Assembly: GCA_964636235.1 (NCBI GenBank)
Contig: CAZWQV010000004.1
Location: forward strand, 3,257 to 67,256
DNA: 64,000 nt
Reading direction: 5' to 3'
Origin: an uncultured Thermoplasmatales archaeon
Lineage (GTDB): Archaea; Thermoplasmatota; E2; DHVEG-1
Shown: piece after piece, positions 1 to 64,000 of the stretch
How positions within the stretch are numbered: position 1 is the stretch's first letter
Layout: each line of letters starts with the position of its first letter
Program-made: the position numbers and the translations under genes
The notes under the pieces: generated by a model
What the model was told of the DNA's origin: nothing
Databases searched by the model: none
What the model saw: only the letters and a program-made list of their open reading frames with translations

Positions 1-158
1 CATTAGCTGAGAAGTATACTTCCAAACCAATCGCTTTTCAACGAATGGGAATTCATGATCAATTTTGTGAAAGTGGAACGCCTGATGATCTTTTTGAAAA
101 ATATAAACTAAATGAAAAATATATTGTAAAAAATATTCAACAACTATTGAAACATTAA
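1..158 (+). CDS. Transketolase, C-terminal section (3' end only; the gene begins upstream of the window)
   Basis: Frame 3 reads ...RMGIHDQFCESGTPDDLFEKYKLNEKYIVKNIQQLLKH*. This matches the conserved transketolase C-terminal tail (FGESG...L). Stop codon at 156-158. Confidence 0.55.
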   Translation, partial: LAEKYTSKPIAFQRMGIHDQFCESGTPDDLFEKYKLNEKYIVKNIQQLLKH

Positions 159-1267
159 CGATTTATAATAACAGTAAGGACATCTTGATCACATAGTTTA
201 TGATCTAATCCTACTTTTTGTCCAGGATATTTTGCAGAGGGTCCCCAGACTTGAGCATATCGAAATTTTGTTTTAAACTCTCGATGGATTTTTTTGCAAA
301 CTGATGCCACTGTTTGATTTTTCTTCAGAATCATTGGGACATCATAATCAGGTTTCTTTCCTTGTGGTTTCATATAGATCCGTATCAATTCAAGGGAATC
401 ATAAATAAAATCCTTTAAGGTGTTTAATCCCGTTCCCTTTTTTGCTGATATTGCATGTACTTTCCACCCTTCATTATGTAATATTGATTTTAATTGTTGC
501 ACGCTCTTTTTATCACTTAGATCAATTTTATTAATAACTGCAATGGCAGGAATATATGTACGATTTTTAACAAATGCATCAATCAATTGATTTTCATCAA
601 TATCTTCTCTGATAATGATGTCTGCATTTGTTACATATTCTGATGCAATTGAATACATCGTTTTTTCTTGCATTTTTGTCATTTTTATCGGAGTATGAAT
701 AGAGATACCGCCTTGTTTGGAAGGTGTTATTACCACATCAGGTGGTTTTTGATTCAATCGTATCCCTGCAATTTGAAGTTCATCAGTCATTTGTTTAATA
801 TGACTTTTATGAGTTATATCAATCAATAAAATAATAAGATCAACTGTTCGGATGGCTGCAAGGATTTCTCTACCTCTTCCTTTTCCTTTTGCTGCACCAA
901 TGATAAGTCCTGGAAGATCAAGGATTTGAATATTAGCTCCTTTATGCTTCATCATTCCTGGGATAACATCAAGAGTTGTGAATTCATAAGAGGCAACATG
1001 ACTATCAGCCTCTGTTAATTGATTTAATAATGTACTTTTTCCAATGCTTGGAAATCCGATAAGCCCAACCGTTGCATCCCCGGATTTTTTTATAGAAAAA
1101 CCTTTCCCTTTCACTCCAGATGAGCTTTGTTTTTCTATTTGTTCTCTTAATCGAGCTATTTTTGCTTTTAATTTACCGATATGGTGTTCAGTAGCCTTGT
1201 TTTTTTGTGTATCGAAAATTTCATCTTCAATATCCTTGATTTGTTTTTCAATTGATGCTGTATCCAT
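155..1267 (-). CDS. Developmentally regulated GTP-binding protein (DRG/Obg-like GTPase with TGS domain)
   Basis: G1 motif GLIGFPSIGKST, DLPG motif, and a C-terminal TGS-like region. Collinear with the DRG family. Confidence 0.8.
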   Translation of the reverse strand: MDTASIEKQIKDIEDEIFDTQKNKATEHHIGKLKAKIARLREQIEKQSSSGVKGKGFSIKKSGDATVGLIGFPSIGKSTLLNQLTEADSHVASYEFTTLDVIPGMMKHKGANIQILDLPGLIIGAAKGKGRGREILAAIRTVDLIILLIDITHKSHIKQMTDELQIAGIRLNQKPPDVVITPSKQGGISIHTPIKMTKMQEKTMYSIASEYVTNADIIIREDIDENQLIDAFVKNRTYIPAIAVINKIDLSDKKSVQQLKSILHNEGWKVHAISAKKGTGLNTLKDFIYDSLELIRIYMKPQGKKPDYDVPMILKKNQTVASVCKKIHREFKTKFRYAQVWGPSAKYPGQKVGLDHKLCDQDVLTVIINR

Positions 1268-1312
1268 ATGAGTTGAAAGTGAAATACTAGATGGGGTTTA
1301 TAAAAAGTAGGA

Positions 1313-2257
1313 TTACTTATTGGTAATATGGGTTCCTGTTTTTCCCTTTAATGCATAATACCCATTATTAATATCGGTTATGATCACTTTTTTTCCACCA
1401 GTTTGAAGAAATCGGATGGCAGATAGTATTTTAGGCCCCATACTTCCTGGCGGGAAATGACCTTGCTCATAATATTTTTTTATCTCGGATAGAGAACAAT
1501 CATCAAGATCCTTTTGTTTATTAGTATTATAAAATAAAGATACTTTTTCAACGTTTGTAAGAATCATAAAAAGATCTGCATGAATTGCTTCCGCGAGTCT
1601 CTCAGATGCTAAATCTTTATCCACTACTGCTTCAACACCATCTAAACCCCAGTTTTCTTTTTTAATAACTGGTAAACCTCCGCCACCTGCAGCAATAACA
1701 AATATATCATTTTCCATGAGCGATTTAATTATATCCCCCTCAATTATTTTAATTGGATCTGGTGAAGGAACAACTATCCTCCATCCTTGAGGTTGTTTTG
1801 TAATTTGATATCCCTGTTTTAATAAATGCTGAGATTCATCTTCTGTATAATAAGGTCCGATTGGTTTTGTAGGGTTTTTCATGGTAGGGTCACGTTCATC
1901 AACAAGGACTTGGGTTATTAATGAAATGACAGGTTTAGTGATATGTGCTTTTGTAAATGCATTATATAAGCATTGTTGGATCATATATCCTATCAAACCT
2001 TGACTTTCGGCCACACAAATACCCAACGGCATGGATGGTACGATATCTCTTGCTTTATTATTTTGCAAGAGGATTGCTCCAACTTGTGGGCCGTTTCCAT
2101 GAGTTAAAACGATTTTCATATTTTCTTGTATCATCTTGACAAGAGTTTCTGAAAATTCTCTAGTATTTGCAAATTGCTCATAAATGGTTCCTTTTTGATT
2201 ATTCTTTATGAGGGCATTTCCACCAAGTGCAACTATTGCTCTTTGCATAATTAACAT
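1313..2257 (-). CDS. arcC: Carbamate kinase
   Basis: N-terminus RAIVALGGNAL and the HGNGPQVG motif. Length about 310 aa, typical of carbamate kinase. Confidence 0.8.
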   Translation of the reverse strand: MLIMQRAIVALGGNALIKNNQKGTIYEQFANTREFSETLVKMIQENMKIVLTHGNGPQVGAILLQNNKARDIVPSMPLGICVAESQGLIGYMIQQCLYNAFTKAHITKPVISLITQVLVDERDPTMKNPTKPIGPYYTEDESQHLLKQGYQITKQPQGWRIVVPSPDPIKIIEGDIIKSLMENDIFVIAAGGGGLPVIKKENWGLDGVEAVVDKDLASERLAEAIHADLFMILTNVEKVSLFYNTNKQKDLDDCSLSEIKKYYEQGHFPPGSMGPKILSAIRFLQTGGKKVIITDINNGYYALKGKTGTHITNK

Positions 2258-2348
2258 ATGGGCATTATTATATTGTTTTTAAATGTTTAGAAGGAAAACC
2301 GATTCAAAAAGATAAATTTTAATATTTCTTCAATTATTAAATCTTGCA

Positions 2349-2990
2349 ATGGACCTAAATGATAAAAGAATGTTATTGGTTAGACAATTACAGAAAGAAG
2401 GAAGGATTAATTCAGAAAGGGTTGCTCATGCTTTTTTGAATATATCAAGAGAATTATTTATTCCCAGTCATTTAGCGCCAGCTGCATACGCTGATACTCC
2501 ATTGCATATTGGCCATGATCAAACCATTTCGGCACCTCATATGGTTGCAATTATGGTAGAAGAGTTAGATATCCATAAAAATCAAAGGATTTTGGAGATT
2601 GGAACTGGATCAGGTTATCATGCTGCAATTGTCTCTTATCTTGTTGGAAAAGAAGGCCATATATATTCAATAGAGAGAATACCTGCATTAGCTGAGACAA
2701 GCAAACAAAATCTATCAAAAGCAGGTATTACTAATGTAACTGTTATTTGTACAGATGGTTCAAAAGGATATGAGAAAGAAGCACCATATGATCGAATTTA
2801 TGTAACTTGCGCATCGCCAGGAATACCAGATCCACTTATAAAACAATTAAAGGCAAATGGGAAATTATTGATTCCAGTAGGCGATCGTTTTTGTGATCTT
2901 CAAAGATTAATAAAAAAAGATGATAAAATACATATCGACCACTTGGGAGGATGCTCATTTGTTCCTCTCATTGGTAAGTATGGATATTGA
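2349..2990 (+). CDS. pcm: Protein-L-isoaspartate O-methyltransferase
   Basis: SAM-binding motif LEIGTGSGY and PIMT-like flanking sequence. About 213 aa. Confidence 0.8.
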   Translation: MDLNDKRMLLVRQLQKEGRINSERVAHAFLNISRELFIPSHLAPAAYADTPLHIGHDQTISAPHMVAIMVEELDIHKNQRILEIGTGSGYHAAIVSYLVGKEGHIYSIERIPALAETSKQNLSKAGITNVTVICTDGSKGYEKEAPYDRIYVTCASPGIPDPLIKQLKANGKLLIPVGDRFCDLQRLIKKDDKIHIDHLGGCSFVPLIGKYGY

Positions 2991-3110
2991 ATATGTTATA
3001 ATAAAAACCAATTGATATTTAGTAATTATTTTATATAAAGCGAAATATTTTTATTATCTTTGCATATTTGTTATTGAACATACTTTCCTGTTTTTCGGGA
3101 GGCTGGAAAA

Positions 3111-6100
3111 ATGGTGATGGAATATCATAGTGAATATAAGATTTTAAAAATTACAACCGTTTTAATAATTGTTTGTCTTATACTTCTCAGTTCTTTTCAA
3201 ATACAAATTATTGATAATGCACATGCAACTCGATATATTTCAACTGATAACTCAGGGAGAAATGCTGTAATTCTTACTAATAATGGATTTGGCGGTAAAT
3301 CGAATCTATTGACCTGTGGAGAAGTGATAAGTTTATTAGTGGTAAACAATAGTTTACAACCCTACCAGAATTATACCGTTAAAGTATGGAATGGGACTGA
3401 ATGGATTTCCTGTTATATTATTCAAAATACTTCAACATCTGATAAATATGGTGATTTATCTATCCAATTTCATGTTCCAGGGTTCCAAGAACTACATAAG
3501 CATCCAATGAAAGATAATGGGTTTGGTAATGAAAAGTATCATGGATTATGGAATATTTCATTATGGAACTCTGGGTCTAATGGTTCCCAGATATGGAATG
3601 GATTGAATATTACAATTGCTATTGGGAACTTATATCAAGTTTATCTTACTTGGGAAGAAGATGATCCATATAAGAATCATTTTGACTCTCTATTATATAA
3701 TCATCAAGAATCTTTTTACGTACATGTAAGAAATTGGACTGGGAACTTAGGTTGGCAAAATATCTACAATGATGAACATGGAATAGGGGCTTGGAATTTA
3801 TCTGTTTTTTCACCAGTTGGAGGAAATCCGATTCAGTTCATATCAAATATTCATGCAAATAATCAATTTATAACTCTTACTACAAATAATAGTTATCTTC
3901 CGTCCAATCCAGATCAATTTGAATATATGTATACTGTTAATGTGAGCAAATATAATTCAGGCTCTTCTTTTCATTCCAATATTACTCTTCCTATAAAATT
4001 AAATGTAACTGCTTCATATCCAAGTAATGCAACTTGGGGTGATACACTTGATATAAATGGTTATGTGTTTGATGGTAACGATACTGGGATAAGCGGATAT
4101 ATGATTCAATTATATGCGCCTACAGCAAGGGGGGTGAATGGTGGATATGTAACTGCTTTCTCCATTGAGACCAATTCTACAGGGGGATATTCTATGGTCA
4201 TAGAAACAGGGCCTGATACTGGATATGCAGCGGGTATCTGGTATCTTGGAACATATAATAGTGGAGCAATTCCACCTAGAATCAACGAATCAGATCACCC
4301 TCCGTACATCTCTAGTTTTATCCCTTATCATTCTTTTACCTTGAACACAAAAGATGACGTTAACCTTTCAATCATAAATACAGATAATATCATATCAAAT
4401 TTTACGCAAACCATTAATGTATCAGTTTATAACTCTTCTTGGATGTGGAGTGGATTAAATGATTCATATAACGAGTATAAACATATGATATTTCAGGTAA
4501 CAGGTTTGGAAAGTTGGGATGGTAACCAGCGATATAATAGAGAAGATATTGTTCCCGTGAATGCAAAACGTACAAAAGTTGATACCAATGAAGAATATGC
4601 GTATTATGAATTCAACTGGACATTTAATGAAACTGGCAATGTTACATTATGGGCAAGTTGGCCAGGTAATTTAACAGATTATCAAGGTGAGGACTCATCA
4701 TATAGTAATACCTATAATGAATCCGTACAAATGTTGGCAAATATTACTGGATTTACATCTTTTATTGTTGTTACACCAAATGAGATGAATTTAGAAGTTT
4801 CTGATAATTTCTTACCAAGAGTGCTGGTCTCTGAATCAGAAGAAAATTGGAAAAATACAAGTCAGATAATTACACTGAATGTATATGGTAATTCATCTGA
4901 AAGAAAGATGAATGCAACAATTACTATTTCTGGTTGTGGTCTTGATATGATAATTAAAGAGGATGATACTGTTGCCAGCAATGAATATCTAATCGCAAGA
5001 AGTACTGGCCAATATACTCTTAAGGTCCAACCAAAAATAGCTGGAACTTTAACGATTACTGCGACAAATAAAACTAAGGGAACAAGTGTTACCAAGGATT
5101 TTTCCATAAAAGGTTTAGTTGGTAGTGTTACAACATCAAAAGGAGATGATATTAGTATTACGGTTGGAACTACTGAGACTATTACAGTAACGATAACAAA
5201 TGGTAACTTTGCTGCGGTACATCTAACGTATTATGATTTATCATGGTCAAATCCAAATAGTTTGAATATTACAATTGGTGATGGTACATCTGGTGCAGGT
5301 GCAAATGGCCGATTTACATTTGTCCCAAATCTGGGTGAATTAGGAAATGTTGGCTTTATAGTAGTTGCGGCAAAAGCCGGTTTAAATTATTATATGTATG
5401 AAATAATAAAAATTGAACCGATTTATGATCTAACAATTGAGATGATTAGTCCCATTTCGGTAAATGAATCATTTACGGTTGGTATGCAAGTAGATATCAT
5501 GCTTCAACTTCTCGATGATGAAGGCAATCCAGTGATTGAAGATATGCCACATGTAATTGGTAAATATGTAGATAACAGACACAATGAACACTATCCTCTT
5601 CAAACTATTACATTTAGTCAAATGGGGCCATATTGGGTTGCATCAGATGTGTTTTTTTGGAAGTCAGGTACATTTATTGTTCGTGGTTATAATGCAAGTA
5701 TGGGAATGAGACATGAGGGACTGCATTCTATAAAAGTTACACAAGCAAGAATTACTTATGATCCTCCTACTACCACTGCGGGTATTGGATTAAAAAATCT
5801 TACCATATCGGTTTCAGGTAACGATGCCAATGGAAATCCATTACCTGAAGGTACTCAGTTATATTTTTGGTGTAAGGATTCAGAAGATGCCGCAGTTGGA
5901 GGGAACAGTTCTAATACAAATGCAGTAAATTTTAAACAAGGATATGAACAAATAAGTTTAGATGCCGATGGGAAAGGATTTTTTATTTTAGAGGAGGTTG
6001 GAGATAATAGAACTGTCATTAATGCAAGCATACAAGATAATAATCCATCTGAAGGAAATGATACGTTTGGGTATTTTACTATTGATTATCCTGATTTTAT

Positions 6101-6983
6101 CATTGATCCTGAGGTAATTTATGTTGGTCAACCCAATGTTGTCAATATTACTGCAAAAGATGTAAATAATCAACCAATTGAAGGAATCAATCTGACCTTT
6201 TATTCCTCTATTTCGGGAATAATTCCAGAACAACCCAATCCAATAGAAACTGATGAGAATGGTACCGTAACATTTACGATAAATCCAGTTGGAATAGGAG
6301 TATTAAATGTAACCATTGTAAGAAATATTACTATTCATAATGGACAAATAAACTGGACAAATGCAATAATTACAGATCAGGTCCTTTCAATTGATATATT
6401 AAAACCTATGAAAATGTCGCTATCTCAAGGAAAAATATATGAATCAGATACTTTGATTGTTACCATAACATCTGAAGGTAAGGCATTATCAGATGTTACT
6501 GTAAAGTTTGCACAATCAAAAAAACAAACTAACGCTCAAGGTCAAACTAGCTTTACTGCACCTAATCCTATTTCCAATTCAGCAGTATATACTGTGTCTG
6601 CAGAAAAAAGAGGGTATATGACAACTGAAAAAAGTGTAACTGTATTAAAAGATATTTATGAACCTTTCATTGAGTTTATTAAACCGATGAAAGGATTATA
6701 TTTTTTTAATGTTAAAAGAATTCCATTTCCTTTTTATAATCCAATAATATTAGGTGATGTTGATATTATTGTAAGGGGGTATGATAAAGGATCTGGAATT
6801 GAACGGGTTGAGTTTTATATTGATGGGGAATTTAAACATACTTCATATGAGAGCCCATATACATATACATGGTCGTTTGATACATTAATACAATTTGGTT
6901 TTCGATATCAAATTAAAGCAATTGGTTATGATAATGCAAATAATTCAAATGAAATTGACCTTACAGCATGGCGATTATTATAA
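3111..6983 (+). CDS. Large secreted/surface glycoprotein (S-layer or adhesin-like, Ig-like repeats)
   Basis: 1290 aa. N-terminal signal/TM segment; GGAGG SD 8 nt before the ATG; very many N-x-S/T sequons; Ser/Thr/Asn/Gly-rich beta-rich repeats. No C-terminal anchor. Confidence 0.6.
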   Translation: MVMEYHSEYKILKITTVLIIVCLILLSSFQIQIIDNAHATRYISTDNSGRNAVILTNNGFGGKSNLLTCGEVISLLVVNNSLQPYQNYTVKVWNGTEWISCYIIQNTSTSDKYGDLSIQFHVPGFQELHKHPMKDNGFGNEKYHGLWNISLWNSGSNGSQIWNGLNITIAIGNLYQVYLTWEEDDPYKNHFDSLLYNHQESFYVHVRNWTGNLGWQNIYNDEHGIGAWNLSVFSPVGGNPIQFISNIHANNQFITLTTNNSYLPSNPDQFEYMYTVNVSKYNSGSSFHSNITLPIKLNVTASYPSNATWGDTLDINGYVFDGNDTGISGYMIQLYAPTARGVNGGYVTAFSIETNSTGGYSMVIETGPDTGYAAGIWYLGTYNSGAIPPRINESDHPPYISSFIPYHSFTLNTKDDVNLSIINTDNIISNFTQTINVSVYNSSWMWSGLNDSYNEYKHMIFQVTGLESWDGNQRYNREDIVPVNAKRTKVDTNEEYAYYEFNWTFNETGNVTLWASWPGNLTDYQGEDSSYSNTYNESVQMLANITGFTSFIVVTPNEMNLEVSDNFLPRVLVSESEENWKNTSQIITLNVYGNSSERKMNATITISGCGLDMIIKEDDTVASNEYLIARSTGQYTLKVQPKIAGTLTITATNKTKGTSVTKDFSIKGLVGSVTTSKGDDISITVGTTETITVTITNGNFAAVHLTYYDLSWSNPNSLNITIGDGTSGAGANGRFTFVPNLGELGNVGFIVVAAKAGLNYYMYEIIKIEPIYDLTIEMISPISVNESFTVGMQVDIMLQLLDDEGNPVIEDMPHVIGKYVDNRHNEHYPLQTITFSQMGPYWVASDVFFWKSGTFIVRGYNASMGMRHEGLHSIKVTQARITYDPPTTTAGIGLKNLTISVSGNDANGNPLPEGTQLYFWCKDSEDAAVGGNSSNTNAVNFKQGYEQISLDADGKGFFILEEVGDNRTVINASIQDNNPSEGNDTFGYFTIDYPDFIIDPEVIYVGQPNVVNITAKDVNNQPIEGINLTFYSSISGIIPEQPNPIETDENGTVTFTINPVGIGVLNVTIVRNITIHNGQINWTNAIITDQVLSIDILKPMKMSLSQGKIYESDTLIVTITSEGKALSDVTVKFAQSKKQTNAQGQTSFTAPNPISNSAVYTVSAEKRGYMTTEKSVTVLKDIYEPFIEFIKPMKGLYFFNVKRIPFPFYNPIILGDVDIIVRGYDKGSGIERVEFYIDGEFKHTSYESPYTYTWSFDTLIQFGFRYQIKAIGYDNANNSNEIDLTAWRLL

Positions 6984-7042
6984 TATATTGTTTGTAAATG
7001 AGTAAAGAAAAAGACATATTAAAATATATATTAATATGTATT

Positions 7043-7546
7043 TTATAGCTTATAGCCAATATCCCGTAGTAATTTTTTTCTATGGACAATATCATCTTTA
7101 TTTTCTATGCCAACCGGGCTATGTCCATCAATAACCCCAAGAATACCACGCCCGGGTTGATCTTTATTTGGAGCACTTGCAATAATCACACGTGTGGGAT
7201 TTGCTGTTGCACAGAAAATACTGCAGACTTCTGGAACTTGTTTAATATTTCGTAATATGTGGAGTGGAAAACATCCTTCCATAAATATGATGAATGAATG
7301 GCCGGCTCCAATGTTCATTGCATTTTTTTCAGCAAGTTTTTTTAGTTTATCATCGTTTCCAATACTTCTTACTTTTCGGGCAATACTAGCTTCACAGAAT
7401 GCAATTCCAAATTTCGCGTTAGGTACACTATTCATAATAGCTTCATATAAATCTTCAATTGTTTTAACAAAGTGAGATTGACCCAAAATAAAATTCATAT
7501 CCTCAGGTTTCTCAATGTCAATAAGTTCCAATGTCATCTCATTCAT
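7043..7546 (-). CDS. Adenosine-specific kinase-like protein (PF04008-like), function tentative
   Basis: About 167 aa conserved archaeal small protein. The family assignment is made from memory of the family pattern, so it is low confidence. Confidence 0.4.
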   Translation of the reverse strand: MNEMTLELIDIEKPEDMNFILGQSHFVKTIEDLYEAIMNSVPNAKFGIAFCEASIARKVRSIGNDDKLKKLAEKNAMNIGAGHSFIIFMEGCFPLHILRNIKQVPEVCSIFCATANPTRVIIASAPNKDQPGRGILGVIDGHSPVGIENKDDIVHRKKLLRDIGYKL

Positions 7547-7627
7547 AGCATGTTCACCTCTTTATAAAAACCATATTAAAAATGATTATACTATATCCTT
7601 ATTTAAATGTCATGGAAAACATTACAA

Positions 7628-7903
7628 TTAAAAAACTGGTCTTTTGGTTAATACTGATATCATTTTCAAAGCAGTAAAAAATGCAATAATGAGAGCCATT
7701 GAAAGTACAATCAACTCAATATGTGCTTCACCATAACCATTAATATTTGCTATGAACATGAAATTGTTATAAAAATATGCATGTAGAAAACTAAGATATA
7801 AAACAATCGAATTAGCAAGTAAAATAAGTATGCCAAGAATACAAATGCTTAATTTTACATGTTCTTTCGTATTGTCACCAATATAATTGGTAACATTCCT
7901 CAT
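7628..7903 (-). CDS. Hypothetical small membrane protein
   Basis: 91 aa with two predicted TM helices. No recognizable family. Confidence 0.3.
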   Translation of the reverse strand: MRNVTNYIGDNTKEHVKLSICILGILILLANSIVLYLSFLHAYFYNNFMFIANINGYGEAHIELIVLSMALIIAFFTALKMISVLTKRPVF

Positions 7904-7966
7904 TAATTACCGTTCTTGAACAATTATTATCTAAAAAAATAAAAAAGAGAGAAAATGGTGGTTGGT

Positions 7967-8594
7967 TTATTCTTCTTCATGGTCAAAATATAGATATCCC
8001 ATCTTAAAAAGAATAATAAAAGCGATAATTGCTGCTGCGATGATACCTGCAATGATTATAATCCATGGTATTTCACCTACGTTTTCTGTACCAGATGATA
8101 CTCCAATAGCAAATGTTGAAAGTCCGGGAGTTATTGCATCATAGTAGGTATATGTTTCATCCTTACTGGTAGCGGTTGTGGATAATGTTTGCCAGTTATT
8201 ATTATGATATCTTAGAAGAACAATATTTTTTTGATCAATATTATGATTTTCTAACCATTCATTTTCTACTTTTTATGAAAGAGTAAGACTCTTTAAATCT
8301 TCATCCGCGACATTTGTTGATATATCTATGTACATGTATACTGTGTTTGTTGGTTCTGAAATTCCCCCTGGTTTGGTATCATAGTTTTCATAATGATAAT
8401 ATTTGTCATCAACATCCTACGTTGGACTTCCATGTGCATATGCGGTCATTTTTATTGCAGTCGTTCCATCATCTTCTGCACTAACTGAAGGTAAAAAACG
8501 GCAGAAAATATTAAAATTGTTATCATAATCGCTAGAAAGAATGATATCAGCTTCCTTTTAATTTTAGAGATGTATTTGATTGAATTCCCATCAT
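7967..8594 (-). pseudogene. Decayed surface protein gene (signal peptide + PGF-pre-PGF-like domain + C-terminal TM/acidic tail)
   Basis: Minus strand: AGGAGG then ATGATG start. A conceptual translation needs two frameshifts at A- and T-homopolymers, and contains in-frame TAG (8417-8419) and TAA stops. The reconstructed protein has a signal peptide (…AVFLPSVSA|EDD), a …YTYYDAITPGLSTFAIGV motif and a C-terminal TM. Confidence 0.5.
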
Positions 8595-8745
8595 CCTCGC
8601 CTCCTATTACAGATATAAAAATTCTTATATATATCTATCAGTTTTTAAGGCATAAAAAACAATATAGAATTACTTAAATATATTTCGATATTATGGGAAA
8701 TTTTTAATATAATATAGATAATATTAATAAATTAATCCTATAAAT

Positions 8746-10005
8746 TTATTTTTTACATTCAAAATATGATGTTGATCCTCTAGGGGAGACAAGAATAGAT
8801 GCGTTTTTTCCCGTAATACTGTATGCTTTCCTCAATGCATCCTCTGGAGTTTTAGCTGGAATAAAACCAAGTTTATCCTTAACAAAACCATCTTGTAATT
8901 CAGATACGAGGATGACGGTATTTTTTTCAATTGCTTGTCTATGATAAAATGCCTTATGAGCACCTAATTTGAAATTCTTTTCAAGTAATACTTGGATTTC
9001 AGCAGCTGAAGAATGATTTTCAAGCCAGGTTGCATAGAGATCATTTCCTATTCCTTCGGGGCATTCTGCTATAAGGATAACCACGCCCTTTTCTCTTACT
9101 ATTTGAGATGCGGTATAGAGTGCTTTTAATGATTGATATAAATTTATGTCATGGGGGCTTCCATCTGCTGCAGAAATTACAATATCTGGTTTCTGACACA
9201 GATTCATTTTAAACATCTCATCAACAAGGGCAATTCCTTTTTCCATCACAAGTTTTGGATCACCGGCCCATAAACCAACGATATCATGATGTGAATTCAA
9301 TACCGCACTTAATGCAAAATCGCATCCAGCCATATCCATGGCCTCAATCATTTCCTTACTTATTGGATTGGTATCATATATGCCCATGACTGCATCTGAG
9401 TGAAACATCATTGCATGATTTGTTTGAATACTTTCTGCTGAAGAAACGCCAGGTAACACACTTTTCCGTGTTCCTCCATACCCCGCATAATAATGATATT
9501 CAATATCTCCAACAAGAATTTTAATATCTGCTTGGATATATTCCTTCAATACACAAATTTTGTTTCCATATGATGAAGTTCCTAAAGAAAGATATGCTCC
9601 ATTTTTTACATCATTACTGATAACCGCATAATCATTTACAATTTCTTTACCAAGGATTTGAATCATCTTTTCATAATCTGGTGGTGTATGAGTTCCAGTT
9701 GCAATGATAATGGTAATATCAGTTTTGTTGATACCACATTCAATTAATTCATTCAACAAAGGTGGGAGTAACTGTTTTGTTGGTGCTGGTCGAGTATAAT
9801 CATCAACCACAATAACGACTTTCTGACCTTTAGAAACAACTGTTGATAATGGACCAACCCCCAGTGGATTTTTTATAACAGAGGTGATAAATTTATTTAT
9901 ATTTTCTATTGCTGGAGATTCTTTTGGATGTGCAACAATAACACTATCATTATCATTTAAAAAAAGCGGAAGATGCGATTTTCCATAGGGAAGTGCAATT
10001 TCCAT
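8746..10005 (-). CDS. LarA-family protein (lactate racemase-like, nickel-pincer cofactor-dependent racemase/epimerase superfamily)
   Basis: Collinear with LarA: DDYTRPAP, ATGTHTPP, HYYAGYGGTRKSVLPG (Lys for NPN attachment), and the GCDF motif. Confidence 0.65.
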   Translation of the reverse strand: MEIALPYGKSHLPLFLNDNDSVIVAHPKESPAIENINKFITSVIKNPLGVGPLSTVVSKGQKVVIVVDDYTRPAPTKQLLPPLLNELIECGINKTDITIIIATGTHTPPDYEKMIQILGKEIVNDYAVISNDVKNGAYLSLGTSSYGNKICVLKEYIQADIKILVGDIEYHYYAGYGGTRKSVLPGVSSAESIQTNHAMMFHSDAVMGIYDTNPISKEMIEAMDMAGCDFALSAVLNSHHDIVGLWAGDPKLVMEKGIALVDEMFKMNLCQKPDIVISAADGSPHDINLYQSLKALYTASQIVREKGVVILIAECPEGIGNDLYATWLENHSSAAEIQVLLEKNFKLGAHKAFYHRQAIEKNTVILVSELQDGFVKDKLGFIPAKTPEDALRKAYSITGKNASILVSPRGSTSYFECKK

Positions 10006-10032
10006 AATAAAAGAGAATAAAAGAAGGATTAC

Positions 10033-10215
10033 TTAGTGTTTTGCGTAGAATTTGCTCCAACGTACTCTTCGAGGAACTCGATTTAATTTCAGCATGTTTT
10101 TTTGACATTTGCTTGTACAAAAATGAAAAACACTTCCATCTCTTTTACAATATAGTTTTCCAGTACCAGGTTCTATTTCATTTCCACAAAATGAACAAGT
10201 TCTTCTTTCAACCAT
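10033..10215 (-). CDS. rpl24e: 50S ribosomal protein L24e
   Basis: C4 zinc ribbon: CSFCG...C...C, KFYAKH tail. 60 aa. Confidence 0.85.
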   Translation of the reverse strand: MVERRTCSFCGNEIEPGTGKLYCKRDGSVFHFCTSKCQKNMLKLNRVPRRVRWSKFYAKH

Positions 10216-10235
10216 GCATTATTACCTTCTTTATT

Positions 10236-10445
10236 TTATCTTGGACCACCAAGACTTTTAGCTTCACGTTGGGTTTCACTGAGCATCAATATGTCGCCTA
10301 ATTGAACTGGACCCATAACGTTTCTTGTAATTATCTTCCCTTTGTCCATTCCATCGAGAACACGCAGTTTTACTTGTTGGGCTTCGCCAGCCATACCCGT
10401 GCGATGGATGATCTCGACTACTTCACAGGGTGTTCCTTCAACCAT
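10236..10445 (-). CDS. rps28e: 30S ribosomal protein S28e
   Basis: Contains AEVVEIIHRTGMAGEAQQVKLRVLDG, a near-invariant S28e sequence. Confidence 0.85.
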   Translation of the reverse strand: MVEGTPCEVVEIIHRTGMAGEAQQVKLRVLDGMDKGKIITRNVMGPVQLGDILMLSETQREAKSLGGPR

Positions 10446-10454
10446 GGTATATCA

Positions 10455-10823
10455 CTATTTTCCTTTCAATTCAGCTGTTTTTTTAACCAGTGTTTCAAGT
10501 GTGTTTTTATCTTTTCCAGGATTTAGAATTGCGATAGCTGCAGTGCTCACGTGTAAACCTGCGGCAGATCCTAACTCATCTTTACTTGGGACGTAAGCAT
10601 AGGGAATGTTTTTTTCTTCACATAATATTGGCATATGAGCAAGGATTTCCTCTGGTGAAATATCTTCTGCCATGATGACAAGTTTTGCTTGTCCTCGTTC
10701 TACTTGTTTAGTTACTTCATTTGCTCCTTTGCTTATTTTGCCTGTATCTCTAGCTTTTTCGACAAGATCATAGGCTAAATCCTGTACTTCTTTTGGGGTT
10801 TGAAATTTTACATACATTGCCAT
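10455..10823 (-). CDS. rpl7ae: 50S ribosomal protein L7Ae (K-turn binding)
   Basis: Contains [30 protein letters not shown]...[13 protein letters not shown], the L7Ae/L30e signature. Operon with S28e and L24e. Confidence 0.85.
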
Positions 10824-10947
10824 TCTTTTATTAGCCTCCTTTTGAAGCCGTCATTGATAATATCCTCTAAAGGATTTAATTAGGGGTGAATAGAGGAGCT
10901 ATATAAATATCTTTTTCAGTGAAATGAGGCATAACGCCCTCTGTTTA

Positions 10948-12063
10948 TTAATTTAATGGAATACGTTCCACTTCTAGATTATCAGCTGTGGGGTACTGTT
11001 CTGAGATGTAACAATCATATAATTCCTTTGAAAATCTATCCGCATATTTTTTTAAAAATGAGAGGGAAACTTGTATTATCTGACGTTCTTCATTAATGGT
11101 ATAATCTTGTTTCGATAAATGATATAAGGTGTGTAAATTTGCGATAGTATGAGAAATATTGTGAGGTTTTTTTACATAAATTATCGCTTTTAGCATTGTT
11201 CCTTCATCTGTTATAATATCAAGATGATTTGCGATACTTTCTGCTCTTCGTTTTAATCTATTGGTAAGTTGTATACCATCCTTAAAGGATGATGAACAAT
11301 AATGAACTCCTATCGATAATGAATCATTAACAATTTTATTAATGATTTTATATGCATCTTCTTGACTTTGAAATACAGCTGAAGAAGCATCATTTTTTGG
11401 AGTAAATCCTCTTTCATATAACGCTTGTTCATTTTGTTCTGAAAACTCTAATTCATTTAAATTAATCCAATCTAAATGATTGTTATTTGCCCATCTTATG
11501 AGATGGATTATTTCTTTTATTTTATGTGGTATCATTGGAATTTCAATAGTTGTTTCAACGTTATTTTCCTGGGCGATGTTTATAGCAGCTCTTATTTTAC
11601 TTTTTTCAATAATGGACCATTGTTTAGGTGATGGATGAAATCTTATTTCATCAAGCCCTACATCAATAAGTTGTGGAACTACATGTGCATTTTCTAATCC
11701 TGATGTATAGAGATGAATATGAAAAGAAGGTCCAAATGTTTCCTTGAGTAATTTAATATAATTCATAGTTCTATCCCAGACATGTAAAGGATCTCCCCCG
11801 GTGATACCAGCTCCTTTTGCTTTGATCAACTCAGCTTCTTTTAACAAAATGTTTGTATCTTCTTCATTTGATAATTTCCATTCATTTGCATAAATGACAT
11901 CTTTGTTTATTTTTTTTATACTTAAGGGACAATAAAAGCAATGTGCTGGGCATAAACCAGTTATAAGGATCACCATCTTTGCCCCTTCTGCACATAATTT
12001 GCATCCAGTTGATAAGGAATTTATATAAATACTATCATTTAACCAATGTTTTATTTTTGTCAT
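10948..12063 (-). CDS. Radical SAM domain protein (unknown specificity)
   Basis: CPAHCFYCP (CxxxCxxC), preceded by a second Cys pair. Lies 20 nt downstream of radB on the same strand. Confidence 0.6.
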   Translation of the reverse strand: MTKIKHWLNDSIYINSLSTGCKLCAEGAKMVILITGLCPAHCFYCPLSIKKINKDVIYANEWKLSNEEDTNILLKEAELIKAKGAGITGGDPLHVWDRTMNYIKLLKETFGPSFHIHLYTSGLENAHVVPQLIDVGLDEIRFHPSPKQWSIIEKSKIRAAINIAQENNVETTIEIPMIPHKIKEIIHLIRWANNNHLDWINLNELEFSEQNEQALYERGFTPKNDASSAVFQSQEDAYKIINKIVNDSLSIGVHYCSSSFKDGIQLTNRLKRRAESIANHLDIITDEGTMLKAIIYVKKPHNISHTIANLHTLYHLSKQDYTINEERQIIQVSLSFLKKYADRFSKELYDCYISEQYPTADNLEVERIPLN

Positions 12064-12082
12064 AAATAATCCATGATTTATT

Positions 12083-12736
12083 CTATTGAAGTCCTGTTTT
12101 GGTTATGGTAAAACCACATGTTTTTCCTTCAGGCTCAGAACGATGTTTAATAATGGTTGCTTTTCTAATGCCAGTTCCAGTTTTTTCTAATTTAATGATA
12201 CTTTTCACTAAATGTTCAACGTCTCGGCTGGTAAAGGGTTTTATATCTCCATTTTTATCGGTATATACTTGCTCTGCAATGATAACATATAAATTATGTT
12301 CACGAGCTGCTTTTTGTAAAAGAGCTGTCTGACGGGAAAATGATCGAAGACTTCCTTCTTTATCCTCTTCGCAAGTCAACCTGTAAAACATATTTAATGT
12401 GTCAACAATAATTAATTGAAGATTTTTTATTTTGAGTGCATTTTGAATCATTGTTTCCTGATCTTCAGTAGATGTTGGTGAGAAAATGAGAATCTTAGAT
12501 AATATTTTTTCTTTTTCATAATCCTGACAGATTTGATCAAGTCGTTTTATTGAAACTCCTTCTGAATCAATGTATGCTACCTTTCTTCCATTATTTGCGC
12601 ATTCTCTTGCAGCTTGCAGACAAATATTAGTTTTTCCTGTTCCAGCTTCTCCAAAAATTTCAGAAATTACCTTTGGTTCAAAACCTCCTCCAAGAAGTTT
12701 GTCTAAAGGATTACATTTTATCGGTAAATAATTCAT
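12083..12736 (-). CDS. radB: DNA repair and recombination protein RadB
   Basis: 217 aa RecA-fold protein with Walker A (GEAGTGKTNICLQ) and KaiC/RadB-like layout. No N-terminal HhH domain, so RadB rather than RadA. Confidence 0.75.
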   Translation of the reverse strand: MNYLPIKCNPLDKLLGGGFEPKVISEIFGEAGTGKTNICLQAARECANNGRKVAYIDSEGVSIKRLDQICQDYEKEKILSKILIFSPTSTEDQETMIQNALKIKNLQLIIVDTLNMFYRLTCEEDKEGSLRSFSRQTALLQKAAREHNLYVIIAEQVYTDKNGDIKPFTSRDVEHLVKSIIKLEKTGTGIRKATIIKHRSEPEGKTCGFTITKTGLQ

Positions 12737-12822
12737 TATAATAACAGGTTAGCTGTAATTCATTAAAAACCTTTTTCATTGGATAATATATTTTTTAATT
12801 CATAGAAAACGTTTATTAACAA

Positions 12823-13383
12823 TTGATTGATACAATGGCCGCCTTTGGTGGTTTTATTATGGCAAAAAGAAGCAAAGAACAAGTAGAAAAGGACGAAAAG
12901 AAAGTTATTATTAAACTTCAATCACAAGCAAAAGAAAGTATTGATGTACTTGCTGATGAATGTGGTTTTTCTGGTCCAAAATTACGAAGAATTATCAGTA
13001 ATCTAGAAGAAAAAGGAATTATCTGGGGATACCACGCGGTAACAGATTTTGATAAAATTGACCTAAATGAATATATTTTATTAGTGAAAAAGACCAATAA
13101 ACCACTGGATGAACTAGCAGAAAAAATTATTAATAGAGATATTGAAAAATTATCTGAGAAAATGGGAATTATCATTGGTTCTAGTTACTACCTACATGGT
13201 ATTTTTGACTGGATCGTCTGTTTTGCAGCTGAAGATTTACGTCATGCAAAGAAGTTTGATAGTGAATTTTTAAAGTACTTTAAACCCTGGGTACAAGAAA
13301 CTCAACTGTTGGAAAATATTTTCCCAGTTAAACGAAGTGGCATTTCTAATCCAAATATTGAACGATTAAGAGAATTTATTTAA
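12823..13383 (+). CDS. Lrp/AsnC-family transcriptional regulator (HTH + RAM domain)
   Basis: N-terminal HTH (SQAKESIDVLADECGFSGPKLRRIISNLEEKGII) and a C-terminal RAM-like domain. Confidence 0.5.
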   Translation: MIDTMAAFGGFIMAKRSKEQVEKDEKKVIIKLQSQAKESIDVLADECGFSGPKLRRIISNLEEKGIIWGYHAVTDFDKIDLNEYILLVKKTNKPLDELAEKIINRDIEKLSEKMGIIIGSSYYLHGIFDWIVCFAAEDLRHAKKFDSEFLKYFKPWVQETQLLENIFPVKRSGISNPNIERLREFI

Positions 13384-13571
13384 TCTCTTTCTTCTTTTTT
13401 CATTGTAGTTTTTTGCGGAATTTCTTCTGGATTTGTTGTTGATGTTGGTGTTTTTTCTATTAGATTATGAAAGCATGGAAAGAATTTTTCGAGTGAATCC
13501 ATTCGTTGCAAAATGAATCCAATATCTGTTTCATTTATTTGTTTTTGATTTTTAGAATTTTGATCTTCCAT
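13380..13571 (-). CDS. Hypothetical small protein downstream of ttuA
   Basis: 63 aa ORF co-oriented with the upstream TtuA gene. No family match. Confidence 0.2.
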   Translation of the reverse strand: MEDQNSKNQKQINETDIGFILQRMDSLEKFFPCFHNLIEKTPTSTTNPEEIPQKTTMKKEERD

Positions 13572-13644
13572 GAGTATTATTTTACCATCAATAATACTTA
13601 TATCTTTTGTTTTTTTTTATTTAAGTTGCTTTTAAAAAACAACT

Positions 13645-14568
13645 TTATATCAATGATAATTGACTTTTTAAAATACAGGTTTTACAGAGCTGTTGTATAG
13701 TAGGTTCCTGGCATTTCTGACAAGCATGAAGGGAAGCGGCAGGATATTTTTCGATTAATAACTCTTTTATTGCATCATAACTTTTAATAATACTGTGTCT
13801 TGTACCAGGATTTCTTTCTTCAAGCTCATAAATAATCTCTTTGATATACTGTCGAGATGCTTCAACAGCGTATGGGCATTCTGCATCATGAACTTGGTAG
13901 CCTTGAATAAATGCATATAAAGCATTTTCTTTTTCAGGAATAACCCTTAATGGAATGATTCTTGGTACCAATCCAGGTTGTATTTTAATATGGGGTCCAA
14001 GACGAGCTAATTTTTCCATATCTGCATTTACAAAATTCATTAAAATAGATTGGGCCATATCATCTAAGTTATGGCCTGTGACTAAGCGCTGTAAAGAAAG
14101 TTCTTTTGATATCGTGTTTAAACAAAATCGACGAAAAACCCCGCAGTAACTGCAGGCACCAAGTTCTCTATGTGGCAGGTTCATGATCTCATCCATAGTT
14201 TTCCCAATTTTCTCTTTGAAGGAAATGATTTGATGACTGACATTTAATTTTTTACACTGGTCCTGGGCTATCCTGAGACTGTCATCCCGATAGCCTTTTA
14301 TCCCTTCGTCAATACTAATCCCGATAAGTTCTATATCTTTTCTTTGCCCATATAATTCAACCATGATATGCAATGCAACGATACTATCCTTGCCTCCAGA
14401 TATAGCAACACCGATTTTGCTATTTGAAGGAATATTGCCCTGCTTTCTTATTTCCTTTTTAACCCTTCTTTGATAATATAAGATAAAATGATCTTTACAT
14501 AGGTGAGTTCCATTATATCGAATAAACGTAATGGCAGGTTTTGAACATTTACTACAGATGGCAGACAT
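13645..14568 (-). CDS. ttuA: tRNA thiolation protein, TtuA/NcsA (TtcA) family PP-loop ATPase
   Basis: PP-loop SGGKDS, plus N- and C-terminal CxxC zinc fingers (CSKCSK...CKDH; CQKCQ...CKTC). Confidence 0.7.
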   Translation of the reverse strand: MSAICSKCSKPAITFIRYNGTHLCKDHFILYYQRRVKKEIRKQGNIPSNSKIGVAISGGKDSIVALHIMVELYGQRKDIELIGISIDEGIKGYRDDSLRIAQDQCKKLNVSHQIISFKEKIGKTMDEIMNLPHRELGACSYCGVFRRFCLNTISKELSLQRLVTGHNLDDMAQSILMNFVNADMEKLARLGPHIKIQPGLVPRIIPLRVIPEKENALYAFIQGYQVHDAECPYAVEASRQYIKEIIYELEERNPGTRHSIIKSYDAIKELLIEKYPAASLHACQKCQEPTIQQLCKTCILKSQLSLI

Positions 14569-14708
14569 AATCCCATGACATAAATCGATAAAACAAAAAC
14601 TTTGTTGTTACAAACATTTTTACGAAGGCAACATTTTTAGAATAGAAGAAGATATGTGTGAAAACAGTTCATACAAAAAATAAATGACTTTGATAGGGGA
14701 GATTTCTC

Positions 14709-16232
14709 ATGACGGTTATATTAAACGGATCTGGACTAACTATTGAAAAACTTGTAAAAATAGCTCGTTTTAAAGAAAAAGTTAAACTTGATGATCAAGC
14801 CATAAAAAGAATAATTAAATGTCGGAAACTAGTTGAAAAAAAGATAGCTGATAAAGAAATAATGTACGGAATCAATACAGGTATAGGAGAATTTTCCGAG
14901 ATTGTATTAAACGATGATCAGATTAAACAATTTCAAAAATATCTTATTTATAACCATGCAGCGGGTATTGGTGATCCAGCACCTATTGAATACATTCGTG
15001 GAGCGATGGCTGCTCGAATAAATGTACATGCACATGGTCAATCAGGAAATCGTATTGAAATCACCAAAACATTAGTAGAAATGTTGAATAAAGATGTCGT
15101 TCCATATGTTTGTCAAAAAGGAAGTGTGGGTGCTTGTGGCGATCTTGCACCTATGTCCCAGATAGCACTTTTACTGCTTGGTGAAGGAAAAGCGTATTAT
15201 GACGGTGAATTACTACCCGGAAAAAAAGCCATGGAGAAGGCGGGCATTATGATTCCCGGCCTTCATGCACGGGATGGTCTTGCAGTAATAAATGGATGTA
15301 ATGTATTAACAGCGATGAGTGCAATTTTTTTATATGATGCAAATCGATTTTTAAAACAGGCTGAAATCGCCGCTGCTATGAGTCTTGAAGCGTTAAAAGC
15401 GAATATGAAGCCATATACCCCAAAACTTCATGAGGCTCGAGGATTTCCAGGGGCTATTCGAAGTGCAAATGCTATCTGTAAATTAATAACAGGTGGAGAT
15501 TTACAGAAAGAAAAGATACAATGTAAGGTGCAGGATGCCTATAGCATGCGTTCTACTCCGCAAGTTATTGGTGCTGCTCATGATGGCATTCGATGGGCAA
15601 AAGAGCAAATAGAAATTGAACTAAATGGCGTAGGTGATAATCCTGTTTTTTTCCCGGAAGAGAAGTTACAATTATCTGGTGCTAATTTCCAAGGAACTCC
15701 AGTTGGTTTACCGATGGATATGGCAGGCACAGCGATTACCATGGTTTGTATATTAAGTGAAAGACGGATGAATCGGTTGAATAATCCAGCCTTAAATGTT
15801 GGATTGCCTGCCTTTTTAACTAAAGGGGCTGGAATGTTTTCAGGTTTAATGCTTAGCCAATATACTGCTGATCATCTTATTGTTGAACAAAAACTTCTCT
15901 CGTCACCTGCATCAATTCAGTCCATTCCGGCTGCTGCAGATCAAGAGGATTTTGTATCAATGGCTATGAATACTGCCATTAAAAATATGCAGATATTGGA
16001 AAATGCTTATGGAATATTAGGAATTGAATTTATGGCAGCAGCTCAAGCATTAGATTTTAGAGAGTATCATTTCGGCAAAGGTGTACATACCGCGAAAGAA
16101 ATTGTCAGGTCCTATGTAGATTTTCTTGATGAGGATCGTCCATTATATCCTGATCATACAAAAATGAGAGAACTTGTAAAATCATGCGAGATCCTAGAAG
16201 CCGTAGAGAAAAAAATCGGCCCATTAGAATGA
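14709..16232 (+). CDS. hutH: Histidine ammonia-lyase (MIO-dependent aromatic amino acid ammonia-lyase family)
   Basis: Collinear with HAL (GSVGAxGDLAP, NGCN, etc.). GGGGAG SD. 507 aa. The MIO triad reads Ala142-Cys143-Gly144. Confidence 0.8.
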   Translation: MTVILNGSGLTIEKLVKIARFKEKVKLDDQAIKRIIKCRKLVEKKIADKEIMYGINTGIGEFSEIVLNDDQIKQFQKYLIYNHAAGIGDPAPIEYIRGAMAARINVHAHGQSGNRIEITKTLVEMLNKDVVPYVCQKGSVGACGDLAPMSQIALLLLGEGKAYYDGELLPGKKAMEKAGIMIPGLHARDGLAVINGCNVLTAMSAIFLYDANRFLKQAEIAAAMSLEALKANMKPYTPKLHEARGFPGAIRSANAICKLITGGDLQKEKIQCKVQDAYSMRSTPQVIGAAHDGIRWAKEQIEIELNGVGDNPVFFPEEKLQLSGANFQGTPVGLPMDMAGTAITMVCILSERRMNRLNNPALNVGLPAFLTKGAGMFSGLMLSQYTADHLIVEQKLLSSPASIQSIPAAADQEDFVSMAMNTAIKNMQILENAYGILGIEFMAAAQALDFREYHFGKGVHTAKEIVRSYVDFLDEDRPLYPDHTKMRELVKSCEILEAVEKKIGPLE

Positions 16233-16240
16233 TACAATGT

Positions 16241-17887
16241 TTAAAGGATGCTTTTAAGAATTTCGATATTCATCTCGATTGCAATAATCGGATGTTCCAG
16301 TTCAAAATTGATGATTGTTTGTGGATGTAATTCACCAAAAAATCCAATTTCTTTCTCATGTACTTTCACTGATGCACAGCGTCCTTTTACAAATGCATTA
16401 TGATCTTTTTCAGTGATAATATATGGTTGGATGCCTAATTCCCTTAGAATGCCTTCAACATATGATTTACATTCTGTGAAATGTGATTTTGCACTTGTTT
16501 TTAAAACACCTAAATGGTATATATTCTTATATGTTTCATTAACTATGATGCCCACTTCGAAAATTTTTTGTGGTAAGGGATGATGTTTATTTTCTGCTAG
16601 TATTTTTAATAGAGAGGGAAGTAATGTGGTTCTGATACAAGAATAATCTTCACTTATAGGATTTTTCAGTTCGACTTTTTTTCCCGATTCTATACCAAGT
16701 TTATGATACTCATCTCTCTCATTTGTGATAGTAAAGGTAGTAACTTCATTGAATCCAAATCCTATCATAATCATTCGTAAATTATCAAAAAGATTCTGGT
16801 CTGGAAGATGTTTTCCAAAGGTAAATACTCTAGGTAGTTTTCTATTGAATTGTTCAAAACCATATCCTATTGCAACATCTTCAACTAAGTCAATTTCGTG
16901 TAGTATATCTGATCGCCAAGCAGGAATGGAAATTGAGAGTGTTTTATCATCTTTAATTTCACAATTATATCCCATTTTTTCAAGGGATTGAATAATTTGA
17001 TCAGAACTAAATTTTGGCCCAAGGATTTTTCGGACATAATCTAAGGTAAGAGTTCTTTTTTGAGGAGATAGGTTTGGTGAAATAATTGTTTCATTTCCAT
17101 CTTTTATAGTTGTTGAATATATTGTGCCGCCACGCTCTGCAAGAGCAGTTGTAACAATATTTAGCGCGACATTAACCGCTTTCACATCCGAGCCGGTAAC
17201 ATCAATGAATAAATCCTTTGTATAAGGAGTTACCTCTGTGAGAATACCATTAATTATCGGTGGAAACGATAGTACATTATTATATGCATCTGTAATTAAT
17301 GGATAAGTGTCGTAATCTTTTAAAAGATGTGCATATGCAATTCCTTTTTCATGTTTTTCTAAGATTTCTTGTAAATCCATTGAATCAACTTTTGCTAATG
17401 GTACAAATTGATGGGATCTTGGATCAACTGCTTTATAAATAAATGGTGATTGCACTGGTTCATAATTGTGAACCCCGATAGCTACTTTTTTTCTATTTCT
17501 TCCGATACCAAAATGAAGCTTTTCTTGAAGATCCATTAAAGATGCGATTAATTCATCGCTCATCGTGACATTTTTCACCATTGCGCATCGAATGACTGGT
17601 CGAACTTTTTTTACTGAAGGATCAACATCAATAATAATATCTGATTGATTTATAGGATATGTCGTTAAACCAGTCATATAGGAAAAAAATGCTCTTGACG
17701 CTCTTACTATCCCTTCAACAGATAGAAGATCTGGTCTGTCTGGAAAAAACTCTATACTAATCGTATTATCTTCAACCTTATCTAAATCAGCACCGATCAT
17801 TGGAAGTTTTTCCAGGAACTTTTCTTTTGATAATGGTTGTTTGAGCAATTGAATAAAATCATTGAAATCAAATGTTACTAATGGCAT
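16241..17887 (-). CDS. pheT: Phenylalanine--tRNA ligase beta subunit, archaeal type
   Basis: N-terminal MPLVTFDFNDF...FFPDRPDLLS, typical of archaeal PheT. About 548 aa. Confidence 0.8.
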   Translation of the reverse strand: MPLVTFDFNDFIQLLKQPLSKEKFLEKLPMIGADLDKVEDNTISIEFFPDRPDLLSVEGIVRASRAFFSYMTGLTTYPINQSDIIIDVDPSVKKVRPVIRCAMVKNVTMSDELIASLMDLQEKLHFGIGRNRKKVAIGVHNYEPVQSPFIYKAVDPRSHQFVPLAKVDSMDLQEILEKHEKGIAYAHLLKDYDTYPLITDAYNNVLSFPPIINGILTEVTPYTKDLFIDVTGSDVKAVNVALNIVTTALAERGGTIYSTTIKDGNETIISPNLSPQKRTLTLDYVRKILGPKFSSDQIIQSLEKMGYNCEIKDDKTLSISIPAWRSDILHEIDLVEDVAIGYGFEQFNRKLPRVFTFGKHLPDQNLFDNLRMIMIGFGFNEVTTFTITNERDEYHKLGIESGKKVELKNPISEDYSCIRTTLLPSLLKILAENKHHPLPQKIFEVGIIVNETYKNIYHLGVLKTSAKSHFTECKSYVEGILRELGIQPYIITEKDHNAFVKGRCASVKVHEKEIGFFGELHPQTIINFELEHPIIAIEMNIEILKSIL

Positions 17888-18182
17888 AATAGTCGTTGTG
17901 AATAAATTTGTAGTATATTTGATTTTGGACCGATCACTTTACTATCGTAATTCAAGTTTTTTTATTATTGAGGATAAAATGATTTTAGGATAAACCAAAG
18001 TTTAAAAAAATGGGTAAAGAATAAATAATATTATGTTATGGAATGATACGAGAGGTGCTCATTTCATTGGAAATATTTCCATATGGACATTAAATCTTAT
18101 AAAATATTTCATTATACTGATATTTACTTTCGAAGATTAATGATTATAAATTGTATGTTTACGATAGGAAGATTGTGATACA

Positions 18183-19385
18183 ATGGATTTGAAACAGGAA
18201 AGAATTACTACCTTACATCAGTTTAATGTCAATAAAAAAACATTATTTAAAACAGTTAGCGATTGTACTATAGAGCGTCCTGTATCTGTTGTTATGCCTA
18301 TGTTATATAGAGAAATAACAAGTGACGCTCTAATTAACATAAAAAAAGGATTAAATAAATGTACCTTCTTAAATGAGATAATTATTCCTTTAGCTGCACA
18401 AAATAATAAAGAATTCAACCATGTTAAAAAATTTTTCTCAGATTTACAAATCCCTCATTTAATCATGTGGTGTAATGGTCCAAAAATAGATCAACTCCTG
18501 TATGATTTACAAAATGAGGGTATTAATCTTCAAAAATATAGGGGAAAAGGAAGAGATGTTTGGCTTGCATTGGGAATTGCTGCATTACGTTCATATGCTG
18601 TCGCATTGCACGATGCAGATATTATGTTATATGATGAAACGATTCCAGCCAAATTAGTTTATCCCCTTGTTGAACCTGAGTTAGAATTCAAATTTAATAA
18701 AGGATATTATGCTCGAGTAAATACGGAAAAGGGAATTATGTATGGTCGAGTTGTTCGGTTATTTTTATATCCCTTACTTGAAGCATTTGTAACAAAACAA
18801 CAATGTCAATTACATTTTGTTGAATTTTTACAATCATTTCGATATCCATTATCCGGAGAGTTTGCCTTAACAAGTGACCTGGCTCGAGATGTTGATATTC
18901 CTGGAAATTGGGGTCTTGAGATTGGTATCATGGCAGAAATGTTTCGAAATGTCATTACAAAACGAATATGTCAGACGGATTTAGGCTTTTATGATCATAA
19001 ACATCAGTCAATTGGCAATGAAGACCAAGGTCTGGTTAAAATGGCAGGTGATATCCTTGAAACTCTTTTACGGGTTCTCATTGAAGAAGATCAAGTTGAA
19101 ATATCATCTGAGTATCTTATTGCAATAAGAGTGCTCTATCAACGATTTGCACAGGATTATATTAGAAAATATCATGCTGATGCTCATTTCAATAATCTCA
19201 ATTATGATCGACATATTGAGGAGCAAATGGTAGAAGAATTCAGTAAGCAAATCGTTATTTCAGGTGAACATTATTTGAAAAATCCTGTTGGAGCACGAAT
19301 CCCTGATTGGCTTCGAACGATATCAGCCCGAAAAAAAATACGAGAACAATTATTAGATATTGTGATGATTGATAATGAAAAATAG
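18183..19385 (+). CDS. GT-A retaining glycosyltransferase, glucosyl-/mannosyl-3-phosphoglycerate synthase-like (GT81/GT55-like), paralog 1
   Basis: RGKGRDVWLALGIA resembles the GpgS GKGEALWRGL motif. Also a DAD (DxD) motif and PLSGEFALTSDL resembling GpgS PLSGEYAASRELL. Confidence 0.55.
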   Translation: MDLKQERITTLHQFNVNKKTLFKTVSDCTIERPVSVVMPMLYREITSDALINIKKGLNKCTFLNEIIIPLAAQNNKEFNHVKKFFSDLQIPHLIMWCNGPKIDQLLYDLQNEGINLQKYRGKGRDVWLALGIAALRSYAVALHDADIMLYDETIPAKLVYPLVEPELEFKFNKGYYARVNTEKGIMYGRVVRLFLYPLLEAFVTKQQCQLHFVEFLQSFRYPLSGEFALTSDLARDVDIPGNWGLEIGIMAEMFRNVITKRICQTDLGFYDHKHQSIGNEDQGLVKMAGDILETLLRVLIEEDQVEISSEYLIAIRVLYQRFAQDYIRKYHADAHFNNLNYDRHIEEQMVEEFSKQIVISGEHYLKNPVGARIPDWLRTISARKKIREQLLDIVMIDNEK

Positions 19386-19409
19386 TATGAGGAAAGGTGG
19401 GATGAAGAA

Positions 19410-20690
19410 ATGAATCAAGAATGGAATAAAGATGTATGTTTACAACAAGATACTGCAGAAAAAGCAAAACAGATGAGAGATATTGATATAATGGTTGGCG
19501 TCTTATGTAAAGATGTTGAAACCACCGTGTTGAATGTATTAAATGTTGTCAACGAAGGCTTATATAAATATTTTCCAGATTATAACATGGCGATAGTAGT
19601 ATCAAAAGCAAAATCAACAGATAATACTGATGGGGCGATTAATTTATTTCATCCTTATAGTAATATACAATTTCTGGTAGCAGATGATATCACTTCTGGT
19701 GGAAAAGGAGCGGGGGTTATGACTATCTTTGAAATAGCAAATCAAGCCAATGCAAAATGTGTATTGCTCATGGATGGTGATTTACTTAGTATTAAACCAG
19801 AATGGATTCAAATGATGGCAAATCCAATTGTCTATGGGCGATCTGATCTTACAGTCCCTTATTATATTAGAGATAAAAACGATGGAGTGATTACCAATAA
19901 TCTGGTATATCCATTTACTCGAACACTTTATGGGGTAGATATTAGACAGCCTATTGCAGGTGAATTTGCATTATCTAAAAATCTTTATGAACTACTGAGA
20001 AATCATCCATTGTTTCCTCCTGATTTCGGTATTGATATTTTTATTGTGACCTGTGCAGCTGCTGAAGGTTTTTATGTAAAAGAAGGACTTTTTTCATTAA
20101 AAATCCATGAATCCACTATGCACTATCTGAAACCTGAAAAATTTTTAATACCTATGTTTCGCAAAGTTACGAAAAGCATGTTTGAACTTGCAAAATATTA
20201 TGAAGCATATTGGAAAAAAAAGCCAAATCGATGGTTTTCCAAACATCCACGTGATAATTTCAGTAAACAACCAATTCCCGTCAAGGTAAACATCTATGAA
20301 ATGCATAATTCATTCAATAATGAATATCTAGCTTCAAAAGAGGTCATGAATCGATTTTTACCTAATGAGATCATGGATTTGGTTGAAAATGTTGTTCATC
20401 ATGATGCGGATTTTAATGCTGAATTATGGACAAAAGTCGTGTTTCATTATGCTGCATCATACCGAAATTTAACGAATGATGCTGAAATTTATTCACTATT
20501 GGATACCTTGAAAACATTATGGCTTGGCCGATTTGTCAGTTATGCAAAACAAGTGGAACATATGGATATTAGTCAAGCGGAAAAAGTTATTCAATCTCAA
20601 GCTGATGTCTTTGAGAATAATTTTGAGTATTTAAAAAATATATATGCTGATGAATCTCAACTTACTATGCTAGATTCGAACAATGAGTAA
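19410..20690 (+). CDS. GT-A retaining glycosyltransferase, GpgS-like (GT81-like), paralog 2
   Basis: SGGKGAGV, a DGD motif, and PIAGEFALSKNL. Paralogous to the upstream gene. GGTGG SD. Confidence 0.5.
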   Translation: MNQEWNKDVCLQQDTAEKAKQMRDIDIMVGVLCKDVETTVLNVLNVVNEGLYKYFPDYNMAIVVSKAKSTDNTDGAINLFHPYSNIQFLVADDITSGGKGAGVMTIFEIANQANAKCVLLMDGDLLSIKPEWIQMMANPIVYGRSDLTVPYYIRDKNDGVITNNLVYPFTRTLYGVDIRQPIAGEFALSKNLYELLRNHPLFPPDFGIDIFIVTCAAAEGFYVKEGLFSLKIHESTMHYLKPEKFLIPMFRKVTKSMFELAKYYEAYWKKKPNRWFSKHPRDNFSKQPIPVKVNIYEMHNSFNNEYLASKEVMNRFLPNEIMDLVENVVHHDADFNAELWTKVVFHYAASYRNLTNDAEIYSLLDTLKTLWLGRFVSYAKQVEHMDISQAEKVIQSQADVFENNFEYLKNIYADESQLTMLDSNNE

Positions 20691-20702
20691 CGTAGGATTA
20701 AT

Positions 20703-21320
20703 ATGAAGATTTATGCCGCTGCGGATATTCATGGAGCTCAGTTCCGAGTTAATGAAATGATAGATGCCATAACTGCCAATAAACCGGATATTACTGTAAT
20801 TTGTGGTGATATCACCCAGTTTGGCCCGGGGGATATGGCATATTATATTCTTAATCAACTACCAGAACCCATCCTTGTTGTGCCTGGAAATATTGATACC
20901 GAAGATGTAAACCAAGGAATACAACGCAGCAAGGCAATTAATATTCAATTTCAAAGATATGACTTAAAAGGTATTTCGTTTTTAGGTTTGAACGGAGTAT
21001 CGGAACGACAAACAAATGCTTTTTATGATTATGAAGATAATAAAAAATTATTTTCTCATTTGGATGTCCTGGTCACTCATGTTCCCCCATATGGTTTTCA
21101 AGATACTATCTTTCTTGGAAAACATGGGGGAAGTAAAGCATTGCTTACAATTATAAATGAGATCCACCCGAGATTAGTTCTCTGTGGCCATATTCATGAA
21201 AATCCAGGATTCATGAAAAAGAATGATCTTACGGTTATTAATTGCAGTATGGGTAAAAGAGGTAAGGGTGCTATTGTGACCATAGAAAAAGATGATATAT
21301 CTGTTGAGATGATTAGTTAG
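20703..21320 (+). CDS. Metallophosphoesterase (calcineurin-like, YfcE/MJ0936-like)
   Basis: Motifs DIHG, GDITQ, GNID, THVPP, GHIHE. 12 nt after the preceding GT gene, so probably the same operon. Confidence 0.7.
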
Positions 21321-23004
21321 CTTTTTTGGTTTGTTGTTGAATCTTTTTCCAAGTATCTTTTAATGATACTGTTCGATTGATGATGAGATGGGTGGCTGTC
21401 GAGTCAGGGTCAATACAGAAATATCCTTTCCGTTCGAATTGAAATCGGTCAAATGCTTGTAATGATTTGATTGCTGGCTCTACTTTACAATTTTTTAGAA
21501 TTTTTAATGATTCTGGGTTTAAAAATGTTTTAAAGTCTTTTTGTTTATCCGCAGTTGGTTCAGGCACTGTAAATAACCGATCGTATAATCTAATTTCAGC
21601 ATCACAAGCATGGGCAGCTGAAACCCAATGAATGGTTGCTTTGACTTTTCGACCATCCGGTGCATATCCCCCTTTCGTTTCAGGATCAATGGTACAATGA
21701 AGTTCGGTTATTTTATCTTCAGTTTTTTTAACATCATTGCAGGTGAGATAATATGCATAACGTAACCTAATTTCTCTCCCAGGGGCTAGTCGATAGAATT
21801 TTTTAGGGGGATTTTCCATAAAGTCTTCTTGGTCGATGAAAATTTCTTTTGAAAATGGGATATTGCGTGTTCCCGCATTCGTATCTTCTGGATTATTTAT
21901 TGCCTCTAATTCTTCAAAACCAGCCTCTTCATAATTATCAATAATCACTTTTAATGGGTGAAGAACTCCCATAAAGCGAGATGCTGTTTTATTAAGATCT
22001 TCTCTAACACAATGTTCAAGAAAATCAATATCAATAGTACTATTAACTTTTGCAACCCCAATTCGTTTGGAAAAATTTCGTATTGATGATGGGGAATATC
22101 CTCTTCTTTTCATTCCACTTATAGTTGGCATTCGGGGGTCATCCCAACCATTGACATAACTACCATCAACCAATTCTTTTAACATTCTTTTACTCATAAT
22201 AGTAAACGACAGATTCAACCTTGCAAATTCAATTTGTTGCGGATGGTAAACTTCTAATTGATCAAGAAACCAATCGTATAAGGGTCGATGATTTTCAAAT
22301 TCTAAGGTACAGATAGAATGTGTTATTTTCTCAATCGAGTCTTCTAAACCATGAGCCCAATCATACATTGGATAAATACACCATGAATCCTTAGTGTTAT
22401 GATGAGACTCATGAAGAATTCTATAAATGATTGGATCTCTCATATTAATATTAGGATGAGCCATATCGATTTTAGCTCTAAGTACTTTCTCACCATTTTC
22501 AAATTCCCCCTGTTTCATCCGTACAAAAAGATCTAGATTTTCTTCAATTGAACGATTTCTATAGGGGCTGTTTATACCTGGTTGAGTAAGACTTCCCCTT
22601 GTTTTACTTATTTCATCTGGTTGTTGATCATCAACATAGGCTTTACCTTTTTTAATTAAATCAATAGCATAGGTGTACATCTGATTAAAATAATCTGAAG
22701 CAAAATAGAGTCTATCCCCCCAATCAAATCCTAGCCATCTTACGTCATTAATAATTGATTGAACGTATTCATCTGTTTCCTTCACGGGGTTTGTGTCATC
22801 AAACCGAAGATTACAGAAACCATTATAATCTTCTGCAATACCAAAATTCAAACAGATTGATTTTGCATGACCGATATGCAAATAACCATTTGGTTCAGGA
22901 GGAAATCTCGTATGAACTCTCCGATTATATTTATTTGTTTTAATGTCTTCATCAATGATATCACGAATGAAATCTTTTTGTTTTTCTGAATCATCCATAC
23001 TCAA
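21313..23004 (-). CDS. glnS: Glutamine--tRNA ligase (bacterial/eukaryotic-type GlnRS)
   Basis: Long collinear stretches match E. coli GlnRS as I recall it: [57 protein letters not shown], and the C-terminal anticodon-binding barrels. HIGH and MSK class I motifs are present. Confidence 0.85.
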
Positions 23005-23437
23005 TCACCATATAATTTCTCACATTTTTTAAATGGTTTAAATGATAAAGTTGTAGAATCATGGTACAACTTTAATAATTAACATTTCGTAATGAAAAAT
23101 GCAACACATAAGGTTTTTGTTTGAAAAAGAGAATATTTCATCATTATTTAGAAAAAAATTGAAGGGAGGGGAAAAACTAAAAATGAGAATATATAGGGGA
23201 CAAATAAAATTCAACTATTGTTTTTCCCAGTTGCATATCCTTCGACCTTCTTCTCCCTTTATTATATATTTTGTTTCTTCTATTATTTAATATTTCTTGT
23301 TATTTTATAACACGATTATATAAAGGTTTTGCTTATCAATTAAATTGACAATATTTTGTTTAGAGTATTTTCAAAAAGCAAAGTATTTGATTACATCCAA
23401 TCGATAATGAACTATTAATATTTTTTAATAAAAAGAA

Positions 23438-24778
23438 ATGATAAAAAAGAAATTGAGTATCTTAGATATTTTTATTAACTATTGTTACTTATTACTATAT
23501 AAAAAGGGGATAATCGTGAACGGTTTAAATAGAAAGAAAGCTTTTATTATTTTATTATTTACAATTTTTATTATTCCAAGTGTTCCAAGCTATGCCTCTG
23601 ATTCAGCTGATCAATCTTCATTAAGTACACATACTGTACTTGTTGAAGTGGCATCATCTCAGGGATGCTCTGGTTGTAGTAGTTGGAATGCGATAATTAA
23701 TAATGAATTTTTAAATGGCATTTATGATTTTGAATTTGTGGAAATGATTGTATATGATCATTTATGGGATGTATTGAATAATGTAACCTATGATTGGAAT
23801 GAAATGTTTGGAATATCAAGCTACCCCACATCAGTTTTTGATGGTGGATTTGATTTTCTTATAGGTAGTAATCCCACGAATTTACCTGAAGTTTTAGAAA
23901 ACAGTCAGAATAGAACAGTATCGGATATTGATGCGCAAATTCAAGTATTATGGTATCACCCTGCTACATTGAAAGTCAGTATCAACATTACCAACAATGA
24001 ACCTTATACATATGATGGTTCCATCCGTTCTCATATAGCAGAAATAGAATCTCGATATTCTACATCACAAGGCCATTTCTATCATAATGGTTTCCTGGAT
24101 TTTGCGTTTAATAAAAATATCTCTATTCCTCCCTATGGATCATATACTGATACAAAAAGTTGGGACGCAACGTTACATAAAGATGCCCATGGAGATTCAT
24201 TTGGTGATATTGAAAAAGATAATATCAAAGTTTACTTAACAGCTTTTGATAAGAATGGATTATGTGATGAGGTTGTTATCACTCAACCGGTCTACGCTCC
24301 TCAGTATGAAGAAATAAACCAATCTGTACATAATAGAGGATTTCCAATCCGTCATGCTGCTGATGGTGATTGGGGTGCTGCTCAGAATTTTACATCAACA
24401 CAGGATTCGCTAAGTAGTATGCAGATTTATCTTCGTAAATTTGGAACTCCTGAATTCAATTTAAGTATTGAATTACATGAAGATGCGATTACTGGACCAA
24501 TTGTGGAAACCTTTACATTTACGCCAAGTGAAATTCCCAGTTCTTGGAAATGGCTCTCATTAAATATGACCAATGATACAGTTGTGAATGGAAAAAAGTA
24601 TTTTATCACCATTCCACCAGCAACATCTGGAATATCTACCTCATTTGGTTATGAATGGGGTTATGCATTTGGAAACCAATACGACAACGGTGCATTCTGG
24701 TTCACTCGTGACGGAGGAAACTTATGGAGAGATCTTCCGACCATGTATGAATTTACCTTTAAAACTTTTAGATATTAA
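23438..24778 (+). CDS. Secreted hypothetical protein (signal peptide; CxxC pair near the N-terminus)
   Basis: 446 aa ORF. A more likely start is GTG at 23516 (AGGGG SD 6 nt upstream), which gives MNGLNRKKAFIILLFTIFIIPSVPSYA. No family recognised. Confidence 0.45.
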   Translation: MIKKKLSILDIFINYCYLLLYKKGIIVNGLNRKKAFIILLFTIFIIPSVPSYASDSADQSSLSTHTVLVEVASSQGCSGCSSWNAIINNEFLNGIYDFEFVEMIVYDHLWDVLNNVTYDWNEMFGISSYPTSVFDGGFDFLIGSNPTNLPEVLENSQNRTVSDIDAQIQVLWYHPATLKVSINITNNEPYTYDGSIRSHIAEIESRYSTSQGHFYHNGFLDFAFNKNISIPPYGSYTDTKSWDATLHKDAHGDSFGDIEKDNIKVYLTAFDKNGLCDEVVITQPVYAPQYEEINQSVHNRGFPIRHAADGDWGAAQNFTSTQDSLSSMQIYLRKFGTPEFNLSIELHEDAITGPIVETFTFTPSEIPSSWKWLSLNMTNDTVVNGKKYFITIPPATSGISTSFGYEWGYAFGNQYDNGAFWFTRDGGNLWRDLPTMYEFTFKTFRY

Positions 24779-24785
24779 AAAAAAA

Positions 24786-24857
24786 CAGCCCTGACCAGAT
24801 TTGAACTGGTGTCTAGAGATCCAGAGTCTCTGATGCTAACCACTACACCACAGGGCC
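24786..24857 (-). tRNA. tRNA-Gln (anticodon CUG)
   Basis: Manual cloverleaf: acceptor GGCCCTG/CAGGGCT, D-arm with GG, anticodon stem AGAGA/TCTCT, loop CTCTGGA (U33, CUG), T-arm ACCAG-TTCAAAT-CTGGT, discriminator G. No encoded CCA. A T-tract follows. Confidence 0.75.
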
Positions 24858-24878
24858 AATTTTTTATATCTTTTGACA

Positions 24879-24892
24879 TTTATTTTTAATGA
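24879..24892 (-). promoter_or_regulatory. Putative BRE/TATA promoter element for tRNA-Gln
   Basis: Minus strand TTAAAAATAAATG is centred about 28 nt upstream of the tRNA 5' end. Archaeal TATA-like. Confidence 0.3.
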
Positions 24893-24899
24893 ATACAGA

Positions 24900-25991
24900 C
24901 TATTTTTCAAGGAAAATCGTTTGAGTTGGAAATGCCATCTCAATTCCTTCCTTTTCAAACGCTGCTTTCATATCAAGGTTAATCTGCTGTTGAATATCCA
25001 TATATTTTGCGTAATCTTGACTATTGATATAATAGACGATTTCAAATTTAAGACTGAAATCACCAAATTCTTTAAAATGTATCCGGTCAACTTTTGTAAG
25101 TTCGATATTTTCTATTATTTTTCTTACCATCTCGGGTATCTTCTTTAGTTTTTCAGAAGGTGTTCCGTATACAACACCAAAACCGAAACTAATTCGTCTT
25201 TTTCTCATTTTTTTGAAATTCCGAACATTTGTTGTAGTCAAAACGGAATTAGCTAAAACCAGTTCTTCACCCTGTAATAATTGAACCCGGGTCGATTTCA
25301 TACCAATTTTTTTTACAGTTCCAGAATAATCTCCGACAACAATGAAATCTCCTATTTCAAACGGTTTATCAAAATAGATAGAAAAAGCGCTAAATAGATC
25401 ACTTAAAACATTTTGTAAGGCAAATGCAATTGCAATCCCGCCAACTCCAAATCCGACAACTATTCCAGATAAATTAACATTGAATATATATAAAATTACA
25501 AAAAATGCGATTAGATAGATAAAGGCATTTATAATTTTCTTTAGAACAAATAAGATATGTTCACTCATACTTTTTTTTGCACTTTTTTTAGAATACCATG
25601 CAAAAAGAACATTAACAACTCTCGTAATAACAAATGTAATCAGTAAAATTTCAGCAATGGTAAATATTATTCGAATGTATTCTTGATAATTATTAAGTAT
25701 TTCAAAGGCACTTATTCCAAAATAAATACCGACTAAAATAACAAAAAAATAAATCGGTTTTTTGATGTTTTTTAATATTTCATCATCCAGTGTGGTTTTT
25801 GTTTTTTCTGCCCATCTACAAAAATATCGTTCGAAGATATGATAGACAATCCATCCTAGTATAATAAATGATACAAAAATACTAATCGCAGTTATAGATT
25901 GAATTATTATGGGGTCCGCATTTATACCAATACTTCTGAAAAAAGATTCAACGATTTCTAATGTATTTGTACTAATATTCATATGAATCAT
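24900..25991 (-). CDS. Small-conductance mechanosensitive channel (MscS family)
   Basis: N-terminal TM helices plus the MscS beta-domain signature ...GTVKKIGMKSTRVQLLQGEELVLANSVLTTTNVRNF. Confidence 0.75.
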   Translation of the reverse strand: MIHMNISTNTLEIVESFFRSIGINADPIIIQSITAISIFVSFIILGWIVYHIFERYFCRWAEKTKTTLDDEILKNIKKPIYFFVILVGIYFGISAFEILNNYQEYIRIIFTIAEILLITFVITRVVNVLFAWYSKKSAKKSMSEHILFVLKKIINAFIYLIAFFVILYIFNVNLSGIVVGFGVGGIAIAFALQNVLSDLFSAFSIYFDKPFEIGDFIVVGDYSGTVKKIGMKSTRVQLLQGEELVLANSVLTTTNVRNFKKMRKRRISFGFGVVYGTPSEKLKKIPEMVRKIIENIELTKVDRIHFKEFGDFSLKFEIVYYINSQDYAKYMDIQQQINLDMKAAFEKEGIEMAFPTQTIFLEK

Positions 25992-26050
25992 CTTCCCCCT
26001 AAAAAAATAACCCTACTTTAATGTTTCATTTTCTCAATCAACTTCATTTA

Positions 26051-27697
26051 TTATAACATAGGCATATGTAGATCTGATTTTTTCACTACATCAATAGCTT
26101 CTTTATATCCTGCATCCGCATGTCTAATAACACCTATTCCAGGGTCTGTCTTAAATACTCTTTTTATACGTTCATCTGTTTCTTTCGTTCCATCACAAAC
26201 TACTACCATCCCTGCATGAGTAGACAGGCCAATACCAACTCCTCCACCATTGTGGATTTGGACATTATCAGCGCCTGCTGCACAATTTAATAAGGCATTT
26301 AATAACGGCCAATCAGCAATAGTATCGCTTCCATCCTTCATCCGTTCGGTTTCTCTATAGGGGGATGCAACACTGCCAGTATCTAAATGATCCCTTGTAA
26401 TAGCAATTGGGCCAATTTCACCATGCCTAATCAATTTATTAATTCCAAGCGCAAATTTTTCTCGTTCCTCATATCCAAGCCAACAAACTCGTGCAGGCAG
26501 CCCCTCCCATGGAAGATGTTTTTCGGCCAAATTAATCCAATTTGATAAAATAGTATCCATTGGAAACATATTCATTACTAGTCTATCTGTTTTCAGGATA
26601 TCCTCTGGATTTCCAGTTAATGAAAGCCATCTAAAAGGTCCGCGCCCGACACAAAGCATGGGGCGTACATAAGCGGGAACAAAACCGGGGTAATTAAAAG
26701 CATTTTTAAGTCCTGCTTTTTGTGCTTGGCCTCTTAAATTATTACCATAATCAAATACAATACTTCCCTTTTTCTGAAAATCAATCATTGCTTGACAGTG
26801 GATTTTCATACTTTTCAGTGATTCTTTCTTATATGCTTTTGGATCAGATGTACGTAATGCTATTGCTTTATCAAGACTATTGCCATAATATCCTGCAGGA
26901 ACATAACCGTTTAGTTCGTCATGAGCAGAGGTTTGATCAGTTACAATATCAGGCTGGAATCCTTCCTTAACCAATTGTGGAAGCACATCTGCACAATTTC
27001 CTAACAGTCCAATTGCTATTGCATTTCCACGTTGTTTTTCTTTTTCAGCCATATCAATTGCTTCATGAATATCTGCTATCTTTTTATCACAAAATCCTGC
27101 TTTTATTCTCCTATCTATCCGTTTTTCATCACATTCAACATCGATACAAATACCACCGGCCATTTTCACTGCTAATGGTTGAGCACCTCCCATACCACCC
27201 ATACCACCAGTTAAAACAATTTTTCCTTTCAGGTTCTTATTAAAATGTTTTTTTGCTAGAGCTGAAAATGTCTCATATGTTCCTTGAATTATGCCCTGTG
27301 TTCCAATATAACACCATGAACCTGCAGTCATCTGACCGTACATAGTTAGCCCTAATTTTTCCAGCTCATTAAACTTATCCCAATTACTCCAATGAGGAAC
27401 AATATTTGCATTTGCCATTAGTACTCTTGGCGAATTTTCCCACGTTCTAAAAACACCAACTGGCTTGCCTGATTGAATAATAAGCGTTTCATCATTTTCT
27501 AATGACTGTAATGTTTGAACAATTTTATCATAACATTTCCAATTTCTTGCTGCCTTTCCCGTTCCACCATATATAATTAAATCTTCTGGTAATTCAGCAT
27601 TTTCTAGATTATTTTCAAGCATTCGAAGAATCGCTTCTTGTTTCCAACCTTTACAGCGTAATGTTGTTCCTCTTGCAGCTTTTATTTGTTTCCCCAT
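26051..27697 (-). CDS. hutU: Urocanate hydratase
   Basis: 548 aa. Urocanase N-terminus (RGTTLRCKGWKQEA...) and a GGMGGMGGAQP NAD-binding glycine-rich loop. Confidence 0.8.
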   Translation of the reverse strand: MGKQIKAARGTTLRCKGWKQEAILRMLENNLENAELPEDLIIYGGTGKAARNWKCYDKIVQTLQSLENDETLIIQSGKPVGVFRTWENSPRVLMANANIVPHWSNWDKFNELEKLGLTMYGQMTAGSWCYIGTQGIIQGTYETFSALAKKHFNKNLKGKIVLTGGMGGMGGAQPLAVKMAGGICIDVECDEKRIDRRIKAGFCDKKIADIHEAIDMAEKEKQRGNAIAIGLLGNCADVLPQLVKEGFQPDIVTDQTSAHDELNGYVPAGYYGNSLDKAIALRTSDPKAYKKESLKSMKIHCQAMIDFQKKGSIVFDYGNNLRGQAQKAGLKNAFNYPGFVPAYVRPMLCVGRGPFRWLSLTGNPEDILKTDRLVMNMFPMDTILSNWINLAEKHLPWEGLPARVCWLGYEEREKFALGINKLIRHGEIGPIAITRDHLDTGSVASPYRETERMKDGSDTIADWPLLNALLNCAAGADNVQIHNGGGVGIGLSTHAGMVVVCDGTKETDERIKRVFKTDPGIGVIRHADAGYKEAIDVVKKSDLHMPML

Positions 27698-27981
27698 AAA
27701 AATCGGAAGATGTTATTTAGGAATCGCTACTTAAATCTTTGTTCTAATCTAAAAAACCAACCAACTATTCAACCATTGGAAAAGGAAGGTAGGCTGGCCT
27801 CACTAGGAGGGGATGGGATGCACTCTAACAAAAAACTACCAGCCCGATTCCTTCCATCACCACATACGATATTGTGGTATATATGCTTTTCGAATCATTT
27901 ATAAATACATGTAAAAAGGTTCATTGTTTTTGCATTTAATGAAATAATAGAAAAGTATTAATTGCTCATAAATAGAATAAT

Positions 27982-28197
27982 TTATGCAACTGAAATACTA
28001 ACAACATTGTTTCCTCTAAGAATGATTGTCCCAAGCCGACGTTTGTTTTCATCATTCGTTTCTTCAACGTCATTTAAAACCATGTTCATATACTCATCAT
28101 AACCGGAAAGAGTGCCTTCAATCACACGGCCATCTTTTAAGAGAAGAGCAAGTTTTTGATTGACAGATTTTTCAAGAACATCTAATGGTAAAGCCAT
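27982..28197 (-). CDS. Archaeal Sm-like protein (LSm/SmAP)
   Basis: 71 aa. Sm1/Sm2 motifs ([22 protein letters not shown]...[11 protein letters not shown]). Confidence 0.8.
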
Positions 28198-28328
28198 AGA
28201 GAGGGTGAAACATATCCTCCTTTTTAAATCATTCCCCCGAAAATTGATATTTCTTAACTCATGAAAGCATAATAATTATAAAGATGGGATTGATTACACA
28301 ATCGCTCTGAATTGGGGAGGAGTATCAT

Positions 28329-29396
28329 ATGACCGATGGAAAAATTATACATGTCGTGGGAACAGGAACAATAGGGGAACCTTTAATTGGATTATTATGT
28401 GATGCCAAAAAAGATCTTGGCATTGATGAAATAACTTTTTATAAACATTCAGCAAAAGAAATTGATAGACCTAAAATAAAAGGGTTAGTCAATCGAGGAG
28501 CTGAGTTATGTGTAAGTGAAGGAAAAATTAAAGATTTCCAAGAGCTTGGCGTAGAACCAGTTTATAATTCTGAAGAGGCAATTAAAAGAGCAGATGTAGT
28601 TATTGATTGCACTCCAAAAGGAACTGGCTTAATGAATAAAGAAAAATATTATAATAAATTTAAAAAAAAGGGAAAAGGATACATTGCTCAGGGTTCTGAA
28701 TTTGGTTTTGGAAAAATGTATGCAGTTGGAATTAATGATGAAGTTATAGATCCTAAAGATCAATTTATTCATGTTGTTAGCTGCAATACACATAATATTG
28801 CGGTATTGATTCATACACTTGCTATGGAAAATAAAAAAAATCATCTTAAAGAAGGAAAATTCCTTTGTATTCGTCGAGCAAATGATATCAGTCAGGTAAA
28901 AAGCTTTGTTCCTTCACCTGAGGTTGGTACACATAAAGACCCGCAAATGGGCACTCACCATGCTGTTGATGTTTATCATCTTTATAAAACGCTTAATATT
29001 GATCTTAATGTGTTCTCAAGTGCATTAAAACTGAATACACAATATATGCATTGCATATGGTATAATTTAAAGTTGGATAAAAAAACTTCTAAAGAAAAAG
29101 TAATTGAAAAATTTATTGAAAATCCACGAGTGGCTGTCACTCAGAAACAAGCTGCTAATCTTGTTTTTTCATATGGTCGAGACCATGGCCATTATGGTAG
29201 AATTCTTAATCAGACTGTAGCGGTTCTTCCCTCTGTTCACGTGATAAATGATAATGAAATATTTGGATTTTGTTTCACTCCTCAAGATGGTAATTCCATT
29301 ATGAGCAGTATTACTATGGCGATGCGTTTTCTTTATCCTGATTCATATACGGATTATATGCAGTGTCTTGATGTATTCTTATTGCAGGAAGTATAA
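28329..29396 (+). CDS. gap: Glyceraldehyde-3-phosphate dehydrogenase, archaeal type II
   Basis: N-terminal GTGTIGEPL Rossmann motif, catalytic VVSCNT, plus RRAND and THHAVDV motifs. GGGGAGG SD 8 nt upstream. Confidence 0.75.
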   Translation: MTDGKIIHVVGTGTIGEPLIGLLCDAKKDLGIDEITFYKHSAKEIDRPKIKGLVNRGAELCVSEGKIKDFQELGVEPVYNSEEAIKRADVVIDCTPKGTGLMNKEKYYNKFKKKGKGYIAQGSEFGFGKMYAVGINDEVIDPKDQFIHVVSCNTHNIAVLIHTLAMENKKNHLKEGKFLCIRRANDISQVKSFVPSPEVGTHKDPQMGTHHAVDVYHLYKTLNIDLNVFSSALKLNTQYMHCIWYNLKLDKKTSKEKVIEKFIENPRVAVTQKQAANLVFSYGRDHGHYGRILNQTVAVLPSVHVINDNEIFGFCFTPQDGNSIMSSITMAMRFLYPDSYTDYMQCLDVFLLQEV

Positions 29397-29447
29397 ATAC
29401 ATTTGGCGATGTGATATTGAATTAAATAAATCAATAAATTTATTCTC

Positions 29448-30710
29448 ATGAGAAAGAAACACAAAATTATTCGTGATTCCATCTATGGTGATATTCGATT
29501 AGATGGAATATTTCAAGAGTTACTGGATAGCCCAGAGATTCAACGACTAAGTTCTATTAAACAGCTAGGTCTTGCACATCTTATTTTTCCTGGAGCTCAT
29601 CATACTCGATTAGAGCATTCGCTGGGGGCATTTTATATGGCTTCAACAATGTCAAATAATCTTTCGATACCATATGATGAAAGATTACATGTTCTTGTTG
29701 CAGCGTTACTTCATGATATAGGTCATGGGCCATTTTCTCATACATTAGAATCATTATTACGGGAACAATTCAATGTAGATCATGTTGACTTAACCCTTCA
29801 ACTTATTAATGGTGATTCTGAGATATTCCAAGATAATGAAAGGTTATCATTAGCCTCTTGTGAAACAGTGGCAGATTTATTAACATCACATCATATTGAT
29901 AAGACTCAAGTTTCTAAAATTATCAAAGGAAAACATAATGAAAAGCCGTATCTTGGTGAATTATTAAACAGTGTTATTGATGCTGACCAAATCGATTATC
30001 TTCTCAGAGATTCTTACTATACGGGTGTTGCTTATGGCATGATTGATAGTCAACGTTTTGTTCAAACATTAGAAATATATAACGATCATCTAGCCCTTAA
30101 AAGGAAAGGGGTTGGCGTTATTGAAAATGTTCTTATGGCTCGGGCTTTAATGTATTCATCAGTTTATTTTCATAAAACAGTTCGGATTGCAGAATTAATG
30201 TTGTCAAAAGCATTTGAACTTATTGCAGAAGTTAAACCATTTGAGTTTTATTTCATGACTGATGGCGAATTAATTGAAGTGTTAAAAACTAAAGGTTCTT
30301 TTCAAAGAGATATTGTAACTCGCCTGAAATACAGGCAGTTGTTCAAACAAGCATATCATTATCGATGTATTCAACATTCAGATGATGAAAAAGCCATAAT
30401 TATTAAAAAGTTGGAAGATTCAGCATATAGACGCAAAATTGAACAATGTTTTGAAGAAACATTAGATATTCCACAAGGTCATATTATAATTGATGCTCCA
30501 TCATTTGATTTACATCAAGCAGAACCGAGAATTCAAGAAATTGACATGCCAATAATTGAAAATGGAACTACCAATACATTAACTTATTATACTCCAGTTG
30601 CAGAAGCAATAAGTATGCGATCGATTCCTGATTGGGATATTATGATAATTACTGATGAGCCATACCGAAAAAAAGTAGAAAAATATGTTGAAGAGATTTT
30701 ATATCAATAA
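29448..30710 (+). CDS. HD-domain phosphohydrolase (dGTPase/SAMHD1-like, COG1078-type)
   Basis: HD motif (RLEHSLG...LLHDIGHGPFSH), a second DxxD motif, and about 420 aa. Confidence 0.65.
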   Translation: MRKKHKIIRDSIYGDIRLDGIFQELLDSPEIQRLSSIKQLGLAHLIFPGAHHTRLEHSLGAFYMASTMSNNLSIPYDERLHVLVAALLHDIGHGPFSHTLESLLREQFNVDHVDLTLQLINGDSEIFQDNERLSLASCETVADLLTSHHIDKTQVSKIIKGKHNEKPYLGELLNSVIDADQIDYLLRDSYYTGVAYGMIDSQRFVQTLEIYNDHLALKRKGVGVIENVLMARALMYSSVYFHKTVRIAELMLSKAFELIAEVKPFEFYFMTDGELIEVLKTKGSFQRDIVTRLKYRQLFKQAYHYRCIQHSDDEKAIIIKKLEDSAYRRKIEQCFEETLDIPQGHIIIDAPSFDLHQAEPRIQEIDMPIIENGTTNTLTYYTPVAEAISMRSIPDWDIMIITDEPYRKKVEKYVEEILYQ

Positions 30711-30808
30711 CGATTTTAACATACCTTACAATGAATGTCATTTTTATAGAATGAAAATATTAACCTTGTGAATAAACGATATGTGATATATGAGGTGAAA
30801 CAGAAACC

Positions 30809-32119
30809 ATGTCTGATGTTCCAATTGTGACAATAAGGGAAATATTACAAGGATCTTTTACAGATAAAGAAGTTATAATCAGAGGATGGATTTATCGAAC
30901 GAGAAGTAGTGGAAATATCGTTTTTACGGTGATAAGGGATGCATCTGGCACGATTCAAGCGACAATGAAACGAGGAAATTTACCTGATGATGCATTTGAA
31001 GACATAAAGAAAGCCTTGGTTGAATCCTCTGTAATTATTAAAGGAAAAGTAGTAGAGGATAATAGAGCTCCTAATGGATTTGAAATCAGGGTTTTTGATT
31101 GTGAGATCGTGCAATTTGCTGATGTGTTTCCCATCGTTGAAGATCAAAGTGCTGAGTTTTTATTAGATCAAAGGCATTTATGGATCCGATCTCAAAAACT
31201 GAATGCAATTTTGAAGATAAGATCAACAGTTACCGGTGCAATTCATGAATTCTTTAGAAACAAAGGATTTTTTGAATTTACTGCACCAGTGTTGCAGCCT
31301 AACCAATGTGAAGGAGGATCCACATTATTTGAAGTTAAATATTATAATCAAAAAACCTATCTTTCACAAAGTTGGCAATTATATGCGGAAGCTGCTATTT
31401 TTTCTCTTGAAAAAATTTACAATATTGGTCCTACCTTTCGAGCTGAGAAATCGAAAACATCCCGTCATTTATCTGAATTCTGGATGGCGGAAATGGAAGC
31501 TGCATGGATAGGGCTTGAAGAATTAATAACCATTGCAAAAGAAGAAATTCATTTTATTATTAAAAAAGTACTTGAAAACAATCAATTTGAATTAAACGTA
31601 TTAAAGCAGGATATTGAAAAATTACAAACACTTTCAATTAAACCAATTCCAACTATTACCTATGATGAGGCTATCGATATTTTAAACGAAAAAGAACACA
31701 TGAATGTGGAATGGGGAAAAGATTTACGTACGATTGAAGAAAATAAATTAATGAATCATTTTAGCACTCCAGTTGTTGTTACAAATTATCCATTAGAGAT
31801 TATGGCTTTTTATAAACCAGTTGATCCAGGAAAACCAAATACTGCATTATGTTTTGACATGATTGCCCCCAAAGGATATGGTGAAATTATTGGAGGCTCC
31901 CAACGAAGTACTGATATTGCATATATGAAACAACGTTTATTAGATCAAGGAGAAAAAATTGAAAATTATGAGTGGTATTTCGATTTACGAAGATATGGAT
32001 CAGTACCACATGCAGGATATGGTCTAGGTGTGGAACGATTGCTTGCTTGGATCTGCAATCTTGATAATATTAAAGATGCCATTCCTTTTCCACGTACACT
32101 AACTCGTTTTGCTCCATAG
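30809..32119 (+). CDS. asnS: Asparagine--tRNA ligase
   Basis: N-terminal OB fold; class II motifs; FRAEKSKTSRHLSEFWMAEME (AsnRS-type motif 2); C-terminal GYGLGVERL. Confidence 0.75.
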   Translation: MSDVPIVTIREILQGSFTDKEVIIRGWIYRTRSSGNIVFTVIRDASGTIQATMKRGNLPDDAFEDIKKALVESSVIIKGKVVEDNRAPNGFEIRVFDCEIVQFADVFPIVEDQSAEFLLDQRHLWIRSQKLNAILKIRSTVTGAIHEFFRNKGFFEFTAPVLQPNQCEGGSTLFEVKYYNQKTYLSQSWQLYAEAAIFSLEKIYNIGPTFRAEKSKTSRHLSEFWMAEMEAAWIGLEELITIAKEEIHFIIKKVLENNQFELNVLKQDIEKLQTLSIKPIPTITYDEAIDILNEKEHMNVEWGKDLRTIEENKLMNHFSTPVVVTNYPLEIMAFYKPVDPGKPNTALCFDMIAPKGYGEIIGGSQRSTDIAYMKQRLLDQGEKIENYEWYFDLRRYGSVPHAGYGLGVERLLAWICNLDNIKDAIPFPRTLTRFAP

Positions 32120-32130
32120 GTGAAATTTGA

Positions 32131-32406
32131 ATGAAAAAAACGGTTCATGTATTAATATCAGGAAAGGTGCAAGGAGTTTGGTTTCGAGCAACCATGAAAC
32201 AAGAAGCAGAGAAACGATCTATTGTTGGTTGGGTTCGAAATACTGTTGATGGGAAGGTTGAAGCAGTTATTCAAGGTGATGATTATCATGTTGAGGATAT
32301 GATTAAATGGTGTTATGACGGTTCTTCGTTAAGTAGAGTAGATGATGTTCAAGTCTCTTCTTTAGATAATACGGAACATTACCAGGGATTTAAGGTTCGC
32401 TATTAA
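32131..32406 (+). CDS. acyP: Acylphosphatase
   Basis: 91 aa with the VxGxVQGVxFR signature (ISGKVQGVWFRA). Confidence 0.8.
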   Translation: MKKTVHVLISGKVQGVWFRATMKQEAEKRSIVGWVRNTVDGKVEAVIQGDDYHVEDMIKWCYDGSSLSRVDDVQVSSLDNTEHYQGFKVRY

Positions 32407-32407
32407 A

Positions 32408-32659
32408 TCATATTTTTTTTCTATCAAAAAGAATGGTGTTGTTAAGTTTAATTTTAAAAATTCGATGATGTGGTATGGTTGCATCATTGGTTTGTAAAAA
32501 AGTTTTGTCAATTGAAATAATTTCTTTTCCAGTTATTATTTTTGTATTGTTTTGTGCTCCTCGATGAATATACCAGATTTCAACATCCTCTAGGTTTTTT
32601 TGATTCCATTTTAATTCATTAAGTATCTCTCTTATTTTATTCATGTCAGATTCAGCCAT
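32408..32659 (-). CDS. Small conserved hypothetical protein (possibly MJ1316/DUF504-like)
   Basis: 83 aa with IWYIHRG and IPHHRIFKI motifs. Overlaps the start of the downstream MBL gene by 8 nt (coupled). Family assignment tentative. Confidence 0.3.
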   Translation of the reverse strand: MAESDMNKIREILNELKWNQKNLEDVEIWYIHRGAQNNTKIITGKEIISIDKTFLQTNDATIPHHRIFKIKLNNTILFDRKKI

Positions 32660-33386
32660 ACATTTTAATATTTTGATAGGATGATCTTATATGTAAATTA
32701 CCTTCTCCTTCAACGATATTTTCATGGCCAGGATATAAATTCTGGATATCATATGTTGTTAATTTTTTAATTGAGTTGATTAATTGCTGAGTACTTCCTC
32801 CTGGAAAATCAGTTCGTCCAAAGGATCCATTTGAAAAGACCGTATCGCCTGAAAATAATGTTTTATTTTCCTTGTTATATAAACAAATGCAACCTGGCGT
32901 GTGACCTGGGGTATGAATGCAAAGATATGAATCATCTCCAATAATTAATTGTTCTTCACCTTTGAGTTTTTGATCAACAGAAATTTTTGGCATTTTCCCA
33001 CCAAGCATGTGAGCAAAAATACTTACGCCGCGCTCTATTTTTTCTGATGCTAATTGATGGGCAAAAATTTCTGGTCGGGAACCAATCATTTCAATCATTT
33101 TTTTTCCCCCTCCACAATGATCGTAATGTTCATGAGTTAGAATAATTTGTTGAATGGTTGAAGGATCAACAATCTTTCTAATTTGTGATTCAATACGTTG
33201 ATGAAAAAGCCCTGTTCCACAATCAATAATTGTAGATTTCCTTCCTGTTACCAAATAAACATTTGAGTCATATTTATATCCTTGAATTACATAGATGGTC
33301 ATATAATTGAGACTGATAATTTCACCACTACATAAGAATATCGGAACAATAGATATTTTATTTTTTAATATTAAGCATACTGGCAC
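32652..33386 (-). CDS. Metallo-beta-lactamase fold hydrolase
   Basis: THEHYDHCGG (HxHxDH) motif and a downstream His/Asp pattern. Confidence 0.65.
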   Translation of the reverse strand: MPVCLILKNKISIVPIFLCSGEIISLNYMTIYVIQGYKYDSNVYLVTGRKSTIIDCGTGLFHQRIESQIRKIVDPSTIQQIILTHEHYDHCGGGKKMIEMIGSRPEIFAHQLASEKIERGVSIFAHMLGGKMPKISVDQKLKGEEQLIIGDDSYLCIHTPGHTPGCICLYNKENKTLFSGDTVFSNGSFGRTDFPGGSTQQLINSIKKLTTYDIQNLYPGHENIVEGEGNLHIRSSYQNIKMYG

Positions 33387-33452
33387 CGTTTATTTTATTA
33401 TATTTCGCTACATTTATATTCTATTATCTAATAATGATTTTGGGATGATGGG

Positions 33453-33725
33453 ATGCAGGAAAATAAGTTAATATTTGGCAGAAGGATAAAAGTTAGATTG
33501 TTTTTTGCCTTGTGTTCAATTATTATTGTATTATTTGTACCAACATATGAGGTATTTGTTTTTGAACATGCAGGTTCATTTATTAAAATGACAATTTCAA
33601 TGATTTCTTTTATCTTATTTTGGATAATTTCATTTAATGTTCTTTCACGATGGTATTTAACAGATGATGAATTTGAAAAAACTCTTATCAATTCTCTGGA
33701 TAAAGAGACAATTACAAGATCCTGA
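33453..33725 (+). CDS. Hypothetical small membrane protein
   Basis: 90 aa with two predicted TM helices. The overlapping antisense ORF is less plausible. Confidence 0.25.
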   Translation: MQENKLIFGRRIKVRLFFALCSIIIVLFVPTYEVFVFEHAGSFIKMTISMISFILFWIISFNVLSRWYLTDDEFEKTLINSLDKETITRS

Positions 33726-33859
33726 TCTATTGGTAAATTGATTAAATTAAATATAATGTCAAAATTTGAATATAAATAATTATATAGATTAATTTTATTT
33801 TTTCCAAAAGTTATTTATTTCATTTTGCTATATGTTTTTCTATTGGGGAGGCCCAAAAG

Positions 33860-35452
33860 ATGGAAAGAAGATGGATTATTCCGCTCATATGTTTAGGTTT
33901 GACGATAGCGTTATTTCAGGCAATAGCTGCTGAAGAGTATTCTGTTACATGTTCCCCAGAGGTTAATTTACCTGGGGAAATTATTCAATTTATGGTAGTT
34001 GAGGGAGTAGATAGCTACTTTGATATAACCATTAATACACCCGAAGGTGATCTAACAAATGGACCATATAATGGATGGTGCGTAGAAAAAAATGAACAAA
34101 TGTCTCGAAATGTAAATCACACTGCCCATGTCTATTCAAGCTATGATATAAACATGCCAGCTTTTTTCAAAGATGTTGGTGGGATTGAACGTTGGCATAA
34201 AATAAATTATCTTCTCAATAATATTGATTATATTCTTGCTCAAATAGATAATCAAGCAGGTAATGAGACCTGTGATGTAAATAAACATGATATTCAGGAT
34301 ACAATATGGAATATCTGTTGTGGAATATCTTATGAAGATGTAACACCCTGCGCTCAATTAATCATTGATTATTTATCAAATGAATCAAATCAGGAAGAAA
34401 TTTATGCATATTGCCCTCAAATTGGAGATGTACTTGTTGTATTAATTGATACTCAATCTGATGAAGTTCAGGTGCAACATACAATTTTTGAGCTACCCAT
34501 TGTGGAACATGAAGATGACGACGATAATGATGAACCACCAACAAATTTAGGAAGACCTGGGGGAATAGTCCTTAGTGGCAATGCACCACCAACTGCAGAT
34601 GGTTCAAAGGGATCTCCCTACCAAGGTGTTGTTGATGAAACAATAACCTTTGATGGTTCATTAAGTTATGATAGTGATGGAGATGTTGTTGAATGGTACT
34701 GGGATTTCGGTGATGATTCAACTAAGGTTGGAGAAATAGTTACACATGTTTATGATCAGCCAGGTATTTATACGGTTATATTACGGGTAACTGATAATGA
34801 CGGTTCAACAGATTCCTATGCAACATCTGCTGAGATATTACAACCAAATAGGGCTCCCAATATGCCAAATGTTACAGGAAAAACGAATTGTGATCTATCA
34901 AAAAATTATATATATAAAGCAGTATCAACTGATCCTGATAATGATACCATTCGATATATTTTTGAATGGGGTGATGGGGGAAGTAATACGATTTCAAGTT
35001 TCGTTGAAAATAATTCTACAGTTACTATCAATAAAATTTGGAATAAGGCAGGATTATTTTTACTGAAGGTGCTTGCGGAGGATGAATTTAATGTTCCTTC
35101 AGATACTTTTCAGACCTATGTTTTTGTGGATGTTGATGTTGTGTTTCTTGATGAACAACTCAATGGATATCTTCTTGATTTTGGGCGGGATGGTAACTAT
35201 GAGTCTTTTCATAATAATGAAACAGGGGAAGATATTTCATTAGGCAAAAATGATAAAGGTTTGATACTAATAGATAGTGATGATGATGGAGAATGGAATT
35301 GGTTTTATGGTGAAACAGCGGGTCTGCAAGTCTATTCATCTTCCTCTGAAAATCAACAACAATCTGAACTTCCAGTTCAATATTTGGCAATTATAGGTAT
35401 TATGGTAATTATAGCAATTATCTTCCTTGTGTTTATGATTAAAAGAAGATAA
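33860..35452 (+). CDS. Surface protein, PKD-domain family member A (signal peptide, Cys-containing N-domain, 2 PKD domains, DxDG-rich C-module, TM + basic tail)
   Basis: GGGGAGG SD 8 nt upstream. PKD signatures WYWDFGDDS, DNDTIRYIFEWGDG; C-terminal LLDFGRDG...IDSDDDGEWN; ends ...IIAIIFLVFMIKRR. Paralogous to 57436..58947. Confidence 0.7.
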   Translation: MERRWIIPLICLGLTIALFQAIAAEEYSVTCSPEVNLPGEIIQFMVVEGVDSYFDITINTPEGDLTNGPYNGWCVEKNEQMSRNVNHTAHVYSSYDINMPAFFKDVGGIERWHKINYLLNNIDYILAQIDNQAGNETCDVNKHDIQDTIWNICCGISYEDVTPCAQLIIDYLSNESNQEEIYAYCPQIGDVLVVLIDTQSDEVQVQHTIFELPIVEHEDDDDNDEPPTNLGRPGGIVLSGNAPPTADGSKGSPYQGVVDETITFDGSLSYDSDGDVVEWYWDFGDDSTKVGEIVTHVYDQPGIYTVILRVTDNDGSTDSYATSAEILQPNRAPNMPNVTGKTNCDLSKNYIYKAVSTDPDNDTIRYIFEWGDGGSNTISSFVENNSTVTINKIWNKAGLFLLKVLAEDEFNVPSDTFQTYVFVDVDVVFLDEQLNGYLLDFGRDGNYESFHNNETGEDISLGKNDKGLILIDSDDDGEWNWFYGETAGLQVYSSSSENQQQSELPVQYLAIIGIMVIIAIIFLVFMIKRR

Positions 35453-35538
35453 TCAATCTTTTTCTTTATAATAAAAAAAGCTATTTATGTAAAAGAATGA
35501 TGTCACTTATACAGTTTAAAATATTATAATGAAATTAA

Positions 35539-35934
35539 TTGGAGACCCACTATACTATGCCTGGATTTCTTCCACACTTTATCATGGGAAATGTTTTCTT
35601 TTTTATTGGTTGGCAATATCTGAAAAATTTTTCTAATGAAACATATTATGGAAGAGATTATTTATTACTTTATATCGTATGTATTTTCGGAAGTATAATA
35701 CCAGATTTTCCTTTAGGTTTGTATTATCTTTTTGGTATTAGTTCATTCACAACATTGTTGAGATATCATGTTATTTTGCATTTAATAATAAGCCCTTTGG
35801 CTGTAATTTCTTTCATTATCTTAAATAGTGTTAGTAATAGTCGATCAAAGCCAATCTGGCTCTTTGGTGTGATATGCGTCATTGTCCATGTGTTGATGGA
35901 TGCAACTATTGAAGAAATGGGGGTTTGGATTTAG
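35539..35934 (+). CDS. Membrane-bound metal-dependent hydrolase-like protein (DUF457/YdjM-like), tentative
   Basis: Four TM helices with conserved His/Asp (HVLMD). Confidence 0.3.
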   Translation: METHYTMPGFLPHFIMGNVFFFIGWQYLKNFSNETYYGRDYLLLYIVCIFGSIIPDFPLGLYYLFGISSFTTLLRYHVILHLIISPLAVISFIILNSVSNSRSKPIWLFGVICVIVHVLMDATIEEMGVWI

Positions 35935-36101
35935 CGATTAAATGAATCAATAATTTAGTTCTAAATGGATATAATTAATATATATTTTTGATAAAATATC
36001 ATTTCATCTTTTTTTCACCATCTTTTTAAATACTTTTTTTCAAAAAATATTGGTAGAAGATGGTCTAATAATTGCTCTTCCATCTATATGGAGAAATCAC
36101 C

Positions 36102-36329
36102 ATGATTGAATCGAAAAGAAGAAATGAAAAGGCGGGTTTTATAATTAAGCTATTAATTGGTATTAGTACAATTGGAATAATCTACTTATTGCAATATGCT
36201 TCCTTTTCTCAGTTCTCATATGATTCCTCCCTTTTTCAAAGTGCATTTTACTCGTTATTAATGTTATTATTTTGGATTGGCGCAGGTTGGATATTAAGAA
36301 AACCATCACATTCAATAAAAACTGAATAA
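36102..36329 (+). CDS. Hypothetical small membrane protein
   Basis: GGAG SD 8 nt before the ATG at 36102. Two TM helices. Confidence 0.3.
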   Translation: MIESKRRNEKAGFIIKLLIGISTIGIIYLLQYASFSQFSYDSSLFQSAFYSLLMLLFWIGAGWILRKPSHSIKTE

Positions 36330-36455
36330 GATTTGTAAATCAGTACAAAATAATAAATATGTTAGGTTTTTTGTAGGTAAGTAATTTTTCTTCTATTCTA
36401 ATTGGAGGGTAATATTTTTATACATATGTTGCTTCCCTTCTTCAGGAGGCAATTG

Positions 36456-37403
36456 ATGAAAGATTCTCATATTCTTGTTACTGGGGGAGCAGGTTTTATT
36501 GGTTCAAATTTAGTTCAAAGACTTGTTGAACAACAAAACAAAGTTGTGGTTATTGATAATCTTTCCACTGGAAAATTGCATAATATTAAACCTTTCATAG
36601 ATGATCAATCCATTCAATTTATAAAAGGAGATATTACCAATTATTCAAGGGTATTAGAAACAATAGAAAAATATAATATAACGCATATTTTTCATTTGGC
36701 TGCGCAGGTAAGTGTTCCATTAAGTGTGGAAAGGCCAAGAGACACACATGAGATTAATGTGAATGGAACCGTTAACGTGTTGCAAGCAGCAAAAAATCAA
36801 CATGTCCAAAAAGTAGTATTTAGTAGTTCATGTGCAGTTTATGGAAATAACAACCAGGAAAATGCAATAAAAGAAACTGATGTAACTCAACCATTAAATC
36901 CCTATTCATTAAGTAAACTTATAGGTGAACAATATTGCTCTCTTTATTCTTATTGTTTCAATCTACCTTGTGTATCATTACGATATTTTAATGTCTATGG
37001 TCCTAAACAAGATCCAGATGGAGAATACGCTGCAGTCATTCCGAAATTTATAGATAGGTTACAATCTAAACATGCACCAATTATTTATGGCAATGGGGAT
37101 CAAACAAGGGATTTTGTCTATATTGATGATGTTGTAAATGCAAATTTATTAGCTGCAGAGAAAGATATACAAGGAATTTTTAATATCGCAACAGGCAAAC
37201 AAACTTCTATTAGAGAACTTGCCCTAACAATCATGAGAGAAATGGATGATTTTTACGATCCTGTTTACATGAATCCTCGATTATGTGAGATATATCATTC
37301 TATTGCAAACATTTCAAAGGCATCAATAGAGATTTCATATGAGATTACCCATCCTCTGGATAAAGGGATAAGGAAGACAATTGAATGGTTTAATAAAAAT
37401 TAA
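36456..37403 (+). CDS. NAD-dependent nucleotide-sugar epimerase/dehydratase (UDP-sugar 4-epimerase-like SDR)
   Basis: GGAGG SD 6 nt before the ATG at 36456. TGGAGFIGS Rossmann motif and a YxxxK catalytic dyad (YSLSK). Confidence 0.75.
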   Translation: MKDSHILVTGGAGFIGSNLVQRLVEQQNKVVVIDNLSTGKLHNIKPFIDDQSIQFIKGDITNYSRVLETIEKYNITHIFHLAAQVSVPLSVERPRDTHEINVNGTVNVLQAAKNQHVQKVVFSSSCAVYGNNNQENAIKETDVTQPLNPYSLSKLIGEQYCSLYSYCFNLPCVSLRYFNVYGPKQDPDGEYAAVIPKFIDRLQSKHAPIIYGNGDQTRDFVYIDDVVNANLLAAEKDIQGIFNIATGKQTSIRELALTIMREMDDFYDPVYMNPRLCEIYHSIANISKASIEISYEITHPLDKGIRKTIEWFNKN

Positions 37404-37487
37404 TTACAAATAAATTATAATAAAGTATATATTCATATAATGAATTGATAGCTTATCCGGTATCATCAATAATAATTCAGATTACTA

Positions 37488-38306
37488 ATGAATCCCTGGT
37501 GGGGGATAAAAAAGGTGTGGAATCAATCAAATAAAATTCAACGACATTTACCCATCCAAATTCTTGGAATTATTCTTACCTGCGTTGGAATTATGCTTCT
37601 AATAAATCCCACAAATTTACTGGTGAAAATAAGTTTCGGTCTGATTATAATTGGAACATTTATGATAGTTATGACTGCGGGAAATTACATTCCAAAACAA
37701 ACAAGCGATTCAAAGATTAAAGGAAATATGATTCCTATTTATAAATTAATTATTCAATTGAAATTAAAAGGCAATGCCGTCTTTATCCCAATCTCAAAAA
37801 AGCTCAATGAAGAAAGGATTTTTATTTCCCCTAATGAAAAAGGTAACATTCGCATTCCTGATATTAAAAATGATAAGGTCATTTTATATGACAAAAATGG
37901 GGAAATTTTAGGCATTGCTCTTCCTCCATCAGGTTTATCCTTATTAGATGAAATAGATAAAGAAAAGGATTTTGATAAAAATAATTTAAAACATATTGAA
38001 ATGAACCTAAAAAAATTCGTTGGTATTGATTTAATCAAATCTGTTTCCCTAATGAAAACAATAGTTGGATACAAACTTGAAATTATCCTAAATAATCCTG
38101 AATTTTGTTTTAAAAATCAGCGTTTATGCAGACAATATCCCTGTCCAACATGTAGTGCTGTTTTAACTGCAATATCCCGGTCAACTGTATCAACAAAAAA
38201 AAGATTATGGATAAAAAATATTCAACGAAGGGGTAATTCAGTAGTTTATTATCTTAATTTTATCGATCAAAATACTGGAAATGAGGGAGAATATGTTGAT
38301 AACTGA
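37488..38306 (+). CDS. Hypothetical membrane protein with C-terminal Cys cluster
   Basis: Two N-terminal TM helices, a soluble domain, and CRQYPCPTC near the C-terminus. Confidence 0.35.
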   Translation: MNPWWGIKKVWNQSNKIQRHLPIQILGIILTCVGIMLLINPTNLLVKISFGLIIIGTFMIVMTAGNYIPKQTSDSKIKGNMIPIYKLIIQLKLKGNAVFIPISKKLNEERIFISPNEKGNIRIPDIKNDKVILYDKNGEILGIALPPSGLSLLDEIDKEKDFDKNNLKHIEMNLKKFVGIDLIKSVSLMKTIVGYKLEIILNNPEFCFKNQRLCRQYPCPTCSAVLTAISRSTVSTKKRLWIKNIQRRGNSVVYYLNFIDQNTGNEGEYVDN

Positions 38307-38541
38307 GAAAATCATTTTATTTATGTGCATATGGATTTCGGTAAGTTTGTTGATTACAAATGAATTACAATTTGAAATTTTCTTAATCCTTATTCTTATT
38401 GGTTTTGTAATTATTAAAGAAATTACTAATCCTTTTATTGTAGGAAAAATAAAATTTAAATTAAATTTCTTTATTTTGATTTTTTTAATAGTATTCAGTC
38501 TCGTTATATTTAATAGAATTATTGGCTACGTAACAAGTTAA
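38281..38541 (+). CDS. Hypothetical small membrane protein
   Basis: 86 aa, three hydrophobic segments. Confidence 0.25.
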   Translation: MRENMLITEKIILFMCIWISVSLLITNELQFEIFLILILIGFVIIKEITNPFIVGKIKFKLNFFILIFLIVFSLVIFNRIIGYVTS

Positions 38542-38558
38542 AAGGATTTAGATCAATT

Positions 38559-39560
38559 ATGACAGAACATCGATTACTTCCATGGCATATTATTCTTTGT
38601 TTTGGATGGTGCATCTTCTATTATATTTTATACCTATTCAATGGAAGCACTCTTCGGATCCTTTTTGGAATACCCTTTCTTTTTTTCATTCCTGGTTTTC
38701 TATTTATATTAAGTTTATTTCCTTCATCCCGCATTGATAAAAAAATAAATTTGTTTGAAAGGTTGGTACTAAGCATTGTTTTTTCTTTGGCCATTGTTTC
38801 TCTTATTGGTATTGGTCTAAATTTTACTCAATTAACCCTATCTCTTTTTTGGTTTGCAACGTTTCTCCTTGGGTTTAATATCTCTTTTAGTATTATTTCA
38901 TTATTGAGATGGTATCAACAAAAACCTACTGAAAGATTTATCATAATTTTACCGAAAAAAATTAAAAAAGTACGAAAACCGTTTGAATCTGTGTTAAATA
39001 TTATTCTTTTCCTAGTTGCTCTTTCTACCTTTATCGTGATAATTTATGTTACTATTTCTTCGTTTGTATTGTTATCTGAAAGAGGCGAATTTTTTACTGA
39101 ATTTTATATACTTGGAGAAGGAAAAAATGCAAACAACTATCCTAAAAATATTACCGTTGGAATCCCTCAGTCATTAACAATTGGTATTACAAATTATGAA
39201 AAGGAAGCGATGGATTATACTATTGAAGTATGGTTAATTAATCAAAGTACAGATTCTGATCAAAATCAAAACAATACTCATTCTATATATTATGAGATGT
39301 ATTTTCTTAAAAAAATAGAAGTATTTTTGCCTGTATACACACTAGAAGTTGAAAACTTATCAAATCCACAGTGGCAATATCAATATCAATTCAATATCAG
39401 CAATTTATCTGGTCGATATAAAATGCAATTTCTCCTATATGATCATTCCACGGATGATTATTATAAGGATAAAAACTATTATTATATAGCAGATGAAAAG
39501 ATTGGTACTGCCTATCGATCTTTACATCTATGGATGAATATTATTGATGATTCATTATAA
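38559..39560 (+). CDS. Membrane protein of archaeal glycosylation clusters (DUF1616-like), tentative
   Basis: N-terminal multi-TM region then an extracytoplasmic domain with several N-x-S/T sequons. Confidence 0.35.
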   Translation: MTEHRLLPWHIILCFGWCIFYYILYLFNGSTLRILFGIPFLFFIPGFLFILSLFPSSRIDKKINLFERLVLSIVFSLAIVSLIGIGLNFTQLTLSLFWFATFLLGFNISFSIISLLRWYQQKPTERFIIILPKKIKKVRKPFESVLNIILFLVALSTFIVIIYVTISSFVLLSERGEFFTEFYILGEGKNANNYPKNITVGIPQSLTIGITNYEKEAMDYTIEVWLINQSTDSDQNQNNTHSIYYEMYFLKKIEVFLPVYTLEVENLSNPQWQYQYQFNISNLSGRYKMQFLLYDHSTDDYYKDKNYYYIADEKIGTAYRSLHLWMNIIDDSL

Positions 39561-39584
39561 TTTAATTAGAAAGAGGATTAAGAC

Positions 39585-40562
39585 GTGAATAAAAATATTG
39601 TTTTTTTAGCAAAATTACCTGACACTTTATTGTCTTGGTTATCTCTTCAAATTTTTCGTGAAAAACCGTCCTTGATTATTTTCACCCTACATGGATTATT
39701 TCAAAATGAAAAAGAGATGCTTTTAAATCATGTTGATCCACAATTGGGTATTACTTTACATCATTTCGAACAATTTATTCGCTATTTTTTACAATCGGAT
39801 TATCAATTTATTTCACCAATTGATCTTAATAATGGTTTAGATCCAGAAAAATATTATATCATGCTTACCTTCGACGATGGCTATTATAATAATACTTATG
39901 CTCTAAAATATCTTAAAAAATATCAAATTCCTGCTTCATTTTTTATATCTATGGATCATATATTAAATCAAAAATGTTTCTGGTGGGATGTTCATTATAG
40001 ACGGAGAAAACAACAAGGATTTTCTACCTCTCAGATTCTTATTGAGCAAGATCAATTGAAATCATTATCAAATGCATCTATTGAAAAAAAGCTTATCAGT
40101 TGGTTTGGCAAAGATGCTTTTCATTCATTTGGGAATATTGATAGACCTTTTTCAATAGAAGAATTAAAATCTTTCGCTGCAGAACCTTTGGTTCATATTG
40201 GAAATCATACCAAAGACCATTCGATTTTGACGAATTTAACTGAACAGGAAATTAAAAATCAAATAGTAATAACTCAAGATTTCCTAAAAGAAATAACAGG
40301 TGGTTATCCAATAATGATTTCCTATCCAAATGGTAATTATTCTGAAAAAATAATATCAATTTCAAATAAGGCAGGGTTGAAAATAGCTTTTACAACAGAT
40401 GAAAGGAAAAACTATATGCCTTTCCAGAATATTTCATCAACAAAGTTACTGCATCGATTTGATTTAACAGAGAATGATATAATACTTCGTCAATGTATGT
40501 TATCTAGATCTGACATAGTACTTTATAGACTGTTGATTAAATTAATAAAAAGAAAATATTAA
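39585..40562 (+). CDS. Polysaccharide deacetylase (NodB homology domain)
   Basis: NodB motifs TFDDGY and ...H... Typical of glycan clusters. Confidence 0.6.
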   Translation: MNKNIVFLAKLPDTLLSWLSLQIFREKPSLIIFTLHGLFQNEKEMLLNHVDPQLGITLHHFEQFIRYFLQSDYQFISPIDLNNGLDPEKYYIMLTFDDGYYNNTYALKYLKKYQIPASFFISMDHILNQKCFWWDVHYRRRKQQGFSTSQILIEQDQLKSLSNASIEKKLISWFGKDAFHSFGNIDRPFSIEELKSFAAEPLVHIGNHTKDHSILTNLTEQEIKNQIVITQDFLKEITGGYPIMISYPNGNYSEKIISISNKAGLKIAFTTDERKNYMPFQNISSTKLLHRFDLTENDIILRQCMLSRSDIVLYRLLIKLIKRKY

Positions 40563-40789
40563 TTTAATATTATATTAAATTATTAAAAATCATATAAAAA
40601 AATAATTCTAATTTATATAGTAATTTGCTATATTTTTACTTCATATGATTAAAATATTATTTTTGGAAATAGGGTTTTTTTGTGAAATGAAAAGGGTATT
40701 GTATATAAATTAGAATAAATCTCAATTACTTCTCTGTTTATTAACATAAAAATTTAAATATTTAATACTGTTTTACAGTAGTAGATGGC

Positions 40790-41713
40790 ATGGAATTGGG
40801 GGAGAATTTAGATATTTCTACCAACAACAAGCGCACATTGGCTGCTATTCCTTGCTTCAATGAGGCAACCTCAATTGGGAGTGTTATACTTAAGGCAAAA
40901 CGCTATGTCGATGAAGTGCTTGTTGTTGATGATGGAAGTACAGACGACTCATCAGAAATTGCCCTTTATGCAGGTGCAAGTGTTTTAAAACACGAAAAAA
41001 ATAGAGGTTATGGAGCAGTTATTCAGAGTTGTTTTAAATATGCTCGTGAACATAATTTTGATGTAATGGCAATTATTGATGGTGATGGACAACATGAAGC
41101 TGATGAATTACGAACGGTTATGAAACCGGTACTTGATAACAATATTGATATATCCATTGGGTCTCGATTTGTTGAAAATAATGGGAAAAATATCCCTAAA
41201 TATAGGCGTTTTGGAATAAATGTATTAACCAAAATAACCAATGCAGGTTCGAGTGCTTCTCATAAAATATCCGATGGGCAGAGTGGATTCCGGGCATATT
41301 CAAAAAGAGCGATTGGTACTCTAAATCCGAAGGATAATGATATGGGAGTTTCTGCTGAAATTATTATGCAAGGAAGAAAAAAACAATTATCATATGCAGA
41401 GGTACCAATTTCATGTCGGTATGATCTTAATGGTTCAACCAAAAATCCCGTTGGTCATGGGATTGGAGTCATATTGTCAATCGTAAAATATATGGAAGTA
41501 GAACATTCATTGTTATTTTTTGGTGTTCCTGGATTAATATTGTTTGCTCTTGGTTTGCTTGTGGGTTTCAATGTATATTCGAGCTATTATGGAACCGGTG
41601 AACTTGCTATTGGAAATGCTTTGATTACTATTGTTCTTATTATCGTGGGATCTCTTTCAGGAATGACAGGATTGGTTTTACATGCTGTTATTAATGCAAA
41701 CCGCAGATCATAA
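40790..41713 (+). CDS. Dolichyl-phosphate hexose synthase-like GT2 glycosyltransferase (AglD/AglJ/DPM1-like) with C-terminal TM anchor
   Basis: AIPCFNEATSIG...VVDDGSTDDS, a DGDGQH (DxD) motif, and a C-terminal TM hairpin. Confidence 0.7.
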   Translation: MELGENLDISTNNKRTLAAIPCFNEATSIGSVILKAKRYVDEVLVVDDGSTDDSSEIALYAGASVLKHEKNRGYGAVIQSCFKYAREHNFDVMAIIDGDGQHEADELRTVMKPVLDNNIDISIGSRFVENNGKNIPKYRRFGINVLTKITNAGSSASHKISDGQSGFRAYSKRAIGTLNPKDNDMGVSAEIIMQGRKKQLSYAEVPISCRYDLNGSTKNPVGHGIGVILSIVKYMEVEHSLLFFGVPGLILFALGLLVGFNVYSSYYGTGELAIGNALITIVLIIVGSLSGMTGLVLHAVINANRRS

Positions 41714-42728
41714 GAATAATAACTGTTCCAGTTTTATTTCAGTTATCGTGGCGATTAAAAATGAAGAAGATTATATTGAAAAATGTTTAGATTCATTGGT
41801 CAATCAAACAATATCAAAAGACGTGTATAGAATAATGATTGTTGATGGTGGATCAACAGACAATACGATAAACCTTATTACACCTTATATTAAAAAATAT
41901 CCTGATTTCATTACTCTTTTTCATAACCCAAAACAATGGCAATCTTGTGGAAGAAATATTGCTATTGCTCATGATGATAAGAGCAATCTCATTGCTTATA
42001 TTGATGGTCATTGTATTGCTGATGCTTATTGGCTTGAAAATTTATATCATAGTTATATGGAAAGCAAATCTGATAGTCTAGCTGGTATTGGATCGATTCA
42101 TTGCAGCCCAGATGATGAAACAAAAATTGGAAAAGCAATAGATCAAGTATTCTTAACTCCTCTTGGGGGAATGGGTACCTCTTATCAACCTCAAAAAGAA
42201 AAAAAATCTGTTATGACTGCACCTTTTGTATTATATTCAAAAAAAGCTGTTCAACAAGTTGGCGGCTATGATGAAGATATGAAAATAGGTGAAGATTTTA
42301 CATTAAATTATAAATTAAAGGAAAAGAAATTTTCATTATTCATTGAACCAAAAGCTATTGTTTATTATTATAAAAAACAATCATTTATCGCCTTTTTTAA
42401 ACAAATGTTAAATTATGGATATGCAAAGGCAATTATTGCAAAAAAATATCCATCGTCGATTTCTATATTTCAATATATTCCTAGTTTATTTTTATTAGGT
42501 TTATTTGTAAATGTCCTGTTAGTATTATTTTTACCAATAGTAATTTTTTTTATTGGTGCTGTAGTACTATGTTATCTTATTCTTATTTTATCATTCACTC
42601 TCCTAACAACTCTTAGAAAGCAAGAAGTATTCTATTGTTATTTTATGCCGATTATTTTTCTGTTACAACATATTGGTTTTAGTATTGGATTTCTCATTGG
42701 CCTATTTAAAAAAGGGTGGGCTCAATGA
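41682..42728 (+). CDS. GT2 family glycosyltransferase with C-terminal TM domain
   Basis: ISVIVAIKNEEDYIEKCLDSLVNQT, a DGGSTDNT motif, and C-terminal hydrophobic helices. Confidence 0.6.
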   Translation: MLLLMQTADHKNNNCSSFISVIVAIKNEEDYIEKCLDSLVNQTISKDVYRIMIVDGGSTDNTINLITPYIKKYPDFITLFHNPKQWQSCGRNIAIAHDDKSNLIAYIDGHCIADAYWLENLYHSYMESKSDSLAGIGSIHCSPDDETKIGKAIDQVFLTPLGGMGTSYQPQKEKKSVMTAPFVLYSKKAVQQVGGYDEDMKIGEDFTLNYKLKEKKFSLFIEPKAIVYYYKKQSFIAFFKQMLNYGYAKAIIAKKYPSSISIFQYIPSLFLLGLFVNVLLVLFLPIVIFFIGAVVLCYLILILSFTLLTTLRKQEVFYCYFMPIIFLLQHIGFSIGFLIGLFKKGWAQ

Positions 42729-43858
42729 ACATCTGTATAGTCTCGTTTATAATTTCAAAAGCATTTCAGTCACCACTTTCTAATCTTTTATCTATTATAG
42801 ATCAAAAGGAAAATCATATCACTCTCATTTGTAGTTCAATTGAGAAAATTAATCAAACTGAGCATATGCAAGATATAAAATGGATTGAAAAACCATTTCA
42901 AAAACCTACAAATGTACTTCTATATGGATTCCGTTATATGTTATTACAAATACAAATATGTCTTTATCTTTTAAAACAGGCAAAAAACAATGACTGTTTC
43001 CTTTTCTTTATGGAGGGAGTGGGCGTTCTTCCAATGATACTTGTTAAAATATTACATAAACCTCTGATTTGGATGCTTCCTTCAAGTATTCTTATGGTGC
43101 AGTCTTCAAAAAAAACGATTATTTATCAGGTTATGAAAAATTTACAATCGTTCTGTGCTGGTTTATCAACCGTTCTGATTTTATATTCCCGTAATTTAAT
43201 TCGGCAATGGAATCTTGAAAAATTTGAAAAAAAAGTACATATTGCCCATGAACATTTCCTTGATTTCTCTCATTTCAAAAATTTGAAACCCTATGAATCC
43301 CGTTCACAAGTTATTGGTCATATCGGTCGATTAAGTGATGAAAAAGGAACATTGCAATTTCTAAATGCTATCCCTTCTATTATTAAAAATGATGCAGATT
43401 GTACTTTTTTTATTGGAGGCGACGGAGTATTATCTGAGACTGTAAAACAATTTATTGAACAAAATAGATTACAAGATAAAATAAGGTACGGTGGATGGAT
43501 TTCACGTAAAGACCTACCTGAGATATTAAGTAGTCTTAAACTTCTTGTAATACCATCAAAGACCGAAGGACTTCCCAATATGATGATTGAGGCAATGGCT
43601 TGTGGAACCCCTGTTTTAGCTACATCTGTTGGATCGATTCCAGATATAATCAAAGATGAAGATACAGGATTTATCCTTTCAGATATATCCCCTGATAGAA
43701 TAAAAAGTGATATTAAACGTGCTTTATCCCATTCAAAAATAAATCAGATATCAAAAAAGTCCTCTGATATCATTCAACAACAATTTAATCGAAACCAAAC
43801 AGTTTACACGTTTCAACAGATATTGTCAATTATAAAAAATTCATATTGTCAAGATTAG
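42716..43858 (+). CDS. GT4 family glycosyltransferase (GT-B)
   Basis: C-terminal EGLPNMMIEAMACGTPVLATSVGSIPDII, the GT4/GT1 E-x7-E region. Confidence 0.7.
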   Translation: MGSMNICIVSFIISKAFQSPLSNLLSIIDQKENHITLICSSIEKINQTEHMQDIKWIEKPFQKPTNVLLYGFRYMLLQIQICLYLLKQAKNNDCFLFFMEGVGVLPMILVKILHKPLIWMLPSSILMVQSSKKTIIYQVMKNLQSFCAGLSTVLILYSRNLIRQWNLEKFEKKVHIAHEHFLDFSHFKNLKPYESRSQVIGHIGRLSDEKGTLQFLNAIPSIIKNDADCTFFIGGDGVLSETVKQFIEQNRLQDKIRYGGWISRKDLPEILSSLKLLVIPSKTEGLPNMMIEAMACGTPVLATSVGSIPDIIKDEDTGFILSDISPDRIKSDIKRALSHSKINQISKKSSDIIQQQFNRNQTVYTFQQILSIIKNSYCQD

Positions 43859-43870
43859 GAGGCTATCAAT

Positions 43871-44998
43871 ATTAGAATAATACTCGGTACTCAGTTTCCA
43901 GATGTTAACGAGCAAATTTGGGGCGGTGTACAAGCAGTAAGTGTAAATTTATATCATGGATTTAACCAATTTAAAAATGATGATGATTTTCTTGTTGTTA
44001 GTGGTAGTAAAAAGAATCAGGGATATTCCAAATCGTTAAATGATGTGTATTTTATAAAAAAACCATGGTTTAAATTTGGAAGCATTTTTTTGTCAACCTA
44101 TCCTTATCGAATTAATAATTTTCTTAAAACAAATTCTTTTGATATAATAAATGCTCATACCTTAGATTTTGCCTCTGTTCATAAACAGTATAAAAAAAAG
44201 TTAATTTTCACACCACATGGTTTTAATTGGATAGAACAGAAATATATTCATCCACTGAAAAAGCCATTTTGGAACTTATTCTATGTAAGAAGATTCTTTT
44301 CCATTCTAAGACATGTTCAGTATTTGATTTCAATTAACCCATGTAGCACTGAAGAATTCGAACAATTTACTAATGCTACAATTTTTGATATTCCAAATCC
44401 AGTTTCTGATTCATTTTTTGATATTTCCCAAAAACCTTCTGTAAATTCATTTCTATGGATGGGTGTTATTTCAAAAATGAAAAATTTATATACTTTACTT
44501 AAAGCTCTAGTGATTATAAAAGAAAAGAAAAAAGATTTTACCTTGTATGTTGCAGGAAAAATCGATGATATTGAATATTACCGGCAATTAACATTATTTA
44601 TAGCGCAAAAGGGACTACAAGACCATGTGGTATTTCTAGGCGTTATTAACAATCATAGAAAAATTGAATATTTTTCAAAAATGTCCTTTTTTATTTTAAC
44701 ATCTTTTAACGAGCATGCTCCAATGGTTATATCAGAATCATTTGCAGCTTCTCGACCAGTGATCGCATCTAATGTTGGAGGCATTCCTTATATGATAGAG
44801 GAAAATAAAACTGGTTTTCTTGTTGACCCCAATAATGAACAGCAGATTGCTGATAAAATATTATTTTTATTAGAAAATACCTCAATAGCAGAAAAAATGG
44901 GATTTAATGCAAGGCAAGTTGCTTTAAAACAAAATGTATTATCACTTGTTATTGAAAGATATAGACGAGCTTATAGTTATGTTTATGAAAATCTATAG
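43871..44998 (+). CDS. GT4 family glycosyltransferase (GT-B); start inferred at a non-canonical ATT
   Basis: The conserved GT4 N-domain (RIILGTQFPDVNEQIWGGVQ...) lies upstream of the first in-frame ATG/GTG/TTG (44045). GGAGG at 43858-43862 sits exactly 8 nt before ATT 43871. C-domain has EHAPMVISESFAASRPVIASNVGGIPYMI. Confidence 0.55.
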   Translation: MRIILGTQFPDVNEQIWGGVQAVSVNLYHGFNQFKNDDDFLVVSGSKKNQGYSKSLNDVYFIKKPWFKFGSIFLSTYPYRINNFLKTNSFDIINAHTLDFASVHKQYKKKLIFTPHGFNWIEQKYIHPLKKPFWNLFYVRRFFSILRHVQYLISINPCSTEEFEQFTNATIFDIPNPVSDSFFDISQKPSVNSFLWMGVISKMKNLYTLLKALVIIKEKKKDFTLYVAGKIDDIEYYRQLTLFIAQKGLQDHVVFLGVINNHRKIEYFSKMSFFILTSFNEHAPMVISESFAASRPVIASNVGGIPYMIEENKTGFLVDPNNEQQIADKILFLLENTSIAEKMGFNARQVALKQNVLSLVIERYRRAYSYVYENL

Positions 44999-45032
44999 AT
45001 GAATGTGTATTAATTGAACTAAGGTAATTAGA

Positions 45033-46868
45033 ATGGAATTCATTCAATGGCAACAAGTAAGAAAAATCCAGCTGATTATAGGCTATCTGTTATTACTTTT
45101 TGCTAGTATTATTATTTTTGAAACTTCCAAGGCGGCGGGATATGAAATATCAATTTATGCTGCTTTCCCGTTATCATTCTGGTTTTGCTTTATTATAAGT
45201 TTGGGGATTGGTTTTTTAACTATCTTTCAGGAATTAATTTTGAAAAGAAGAACAAAATTATGGATCTATGGGTTCTTGATTGTTTTTTTTGGCAATTTTC
45301 TTTTTCTTTTTCTCCCATTATTTCGTGGTTATTGTTTTGCTGGTGGAGCAAATACAGATTTATTTTCACATGTAGGTTTTATTAGAGAAATCATTCAAAC
45401 AGGGCATTTCTCTTCTATGAATTTTTATCCCTCGATTCATATTATGTCATATGTTTCATCTGGACTTTTGAATTTTTCATTTATTGAAACTCTCTGGTTT
45501 TTTCCTGTTTTTTTTTCAATGCTTTATACTATTGGAATGGTATTGCTTGCGTTTGTTTTTTCAGAGAAAAGAAAACAATTCCTTTTAATTTCACTTTTAT
45601 CTTTGATATTAATTTTTGATGGGTTTCATTTTTCATTTCAACCTTCATTTTTTTCTTTCATACTTCTTCCCGTATTGATGTATCTTTATCAAAAAAGAAG
45701 ATTTTTCCATGGTAAGATTGAGATGACAGTGCTCATTGTTGTCATGAGCTTTTTCATCGTCTTTTTTCATCCTATGACCACAATATTTGCCATTATAATA
45801 TTTTTAATTTTTTATTTAGCAGAAGTTATATTGAAATTATTGAAGCCTTATTTACATAATTATGTTGATGTTATCACATGGGATAAAACCACTAATATTG
45901 TTATCATATTAGTAGTGGCATTCGCGACTTGGTATACCTCATTTGGAGAAGGATTATCAGATATAAAAACAATCATTCAACTCCTCTTAAATAAACCTGA
46001 ATGGGAGATAACAAAAGAATTCATTATGCCGCTTATTAATGCTCAATTGTCAACAGTTCAAACAGTACAATTATTTATTCTTCGGTATGGTACTATATTG
46101 ATATATGGTTTTATTTCTCTATTGGGCTTTTTATATGTAATAAAGAAATTTATTTTCTCTCGGGAGATAAAAGAACTTGAATTTTCTTATAGTCTTGAAT
46201 TAGTGGTGCTATTTATCATTGGCCTTGGTATGATGACGGGTTATTTTTTAGTAAATGATCCGATTAGAATATTACGTTATTTTTTAATGATTGCAACGGT
46301 TTTCAATGGAATTGTGTTATATCTCATTTTTAGAAGAAATATTGCTGCTAATATTCACTCGATTAGACATTCGATACTAGTGGTTCTATCTATTATTCTT
46401 ATTTTATTTTCCAGTTTTGTATGCATTGGTAATGTTTATCCTTCTCCTATGATTTGGCAGCCAAATTATGAATTTACATATATGAACTATGCTGGTTCTG
46501 AATGGATGGTAAATTATAGAGATTTAAATGTACCTATTGGTCAGGATGTTGGAAGTAATATTCTTAGAATGGAATATTATTTTTATGGTGTCGAAGAGGG
46601 AAATATGCGAATGTTTTTTCCACAAAGAGGTATTCCTGCTCACTTTGGTTATAATTCGAATATATCGTTGGAATCTTATTATAATTACAATGATACTTAC
46701 ATGGTTATTACAGAAAATGGTAAACAAGCCTTTAAGGCCTTTCCATCTTCGGTTCAAGAAATGGTTCATCAATATTCATTAAGCGATTTTGATCTGTTGA
46801 ATAGAAATACTATTGTTGATAAGTTATATGAAAATGGGGAAGTAGAATGCTGGTTATTAAATATATGA
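45033..46868 (+). CDS. Polytopic membrane protein, possible GT-C-type glycosyltransferase/polymerase
   Basis: About 12-13 TM helices followed by a soluble C-terminal domain of about 150 aa. Sits inside the glycan cluster. No WWDYG (AglB) motif. Confidence 0.35.
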   Translation: MEFIQWQQVRKIQLIIGYLLLLFASIIIFETSKAAGYEISIYAAFPLSFWFCFIISLGIGFLTIFQELILKRRTKLWIYGFLIVFFGNFLFLFLPLFRGYCFAGGANTDLFSHVGFIREIIQTGHFSSMNFYPSIHIMSYVSSGLLNFSFIETLWFFPVFFSMLYTIGMVLLAFVFSEKRKQFLLISLLSLILIFDGFHFSFQPSFFSFILLPVLMYLYQKRRFFHGKIEMTVLIVVMSFFIVFFHPMTTIFAIIIFLIFYLAEVILKLLKPYLHNYVDVITWDKTTNIVIILVVAFATWYTSFGEGLSDIKTIIQLLLNKPEWEITKEFIMPLINAQLSTVQTVQLFILRYGTILIYGFISLLGFLYVIKKFIFSREIKELEFSYSLELVVLFIIGLGMMTGYFLVNDPIRILRYFLMIATVFNGIVLYLIFRRNIAANIHSIRHSILVVLSIILILFSSFVCIGNVYPSPMIWQPNYEFTYMNYAGSEWMVNYRDLNVPIGQDVGSNILRMEYYFYGVEEGNMRMFFPQRGIPAHFGYNSNISLESYYNYNDTYMVITENGKQAFKAFPSSVQEMVHQYSLSDFDLLNRNTIVDKLYENGEVECWLLNI

Positions 46869-46950
46869 AATGGTATATTAATAAGTATTTAGAAATATAT
46901 ATTAATGATATTATGTATGAATATAAAAAAGGATATAAATAAATATATTT

Positions 46951-48141
46951 TTGATGATCTTTATGAATAAAAGGTATGTTATTAAAGAAATTAATTCATG
47001 GGGGGAATTCATAAAATTAGAATCCGCATGGGACCATCTCATTCAATTACAATCAAAACATGCATTATTTTTGTCTTTTCCGATAATGAAACATTTTTTT
47101 AAAGTAATATATGATTCATATGAAGATATAAAAATTAAAATTATTCTCATAAATAATGATAAAAATGAGCTGAAAGGAATTATCCCATTTACAATTGAAA
47201 AAAAACGATTTGCACGAATCATTCCTTTCTATAAATTAGGTATTAAGGATAATATTATCGGTCTGTTTACTTTCCTTTTAGACCCAGCTGAGAATATTTC
47301 ACAAATGATGGATGAATTGTTTAGATATCTACGAACACACAAAAGCAAATGGGATATTCTTTCTTTACATCATGTTCCTTCTGATATGAATGGTATTGAT
47401 GATTTTTTATCTCTTGGTTCAAAAAATTTTAACATTAAAATAAATGAAACAAAAACACTTGTTGTTGCTAAACCTGTAGAATTTGCTGACATTCTTTCTC
47501 AAATGAATGGCAAAAAAAGAAGGGAAATGAAACGCAAGATACGGCGACTTTCTGAGGATGGTGACCTGGAATTGGTTTCCATAAATGATCATACCAAGAT
47601 AGAACAATATCTTCCAACTTTTTTTGATATTGAAAATAACAATTGGAAGGGTAAAATGGGCACGTCTATTCTGAAATCACCCTATTTACCATTTTTTGAA
47701 CAAATGGCTTTGTATCTCTCAGAAAGAAAAAAGTTTCATTTATATCTATTAAAGATTAAAAAAGTGTTCGTCTCAGGAATTTATGCTGTTATCGATAATG
47801 ATACATTATATTTTGTAAAGATTGGTTATGATGAAAATTATGCAAAATATTCTCCCTCGCTGGTATTATTTTATTTAGTATTTGAACAATTAACGAAACA
47901 ATACCAGATTCAATATATTGATTTTTTTGGCCCTATTGATTCCTATCAAACTATATTTGGTAAAACCACCAGAACATCCTATGACCTTACAATATTTAAT
48001 AGAAAACTTGTACCATCTTTTTATCATTTCACTTTAATGTTATTTAATAAAATACAGAATTATTCATTTGGGAAAAGGGTTATTAATACACTTTTAAAAA
48101 TTCCACTTCTTAAAGAAAAAATAAATAATATATATGAATAA
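46951..48141 (+). CDS. FemAB/CelD-like GNAT (Acetyltransf_6 family) protein
   Basis: C-terminal pattern ...LYFVKIGYDENYAKYSPSLVLFYLVFEQLTKQYQIQYIDFFGP, typical of BioF2-like/FemX-like GNATs. Confidence 0.45.
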   Translation: MMIFMNKRYVIKEINSWGEFIKLESAWDHLIQLQSKHALFLSFPIMKHFFKVIYDSYEDIKIKIILINNDKNELKGIIPFTIEKKRFARIIPFYKLGIKDNIIGLFTFLLDPAENISQMMDELFRYLRTHKSKWDILSLHHVPSDMNGIDDFLSLGSKNFNIKINETKTLVVAKPVEFADILSQMNGKKRREMKRKIRRLSEDGDLELVSINDHTKIEQYLPTFFDIENNNWKGKMGTSILKSPYLPFFEQMALYLSERKKFHLYLLKIKKVFVSGIYAVIDNDTLYFVKIGYDENYAKYSPSLVLFYLVFEQLTKQYQIQYIDFFGPIDSYQTIFGKTTRTSYDLTIFNRKLVPSFYHFTLMLFNKIQNYSFGKRVINTLLKIPLLKEKINNIYE

Positions 48142-48164
48142 ATGTATATTTTTATATATCATTA

Positions 48165-48698
48165 CTATTCTATTTTTTCCAACCATGCTTCTTTCCAAAA
48201 CAGATAACATGATCGGTTACATATTGGTCCAGCAACTGATAATTTCCCAGAACATGTAATCCCATCTAATAGCACAATTCCTTTTGCTTTGAAAAACTTG
48301 CACATCCGTTCATCAAAAAAATTATCTATTCTCTTATAGACAATTTGTTCGGTGTCGCAATATTGTATCATTTCATCCATAAAAGCACATCCTTCATAAC
48401 GATGGTTATTATCGAGAGTAGCAAATATTTCTTTCTTTGATTTTACTTTAACATGGTCGCCTGGTCTTAACTGTATTGGCTTGATTTCGGTCATTTCATT
48501 TTTTGTAGCAGATATAAAATTTCTTGTCTCTACATGTTTTATAAGTTGTTCAAGGGAATTGATAAAACCTTTTTTTAAAACATATATTATTAATTTTATC
48601 AAAGAAATTATTTTGCTTTGTATTTTAGCTGTTAACTCTTGCTGTTGAGCCATTGAATCAATATGATTTATCTGACATATTTTATCCATTTCATTCAC
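48165..48698 (-). CDS. Hypothetical protein with Cys-rich C-terminal half
   Basis: 177 aa with several Cys (C...C...CSG...C), possibly metal-binding. Divergent from neighbours. Confidence 0.3.
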   Translation of the reverse strand: MNEMDKICQINHIDSMAQQQELTAKIQSKIISLIKLIIYVLKKGFINSLEQLIKHVETRNFISATKNEMTEIKPIQLRPGDHVKVKSKKEIFATLDNNHRYEGCAFMDEMIQYCDTEQIVYKRIDNFFDERMCKFFKAKGIVLLDGITCSGKLSVAGPICNRSCYLFWKEAWLEKIE

Positions 48699-48935
48699 AT
48701 TTTTTCCAATCTTTGAATAAATCGTTAGATTGGATATAAAGTGGAATCTATTATGCTTTACTCCTTTTAATATAAATGCAAAATAAAAAAATATATGTTT
48801 AAGGATTTGATTTAAAAAAATTTGTAAAAATTATTTCAATAAATATTATAATATATCAAGTATTTCAGGTATAAATAATAAAAAAATTAATTGAGGGAAC
48901 TAAAGGTTAACAATATGCATTTGGGGGAACTATGA

Positions 48936-49961
48936 TTGACGAATCTTTCTGTTTCTATCCTTGAATCGATTCATGATGCTGATAAAAATCAATGGAATAA
49001 TCTTATCAATCAATCAAATGTAGGTTCAATATTTCAAAGATACGAATGGTTAAACGTTTTGGAGAAAGGATTACAATTAAAACCAAAACATATCTTGATA
49101 TCGAAAGATAATAATCCATTAGGTATTTTCCCCCATTTTATTATCAATGAACAAAAAGAACCATTTCAAAAATTATGTTCTGTTTCCCCCGGATTTGGAG
49201 GTCCAGTTATTGGAAAAGGCGAGGATGCGATTCTACCTTTAATGTTCCAACAAATCCCTAAAATATGTAAAGGTAAAATAGCACTTCACACCATGATTTT
49301 AAACAATTTGAATTATGTAAAATATGGTAAATTTCTTTTCAAATCTGGTTATCAGATGTCGCTTGATGGCCTTCGTTTTTATATAAATCTAAAAAATTCT
49401 TATGATGAACTTCTTAGCAATATGGATCATCATAAAAGAAAGGAGTTTAAAAAAATAAAGAAAACATTATATTCTGTAATTGAGCAAAAAAATAGTATAG
49501 ATTTTATTTCCAATTTCTATAAGGATTATACTGATTCATTAGAAAAAAATAATGTCTCTTCTTATCCATTTATCTTCTTTGAAACACTGTTAAAAGAAAT
49601 GAAAGATAATGTAAAAATATTTACTGCAATTGTCGATGATGTTGCCATTGGATCTGTTCTATGTATTCTTGATAATGAAAAAAATGTGATTCATGGATTT
49701 TTTTCAGCGATTCCTAGTAAATATTTGCATTTAAAACCATGGATTATGCTTCATGATTTTATTGTCCAATGGGGAAAAGATAAATCATTTCAATTCTATG
49801 ATCTCGGTGAAACACCTGCAGATTTTCTTGATTCAATATTCAAATATAAACAGGGGTTTGGCGGTTCCATCCATCCAATAATGTTGTGGGAAAAAAATTA
49901 CTCATTTATAAGATGGAATATATTTAAATCAGGTAGATATATATATCGTAAGTTATCTTGA
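48936..49961 (+). CDS. FemAB/CelD-like GNAT (Acetyltransf_6 family) protein; TTG start
   Basis: TTG at 48936 preceded by a GGGGGA SD. N-terminus SILESIHDADKNQWNNL...IFQRYEWLNV, typical of this family. Confidence 0.45.
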   Translation: MTNLSVSILESIHDADKNQWNNLINQSNVGSIFQRYEWLNVLEKGLQLKPKHILISKDNNPLGIFPHFIINEQKEPFQKLCSVSPGFGGPVIGKGEDAILPLMFQQIPKICKGKIALHTMILNNLNYVKYGKFLFKSGYQMSLDGLRFYINLKNSYDELLSNMDHHKRKEFKKIKKTLYSVIEQKNSIDFISNFYKDYTDSLEKNNVSSYPFIFFETLLKEMKDNVKIFTAIVDDVAIGSVLCILDNEKNVIHGFFSAIPSKYLHLKPWIMLHDFIVQWGKDKSFQFYDLGETPADFLDSIFKYKQGFGGSIHPIMLWEKNYSFIRWNIFKSGRYIYRKLS

Positions 49962-50042
49962 TCCTTGGATAAGATACTAAAGGATACCTAAAACAAATGG
50001 TGATATGTAATATAATACTATAAGGAAACGGGAGTATTTGAT

Positions 50043-51644
50043 ATGAGGGCAATTATTTTTGGTATTGATGGTGCAACATTCAACATTCTTCTTCCCATGA
50101 TAAAAAAGGGGCTCGTACCCAATATTAGTACTTCTTTTCATCATGGAGTCCATGGAAAATTACGTAGTGTATTTCCTCCTATAACGTTTCCAGCATGGAC
50201 TTCTTTTAAAACTGGAAAAAATCCTGCAAAACATGGAGTTTTTGATTTTTTAAAAGACGTTCCATATATGGATGATAAACCCTCAAAAGTATCTATTGCT
50301 GATAAAAAAGAACGATCATTTTTTTCATTATTAAGTGATTATGGGTATAAGCTTGGAGTACAAAATGTTCCTGCCACGTATCCGCCTGAAAAAATAAATG
50401 GAGTCTTTATATCTGGATTTAGTACGCCCAGCCTGCAACATTCTTTCACTTATCCGGAGAGTTTAAAACAGATACTGATGGATCAATTTGACTATGAATT
50501 TGATATTATCGAAAAAAGAATTGTTGGAAGGGAAGAAGAATTTCTACAACGATTAAAGGATACGACAGAAAAAATTGCAAAGACTGCTTGTTATCTTCTT
50601 AAACAAGATAACTATGATTTTTTTATGGTAAATTTTATGGCAGTTGACCAAATCCAGCATTTTTTCTATGGTTATAGAGATGCCAACCATCCGTTATATA
50701 CTCCTGAAAAAAAGAAATATGGATTAAAAATTGAGGAAATGTATCAACTCATTGATGAACAGATTGGAATAATCCAAAATCAGAACCCTGATCCCATTAA
50801 CATATTCTTTGTTTCTGATCATGGGTTTGGTCCATTAGAAAAAGTAGTTTATTTAAATGAATGGCTGCGAATGCAAGGGTTATTAACATTAAAAAATCAA
50901 CAGCAACCTCATCATAAAATAAACGCGGCAATTACTCAATTTCTTAATTCAATTGTTGAACATTTTCCAGATAGTCTTATTCGATTTGTTCCCCAATCAA
51001 TGAAAAATAAAGCAAATACGATTGTCTCCTGGACACAAGTGATAGATTGGAACAATACCAAAGCATATTCTGGAGGATATCCTGGAAAGATTTTTATTAA
51101 TATTAAAGGAAGAGAAAAAGAAGGAATTATTGAAAGGGGAAAAGAATATGATCAGCTGATATCAGAGATAAAAGAAAAAGCATGGCAGATGAAAGATCCT
51201 GAGACTGGAGAACTCATTGTCAGTGCTATCTATCAAAACCATGAAATGTATAATGGTAAATACTTTGATATTGCTCCTGATTTAATTATCATTATGAAAG
51301 ACATGGCCTATTTAAATAAACCTGGTTTTAATCATGGCAATATGATAGTGCCACCACCACAAGGAGGAGATCATAGGTTACATGGGATTTTTATTGCCAG
51401 TGGACCAGACATTGGTTATCAAAAAGAACCTTTGCATGATATTCACATCTGTGATATTGCACCAACAATACTACATATGTATAATGTTCCATTACTTTCA
51501 GATTTTGATGGAAAGGTATTAACTCAAATATTTAAAGAAAGTTCGCATTTCTTGGAACCATTAATATCAACAAAAAAGAATGATACTGAGAAAATCCTAT
51601 TAGATGATACAATTCAATTATTAAAACAAAAAAAGAAATTATAA
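50043..51644 (+). CDS. Alkaline phosphatase-family protein (type I phosphodiesterase/nucleotide pyrophosphatase-like)
   Basis: N-terminal IIFGIDGATFN metal-site motif and a downstream DHGF. Confidence 0.5.
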   Translation: MRAIIFGIDGATFNILLPMIKKGLVPNISTSFHHGVHGKLRSVFPPITFPAWTSFKTGKNPAKHGVFDFLKDVPYMDDKPSKVSIADKKERSFFSLLSDYGYKLGVQNVPATYPPEKINGVFISGFSTPSLQHSFTYPESLKQILMDQFDYEFDIIEKRIVGREEEFLQRLKDTTEKIAKTACYLLKQDNYDFFMVNFMAVDQIQHFFYGYRDANHPLYTPEKKKYGLKIEEMYQLIDEQIGIIQNQNPDPINIFFVSDHGFGPLEKVVYLNEWLRMQGLLTLKNQQQPHHKINAAITQFLNSIVEHFPDSLIRFVPQSMKNKANTIVSWTQVIDWNNTKAYSGGYPGKIFINIKGREKEGIIERGKEYDQLISEIKEKAWQMKDPETGELIVSAIYQNHEMYNGKYFDIAPDLIIIMKDMAYLNKPGFNHGNMIVPPPQGGDHRLHGIFIASGPDIGYQKEPLHDIHICDIAPTILHMYNVPLLSDFDGKVLTQIFKESSHFLEPLISTKKNDTEKILLDDTIQLLKQKKKL

Positions 51645-51875
51645 GTATACTACAAAAATAAACTATATTTTATTATATAATTATCAAGTGCGATATCAAT
51701 CTTATTGATCATTCTCATATCTATTAGTTTTTTATAAACTAATTAAAAAAATATTTAAATAAATATTAAAATGTTTAGAAAAATTGATAATAGAAGGAAT
51801 GATTACTAATATCATCAATTAAACTTTGATATTAATACGAATGAAATTGATTGGTATAATACTAATGATTCATGG

Positions 51876-52793
51876 ATGGTTAATGGTGTGGAAAAAGTAA
51901 CCGTAATACTGGCGACCTATAATAGAAAACAATTTTTAAAGACTGCTTTAAATAGTATTTTACAACAGAGCTATCCAGTACATGAAATAATTGTTGTTGA
52001 TGATCATTCAGATTATGATATTATCTCATTTCTCAAGGAATATGAAAAGAAGATAACAATAATTATTAATTCCAGTCGAAAAGGCTCAGCATACACATAT
52101 AATAAAGGAATTAGACAAAGTCATTCTGAGTATATTACAATTCTTAATGATGATGATATTTTTCATCCTACTAAAATTGAAAAACAATTAACCATTTTAC
52201 AACAAAATACTAACCTAGGTTTAGTCTATTGTCCGATTGGTTCCTTTTATAACAATAATATATTGTACGAACCAATAACAAAGCAAAAAAATAGATGGAT
52301 TGGCCTTCGTCATCTCAATAATATCGGTATAACACCGCTTATTAAAAAAGAATGTTTTGATAGGTGTGGATTATTTGATACTGATTTATCTTATAATGAA
52401 GATCGAGACCTTTGGTATCGAATAGGTAAACAGTATGCTTTTGGTTTTCATCCAGATCCATTATACATCGAATATAATCATAATATCCCTCGTCTCTCTT
52501 CCTCATTGAAAGATATTTGTGATGGAAGAATTGCACTATATAGAAAACATGCACATGATTTCGATTTAAAAAGTGAGTATTATTCCAATCTATTTTTTGA
52601 ATTAGCTCAAGAACATCAATTATTTGGCGATTATACCAATTATTTATCATATCTGATAAAATCATTACAATATAAACCTTCTCAATTAATTGAATATTTA
52701 CAGGTTCCGATTGAAAAAGTAATAGCGAAAAAATATTATAGTTCTGATGAAAGCATCATAAAATTATTAAATAATGGGGGGAAATTATATTAG
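51876..52793 (+). CDS. GT2 family glycosyltransferase
   Basis: VTVILATYNRKQFLKTALNSILQQSYPVHEIIVVDDHS, with a DDD motif. Confidence 0.7.
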   Translation: MVNGVEKVTVILATYNRKQFLKTALNSILQQSYPVHEIIVVDDHSDYDIISFLKEYEKKITIIINSSRKGSAYTYNKGIRQSHSEYITILNDDDIFHPTKIEKQLTILQQNTNLGLVYCPIGSFYNNNILYEPITKQKNRWIGLRHLNNIGITPLIKKECFDRCGLFDTDLSYNEDRDLWYRIGKQYAFGFHPDPLYIEYNHNIPRLSSSLKDICDGRIALYRKHAHDFDLKSEYYSNLFFELAQEHQLFGDYTNYLSYLIKSLQYKPSQLIEYLQVPIEKVIAKKYYSSDESIIKLLNNGGKLY

Positions 52794-54210
52794 TACTGGT
52801 TTTAAGAGTAAAAATTGGTTAGTTCTTAATTTACCGGATACTCCAACAAATGTTATTAGTAGGAGTTGGGCCGGTACTTTTGGAACAGCTGAGATAAAAA
52901 CACAACAAAAAGTACGAAGATTTCTACCAATTTGGATGCTCTATACAATTTCAGCATTAATCAATGATAGCGCATCGTTTCGGGTAATGGATGCTCAAGC
53001 TGAAGGCCTTGATAATAATCAAACGTATGAAGCAATCAAGAAAATGAACCCAGATGCTATCATAACCCTCATCTGTCTTCCATCTTATCATAATGATTGT
53101 GCATTGATAAAAAAGATAAAACAATCCTTTCCAGAAACAATTATTGTTATCCTTGGAGGTCTTGTATATATTGATCCACAAAAAATGTTAGAACAATCAG
53201 ATGCTGATATTCTTTTACACGCAAGATTTCCATTTTATAACTCTGTTAAAGCATTTCTTTCAAAGGGATTTGATGCAGATGGGATCATATATAAGAAAAG
53301 AAATAGTATTGAAATTAACCCTGCGATTGCAGATTCAAATGATCTTGATTATATTAATATACAAGCGTATGATTATTTACCACTTAATAAGTACATTCTC
53401 AGTGCAACAGATCGGGAGGGAAACACTATTTCATGGCTTCCTATTCTTACTGGTGTAGGATGCCCTTATTCCTGTACTTATTGTGCCTACCCGATTGCAT
53501 ATGGAAAAAAAATTCATTATAAGACTATTGATAAGATCATTGATGAGATACAACATATAGTAAAAACATATCATATTTCTGGATATTGTTTGCGAGATGT
53601 TGTTTTTACCAAAGATCGGGATAGAGTCATTAGTTTTTGTAAGAAATTAGAAGAAAAAAATCTTAAGATAAAATTTTTCTTTGAAACAAGAATTGGATTG
53701 CTAGATAAAAAACTTATTGATATCTTAAAAAAAGCGGGCTGCTTTCAAATGAATATAGGTGTAGAATCTGGAAGTCCTGATATTCTCAAAAAAGTAGGAA
53801 AACCAGGGATAAATATTAATCTGTTAAAAGAAACATTTCATTTATTAGACCAGGCTGGAATTAACACTATGGCTCATATTATTATTGGTCTACCTGGTGA
53901 AAATAAACACACTATAAAACAAACCTATAATCTATTGAAAAAAATACATGCGACAGAAGTAAATGTAAATTTTATTACTCCCTATCCTGGTACGAAATTT
54001 TATGATTATGCAACAAAGAATGATTTGATTTTAGATTATAATTGGGATAATTATACCAGCCATAATCTTGTAATGAAATCAGAGTATTTATCCGGAGAAA
54101 AATTGAAAAAACAAGGTATGAGACTTGAAAGAAAGCTATTTTTTTATAAATTACTTCATAATAAGCAATTTAGAATACAATGGATAAAAAATAGAAGAAA
54201 CCATGACTAA
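52774..54210 (+). CDS. B12-binding domain radical SAM protein
   Basis: N-terminal cobalamin-binding-like domain; CPYSCTYC (CxxxCxxC). The start may lie upstream, overlapping the previous gene. Confidence 0.65.
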   Translation: MGGNYISTGFKSKNWLVLNLPDTPTNVISRSWAGTFGTAEIKTQQKVRRFLPIWMLYTISALINDSASFRVMDAQAEGLDNNQTYEAIKKMNPDAIITLICLPSYHNDCALIKKIKQSFPETIIVILGGLVYIDPQKMLEQSDADILLHARFPFYNSVKAFLSKGFDADGIIYKKRNSIEINPAIADSNDLDYINIQAYDYLPLNKYILSATDREGNTISWLPILTGVGCPYSCTYCAYPIAYGKKIHYKTIDKIIDEIQHIVKTYHISGYCLRDVVFTKDRDRVISFCKKLEEKNLKIKFFFETRIGLLDKKLIDILKKAGCFQMNIGVESGSPDILKKVGKPGININLLKETFHLLDQAGINTMAHIIIGLPGENKHTIKQTYNLLKKIHATEVNVNFITPYPGTKFYDYATKNDLILDYNWDNYTSHNLVMKSEYLSGEKLKKQGMRLERKLFFYKLLHNKQFRIQWIKNRRNHD

Positions 54211-54228
54211 TAATTTTTATTTCTCTTT

Positions 54229-55728
54229 TTATCTTTGCTTAAGTAGCGAAATCATAAATTTCATTTCTTCTTTTTTCAATCCTTTTATAAGATATAAAAT
54301 AATGAAATATGCAATCATACTTAAAAAAATACAGGCTATAAGACTAAAAAATGATGCTGGTTGCCATACATAACAAATAATTCCAACAATGGCTGAAGCA
54401 AATAGGGTTTTGAATAATGTTGTTGGTTTTATTCCAAACCGCATCTCTTTCATAGAAAAGATTATGATAATTATAGCTGAAAAACAATAGGATAGTAGAG
54501 TGGCAACAGCAGCACCTAAAATACCATAATAGGGGATAAGACCAAAATTTAAGATGAGATTTAAGAGAGCAGTAATTGTAACAATAATACCAATTTTTGA
54601 TGTTTTTTTACTCATGCGCAAGGTCTTATCATAGATTACGAAGAGACCTGAGAAAAGTGAACTTATTGCAATGAGGGGTGTGATAAACCAGCCGTTTTCT
54701 GCTATGTTAGAAGTTGTAAAAAAAGATAATATTTGCTTTGATAAAAAAGAGAGACCTACAATTGCAGGCAGGGCTAATAATAAATAAATTTTAAGAATAA
54801 AACGAAGGTACATTTTCACTTTTGAAATATCTCCCTCATCAAAAAATTTTGCAATTGTGGGCATTAAAACAAAATCAAATAATTCAACAACCATAAAAAA
54901 AAGAAAACCAACATTATATGCAGCTGCATAAATACCAACATTTGAAAATTCCATATAAAAACTTATTACATAACGATCACTAAACATGATTATCCATAGG
55001 GAAATTCCGGTTGGAATCAGTGGAAGACCATATTTTAAATATGTTTTTAAATCATGAAATCGGGGGAGTGAAATCCCAATTTCTGAAAAAATAATTACTA
55101 CATAAATAAAAACAAAACATATTTCTACAAATAAATAACCCTGAAGTGCACCAAAGATGCCGTTACCTAAATAGATCATATAAAATGCAAGGGCGATTTT
55201 TGCATAGTTATCAATAATTCTAAAGAAGGAATATAATTTAATTTTCCGTAATGAACGAAAATAAAATTGGCAAAGAATATTTGTTCCACCAATGAGAAAG
55301 ATAAATCCGGTTATAAACACAATATTTGTCTTATTATCGAAAAAATAATATGCAATTGTATCAGAAAAAATTATAAACAATAATAAGATAATAATTGAAA
55401 CAATAAATTTAAAAACTAAAATAGATAAAAAAAGTTGCTGTTTTTCACGTATTTTCTTTTTTGCTGGCAGAAAACGAACAAGAGCATTGTTTAATCCAAA
55501 GGATGCAATAGGACTTAAAATACCAATAGTTACCATAGCCTGTTGCCACAATCCATAACCATAGGCACCAAGTGTTTTTGTGATGAGTGGAATAAGAATG
55601 ATGCCACCAAGGGCAACTAAAATTTCAGCGATACCAACAAAACCAATATCCTTGATAAAGGTACCAATTTCAGAATGAGAAGAGTTATTATTTTTTGAAG
55701 ATGGAATCGTTTCGTTTTTTTGTTTCAT
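54229..55728 (-). CDS. Oligosaccharide flippase (Wzx/MOP superfamily polysaccharide biosynthesis protein)
   Basis: 499 aa with about 12-14 TM helices, of typical Wzx length, inside the glycan cluster. Confidence 0.55.
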   Translation of the reverse strand: MKQKNETIPSSKNNNSSHSEIGTFIKDIGFVGIAEILVALGGIILIPLITKTLGAYGYGLWQQAMVTIGILSPIASFGLNNALVRFLPAKKKIREKQQLFLSILVFKFIVSIIILLLFIIFSDTIAYYFFDNKTNIVFITGFIFLIGGTNILCQFYFRSLRKIKLYSFFRIIDNYAKIALAFYMIYLGNGIFGALQGYLFVEICFVFIYVVIIFSEIGISLPRFHDLKTYLKYGLPLIPTGISLWIIMFSDRYVISFYMEFSNVGIYAAAYNVGFLFFMVVELFDFVLMPTIAKFFDEGDISKVKMYLRFILKIYLLLALPAIVGLSFLSKQILSFFTTSNIAENGWFITPLIAISSLFSGLFVIYDKTLRMSKKTSKIGIIVTITALLNLILNFGLIPYYGILGAAVATLLSYCFSAIIIIIFSMKEMRFGIKPTTLFKTLFASAIVGIICYVWQPASFFSLIACIFLSMIAYFIILYLIKGLKKEEMKFMISLLKQR

Positions 55729-56017
55729 ATTTCCCTACGTTTTTTATTTGAATAGTTTTATTCTATTATTTGTTAGCCCAGAGAATGGAATGGATGAGAA
55801 CCGTTATCTTGTGGTTATTCAAATGCTTTTTTATTGATATCTAACCGGATATGGAAACATTTCTATTTTTCCACTTGTTTTAATTATTTTCTTTTAAATT
55901 TAAATTCAAATATATACTAATAATGATTTTATTCTATTAATTTTTATAATTTAATTAAAAAATTATTATCCATCGTAATTTTTATAAATTATTTTAGCAT
56001 ACTTTTTAATTAGGATT

Positions 56018-57295
56018 ATGAGGAATAAATTTTACTACTTTATGGTTAGTTTTTGTCTCTTATATATTATTATAAATAGTTCATTTGTTCTTGGATCTAC
56101 TCAGATTGAACCTGATAGTTTGGATAGTCCGATAAGAAAATATTTCAACAAACAAAAAATTTTATGGACATTTGATGATTATTATATATGTTATGATTTT
56201 CCACCCCATAGAGGTTTTTCTAATCTCACTAAAAGAATTATATCCTATGGCGGGCATGTGAATATAATGACAATTTTATTTCATGTTAATGAAGCAAAGG
56301 ATATTAAAAACTATTCCGTTATTGATGACTTAGGATGGGAACCACAGGAAATAAATAGAAGCTTAACATTTTTTTCACAGGAACATGTATATCCTGCATG
56401 TCATGGATGGGATGCAAGATCTGAACTATTAAACAATGCTTCTTTGGAAGAGGCATATGAAATTATAAACCATACACTTTGGAACTGGGAAAATAATTTT
56501 CATATACAACCAACGTTTTTCCTTGGTGATAGCACAAGTGGAAATTATAATATTACCCTTGCGTTAAAAAAATTTAGTGAAATATATTGGCCGGTTTATG
56601 GTGAAAATTTCCGCTGGGATCAAGAGGAACTTTTTTCTCCTCCAACAAGAGATACCCCTGCAATATCATACATAGGTAAAGAACCATATATAGCAATGTT
56701 TGATCCTTTATTTGGACTGCCTTGGGGCAATCCATGTGAATCGCTGGAAGATGCGCAAAATTTATTCATTAATCAAACTGAGAATAAGGAGATAATATTT
56801 ATCCGTGGACATCCATCTTCATTAAATAAGTCTGAAACAACTCCATACTATAGCCTTTGGATTGAATGGATCGATTGGATTTATCAAAACCACGAATTAA
56901 CTAACATTAATCATACCGAAGCAATTTATTATATTGCTGATAGAGAGGCATTTAAAATAGAACGGCAATCTCCTGACAAATTTATTATAAATTTATCTTC
57001 ATGTTCTTTTGATCATGATATTTTATTTTCACAACCTTATGATGGGTATTATTATAATTGGACATTGTATAGGGGGCAAAAGGAAGTTGCATCGTTTTAT
57101 GACGATTACACTATTCATTTATCTGCTGGTCAATCATACACAATGGAGACAAATGATAAAGTTGAGATTCCTTTAGAGAAAAATGCACAATATAAGAATA
57201 TTTATGAAAGAATACCTGGTTTGAATCTTATATTTTTGCTTCTTTGTTTTATTGTTATAAGCATTTTCATTAAAAAAATTCGAAACAAATCATAA
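56018..57295 (+). CDS. Secreted/anchored hypothetical protein (signal peptide, C-terminal TM + basic tail; possible deacetylase-like fold)
   Basis: N-terminal signal peptide; WTFDDYY motif; ends ...IPGLNLIFLLLCFIVISIFIKKIRNKS. Confidence 0.4.
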   Translation: MRNKFYYFMVSFCLLYIIINSSFVLGSTQIEPDSLDSPIRKYFNKQKILWTFDDYYICYDFPPHRGFSNLTKRIISYGGHVNIMTILFHVNEAKDIKNYSVIDDLGWEPQEINRSLTFFSQEHVYPACHGWDARSELLNNASLEEAYEIINHTLWNWENNFHIQPTFFLGDSTSGNYNITLALKKFSEIYWPVYGENFRWDQEELFSPPTRDTPAISYIGKEPYIAMFDPLFGLPWGNPCESLEDAQNLFINQTENKEIIFIRGHPSSLNKSETTPYYSLWIEWIDWIYQNHELTNINHTEAIYYIADREAFKIERQSPDKFIINLSSCSFDHDILFSQPYDGYYYNWTLYRGQKEVASFYDDYTIHLSAGQSYTMETNDKVEIPLEKNAQYKNIYERIPGLNLIFLLLCFIVISIFIKKIRNKS

Positions 57296-57435
57296 AAAAA
57301 TTATTTATACAAATTATTTATTCCAAATGTTAATAATTTAATAATAAATATATTTTAAAAAGAATTCAATTTAGAAATATTTATTAAGAGCCGCTTGCTA
57401 ATATGCTGGGATATAGAAAATAGTGGTGAAGAGAG

Positions 57436-58947
57436 ATGAAATTGCCTAATTTACTCGTGTTCTCGAGTATAATGCTATTAGTATTGAGTAGCGTATCATT
57501 TATTAATTTAGTTTCTGCTGAAACAGAATGTTCAATTACCATTAATTTACCAAATAATCCAGTTACGTTAATCGTTAACAATGGAATTAGTAGTTATTTT
57601 CAAATGAATCTTACTGGGTTTCATTCTGAAAATGATATTACAAATGGGTCTTATCTTGGTTGGTGTGCCCAAAGAACTACGAAAATCAGCAGGGGCGTAT
57701 CCCATGGGGTATGGGTTTGTTCTAGTTATGATTTAACTTCGTCTTTTTCATCTTTTGAATATGTATCATGGGATAAAATCAATTACATAATTAATCATAA
57801 GGACTATTTTGATAATGATCCAATAATAATTCAACAATTAATTTGGAATTTGACAGATAACATTTCGTATTCTGATCCAATCATAAATGGTTATTTGCAG
57901 GATATTAATATTAATGGATCTGGTTATTGCCCATCTGATGGTGACATTATTGCTATTCTTGTTAAAAGTGGGGATAATATAATAAATCCTCAAAGAACTT
58001 TTTTTGAAACAAATGTTCCTGATCAAAACGAGGATGAGCCATCTGAAGATGATGATGAAGGTGGTGTGGTCTATGGCAACCATCCACCAACGGCGGATGC
58101 CACTGCTGGAGAACCTTATCAAGGTTTTGTTGGGGAATCAATTCTCTTTGATGGTTCATTAAGTTATGATGTTGATGGATGGATTAGAGCCTACTATTGG
58201 CAATTTGGTGATGGTCAAACAGGGACAGGTAGGACGTATTCCCAAGTTTTCAATGATGAAGGTATTTACTCAGTTTTATTAACAGTTGAGGATAATGATG
58301 GTGCAACAAATGGGTATTCTACTTCAGTTGAAATTCTAAGTGCAAATCAACCTCCAAGAAGTCCCACTCTTACCGGGCAAAGAGATATAGAAATTGATAC
58401 GATTACGCCCTTCACGGTAGTAGCAATTGATGAAGATAACGATACGATTCGATATATTATTGATTGGGGTGATGGAACAAATACTACTACTACAGATTTT
58501 TATGAAAATAACACCCCTGTTACTGTTTATCATTCCTGGTCTTCATCTAATTTATATTTAGTAAAGGTATTTGCAGAAGATGATTTAGGTAGTCCTTCTG
58601 ATACAACTCAACAATTTGTTTTTGTGAATGTAACTGTAATATTCATTGATGATGACATAGAGGGATATTTAATTGATTTTGGAAAAGATGGGCTCTTTGA
58701 CTCATTTCATAATAATGGAACTGGCATGGATACAGATGTTGAAAAGAATTCTGACGGATGGTATTTAATCGATAGTAACAATGATGGAGAATGGAATTAT
58801 CAGTATAGAGCAGATATAGGATTATTACCATATCAAATAGAACAACAAAAATTCAATTACACCTATATTATCCTCATTCTGGCTGCGATCATAATAATAA
58901 TCATTATAGCTTTCTTATATAAAAAAAGAAATATTCTAATCAAATAA
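57436..58947 (+). CDS. Surface protein, PKD-domain family member B (paralog of 33860..35452)
   Basis: Signal peptide; GWC N-domain; PKD signatures (YYWQFGDGQ, DNDTIRYIIDWGDG); C-module YLIDFGKDG...IDSNNDGEWN; ends TM + KKRNILIK. Confidence 0.7.
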   Translation: MKLPNLLVFSSIMLLVLSSVSFINLVSAETECSITINLPNNPVTLIVNNGISSYFQMNLTGFHSENDITNGSYLGWCAQRTTKISRGVSHGVWVCSSYDLTSSFSSFEYVSWDKINYIINHKDYFDNDPIIIQQLIWNLTDNISYSDPIINGYLQDININGSGYCPSDGDIIAILVKSGDNIINPQRTFFETNVPDQNEDEPSEDDDEGGVVYGNHPPTADATAGEPYQGFVGESILFDGSLSYDVDGWIRAYYWQFGDGQTGTGRTYSQVFNDEGIYSVLLTVEDNDGATNGYSTSVEILSANQPPRSPTLTGQRDIEIDTITPFTVVAIDEDNDTIRYIIDWGDGTNTTTTDFYENNTPVTVYHSWSSSNLYLVKVFAEDDLGSPSDTTQQFVFVNVTVIFIDDDIEGYLIDFGKDGLFDSFHNNGTGMDTDVEKNSDGWYLIDSNNDGEWNYQYRADIGLLPYQIEQQKFNYTYIILILAAIIIIIIIAFLYKKRNILIK

Positions 58948-59083
58948 TCATAAAATTTTCTTTTTTAAATTTCGTAAAATCTATATAAAAATATTTTATT
59001 CAAATATTGCCACAAAGCCTAATATAATTGATCCTATGCTGAGGAATATTAGTAATCAATTGTTGGGAGGTAATTGAATTCAT

Positions 59084-61942
59084 ATGAAGAAACAATGGAT
59101 TATATTATTAATTGTAATGATAATAATTTTTCTTCTTTTTATACAATATTTTCAAATGAATTGTAATATTCCGCTAAAACCTAATGAGTCTTTAAATCCT
59201 GATGAATGTGGTGGTTTTATTGCAACAGGTTCAGTCTGTATAAATAATAGAAGTATGCTATTAAAGAATAGACATAGTGATAAACCAGGAACCATGAAAC
59301 CTTTTTATTATCAGGGAACTAATTACTCATTTATTGCTTTTGGAACATATAGCAAAGAGGTTGGAAGACCATATTGTCGCATGGGCATAAATGAAAAAGG
59401 TCTTTCTATAGGAAATTTTGATCAATCCGAACTTATCTCCGATGGGAATTGGAACTATATTTCAGATCATATTAGCGAAAATGAAGATTATGATATGTGG
59501 TACATATTAGGAAATTTTGATACAGTTAAAACTGCTGCAACATGGCTTGTTCATCATGCCTCTTATCCTTGCCAATGGGCAATTGTAAGTAAAGAAAAAG
59601 GGGTGGGGGCTATTGTTGCAATGGATAAAGAGTATCATGGGAATATTTCTTGGATAAATAATACATATATGGCTCTTGGAAATCGATTGTATTGTGAGCA
59701 ACAATTTAATGCTCAAATGAGGAGAACTCAGTATCTAGCGGATCAGATATATTATCATGGGATTGGCATAGAATCAACCATACCATATGCATTTTCGATA
59801 AAAGATATTGCCCTCATTTTAGCAAAAGATATCAATGCAAGTAATAACCAGTATCCTTGGTTACAAGAACCAGCATCAGGTATATATTCAGGTTACTATA
59901 TCATTGGCCAAACCGGCTCAATATGCCCGACTAGTTCCACATCATGTATGCTTGCAGTTTCAGGTGATGACAAATATAATGACTCAACAAATCTTGTTTT
60001 TTTTACTTCAGGTTATAATCCACATATAGGTCTTTTTGTTCCTATTAGTGCATCATATTTAAAAGATCAAGATGATATTCCTTTAGTATTCAGAACTGAA
60101 ATTGGTATACAACAATTTACTAATGTAGCTCAATCATATGCAGAGAATATCCCGGGTTACTATAATCGATCAAGAACGCACTATATTCATAATACAACTG
60201 ATAAATTAGAAAGTGAAATGATAGAATCATATGAGGCCATTGTTAACTTAATCCCTATCAATGAATCATATACAAATGTTCAGCATATAATACAATCATA
60301 TTGTTATAATCAGACATATAATGCTTTATCTCAATATAGAGATCTTTTTATTAAATCAATCACCCTTATTATACCCAATGAATCATATGTTTGTGGCAAT
60401 GTACAATATGTGTTTAATAAAACGTTACCATTTTATCCTTTTGAGCATACATCAGATGTCTTGATTTTAAATTCTACTGTTTGTAAAATTGATGCATTTG
60501 AACCATTGAATATTACTATAACTTATCTTAATGAGAATACACAGATAACTAAAGATGATGAATTATTAATGGAATGGTATTCAACTCCTGCAGGACGACA
60601 TGTTATTTTCAATTATTCAGGATTTAAACCATATTGCTTCTATAAAATAATTCATAATAATCAAACCACTATTATTCAATCAACATCAAAAGGTCATATA
60701 CTATATTTTTCAGTATTAGAAAAAGAAAATCATTTTCAAATACAAACAGTAAATTACACTGATAAATCTCCGACAGCCGATTTCACATTTACACCATCGA
60801 ATCCAATTGAAGGGGAGAGAGTTAGCTTTAATGCATCAATGTCATATGATGATGGAAATGATATTCAATATTACTGGGATTTAAATGATGATCATATTGT
60901 GGATCAGCAGGGTAAAAAAATTCATCATGAATTCACAACGGCAGGGACTTACTATGTTAACTTAACCATAAAAGATACCTCAAATCAATCTGATTGGATA
61001 GTAAGAGCTATCGTTATTCAAAAACCATCAAATTCAAAAAAATCTGGATCTGATAGTTCAAATCTACCAGAGTATAATATTAATACTCCTCCCAAATGCA
61101 TCTGTTCGATGGAACCGTTGCACGTATCAATCAATGAAACAATTCTTTTTAATGCCTCAGAAAGTTATGATCCCGATGGAACAATTGTCAGTTATTATTG
61201 GGATTTCGGTGATTCACATAATGAAGAAGGAAAAATCTGTAACCATACCTTCATGAAAGATGGAAGATATATGGTCATTTTAACAGTAATTGACGATGAT
61301 GGAGCAATGGATACAAATACAACATATATAATGGTACATCAACAAAACTTACCCCCCTCTCAATTAATCATTCAAGGTGAAACTTGTCTAGAAATAAATG
61401 TATCTTATCCTTTTTTCTTTCATGCAATAGATGTTGATGATGATTTTCTCAATCTTACTGTTGATTGGGGCGATGGAACACGAGATTCTACATGTATTTT
61501 GAATAATATTACATTTCCTCTTAATCATAGCTGGCAAAAAAGTGGAGAATATATCATTAAAGCACACGTTTCAGATGAATTCAAGTCTTTATCAGAATCA
61601 GTTGAATATAAATTAATTGCTGGAGAAATTGTATGTAAAATAGATGCTGAGATAAAGGGATATATTCTAAAACTAACATCGGAACCCAGATCGTTAATCT
61701 TTTATGATAACGAAACAAAAATTCATTATGATGTAAAGGAAAAAAATAATGGAACATACATAATTGATTATGAAAATGATGACTCATGGAAATATGGTAT
61801 TGCCTCAAATGGAATAGTTTATCTCAATATTCAATTTGAACAAAAAGAGACATCAGCAATAGAATTCAAATGGGTGATACTATGTGGGTTGATTGCTAGT
61901 CTTTGTTATTTTTTTATGATAAAAAAAATGATTAAAAAATAA
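59084..61942 (+). CDS. Large surface protein: N-terminal Cys-containing domain (possible Ntn-hydrolase-like) + 3 PKD domains + shared C-module + TM/basic tail
   Basis: 952 aa with signal peptide. PKD signatures (YYWDLNDDH, SYYWDFGDSH, NLTVDWGDGT). C-terminal IIDYENDDSWKYG module, then TM and MIKKMIKK. Confidence 0.65.
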   Translation: MKKQWIILLIVMIIIFLLFIQYFQMNCNIPLKPNESLNPDECGGFIATGSVCINNRSMLLKNRHSDKPGTMKPFYYQGTNYSFIAFGTYSKEVGRPYCRMGINEKGLSIGNFDQSELISDGNWNYISDHISENEDYDMWYILGNFDTVKTAATWLVHHASYPCQWAIVSKEKGVGAIVAMDKEYHGNISWINNTYMALGNRLYCEQQFNAQMRRTQYLADQIYYHGIGIESTIPYAFSIKDIALILAKDINASNNQYPWLQEPASGIYSGYYIIGQTGSICPTSSTSCMLAVSGDDKYNDSTNLVFFTSGYNPHIGLFVPISASYLKDQDDIPLVFRTEIGIQQFTNVAQSYAENIPGYYNRSRTHYIHNTTDKLESEMIESYEAIVNLIPINESYTNVQHIIQSYCYNQTYNALSQYRDLFIKSITLIIPNESYVCGNVQYVFNKTLPFYPFEHTSDVLILNSTVCKIDAFEPLNITITYLNENTQITKDDELLMEWYSTPAGRHVIFNYSGFKPYCFYKIIHNNQTTIIQSTSKGHILYFSVLEKENHFQIQTVNYTDKSPTADFTFTPSNPIEGERVSFNASMSYDDGNDIQYYWDLNDDHIVDQQGKKIHHEFTTAGTYYVNLTIKDTSNQSDWIVRAIVIQKPSNSKKSGSDSSNLPEYNINTPPKCICSMEPLHVSINETILFNASESYDPDGTIVSYYWDFGDSHNEEGKICNHTFMKDGRYMVILTVIDDDGAMDTNTTYIMVHQQNLPPSQLIIQGETCLEINVSYPFFFHAIDVDDDFLNLTVDWGDGTRDSTCILNNITFPLNHSWQKSGEYIIKAHVSDEFKSLSESVEYKLIAGEIVCKIDAEIKGYILKLTSEPRSLIFYDNETKIHYDVKEKNNGTYIIDYENDDSWKYGIASNGIVYLNIQFEQKETSAIEFKWVILCGLIASLCYFFMIKKMIKK

Positions 61943-62072
61943 GGGTTAATTAATATAATAAAAATATTAAATTATACAAAATATATTTATATTATTTTTT
62001 ATTTAGTTATCTTGAATTTAATCTAAAGAACTCAAAAATAGAAAAGTTACTTTTCAAAAAGATGGATAAAAA

Positions 62073-62615
62073 ATGCTGAATAAAAAAAATGATAATTTTA
62101 TTTCAAAAAACATTAAAACAATAAGAAATATGATAGAAACTAATAAAGAAGCGGTTCATTTCCTCCTAAAATTTTGTATTATTACTATACTTTTTTTTGC
62201 TGTTTTTTATGTAACAATTGGTTATTTTGAAGGATTATTAATTGGTACTGCATGGCTTGCAGGAACCCTTGCAAATCTCTTTGGTATGTCAGTTACTATC
62301 AATGGATCTTTGATAAATATAGGGTCAATGAATCTTGAGATAATCCCTGAATGCACAGGAATTTTCGCACTCTTTGTAACCATTGCTTGTATTCTATCTT
62401 ATCCTGCAGATATTAAAAAAAAAGTAGTTGGAATACTTCTTATCATTCCATTTATTTTCCTCCTCAATCTTTTTCGTCTTCTTATTTTGATTCTTGTTGG
62501 AAAATACTATATTGATATATTTGAATATGTTCATTCTTATCTTTGGCAAGCAACATTCCTTATTTTTATTATTTTAGGATGGTTCCTATGGATTGAGTTG
62601 GTGGTAAAGAAATGA
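62073..62615 (+). CDS. Archaeosortase/exosortase-family protein (short form)
   Basis: Polytopic, with conserved Cys in IIPECTGIFALF and Arg in LNLFRLL, as in exosortase/archaeosortase catalytic motifs. 180 aa. Confidence 0.55.
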   Translation: MLNKKNDNFISKNIKTIRNMIETNKEAVHFLLKFCIITILFFAVFYVTIGYFEGLLIGTAWLAGTLANLFGMSVTINGSLINIGSMNLEIIPECTGIFALFVTIACILSYPADIKKKVVGILLIIPFIFLLNLFRLLILILVGKYYIDIFEYVHSYLWQATFLIFIILGWFLWIELVVKK

Positions 62616-63304
62616 AAGATAAAATTTATTTTATTGGAAAATTTCTTATCCTTTCTTTTTTTCTTTTTCTTGTTTGGATAGTAGTTGGAAGATATTATCT
62701 TATATTATTATCCTACATCTCACAATTTATTTTATCACTTATGGGCTATAATGTTTCAATTGTAATAAATGAAAATATCATTTTTTCCTATTTGGGTTCT
62801 GAGATTAATCTAACCCACGCGGAGCTAACTAATTTTAATATTATTCCTTTTATTGCATTAGTACTTGCATCACCAATAACTTGGTTTAAACAACAAAGAT
62901 CCTTAATGATTGGCATTCCAATCATTTTTGTTTTTCATTTACTAAATCTCATTGCTCATTTTCCATATTATTATGAAGGAAATATGATCGCAGGTTTTAT
63001 CATTAATTTTTCATCAATCACTAGGTTAATCATACCATTTTTGTTGTGGTTTGCATTAACATATGATTCCATCCTTCCTTTATTTCGCATGAAAAAAAAG
63101 GAATATATCTGTCCAATTTGCTCGGAGAAAAAAACTGGAATTATTGATCATATCAATAAGAACCATAAAAATCTTAATGCGGAACAGAAAAAGAAAATTC
63201 ATCTATGGTATAAAAAACATCCTGAATTAATTCAATCTGATCAGAATAATAATGGCCATTCTTTTTATTTATATATGAGAAATTTATTTGATAAAAGTAG
63301 ATAA
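62612..63304 (+). CDS. Multi-TM membrane protein with C-terminal C2H2-like zinc finger (archaeosortase partner?)
   Basis: Start overlaps the archaeosortase stop (coupled). Five or six TM helices. CPICSEKKTGIIDHINKNH (C-x2-C-x9-H-x4-H). Confidence 0.4.
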   Translation: MKDKIYFIGKFLILSFFLFLVWIVVGRYYLILLSYISQFILSLMGYNVSIVINENIIFSYLGSEINLTHAELTNFNIIPFIALVLASPITWFKQQRSLMIGIPIIFVFHLLNLIAHFPYYYEGNMIAGFIINFSSITRLIIPFLLWFALTYDSILPLFRMKKKEYICPICSEKKTGIIDHINKNHKNLNAEQKKKIHLWYKKHPELIQSDQNNNGHSFYLYMRNLFDKSR

Positions 63305-63412
63305 AATTATTCTTAAAATATTATCATCAAAACAATTATATAATAAAATTTGTATCACAATTCATAGAAGAGCAGAATTCCTATTTGTCTGGGTGAGTTG
63401 GAGGAATTGAAA

Positions 63413-64000
63413 ATAAAGTATATTATCCTAATTCTACTGGTATGTATCCTATTGAATGGAGTATTGTTACAACCTTTAATAAAAGCAGATGACGTAGAAG
63501 TAAATTCAGTAAGAGAATATATACATAATAAAACAAAAGGAATATATAATTCAGAAGGCTTTTTTTCAAGTGATCTAACCAGCAATACGGTTCAAATAGC
63601 TATTGATAACTTGAAATCAAATAGTGGAACAGTATGGGTTACGGGAAATATTCATCTTGTATCAACAATTCATCCTCGATCATATGTATCGATAAATTTT
63701 TTAGGTAATACAATTGAAGTTGAAGCTAATGTTCCCGTTATTTCTTATGCTCAAAATACATTATTTTCCAATGTTAAAAATGCAGTCATTCTGTTGCCAA
63801 GTTTTTATGACCGTCCAGTTTTTTTGATGGATAATAATGGGATGGATGGCGGAAATGATGCAATTGATTTCAATAATATTGAAAATATCATTATCAACTG
63901 TGAAAAATCATACCAATATACCGGCATTCATATGAAACTTGATGGAATAAATGAAATGTGGAATAATGTATTTAAAAATATAATAATGAATGGTCCAAAA
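63413..64000 (+). CDS. Secreted right-handed beta-helix (pectin-lyase fold-like) protein, 5' part; start inferred at ATA (or upstream TTG)
   Basis: GGAGG at 63400-63404 sits 8 nt before ATA 63413, giving MKYIILILLVCILLNGVLLQPLIKA|DD. NxxG/beta-helix-like repeats follow. The ORF runs off the window end. Confidence 0.4.
   Translation, partial: MKYIILILLVCILLNGVLLQPLIKADDVEVNSVREYIHNKTKGIYNSEGFFSSDLTSNTVQIAIDNLKSNSGTVWVTGNIHLVSTIHPRSYVSINFLGNTIEVEANVPVISYAQNTLFSNVKNAVILLPSFYDRPVFLMDNNGMDGGNDAIDFNNIENIIINCEKSYQYTGIHMKLDGINEMWNNVFKNIIMNGPK

Follow-up and report, generated by a model that had tools for sequence, protein, structure and literature searches.

Where does translation begin in a conserved glycosyltransferase gene whose reading frame offers no canonical start codon ahead of its first conserved residues? 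This question is raised by the second of two adjacent GT4 genes in a 64,000-nt stretch of DNA from an uncultured archaeon (the window), for which the initial annotation had proposed initiation at an ATT codon. The gene is located in an archaeal surface-glycan cluster and forms part of a co-oriented and tightly packed gene string (Table 1). Two GT2 genes open this string; they overlap each other by 32 nt, and the second shares 4 nt (ATGA) with the upstream GT4, whose ATG overlaps its TGA. The two GT4 genes share one reading frame and are separated only by the TAG that terminates the first (43856–43858) and four sense codons. In a sister species the order of the GT2/GT4 string is conserved, and the ortholog of the upstream GT4 also comprises 377 aa and ends at the same place, with TAA as its stop codon. 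The 611-aa protein that follows the GT4 pair gave no confident match in a family search and is 77% identical to its sister ortholog. An Rfam scan found no RNA element at the GT4–GT4 junction; across the Rfam and tRNA scans, a tRNA-Gln was the sole match. Scanning for bacterial promoters and terminators in this archaeal DNA was uninformative, with counts not above those of shuffled sequence.

Table 1. Features of the GT2/GT4 gene string and of the GT4–GT4 junction (positions within the window).
Feature	Coordinates	Strand	Remarks
Two GT2 glycosyltransferase genes	40790–41713 and 41682–42728	+	Pfam Glycos_transf_2
Upstream GT4 glycosyltransferase, 377 aa	42725–43858	+	Pfam Glycos_transf_1 (7.5e-32); public gene calls also 377 aa
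SD-like GGAGG	43858–43862	+	Shares its first G with the end of the upstream TAG; 8 nt before ATT
ATT, putative initiation codon of the downstream GT4	43871–43873	+	Aligned with Met1 of most homologs; SD at 8 nt
58 N-terminal codons without canonical start	43871–44044	+	In the AlphaFold model: strand 1 (residues 2–7), Gly-Gly loop (18–19), helix 1 (20–33), strand 2 (39–46)
GTG, annotated start of the public 317-aa entries	44045–44047	+	Residue 59, start of strand 3 in the model
Downstream GT4, full length, 375 codons plus stop TAG (44996–44998)	43871–44998	+	Pfam Glyco_transf_4 and Glycos_transf_1
611-aa protein, next in the string	45033–46868	+	34 nt after the stop of the downstream GT4

As had been described, the frame between the upstream stop and the first canonical codon (43859–44044) contains not a single ATG, GTG, or TTG. 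It comprises 62 codons, of which the 58 from ATT 43871 to GTG 44045 would encode the missing N-terminus. At 31% GC, however, a composition-based estimate predicts about 0.047 canonical starts per codon and thus a chance of roughly 5% for 62 start-free codons, making the gap only mildly unusual. It is accordingly not the gap that gives the case its weight but the homolog alignment together with the SD. The GGAGG is indeed found at the reported position, 8 nt before the ATT, and the same motif at the same distance precedes the ATG codons at 3111, 28329, and 33860, just as had been noted before; a GGGGG likewise lies 8 nt ahead of TTG 48936. Within the window, GGAGG at 8 nt combines the strongest class of SD with the commonest spacing. 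With 53 occurrences of GGAGG in 128 kb (both strands), the chance frequency of its lying exactly 8 nt ahead of any one position is 4.1e-4, compared to 1.3% for any SD-like pentamer at 6–10 nt. At the loci of more distant homologs, an SD–8 nt–ATG arrangement occupies the position equivalent to ATT 43871. A window-wide scan for long start-free N-terminal stretches returned one other case (7967–8272, minus strand), which was rejected as a second ATT-started gene and represents a decayed pseudogene.

The position of the N-terminus was examined by aligning 19 sequences, including 18 full-length homologs of about 375 aa with 40–58% identity. Met1 of most of these 18 falls on ATT 43871, and the GT4 domain does not begin near residue 59, the outcome that would have spoken for the GTG. 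The earlier assignment of the 58 residues to a conserved GT4 N-domain is supported both by this alignment and by Pfam, in which the ATT-started protein reaches 32.2 bits for Glyco_transf_4 from profile position 1 onwards (cut-off 28.5), while Glycos_transf_1 scores 125.4 bits (cut-off 26.4). None of the NCBIfam equivalogs attains its cut-off with the downstream GT4. In the family profile, residue 1 is aligned to residues 1–3 of the solved WaaB and close to the N-terminus of PimA. Together, these comparisons show the predicted N-terminus of the downstream GT4 to lie at ATT 43871.

A structural model of the 375-aa protein points in the same direction. AlphaFold predicts a full GT-B fold with high confidence (pLDDT 91.7, pTM 0.91), and Foldseek places the model next to 6eji, 7qsg, 3c4q, and BshA (TM 0.78–0.81, E-values down to 4e-21). 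Judged by this model, which assigns two strands, a helix, and the Gly-Gly loop to them, the 58 N-terminal residues are needed for the predicted GT4 fold. An alignment of 31 sequences furthermore revealed G19, E281, and E289 to be invariant and G18 to be nearly so, and all four are kept in the downstream GT4. The two-Rossmann GT-B fold is common to retaining GT4 enzymes such as PglH/WlaC (6eji), MshA (3c4q), BshA (5d00), and PimA (2gej), with which the protein also shares a Gly-rich loop after the N-terminal strand as well as two invariant Glu residues of the C-domain that are eight residues apart (the EX7E motif of the family). This predicted glycosyltransferase shares only 13–20% identity with the solved enzymes.

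These results bear directly on the possibility that GTG 44045 is the real start and that the functional product is a 317-aa protein devoid of the first 58 residues. This codon is the first canonical start in frame and the choice of gene callers, and all public entries (P0001, P0121, and P0122) are 317 aa long. A product started here would, however, be deprived of part of its Rossmann core, namely strand 1, the Gly-Gly loop, helix 1, and strand 2, and its score for the Pfam N-domain drops to 27.6 bits and thus under the cut-off. The GTG has no SD upstream. Its distance of 186 nt from the preceding stop exceeds the range of coupling (PMC10666635) and would leave a gap of this size in a string in which operon neighbours otherwise overlap or lie 12–34 nt apart. 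Moreover, the 58 codons are as conserved towards the sister species as the remainder of the gene (59% versus 60% identity), which would be inexplicable if they were untranslated. Initiation at the GTG is hence highly improbable. Since Met1 of the homologs aligns with the ATT, since the 58 residues carry elements of the fold, and since callers accept only ATG, GTG, and TTG, we judge the 317-aa calls to be gene-caller artefacts. Every public copy would consequently be 58 residues short and without the core of the N-terminal domain, and the same error is to be expected wherever a near-cognate start exists, given that callers consider canonical codons only.

A sequencing or assembly error as the origin of the missing ATG can be dismissed, because five independent assemblies besides the window (L001, L002, L025, L026, and L027) show exactly the same TAG/GGAGG/ATT junction. 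An indel restoring an ATG had been named as evidence against an AUU start; neither such an indel nor any other ATG-restoring variant occurs in any of the assemblies. In all six, the 375 codons run through without frameshifts or internal stops, and a variant in an A-run of L027 alters residues only.

A further alternative raised at the outset is that the TAG might be read through, fusing the two GT4 proteins. Such read-through, by pyrrolysine or a suppressor, would yield a two-enzyme protein of about 757 aa, and the two genes do lie in one frame, only a TAG and four sense codons apart. TAG is, however, neither avoided nor reassigned in the window, where it ends 11 of the 50 open reading frames of at least 100 aa (TAA 29, TGA 10); a change of the genetic code was rejected on the same grounds, all three stop codons being in use. 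The sister pair is separated by a TAA, and the upstream GT4 ends where its 377-aa ortholog does. Among the 120 homologs listed, most of which measure about 330–430 aa, there is neither a double GT4 nor a fusion of around 750 aa, and homologs of the downstream protein begin with Met at the position of the ATT. As TAG acts as an ordinary stop here and the sister gene ends in TAA, read-through is disfavoured and, in our estimation, very unlikely.

We therefore favour SD-guided initiation at AUU 43871, which is probably weak and probably linked to the termination event 12 nt before it; we assign this reading a probability of about 0.6. From the initial proposal, the location of the N-terminus at the ATT, the spacing of the SD, and the lack of a canonical start stand firm, and the actual use of the AUU is what we infer from these sequence features. 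The GGAGG would position the small ribosomal subunit at the AUU, which the initiator tRNA would decode as Met. With the stop of the upstream GT4 only 12 nt away, ribosomes completing that gene may reinitiate there as well, so that coupling presumably contributes. This distance lies within the limit of about 14 nt for coupled pairs, and in Haloferax volcanii reinitiation retains an efficiency of 40–60% at 13–14 nt and is gone at 22 nt (PMC10666635). Ribosome profiling in the same organism found near-cognate codons at about 30% of the putative sites of alternative initiation (PMC7261190). In E. coli, AUU initiates at only 1–2% of the level of AUG (10.1101/063800). Output from the AUU would probably be much below that from an AUG, and expression of the downstream GT4 is thus presumably attenuated; the codon may serve as an attenuator, built into the gene, that lowers the second GT4 with respect to the first. 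If the extension is translated, the peptide MRIILGTQFPDVNEQIWGGVQAVSVNLYHGFNQFK or others from residues 1–58 are predicted.

The same SD might conceivably serve another near-cognate codon, namely ATC 43865, ATA 43877, or ATA 43880, which are all in frame and within its reach; in E. coli, initiation at AUA and AUC is about as efficient as at AUU (10.1101/063800). These codons are, however, 2, 14, and 17 nt away from the GGAGG, as compared to 8 nt at the strong-SD genes of the window, and Met1 of the homologs coincides with none of them but with the ATT, making their use improbable.

A more serious competitor of AUU initiation is the loss of the start codon: an ancestral ATG, either at the ATT codon itself or five codons upstream, would have disappeared, leaving the gene silent or nearly so, as an incipient pseudogene that is fixed in the population and too young to have acquired further lesions. 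The sister ortholog of the downstream GT4 is 59.5% identical and aligns 375 aa to 375 aa without indels, in line with the two adjacent glycosyltransferases (57–61%); PheRS-beta, for comparison, is 79% identical between the two species. At the aligned codon the sister also has ATT, preceded at 8 nt by GGGGG, and when the DNA of the two junctions is aligned, no gaps are needed and the G-run keeps its position. The sister additionally has an ATG five codons before the ATT, at the triplet corresponding to the TAG of the window, and its ATT may therefore be an internal Ile codon. The lineage of the window may thus have recently lost an upstream ATG of the sister type. Searches for relatives of intermediate identity returned none: a protein search found none between 100% and 55% identity among the matches listed, a degenerate DNA pattern of the N-terminus (ATK MGN ATH ...) run over metagenome contigs matched the sister contig only, and a scan of genome contigs retrieved relatives of at most 44% identity.

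Loss of the start would readily account for the lack of a canonical codon in frame, for the ATG of the more distant homologs at the position of the ATT, where Met1 of most of the 18 lies, and for the sister ATG at the TAG triplet, and it would agree with the in vitro rejection of AUU by archaeal aIF1 (PMC4705826). The pseudogene mentioned above demonstrates that gene decay does occur in this genome. Strain-level variation is furthermore too low to demonstrate selection: populations diverge by 0.1–0.5%, and the downstream GT4 differs at just two sites (one synonymous, one nonsynonymous), so that a population dN/dS has no power to detect ongoing selection. On the other hand, the reading frame is intact in six assemblies, the invariant and catalytic residues are all kept, and no acceleration relative to the sister branch is apparent (e.g., 38 versus 34 unique changes, p=0.72; overall 33–39 versus 26–40, all p >0.2, in a test that is blind to very recent inactivation). 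Together, these data show an intact and normally evolving reading frame. A G-run kept in position in both species, in the window as a top-class SD at the commonest spacing, would be surprising had the ATT never served as a start, and even a lost ATG that left an ATT behind a strong SD should allow some leaky translation. The suggestion of a disabled gene, raised from the outset, is weakened by the intact frame, the retained residues, and the flat relative-rate test; it still stands as a doubtful but substantial alternative.

Returning to initiation at the AUU, its age may be considered separately. Conservation of ATT and of an SD at 8 nt in both species would fit an ancient, maintained AUU start, rather than a lesion, that predates the split of the window and sister lineages and sets either a low, fixed ratio of the second to the first GT4 or a sensitivity to the level of aIF1. 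We put this forward tentatively and consider it rather unlikely. If true, natural selection would have preserved a near-cognate start over a long time in Archaea, for which, to our knowledge, no such start has been experimentally established.

AUU starts are already known in bacteria and have been proposed for an Asgard tubulin gene; an ATT start of the downstream GT4 is hence a known type of exception, with precedents in infC, pcnB, EbpA, and AtubA, and implies no new mechanism. The best documented parallel is EbpA of Enterococcus faecalis, whose ATT start has been proven by mutagenesis and reporter fusions (PMC4447247). In both genes, conservation of the protein begins ahead of the annotated canonical start, which is an ATG 120 bp further on in ebpA and a GTG 174 bp further on in the GT4. 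In ebpA, translation truly begins at the ATT, this rare codon reduces expression, and the function is related to the cell surface; in these respects the GT4 can be likened to it (PMC4447247). EbpA is, however, a proven case from a bacterium with IF3-based proofreading, whereas the GT4 belongs to an uncultured archaeon and is known from its sequence. In E. coli infC and pcnB (cited in 10.1101/063800 and PMC4705826), a near-cognate AUU behind an SD similarly starts a conserved protein with weak initiation. The AUU of infC serves as an autoregulatory sensor of the IF3 level, a feedback logic that is not evident for a glycosyltransferase, and the fidelity factor in archaea is aIF1 rather than IF3.

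Closest in reasoning is the Asgard tubulin AtubA, for which an ATT start was deduced in the same manner (PMC13394414). Both archaeal genes were deposited too short, AtubA missing its first beta strand until the upstream ATT was used, and in both the distance from the ATT to a ribosome-binding site is plausible. AtubA differs in protein family and phylum, and its start is likewise deduced rather than demonstrated in the native host. With regard to coupling, the GT4 pair resembles coupled archaeal pairs (PMC6728339, PMC10666635) in being co-oriented, 12 nt apart, and equipped with an SD that overlaps the upstream stop, and a neighbouring pair of the same operon displays the classic ATGA overlap. 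The coupled pairs studied so far possess canonical start codons, in contrast to the ATT considered here. Start-codon fidelity in archaea is set by aIF1, which is thought to exclude AUU. If the AUU is used, an archaeal gene that combines this codon with an SD and a coupling distance of 12 nt would provide a test substrate for the strictness of proofreading in vivo, and the GT4 junction would also probe whether reinitiating ribosomes are more permissive.

Both GT4 genes lie in the same frame with a TAG as their sole separator, and, in agreement with the initial annotation, none of the 62 in-frame codons that follow it (43859-44044) is an ATG, GTG, or TTG (see the table). By a composition estimate (31 % G+C, approximately 0.047 canonical starts per codon), a run of this length has a chance of about 5 %, and the gap alone is thus only mildly unusual. 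More telling is the Shine-Dalgarno-like (SD) motif ahead of an in-frame ATT: GGAGG has 53 copies in 128 kb (both strands), and its frequency exactly 8 nt ahead of any given position is 4.1e-4; for SD-like pentamers of any kind, 6-10 nt ahead, the frequency is 1.3 %. As had likewise been noticed, GGAGG stands at this spacing before ATG 3111, 28329, and 33860. Moreover, the TTG start of a FemAB/GNAT-like gene (48936-49961) is preceded by GGGGG at 8 nt (48923-48938), which shows that a pure G-run acts as SD at this spacing with a weak start codon, and two distant homolog loci (L004, GGAG-8 nt-ATG; L005, GAGGTG-8 nt-ATG) are laid out as expected, with a normal one.

Features of the GT4 junction and modeled elements at the N-terminus of the downstream GT4
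Feature	Position	Strand	Remark
Upstream GT4 stop TAG	43856-58	+	
GGAGG (SD-like)	43858-62	+	first G is last base of upstream TAG
ATT, inferred start of downstream GT4	43871-73	+	8 nt after GGAGG
GTG, first in-frame ATG/GTG/TTG	44045	+	
Strand 1	residues 2-7		AlphaFold model
Helix 1	residues 20-33		AlphaFold model; after invariant Gly-Gly loop
Strand 2	residues 39-46		AlphaFold model
Strand 3	residues 59-63		AlphaFold model

Still within the upstream GT4, near its end and approximately 28 nt ahead of the GGAGG, TTATAAAAAA (43830-43839) resembles an archaeal TATA box and is by this likeness a candidate; if it is used, the transcript would start at or within the SD. TATA-like strings are frequent in AT-rich genomes. 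Elsewhere, the mechanical ORF start TTG 36402 makes an epimerase gene too long (36402-36458); public calls begin at ATG 36456, with GGAGG (36445) 6 nt ahead.

It is close to certain that the coding sequence is 43871-44998 (375 aa from the ATT) and that the enzyme includes the first 58 residues. In a search of 5.8 billion proteins, the exact downstream GT4 was present only as a GTG-started 317-aa call (P0001; cluster members P0121 and P0122), and 18 homologs (40-58 % identity, nearly all 372-382 aa) covered 99-100 % of the ATT-started query. Their alignment fixes the N-terminus where it had been proposed: the Ile of the ATT corresponds to Met1 in most of them, a few extend 1-10 residues further upstream, and a start near residue 59 is seen in none. 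The Pfam profile Glyco_transf_4 matches the ATT form from profile position 1 at residue 17 (32.2 bits; cut-off 28.5), whereas the GTG form is matched only from position 56 and, with 27.6 bits, falls below the cut-off. Position 1 of the family profile falls on residues 1-3 in the solved WaaB structure, and on residue 5 or 21 in PimA entries. From 31 sequences, AlphaFold gave a model (pLDDT 91.7, pTM 0.91) that superposes on solved GT4 enzymes with TM 0.78-0.81, and judged by this model a start at the GTG would cost the N-terminal Rossmann domain three core elements.

The layout of the gene string also bears on the 317-aa product. The two GT2 genes that open it overlap by 32 nt (41682-41713), the second GT2 stop and the upstream GT4 start overlap as ATGA (42725-28), the ATT follows 12 nt after the upstream GT4 stop, and 34 nt separate the downstream GT4 stop from the next ATG; from its sequence, the operon looks translationally coupled throughout. 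Termination-reinitiation in Haloferax volcanii is 40-60 % efficient at 13-14 nt and abolished at 22-23 nt (PMC10666635), distances that place the ATT within coupling range and the GTG, with its gap of 186 nt, outside it; furthermore, no SD was found upstream of the GTG. Initiation at the GTG, which public calls adopt, is accordingly very improbable and shares the little likelihood left by the two main readings with read-through and with a start at another near-cognate codon nearby. For the 611-aa protein encoded directly after the downstream GT4 (45033-46868), neither Pfam nor NCBIfam gave a confident match.

Five more assemblies, 99.5-99.9 % identical to the window and each from another sample (two from Logan runs, three from JGI metagenomes), share the TAG-GGAGG-8 nt-ATT junction exactly. 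A variant restoring an ATG, which had been named as a possible refutation, occurs in none of them, and a sequencing or assembly error was rejected as the cause. Eight clustered substitutions to A in one JGI contig (L027, aligned to 44666-44676; EYFS to KKKK) resemble an artefact of assembly or of a homopolymer more than true variation. The PheRS-beta of the window is archaeal (best named relatives Thermoplasmatales/Thermoplasmatota MAGs, 63-70 % identity) and the nearest genome matches of the downstream GT4 are Thermoplasmatota or uncultured archaea, which makes the machinery of initiation archaeal as well (aIF1, aIF1A, aIF2).

Read-through of the TAG, initially raised as a fusion of the two in-frame GT4 proteins, is very improbable: the orthologous pair in the sister species, the only close relative found (PheRS-beta 79 % identical, same cluster gene order), is separated by TAA, the upstream proteins are 377 aa with the same end in both species, and no double GT4 is among the matches listed. 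TAG is also an ordinary terminator in the window (50 ORFs of at least 100 aa: TAA 29, TAG 11, TGA 10).

The suggestion of a disabled gene is weakened by comparison with the sister species and the wider family. From the aligned ATT, the downstream GT4 and its sister ortholog are 375 aa each, with no indels and 59.5 % identity (59 % in residues 1-58, 60 % in the remainder), in line with GT2b (61 %) and the upstream GT4 (57 %); the 611-aa protein is the best-conserved gene of the cluster (77 % vs 57-61 % for the glycosyltransferases). All invariant family columns are kept, including E281 and E289, and a relative-rate test with six outgroups gave the window branch no significant surplus of unique substitutions (e. 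g., 38 vs 34, p=0.72), nor any within the first 58 residues. By these comparisons, the gene has not evolved like a pseudogene over any substantial share of the period since the two species diverged; the two strain differences (one synonymous, one Val-to-Gly) carry no power. What stands, as the main rival to use of the AUU, is a recent loss of the start codon after which the gene is hardly expressed or not at all; this is unlikely but not negligible, and it shades into use of the AUU, since some leakage is to be expected from an ATT that follows a strong SD. Among the sister contigs, L003 (3001-4080; JGI 3300083231) carries an ortholog of 359 instead of 380 aa, with an in-frame deletion of 21 residues (NWIEKQYISPMKKPLWNLFYV) in the N-domain; in L028 and L029 it is full length.

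The sister junction reads TAA ATC AAT ATG GGG GTT TTA ATA ATT CGT, with its ATT at the aligned codon and GGGGG exactly 8 nt ahead, the arrangement that also serves the TTG start at 48936. In the gapless alignment (TAGGAGGCTATCAATATT, window; ATGGGGGTTTTAATAATT, sister), the G-run is positionally conserved and the window TAG stands opposite the sister ATG. Conservation of an SD-like run at functional distance favours a history in which the common ancestor already initiated at the ATT with its SD and the sister ATG is fortuitous or a later rescue; that ATG, inside its own SD and with no SD-like sequence ahead, would be an odd start. A start at the upstream ATG in the ancestor, lost in the window lineage as the upstream stop moved there, also fits.

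On balance, the best explanation, which we consider somewhat probable (about 60 %), is that AUU is used as the start, guided by the GGAGG and probably aided by reinitiation after the upstream stop; low output would be the most likely consequence. This is not a new mechanism. Two findings speak against efficient initiation at AUU: archaeal aIF1 rejects it in vitro (PMC4705826), and in E. coli it reaches 1-2 % of AUG (10.1101/063800). Others make it plausible. AUU starts are known in infC and pcnB (10.1101/063800), and mutagenesis placed the start of E. faecalis ebpA at an ATT, 120 bp ahead of the annotated ATG; this ATT attenuates expression (PMC4447247). In H. volcanii ribosome profiling, near-cognate codons made up approximately 30 % of putative alternative initiation sites but were not validated and not taken further (PMC7261190). 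Recently, the annotated start of an Asgard tubulin gene was moved to an ATT on the same grounds as here, namely a missing first strand, homolog alignment, and RBS distance (PMC13394414). The downstream GT4 is of use for correcting the annotation, and its AUU is a candidate natural substrate for tests of archaeal start-codon fidelity.

Elsewhere in the window, genes for a lactate racemase-like LarA (8746-10005), a histidine/aromatic ammonia-lyase (14709-16232), and urocanase (26051-27697) suggest a heterotrophic, amino-acid-degrading Thermoplasmatota archaeon, not a methanogen. A decayed surface-protein gene (7967-8604, minus strand) is most simply a pseudogene: the frame begun at ATG 8594, behind GGAGG (8604-8600), ends after 15 codons, and the remainder lies in another frame with in-frame TAG (8419-8417) and TAA (8275-8273), the latter spanned by a C-terminal PGF-pre-PGF domain (TIGR04213, 5e-23) with a transmembrane helix at the end.

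Follow-up and report, generated by a model that had tools for sequence, protein, structure and literature searches.

A mini archaeosortase of the ArtB/XrtH clade and its Cys-less paralogue as probable subunits of one sorting enzyme in an uncultured Thermoplasmatales archaeon

We analyzed a 64,000-nt stretch of DNA from an uncultured Thermoplasmatales archaeon (contig CAZWQV010000004.1; hereafter, the window; all features described below lie on its plus strand). The results suggest that two overlapping genes at positions 62073 to 63304 encode the two subunits, one catalytic and one a pseudo-enzyme, of an ArtB/XrtH-clade archaeosortase whose cognate substrates are probably encoded elsewhere in the genome. 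We consider this a likely interpretation of the locus.

The upstream gene (62073 to 62615) encodes a 180-aa protein with a predicted N-in, four-transmembrane (TM), C-in topology. Judged by its sequence, this protein is an exosortase/archaeosortase-family enzyme, as had been proposed from the letters of the window. It scored above the cutoffs of two superfamily models (TIGR04178, 64 bits, cutoff 23; PF09721, 44.7 bits, cutoff 25.7). Identity as a CAAX/CPBP protease (PF02517 or related) was rejected because PF09721 was the sole Pfam model that matched the 180-aa protein at E ≤ 1. The ECTG and LFRLL motifs described earlier were confirmed. Residue conservation was judged on two alignments, one of 8 sortase homologues and the other of 23 proteins in which a sortase is fused to the partner described below. 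The E93-C94-T95-G96 motif (62349 to 62360), which contains the presumed catalytic Cys codon TGC (62352 to 62354), is invariant in the 8 homologues. The N132-L-F-R135 segment of LNLFRLL (62466 to 62477), with a conserved Asn and the presumed catalytic Arg (CGT, 62475 to 62477), is invariant in both sets, as is H154 of EYVHSYLWQ (62532 to 62534), the third member of the presumed triad; C94 is likewise invariant in the fusion proteins. Cys, Arg, and His are the presumed catalytic triad of the exosortase/archaeosortase family (Haft preprint 10.1101/2023.06.07.544157).

The scores of all subtype models were below their cutoffs: 87.4 bits (cutoff 150) for ArtB (TIGR04144), the best model; 69.5 bits (cutoff 86) for XrtH (TIGR04177), the second best; 60.8 bits (cutoff 95) for ArtE; and 32.8 bits (cutoff 75) for ArtA. 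Relatives that are 30 to 40% identical to the 180-aa protein exceed the XrtH cutoff. Among relatives with a partner, L025, L028, L030, and L033 scored 90.7 to 98.3 bits with the XrtH model, and fusions from ANME-2 archaea scored ~110 bits (maximum, 110.9). The 180-aa sortase is thus, on the evidence of these models, a divergent branch of the already known ArtB/XrtH mini-sortase clade, and to call it an undescribed subtype, as the sequence-only reading had done, is too strong. The same reading treated a length much shorter than that of ArtA as unusual. In fact, short length is normal for this clade: the ArtB, XrtH, ArtE, and pacearchaeosortase profiles have 153 to 167 positions, and the 180-aa sortase aligns with them end to end (146 of 156 positions in the case of ArtB). 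The ArtA profile (TIGR04125), in contrast, has 271 positions, of which only positions 69 to 201 are covered. No second sortase, such as ArtA, was found among the window open reading frames (ORFs) by local HMM search, a method of limited sensitivity for distant ArtA proteins.

The downstream gene (62612 to 63304) encodes a 230-aa protein, the partner. Based on 16 close homologues and an AF2 model (pLDDT of 84, pTM of 0.68), the partner is predicted to comprise a pseudo-sortase membrane domain, a cytoplasmic CCHH finger, and a helical tail. An exhaustive profile search placed it in a family of 216 cluster representatives. Residues 1 to 158 (62612 to 63085) form a four-TM domain that is homologous to the sortase core by hhalign and HMM comparisons and lacks its Cys and Arg. 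When the two proteins were aligned by hhalign, partner residues 2 to 114 matched sortase residues 26 to 138 (94.6%, E of 6.5e-8), with the ECTG segment deleted and the alignment in register over IIP…(Y/S)P…G.P.I. The sortase HMM gave 10.4 to 20.6 bits on 13 partner sequences, compared to a maximum of 4.1 bits on 780 shuffled sequences and negative scores on all reversed ones; these clean controls rule out a false homology driven by composition. Reciprocal HMM matches between partner and sortase were weak, and the partner matched the ArtE model with an E value of 0.037. We conclude from these comparisons that the partner is a degenerate paralogue of the sortase, devoid of both Cys and Arg. The partner was also considered as the N-terminal half of an eight-TM exosortase that had split; this was rejected, since the catalytic half comes first in the fusions and it is the catalytic core region that the partner aligns with. 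No relatives were found in the Protein Data Bank either by sequence, with the sortase profile, or by fold, with one AF2 model for the partner and one for a fusion protein.

The partner is likely also a remote homologue of the XrtH_assoc family (NF041730), without being a member of it: it scored 13.9 bits with this model (E of 0.033, cutoff 35), and 22 of 127 partner-family members matched the model at E ≤ 1e-3 (best E, 1.5e-6). Finger-bearing partners scanned singly against NF041730 gave no match, and a finger-less one, P0041, gave a weak, sub-cutoff 22 bits. No link is therefore seen between the NF041730 family and the finger. The sequence-only reading had missed both the sortase paralogy of the partner and this NCBIfam family, curated as "exosortase H-associated membrane protein."

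The stop codon of the sortase gene overlaps the start of the partner gene, as had been noted: TGA and ATG share four bases (ATGA, 62612 to 62615), and a GGTGG element resembling a Shine-Dalgarno sequence (62600 to 62604) is located 7 nt 5′ of the partner ATG. Overlaps of 4 to 11 nt are common among Thermoplasmatota homologues (L001, L004, L006, L007, L017 to L019, L022, and L023). From the overlap, we infer that translation of the two genes is coupled. The suggestion that the partner is dedicated to the sortase was borne out well beyond this lineage. The sortase gene is directly upstream of the partner gene in 17 of 18 informative nonredundant loci from archaea and bacteria. In addition, the two are fused in ~26 of the best 150 partner-profile matches and in 47 of 61 relatives of P0036, and 39 of these 47 fusions keep the finger. 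Fusions occur in ANME/Methanosarcinales and in some bacteria, and they carry the Cys, Asn, Arg, and His residues only in the N-terminal half. AF2 modeled a fusion as a single compact chain (pLDDT of 81.6, pTM of 0.72). Taken together, these genomic data indicate that the partner is dedicated to the sortase and that the pairing is widespread.

In the model that we propose, the catalytic subunit would span the membrane with four TM helices and, by predicted topology, hold Cys94, Arg135, and His154 at the outer membrane face. From the partner, an ancient paralogue of predicted identical N-in/C-in four-TM topology, both the Arg and the segment with the Cys are gone, and it would therefore be unable to catalyze the reaction. 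It may instead act as a scaffold or pseudo-enzyme packed onto the catalytic subunit, yielding an eight-TM assembly that resembles the natural fusions, with its CPxC-x9-H-x4-H finger in the cytoplasm. By analogy with ArtA and the family at large, the complex would recognize a tripartite C-terminal signal, in which a [V/I]P-type motif abuts a TM helix that is followed by a basic cluster. Cleavage would take place at the outer face, and the complex would probably then move the protein onto a lipid anchor. The experimentally characterized member of the family is ArtA of Haloferax volcanii, which acts on PGF-CTERM proteins (PMC7157517; Haft preprint 10.1101/2023.06.07.544157). ArtA resembles the window enzyme in superfamily, presumed Cys/Arg/His chemistry, and tripartite signal, and it serves as the model for helix cleavage and lipid attachment; it differs in its 271-position profile, in a PGF rather than a VPxxxP signal, and in having no paralogous partner as far as described.

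The C-x2-C-x9-H-x4-H motif reported for the partner is present and conserved; it is not, however, at the end of the protein, as had been stated, but 45 residues before the C terminus. The motif (C167-P-I-C170-x9-H180-x4-H185; 63110 to 63166) is kept in at least 90% of the 16 close homologues and lies on the predicted cytoplasmic side. AF2 predicted a beta-beta-alpha arrangement of two short strands and a helix (residues 177 to 184) with a pLDDT of about 87. Compared to the classical C2H2 spacing, C-x2-4-C-x12-H-x3-5-H, it is a short-spacer CCHH variant. The Pfam model zf-Di19 scored 19.7 bits on the partner (cutoff 27.5), and Foldseek returned only weak local matches to the C2H2 fingers of 2drp and CTCF (probability of 0.25 or less). 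Zinc binding by the finger is putative and is inferred from the motif. The finger is retained in most sortase-partner fusions but is missing from about half of the partner family, and it therefore probably serves as an accessory module for structure or interaction.

These features bear on the idea that the partner is not a sortase subunit but an independent cotranscribed membrane protein, e.g., an enzyme acting on the acceptor lipid or a membrane-tethered zinc finger with a regulatory or sensory role. With its cytoplasmic CCHH finger and the basic helical tail behind it, the partner could indeed bind nucleic acid or another protein, and the close homologues share invariant polar residues of their own (H109, H116, N74, and N76). 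However, H109 and H116 are not kept across the family, where only Y29, L83, G101, P142, and W146 are conserved, and the finger itself is absent from about half of its members. A lone short-spacer zinc finger is poorly suited to sequence-specific DNA binding. Dozens of covalent fusions to the sortase argue for direct physical cooperation, and we regard an independent function of the partner as improbable.

Signals that may be recognized by enzymes of this kind were found next to homologous pairs. Eight mutually unrelated neighbors of pairs or fusions end in VP[VILAS][FIL][STA][PT] followed by a TM helix and a basic cluster. They come from five Thermoplasmatota loci, an ANME-2 fusion locus (two proteins), and one bacterial cassette, and include a caspase+PKD protein, two S8 subtilisins, CglD-like and PQQ-propeller proteins, and unknowns. 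In four sister loci, the gene for the VPxxxP protein is directly 5′ of the sortase gene; in a fifth, it is directly 3′ of the pair. Most of these tails were not matched by curated models of short C-terminal signals, and sub-threshold matches were obtained only for two. The L022 tail scored 18.2 bits with IPTL-CTERM (TIGR04174, cutoff 20.5) and 9.7 bits with VPXXXP-CTERM (TIGR04143, cutoff 30), and the L036 tail, VPSLSTWG, scored 12.3 bits with IPTL-CTERM and matched the midcut-by-XrtH model with an E value of 9e-4. A passage of PMC9723798, citing Haft 2012, gives ArtB as specific for VPXXXP-CTERM. As far as these tails can tell, the canonical signal of the clade is of the VPxxxP/IPTL type already assigned to ArtB and XrtH, in place of the noncanonical signal that the sequence-only reading had envisaged. 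More distant pairs adjoin tails with IPGFE, and signal specificity within the clade is therefore nonuniform.

The likeness to both described systems is incomplete. As in the ArtB/VPXXXP-CTERM system, there is an enzyme of mini-sortase size with Cys, Arg, and His, and tails of the form V-P-x-x-x-P, TM helix, and basic residues beside homologues; the ArtB label has already been given by JGI to a 59%-identical homologue and to a fusion protein. Unlike ArtB, the window enzyme scores 87.4 bits, far under 150, and belongs to a Thermoplasmatota rather than a Methanosarcinales lineage; the curated VPXXXP-CTERM model scarcely recognizes the tails at homologous loci, and there is no such tail in the window. 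In the XrtH/IPTLxxWG-CTERM/NF041730 system, too, a mini-sortase has a membrane protein of its own encoded next to it, and relatives of the window enzyme exceed the XrtH cutoff; the window proteins themselves are under both cutoffs (69.5 versus 86 and 13.9 versus 35). A literature search found no description of ArtB with a partner or a pseudo-sortase domain, and a search covering XrtH, its associated protein, and IPTLxxWG likewise turned up no account of a partner.

We next consider the genes upstream of the pair, which had been described as three C-terminally anchored PKD proteins and putative substrates. Each of the three products indeed has a signal peptide, a C-terminal TM helix, and a basic tail, but PKD domains are present in two only. 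The first gene (56018 to 57295) encodes a 425-aa secreted protein with no Pfam or NCBIfam match, whose tail reads ERIPGLNLIF…KKIRNKS (57212 to 57292). The second (57436 to 58947) encodes a 503-aa PKD protein (PKD_4, 82.8 bits) with a C-terminal TM helix, KKR, and no motif abutting the helix. The third (59084 to 61942) encodes a 952-aa protein with three PKD domains (PKD_4, 130.8 bits), a C-terminal TM helix followed by KK, and no Pro-containing motif. Exosortase-type signals abut the TM helix without a spacer (Haft preprint 10.1101/2023.06.07.544157). With a custom tail profile, the 425-aa protein was the best match outside the training set, at a marginal 6.5 bits (E of about 0.1). The 952-aa tail scored ~0.1 bit (measured on the L013 copy, which differs at one tail residue), and the 503-aa tail was not among the matches listed, its orthologue in L001 scoring 1.2 bits. 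The case for substrates adjacent to the pair is accordingly weak. Most likely, both PKD proteins are surface proteins of the ordinary TM-anchored kind and belong to the same cell-surface gene island, and the IPGLNL protein is the only, marginal, candidate substrate that the window sequence offers.

The three neighbors would matter most if the pair were a new archaeosortase subtype that recognizes a noncanonical signal and processes these adjacent proteins, PKD proteins included. Consistent with this, all three have the anchored architecture described above, and the order 425-aa protein, PKD, PKD, sortase, partner is conserved in the closest relative, L001, whose pair is 59 to 68% identical. 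In addition, the enzyme reaches none of the subtype cutoffs, no canonical VPxxxP tail occurs locally, and IPGLNL, which is IPGFEL in the L001 orthologue, begins with [V/I]P like the tails beside other pairs. On the other hand, the three tails share no common motif, the PKD tails score 0 to 1 bit and lack a Pro motif next to the helix, and the Pro of IPGLNL is replaced by Ser in a 99%-identical strain, L013. Five sister loci have a VPxxxP protein adjoining the sortase or the pair instead. We find a new subtype with local substrates unlikely.

The gene for a VPVITP protein in L001 has no orthologue in the lineage of the window, where a 92-aa ORF takes its place. The gene cut by the end of L013 was considered as an orthologue of the L001 gene and rejected; it is orthologous to the next gene instead. 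Downstream of the pair, the window ends within a gene (63398 to 64000; 693 aa in L013) for a protein with a signal peptide and no known domain, the orthologue of L001 10770 to 12845. Six-frame regular expression searches and the custom tail HMM detected no VPxxxP/IPTL-type tails in the 64-kb window, in 4 kb beyond it, or in L013. The signal assignment for the window enzyme is therefore an extrapolation from enzymes that are 48 to 59% identical. The replaced gene and the lack of a cognate tail within 68 kb would fit a relic system, in which the pair was retained after loss of its dedicated substrate gene and is currently functionless. We give this very little weight: neither ORF is interrupted, all catalytic and family-invariant residues are kept, and the products encoded on at least five independent metagenome contigs are 99 to 100% identical. 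Exosortase-type systems, moreover, often have substrates scattered over the genome. One genome with five VPXXXP-CTERM domains has been described (PMC5244752). Cognate substrates of the proposed two-subunit enzyme are probably encoded elsewhere in the genome.

Catalytically dead paralogues that are conserved alongside an active intramembrane protease family are familiar from iRhoms and rhomboids. The comparison is an analogy only, the fold and family being unrelated; unlike iRhoms, the dead paralogue described here shares an operon with the active enzyme or is fused to it, which suggests an obligate pseudo-dimer. A tentative and, on balance, doubtful extension of our model is that the whole ArtB/XrtH clade might consist of such obligate pseudo-dimers, paired or fused, with a catalytic four-TM half and a Cys-less four-TM half forming an eight-TM enzyme. 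The cytoplasmic finger of the dead subunit could then engage the cytoplasmic tail of the substrate or another cytoplasmic factor, an undescribed gating of sorting from inside. As a sub-case, the specificity of the Thermoplasmatota branch could have shifted toward tails of the degenerate form [I]P-G-[L/F], such as that of the 425-aa neighbor.

For the window itself, our results call for caution: the adjacent PKD proteins should not be labeled sortase substrates. Exosortases and archaeosortases, which sort surface proteins, are widespread, and their mechanism is still unsettled. If a large ArtB/XrtH-like clade spanning archaea and bacteria uses a conserved dead paralogue, in some cases as a fusion, this would provide an architectural hypothesis, a hetero-pseudo-dimer of two four-TM halves, and, if true, a rule for reconstitution and structural work: either both genes are to be coexpressed or the natural fusions are to be used. 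The partner family, now annotated as "hypothetical protein," becomes nameable, and the Thermoplasmatota enzymes become assignable to the VPxxxP/IPTL signal class. In uncultured Thermoplasmatota and ANME archaea, a VPxxSP tail could then serve as the mark of a probable lipid-anchored surface protein.

The 180-residue ORF at positions 62073-62615 (+ strand) encodes an exosortase/archaeosortase, as the sequence-only reading had proposed. The protein passed both superfamily models, the TIGR04178 signature (64 bits; cutoff 23) and Pfam PF09721 (44.7 bits; cutoff 25.7), while the alternative of a CAAX/CPBP enzyme gained no match in the Pfam search. Its triad is intact: the motifs are E93-C94-T95-G96, N132 and R135 within "LNLFRLL," and H154, and in alignments Cys94, Asn132, Arg135, and His154 do not vary among eight homologues or in 23 proteins that combine sortase and partner in a single chain. 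Every subtype cutoff was missed (bits/cutoff: ArtB, 87.4/150; XrtH, 69.5/86; ArtE, 60.8/95; pacearchaeosortase, 30.7/80; ArtA, 32.8/75). The homologues come from uncultured Thermoplasmatota/Thermoplasmatales MAGs, and one that is 59% identical carries the JGI label "archaeosortase B (VPXXXP-CTERM-specific)." Judged by these sequence comparisons, the protein is a divergent member of the known ArtB/XrtH clade rather than the undescribed subtype first suggested. It is indeed small, as had been remarked in comparison with ArtA, but not oddly so: since it aligns across almost all of the ArtB, XrtH, and ArtE profiles, which span 153 to 158 positions, its size is the norm for the group.

The next ORF (62612-63304, + strand) encodes the 230-residue membrane partner. 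The overlap reported for the two genes was confirmed in the raw sequence: the stop codon of the sortase (TGA) overlaps the partner's start codon within an ATGA at 62612-62615 (+ strand), and a GGTGG element lies 7 nt 5′ of the partner ATG. No curated NCBIfam or Pfam family matched the partner above cutoff. Weak matches were obtained to ArtE (E = 0.037, residues 2-121), NF041730, the NCBIfam "exosortase H-associated membrane protein" (E = 0.033), and zf-Di19 (19.7 bits; cutoff 27.5); the zinc finger-like CCHH motif is C167-x2-C170-x9-H180-x4-H185. Profile-profile comparison of 16 partner with 8 sortase homologues matched partner residues 2-114 to sortase residues 26-138 (94.6% probability, E = 6.5e-8), with "NIIP/EIIP," "(S/Y)P," and "G.P.I" in register. 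The partner lacks the ten-residue stretch that carries ECTG in the sortase, and its His109 and Asn112 are the counterparts of sortase Asn132 and Arg135. To control for composition bias, real, shuffled, and reversed partner membrane domains were scored with the sortase HMM: 13 real domains scored 10.4 to 20.6 bits, 780 shuffles at most 4.1 bits, and all reversed sequences were negative. Because the alignment is accompanied by clean controls, the partner is, at the sequence level, a sortase paralogue without the Cys and Arg, extended by a C-terminal add-on. NF041730 matched 22 of 127 partner-family members (best E = 1.5e-6), which distantly ties the family to the curated XrtH-associated protein.

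The AF2 model of the partner (pLDDT 84, pTM 0.68) runs from a long N-terminal helix through a small β sheet (49-66), three more helices (77-86, 91-122, and 125-158), and a β-β-α unit over the four ligands to helices at the C terminus. From the Lys/Arg distribution, we infer that sortase and partner are each N-in/C-in with four TM helices, an arrangement in which the sortase triad would lie on the outer side of the membrane and the finger would be cytoplasmic. The fusions, where the partner N terminus is joined to the sortase C terminus, agree with this topology, and one was modeled as a compact chain (pLDDT 81.6, pTM 0.72). No solved structure was found in the PDB with the sortase sequence profile or in fold searches with the AF2 partner and fusion models.

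A word-indexed search returned only 16 partner clusters; an exhaustive profile search gave 216 cluster representatives at E ≤ 1e-3, of which 71 reached E ≤ 1e-10. When the best 150 matches were parsed into domains locally, three forms were distinguished: unfused with the finger, unfused without it (about 150 to 190 residues), and about 26 single-chain fusions, in which an N-terminal sortase is followed by the partner and usually the finger. Some fusions from Candidatus Methanogaster/ANME-2 carry the annotation "exosortase H"; one of them, PXF60426.1, exceeds the XrtH cutoff (110.9 bits; cutoff 86). A fusion from Methanosarcinales scores 118.9 bits with ArtB. Among relatives of the latter, 47 of 61 are fused, with the finger kept in 39 of the 47; a Thermodesulfovibrionales "exosortase H" is likewise fused but lacks the finger. 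That the partner is dedicated to the sortase, as originally suggested, is borne out by these fusions and by 17 of 18 informative non-redundant loci from genomes and metagenomes, where a sortase gene directly precedes it, usually overlapping by 4 to 11 nt. At L025/L026 (1006-3071), about 640 bp separate the two genes, with no overlap. An orphan, N-terminally truncated partner homologue (L035 4156-4536) lies near two PGF-tailed proteins with no sortase gene upstream, and its locus is possibly a decayed cassette. MotA/ExbB-like and DUF2149 genes (L038 8893-9883) lie immediately 5′ of the ANME-2 fusion, between it and a gene for a 2135-residue CARDB/PQQ surface protein.

All neighboring ORFs were screened for C-terminal TM segments with basic tails. 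Eight tails shared one pattern, a motif followed by about 18 to 20 hydrophobic residues and an R/K cluster: AGVPVITP (L001, a relative whose pair is 59 to 68% identical; two genes downstream), SSVPIFSP, AGVPVFSP, and ASVPLFSP (L004, L014, and L019; directly upstream of the sortase), KAVPALSP (L022; adjoining the pair), EVPAIAP and IVPALTP (L038, the ANME-2 fusion; the former ~7.6 kb upstream, four genes off, the latter directly downstream and convergent), and YVPSLSTWG (L036, Terriglobales; in a substrate-sortase-partner cassette). Since the carriers are mutually unrelated (a caspase+PKD protein, two subtilisin S8 proteins, a CglD-like protein, PQQ propellers, and unknowns), the likeness reflects a shared sorting signal, not orthology. 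PMC9723798, citing Haft 2012, describes ArtB as VPXXXP-CTERM-specific. The L022 tail scored 18.2 bits against IPTL-CTERM (cutoff 20.5) and the L036 tail matched midcut-by-XrtH (E = 9e-4). By their motifs, the eight tails are of the VPXXXP/IPTLxxWG class assigned to ArtB/XrtH; the non-canonical signal that had been envisaged is not supported. In distant finger-less archaeal pairs, sortases exceed the XrtH cutoff (L028 9-737, L030 6152-6958, L033 6287-7051, and L035 510-2493), and immediately 5′ of these pairs are genes for small Thr/Pro-rich secreted proteins with PGF-like "LIPGFE…RR" tails, suggesting that some ArtB/XrtH-clade enzymes handle IPGF-type signals usually credited to ArtA. A [V/I]-P abutting the helix is common to all tails beside pairs.

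Neither the window nor the next 4 kb (seen in L013, a 99%-identical strain) yielded a VPxxxP-type tail, and the window's lineage has no orthologue of the VPVITP-tailed gene of L001, the closest relative; in the place of that gene (L001 13038-14291), the corresponding stretch of L013 (12869-13496) holds only a 92-residue ORF. Upstream of the pair are genes for proteins of 425 (56018-57295), 503 (57436-58947), and 952 residues (59084-61942; all + strand), previously read as three anchored PKD proteins. All three have a C-terminal hydrophobic helix and basic cluster, but only the latter two contain PKD domains; the first has no recognizable domain in Pfam or NCBIfam models. When the eight tails were turned into a profile (training tails, 53 to 64 bits), the best non-training match anywhere was the 425-residue protein's "ERIPGLNLIF…" (57212-57292; 6.5 bits, E about 0.1). 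Its Pro is Ser ("ERISGLNL") in L013 (3407-4684); the L001 orthologue has "MIPGFEL." The PKD tails scored about 0 to 1 bit, figures that come from the copies that ranked (L001 orthologue of the 503-residue protein, 1.2 bits; L013 copy of the 952-residue protein, 0.1 bit). Motifs of the exosortase type directly adjoin the helix (Haft preprint, 10.1101/2023.06.07.544157), and the sole nearby Pro of the 503-residue tail ("LLPY") is 13 residues away. Thus, despite adjacency conserved in L001, the signal evidence from these sequences gives no support for a substrate role of the PKD proteins. The sequence-only reading is partly supported: right about a sortase with a dedicated partner, but not about subtype, signal, or PKD substrates.

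This region forms the end of an island of surface-glycan genes. The biosynthesis genes of the island (44045-55728), directly upstream of the surface-protein genes, encode GT1, two FemAB/GNAT-like acyltransferases, a type I phosphodiesterase, GT2, a radical SAM protein, and a Wzx/MurJ-like flippase. At the window end, a truncated gene (63398-64000) continues as L013 10787-12868 and encodes a 693-residue secreted protein without a Pfam match; it is kept 3′ of the pair in L001 (691 residues). Another PKD protein (530 residues, 33860-35452), 27 kb from the pair, has a C-terminal TM and KRR tail, "SELPVQYLAIIG…MIKRR," without a VPxxxP motif. The window's only tRNA is tRNA-Gln (CTG) at 24785-24858 (minus strand).

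A dedicated neighbor of XrtH is already covered by NF041730. In the literature searched, we found no description of this neighbor as a degenerate sortase paralogue, of a CCHH finger on it, or of many sortase-partner fusions. In the mechanism we propose, the catalytic four-TM subunit would pair with its dead four-TM paralogue as a hetero-pseudo-dimer, which in the fusions would be covalent. The complex would bind the C-terminal helix of the substrate within the membrane and make its cut on the outer side, after the [V/I]P-type motif; ArtA (PMC7157517) provides the analogy for a last step, in which the protein would be moved onto a lipid anchor. The CCHH finger on the cytoplasmic side would be an optional module and, for that reason, more likely serves to stabilize or to mediate interactions than to take part in catalysis.
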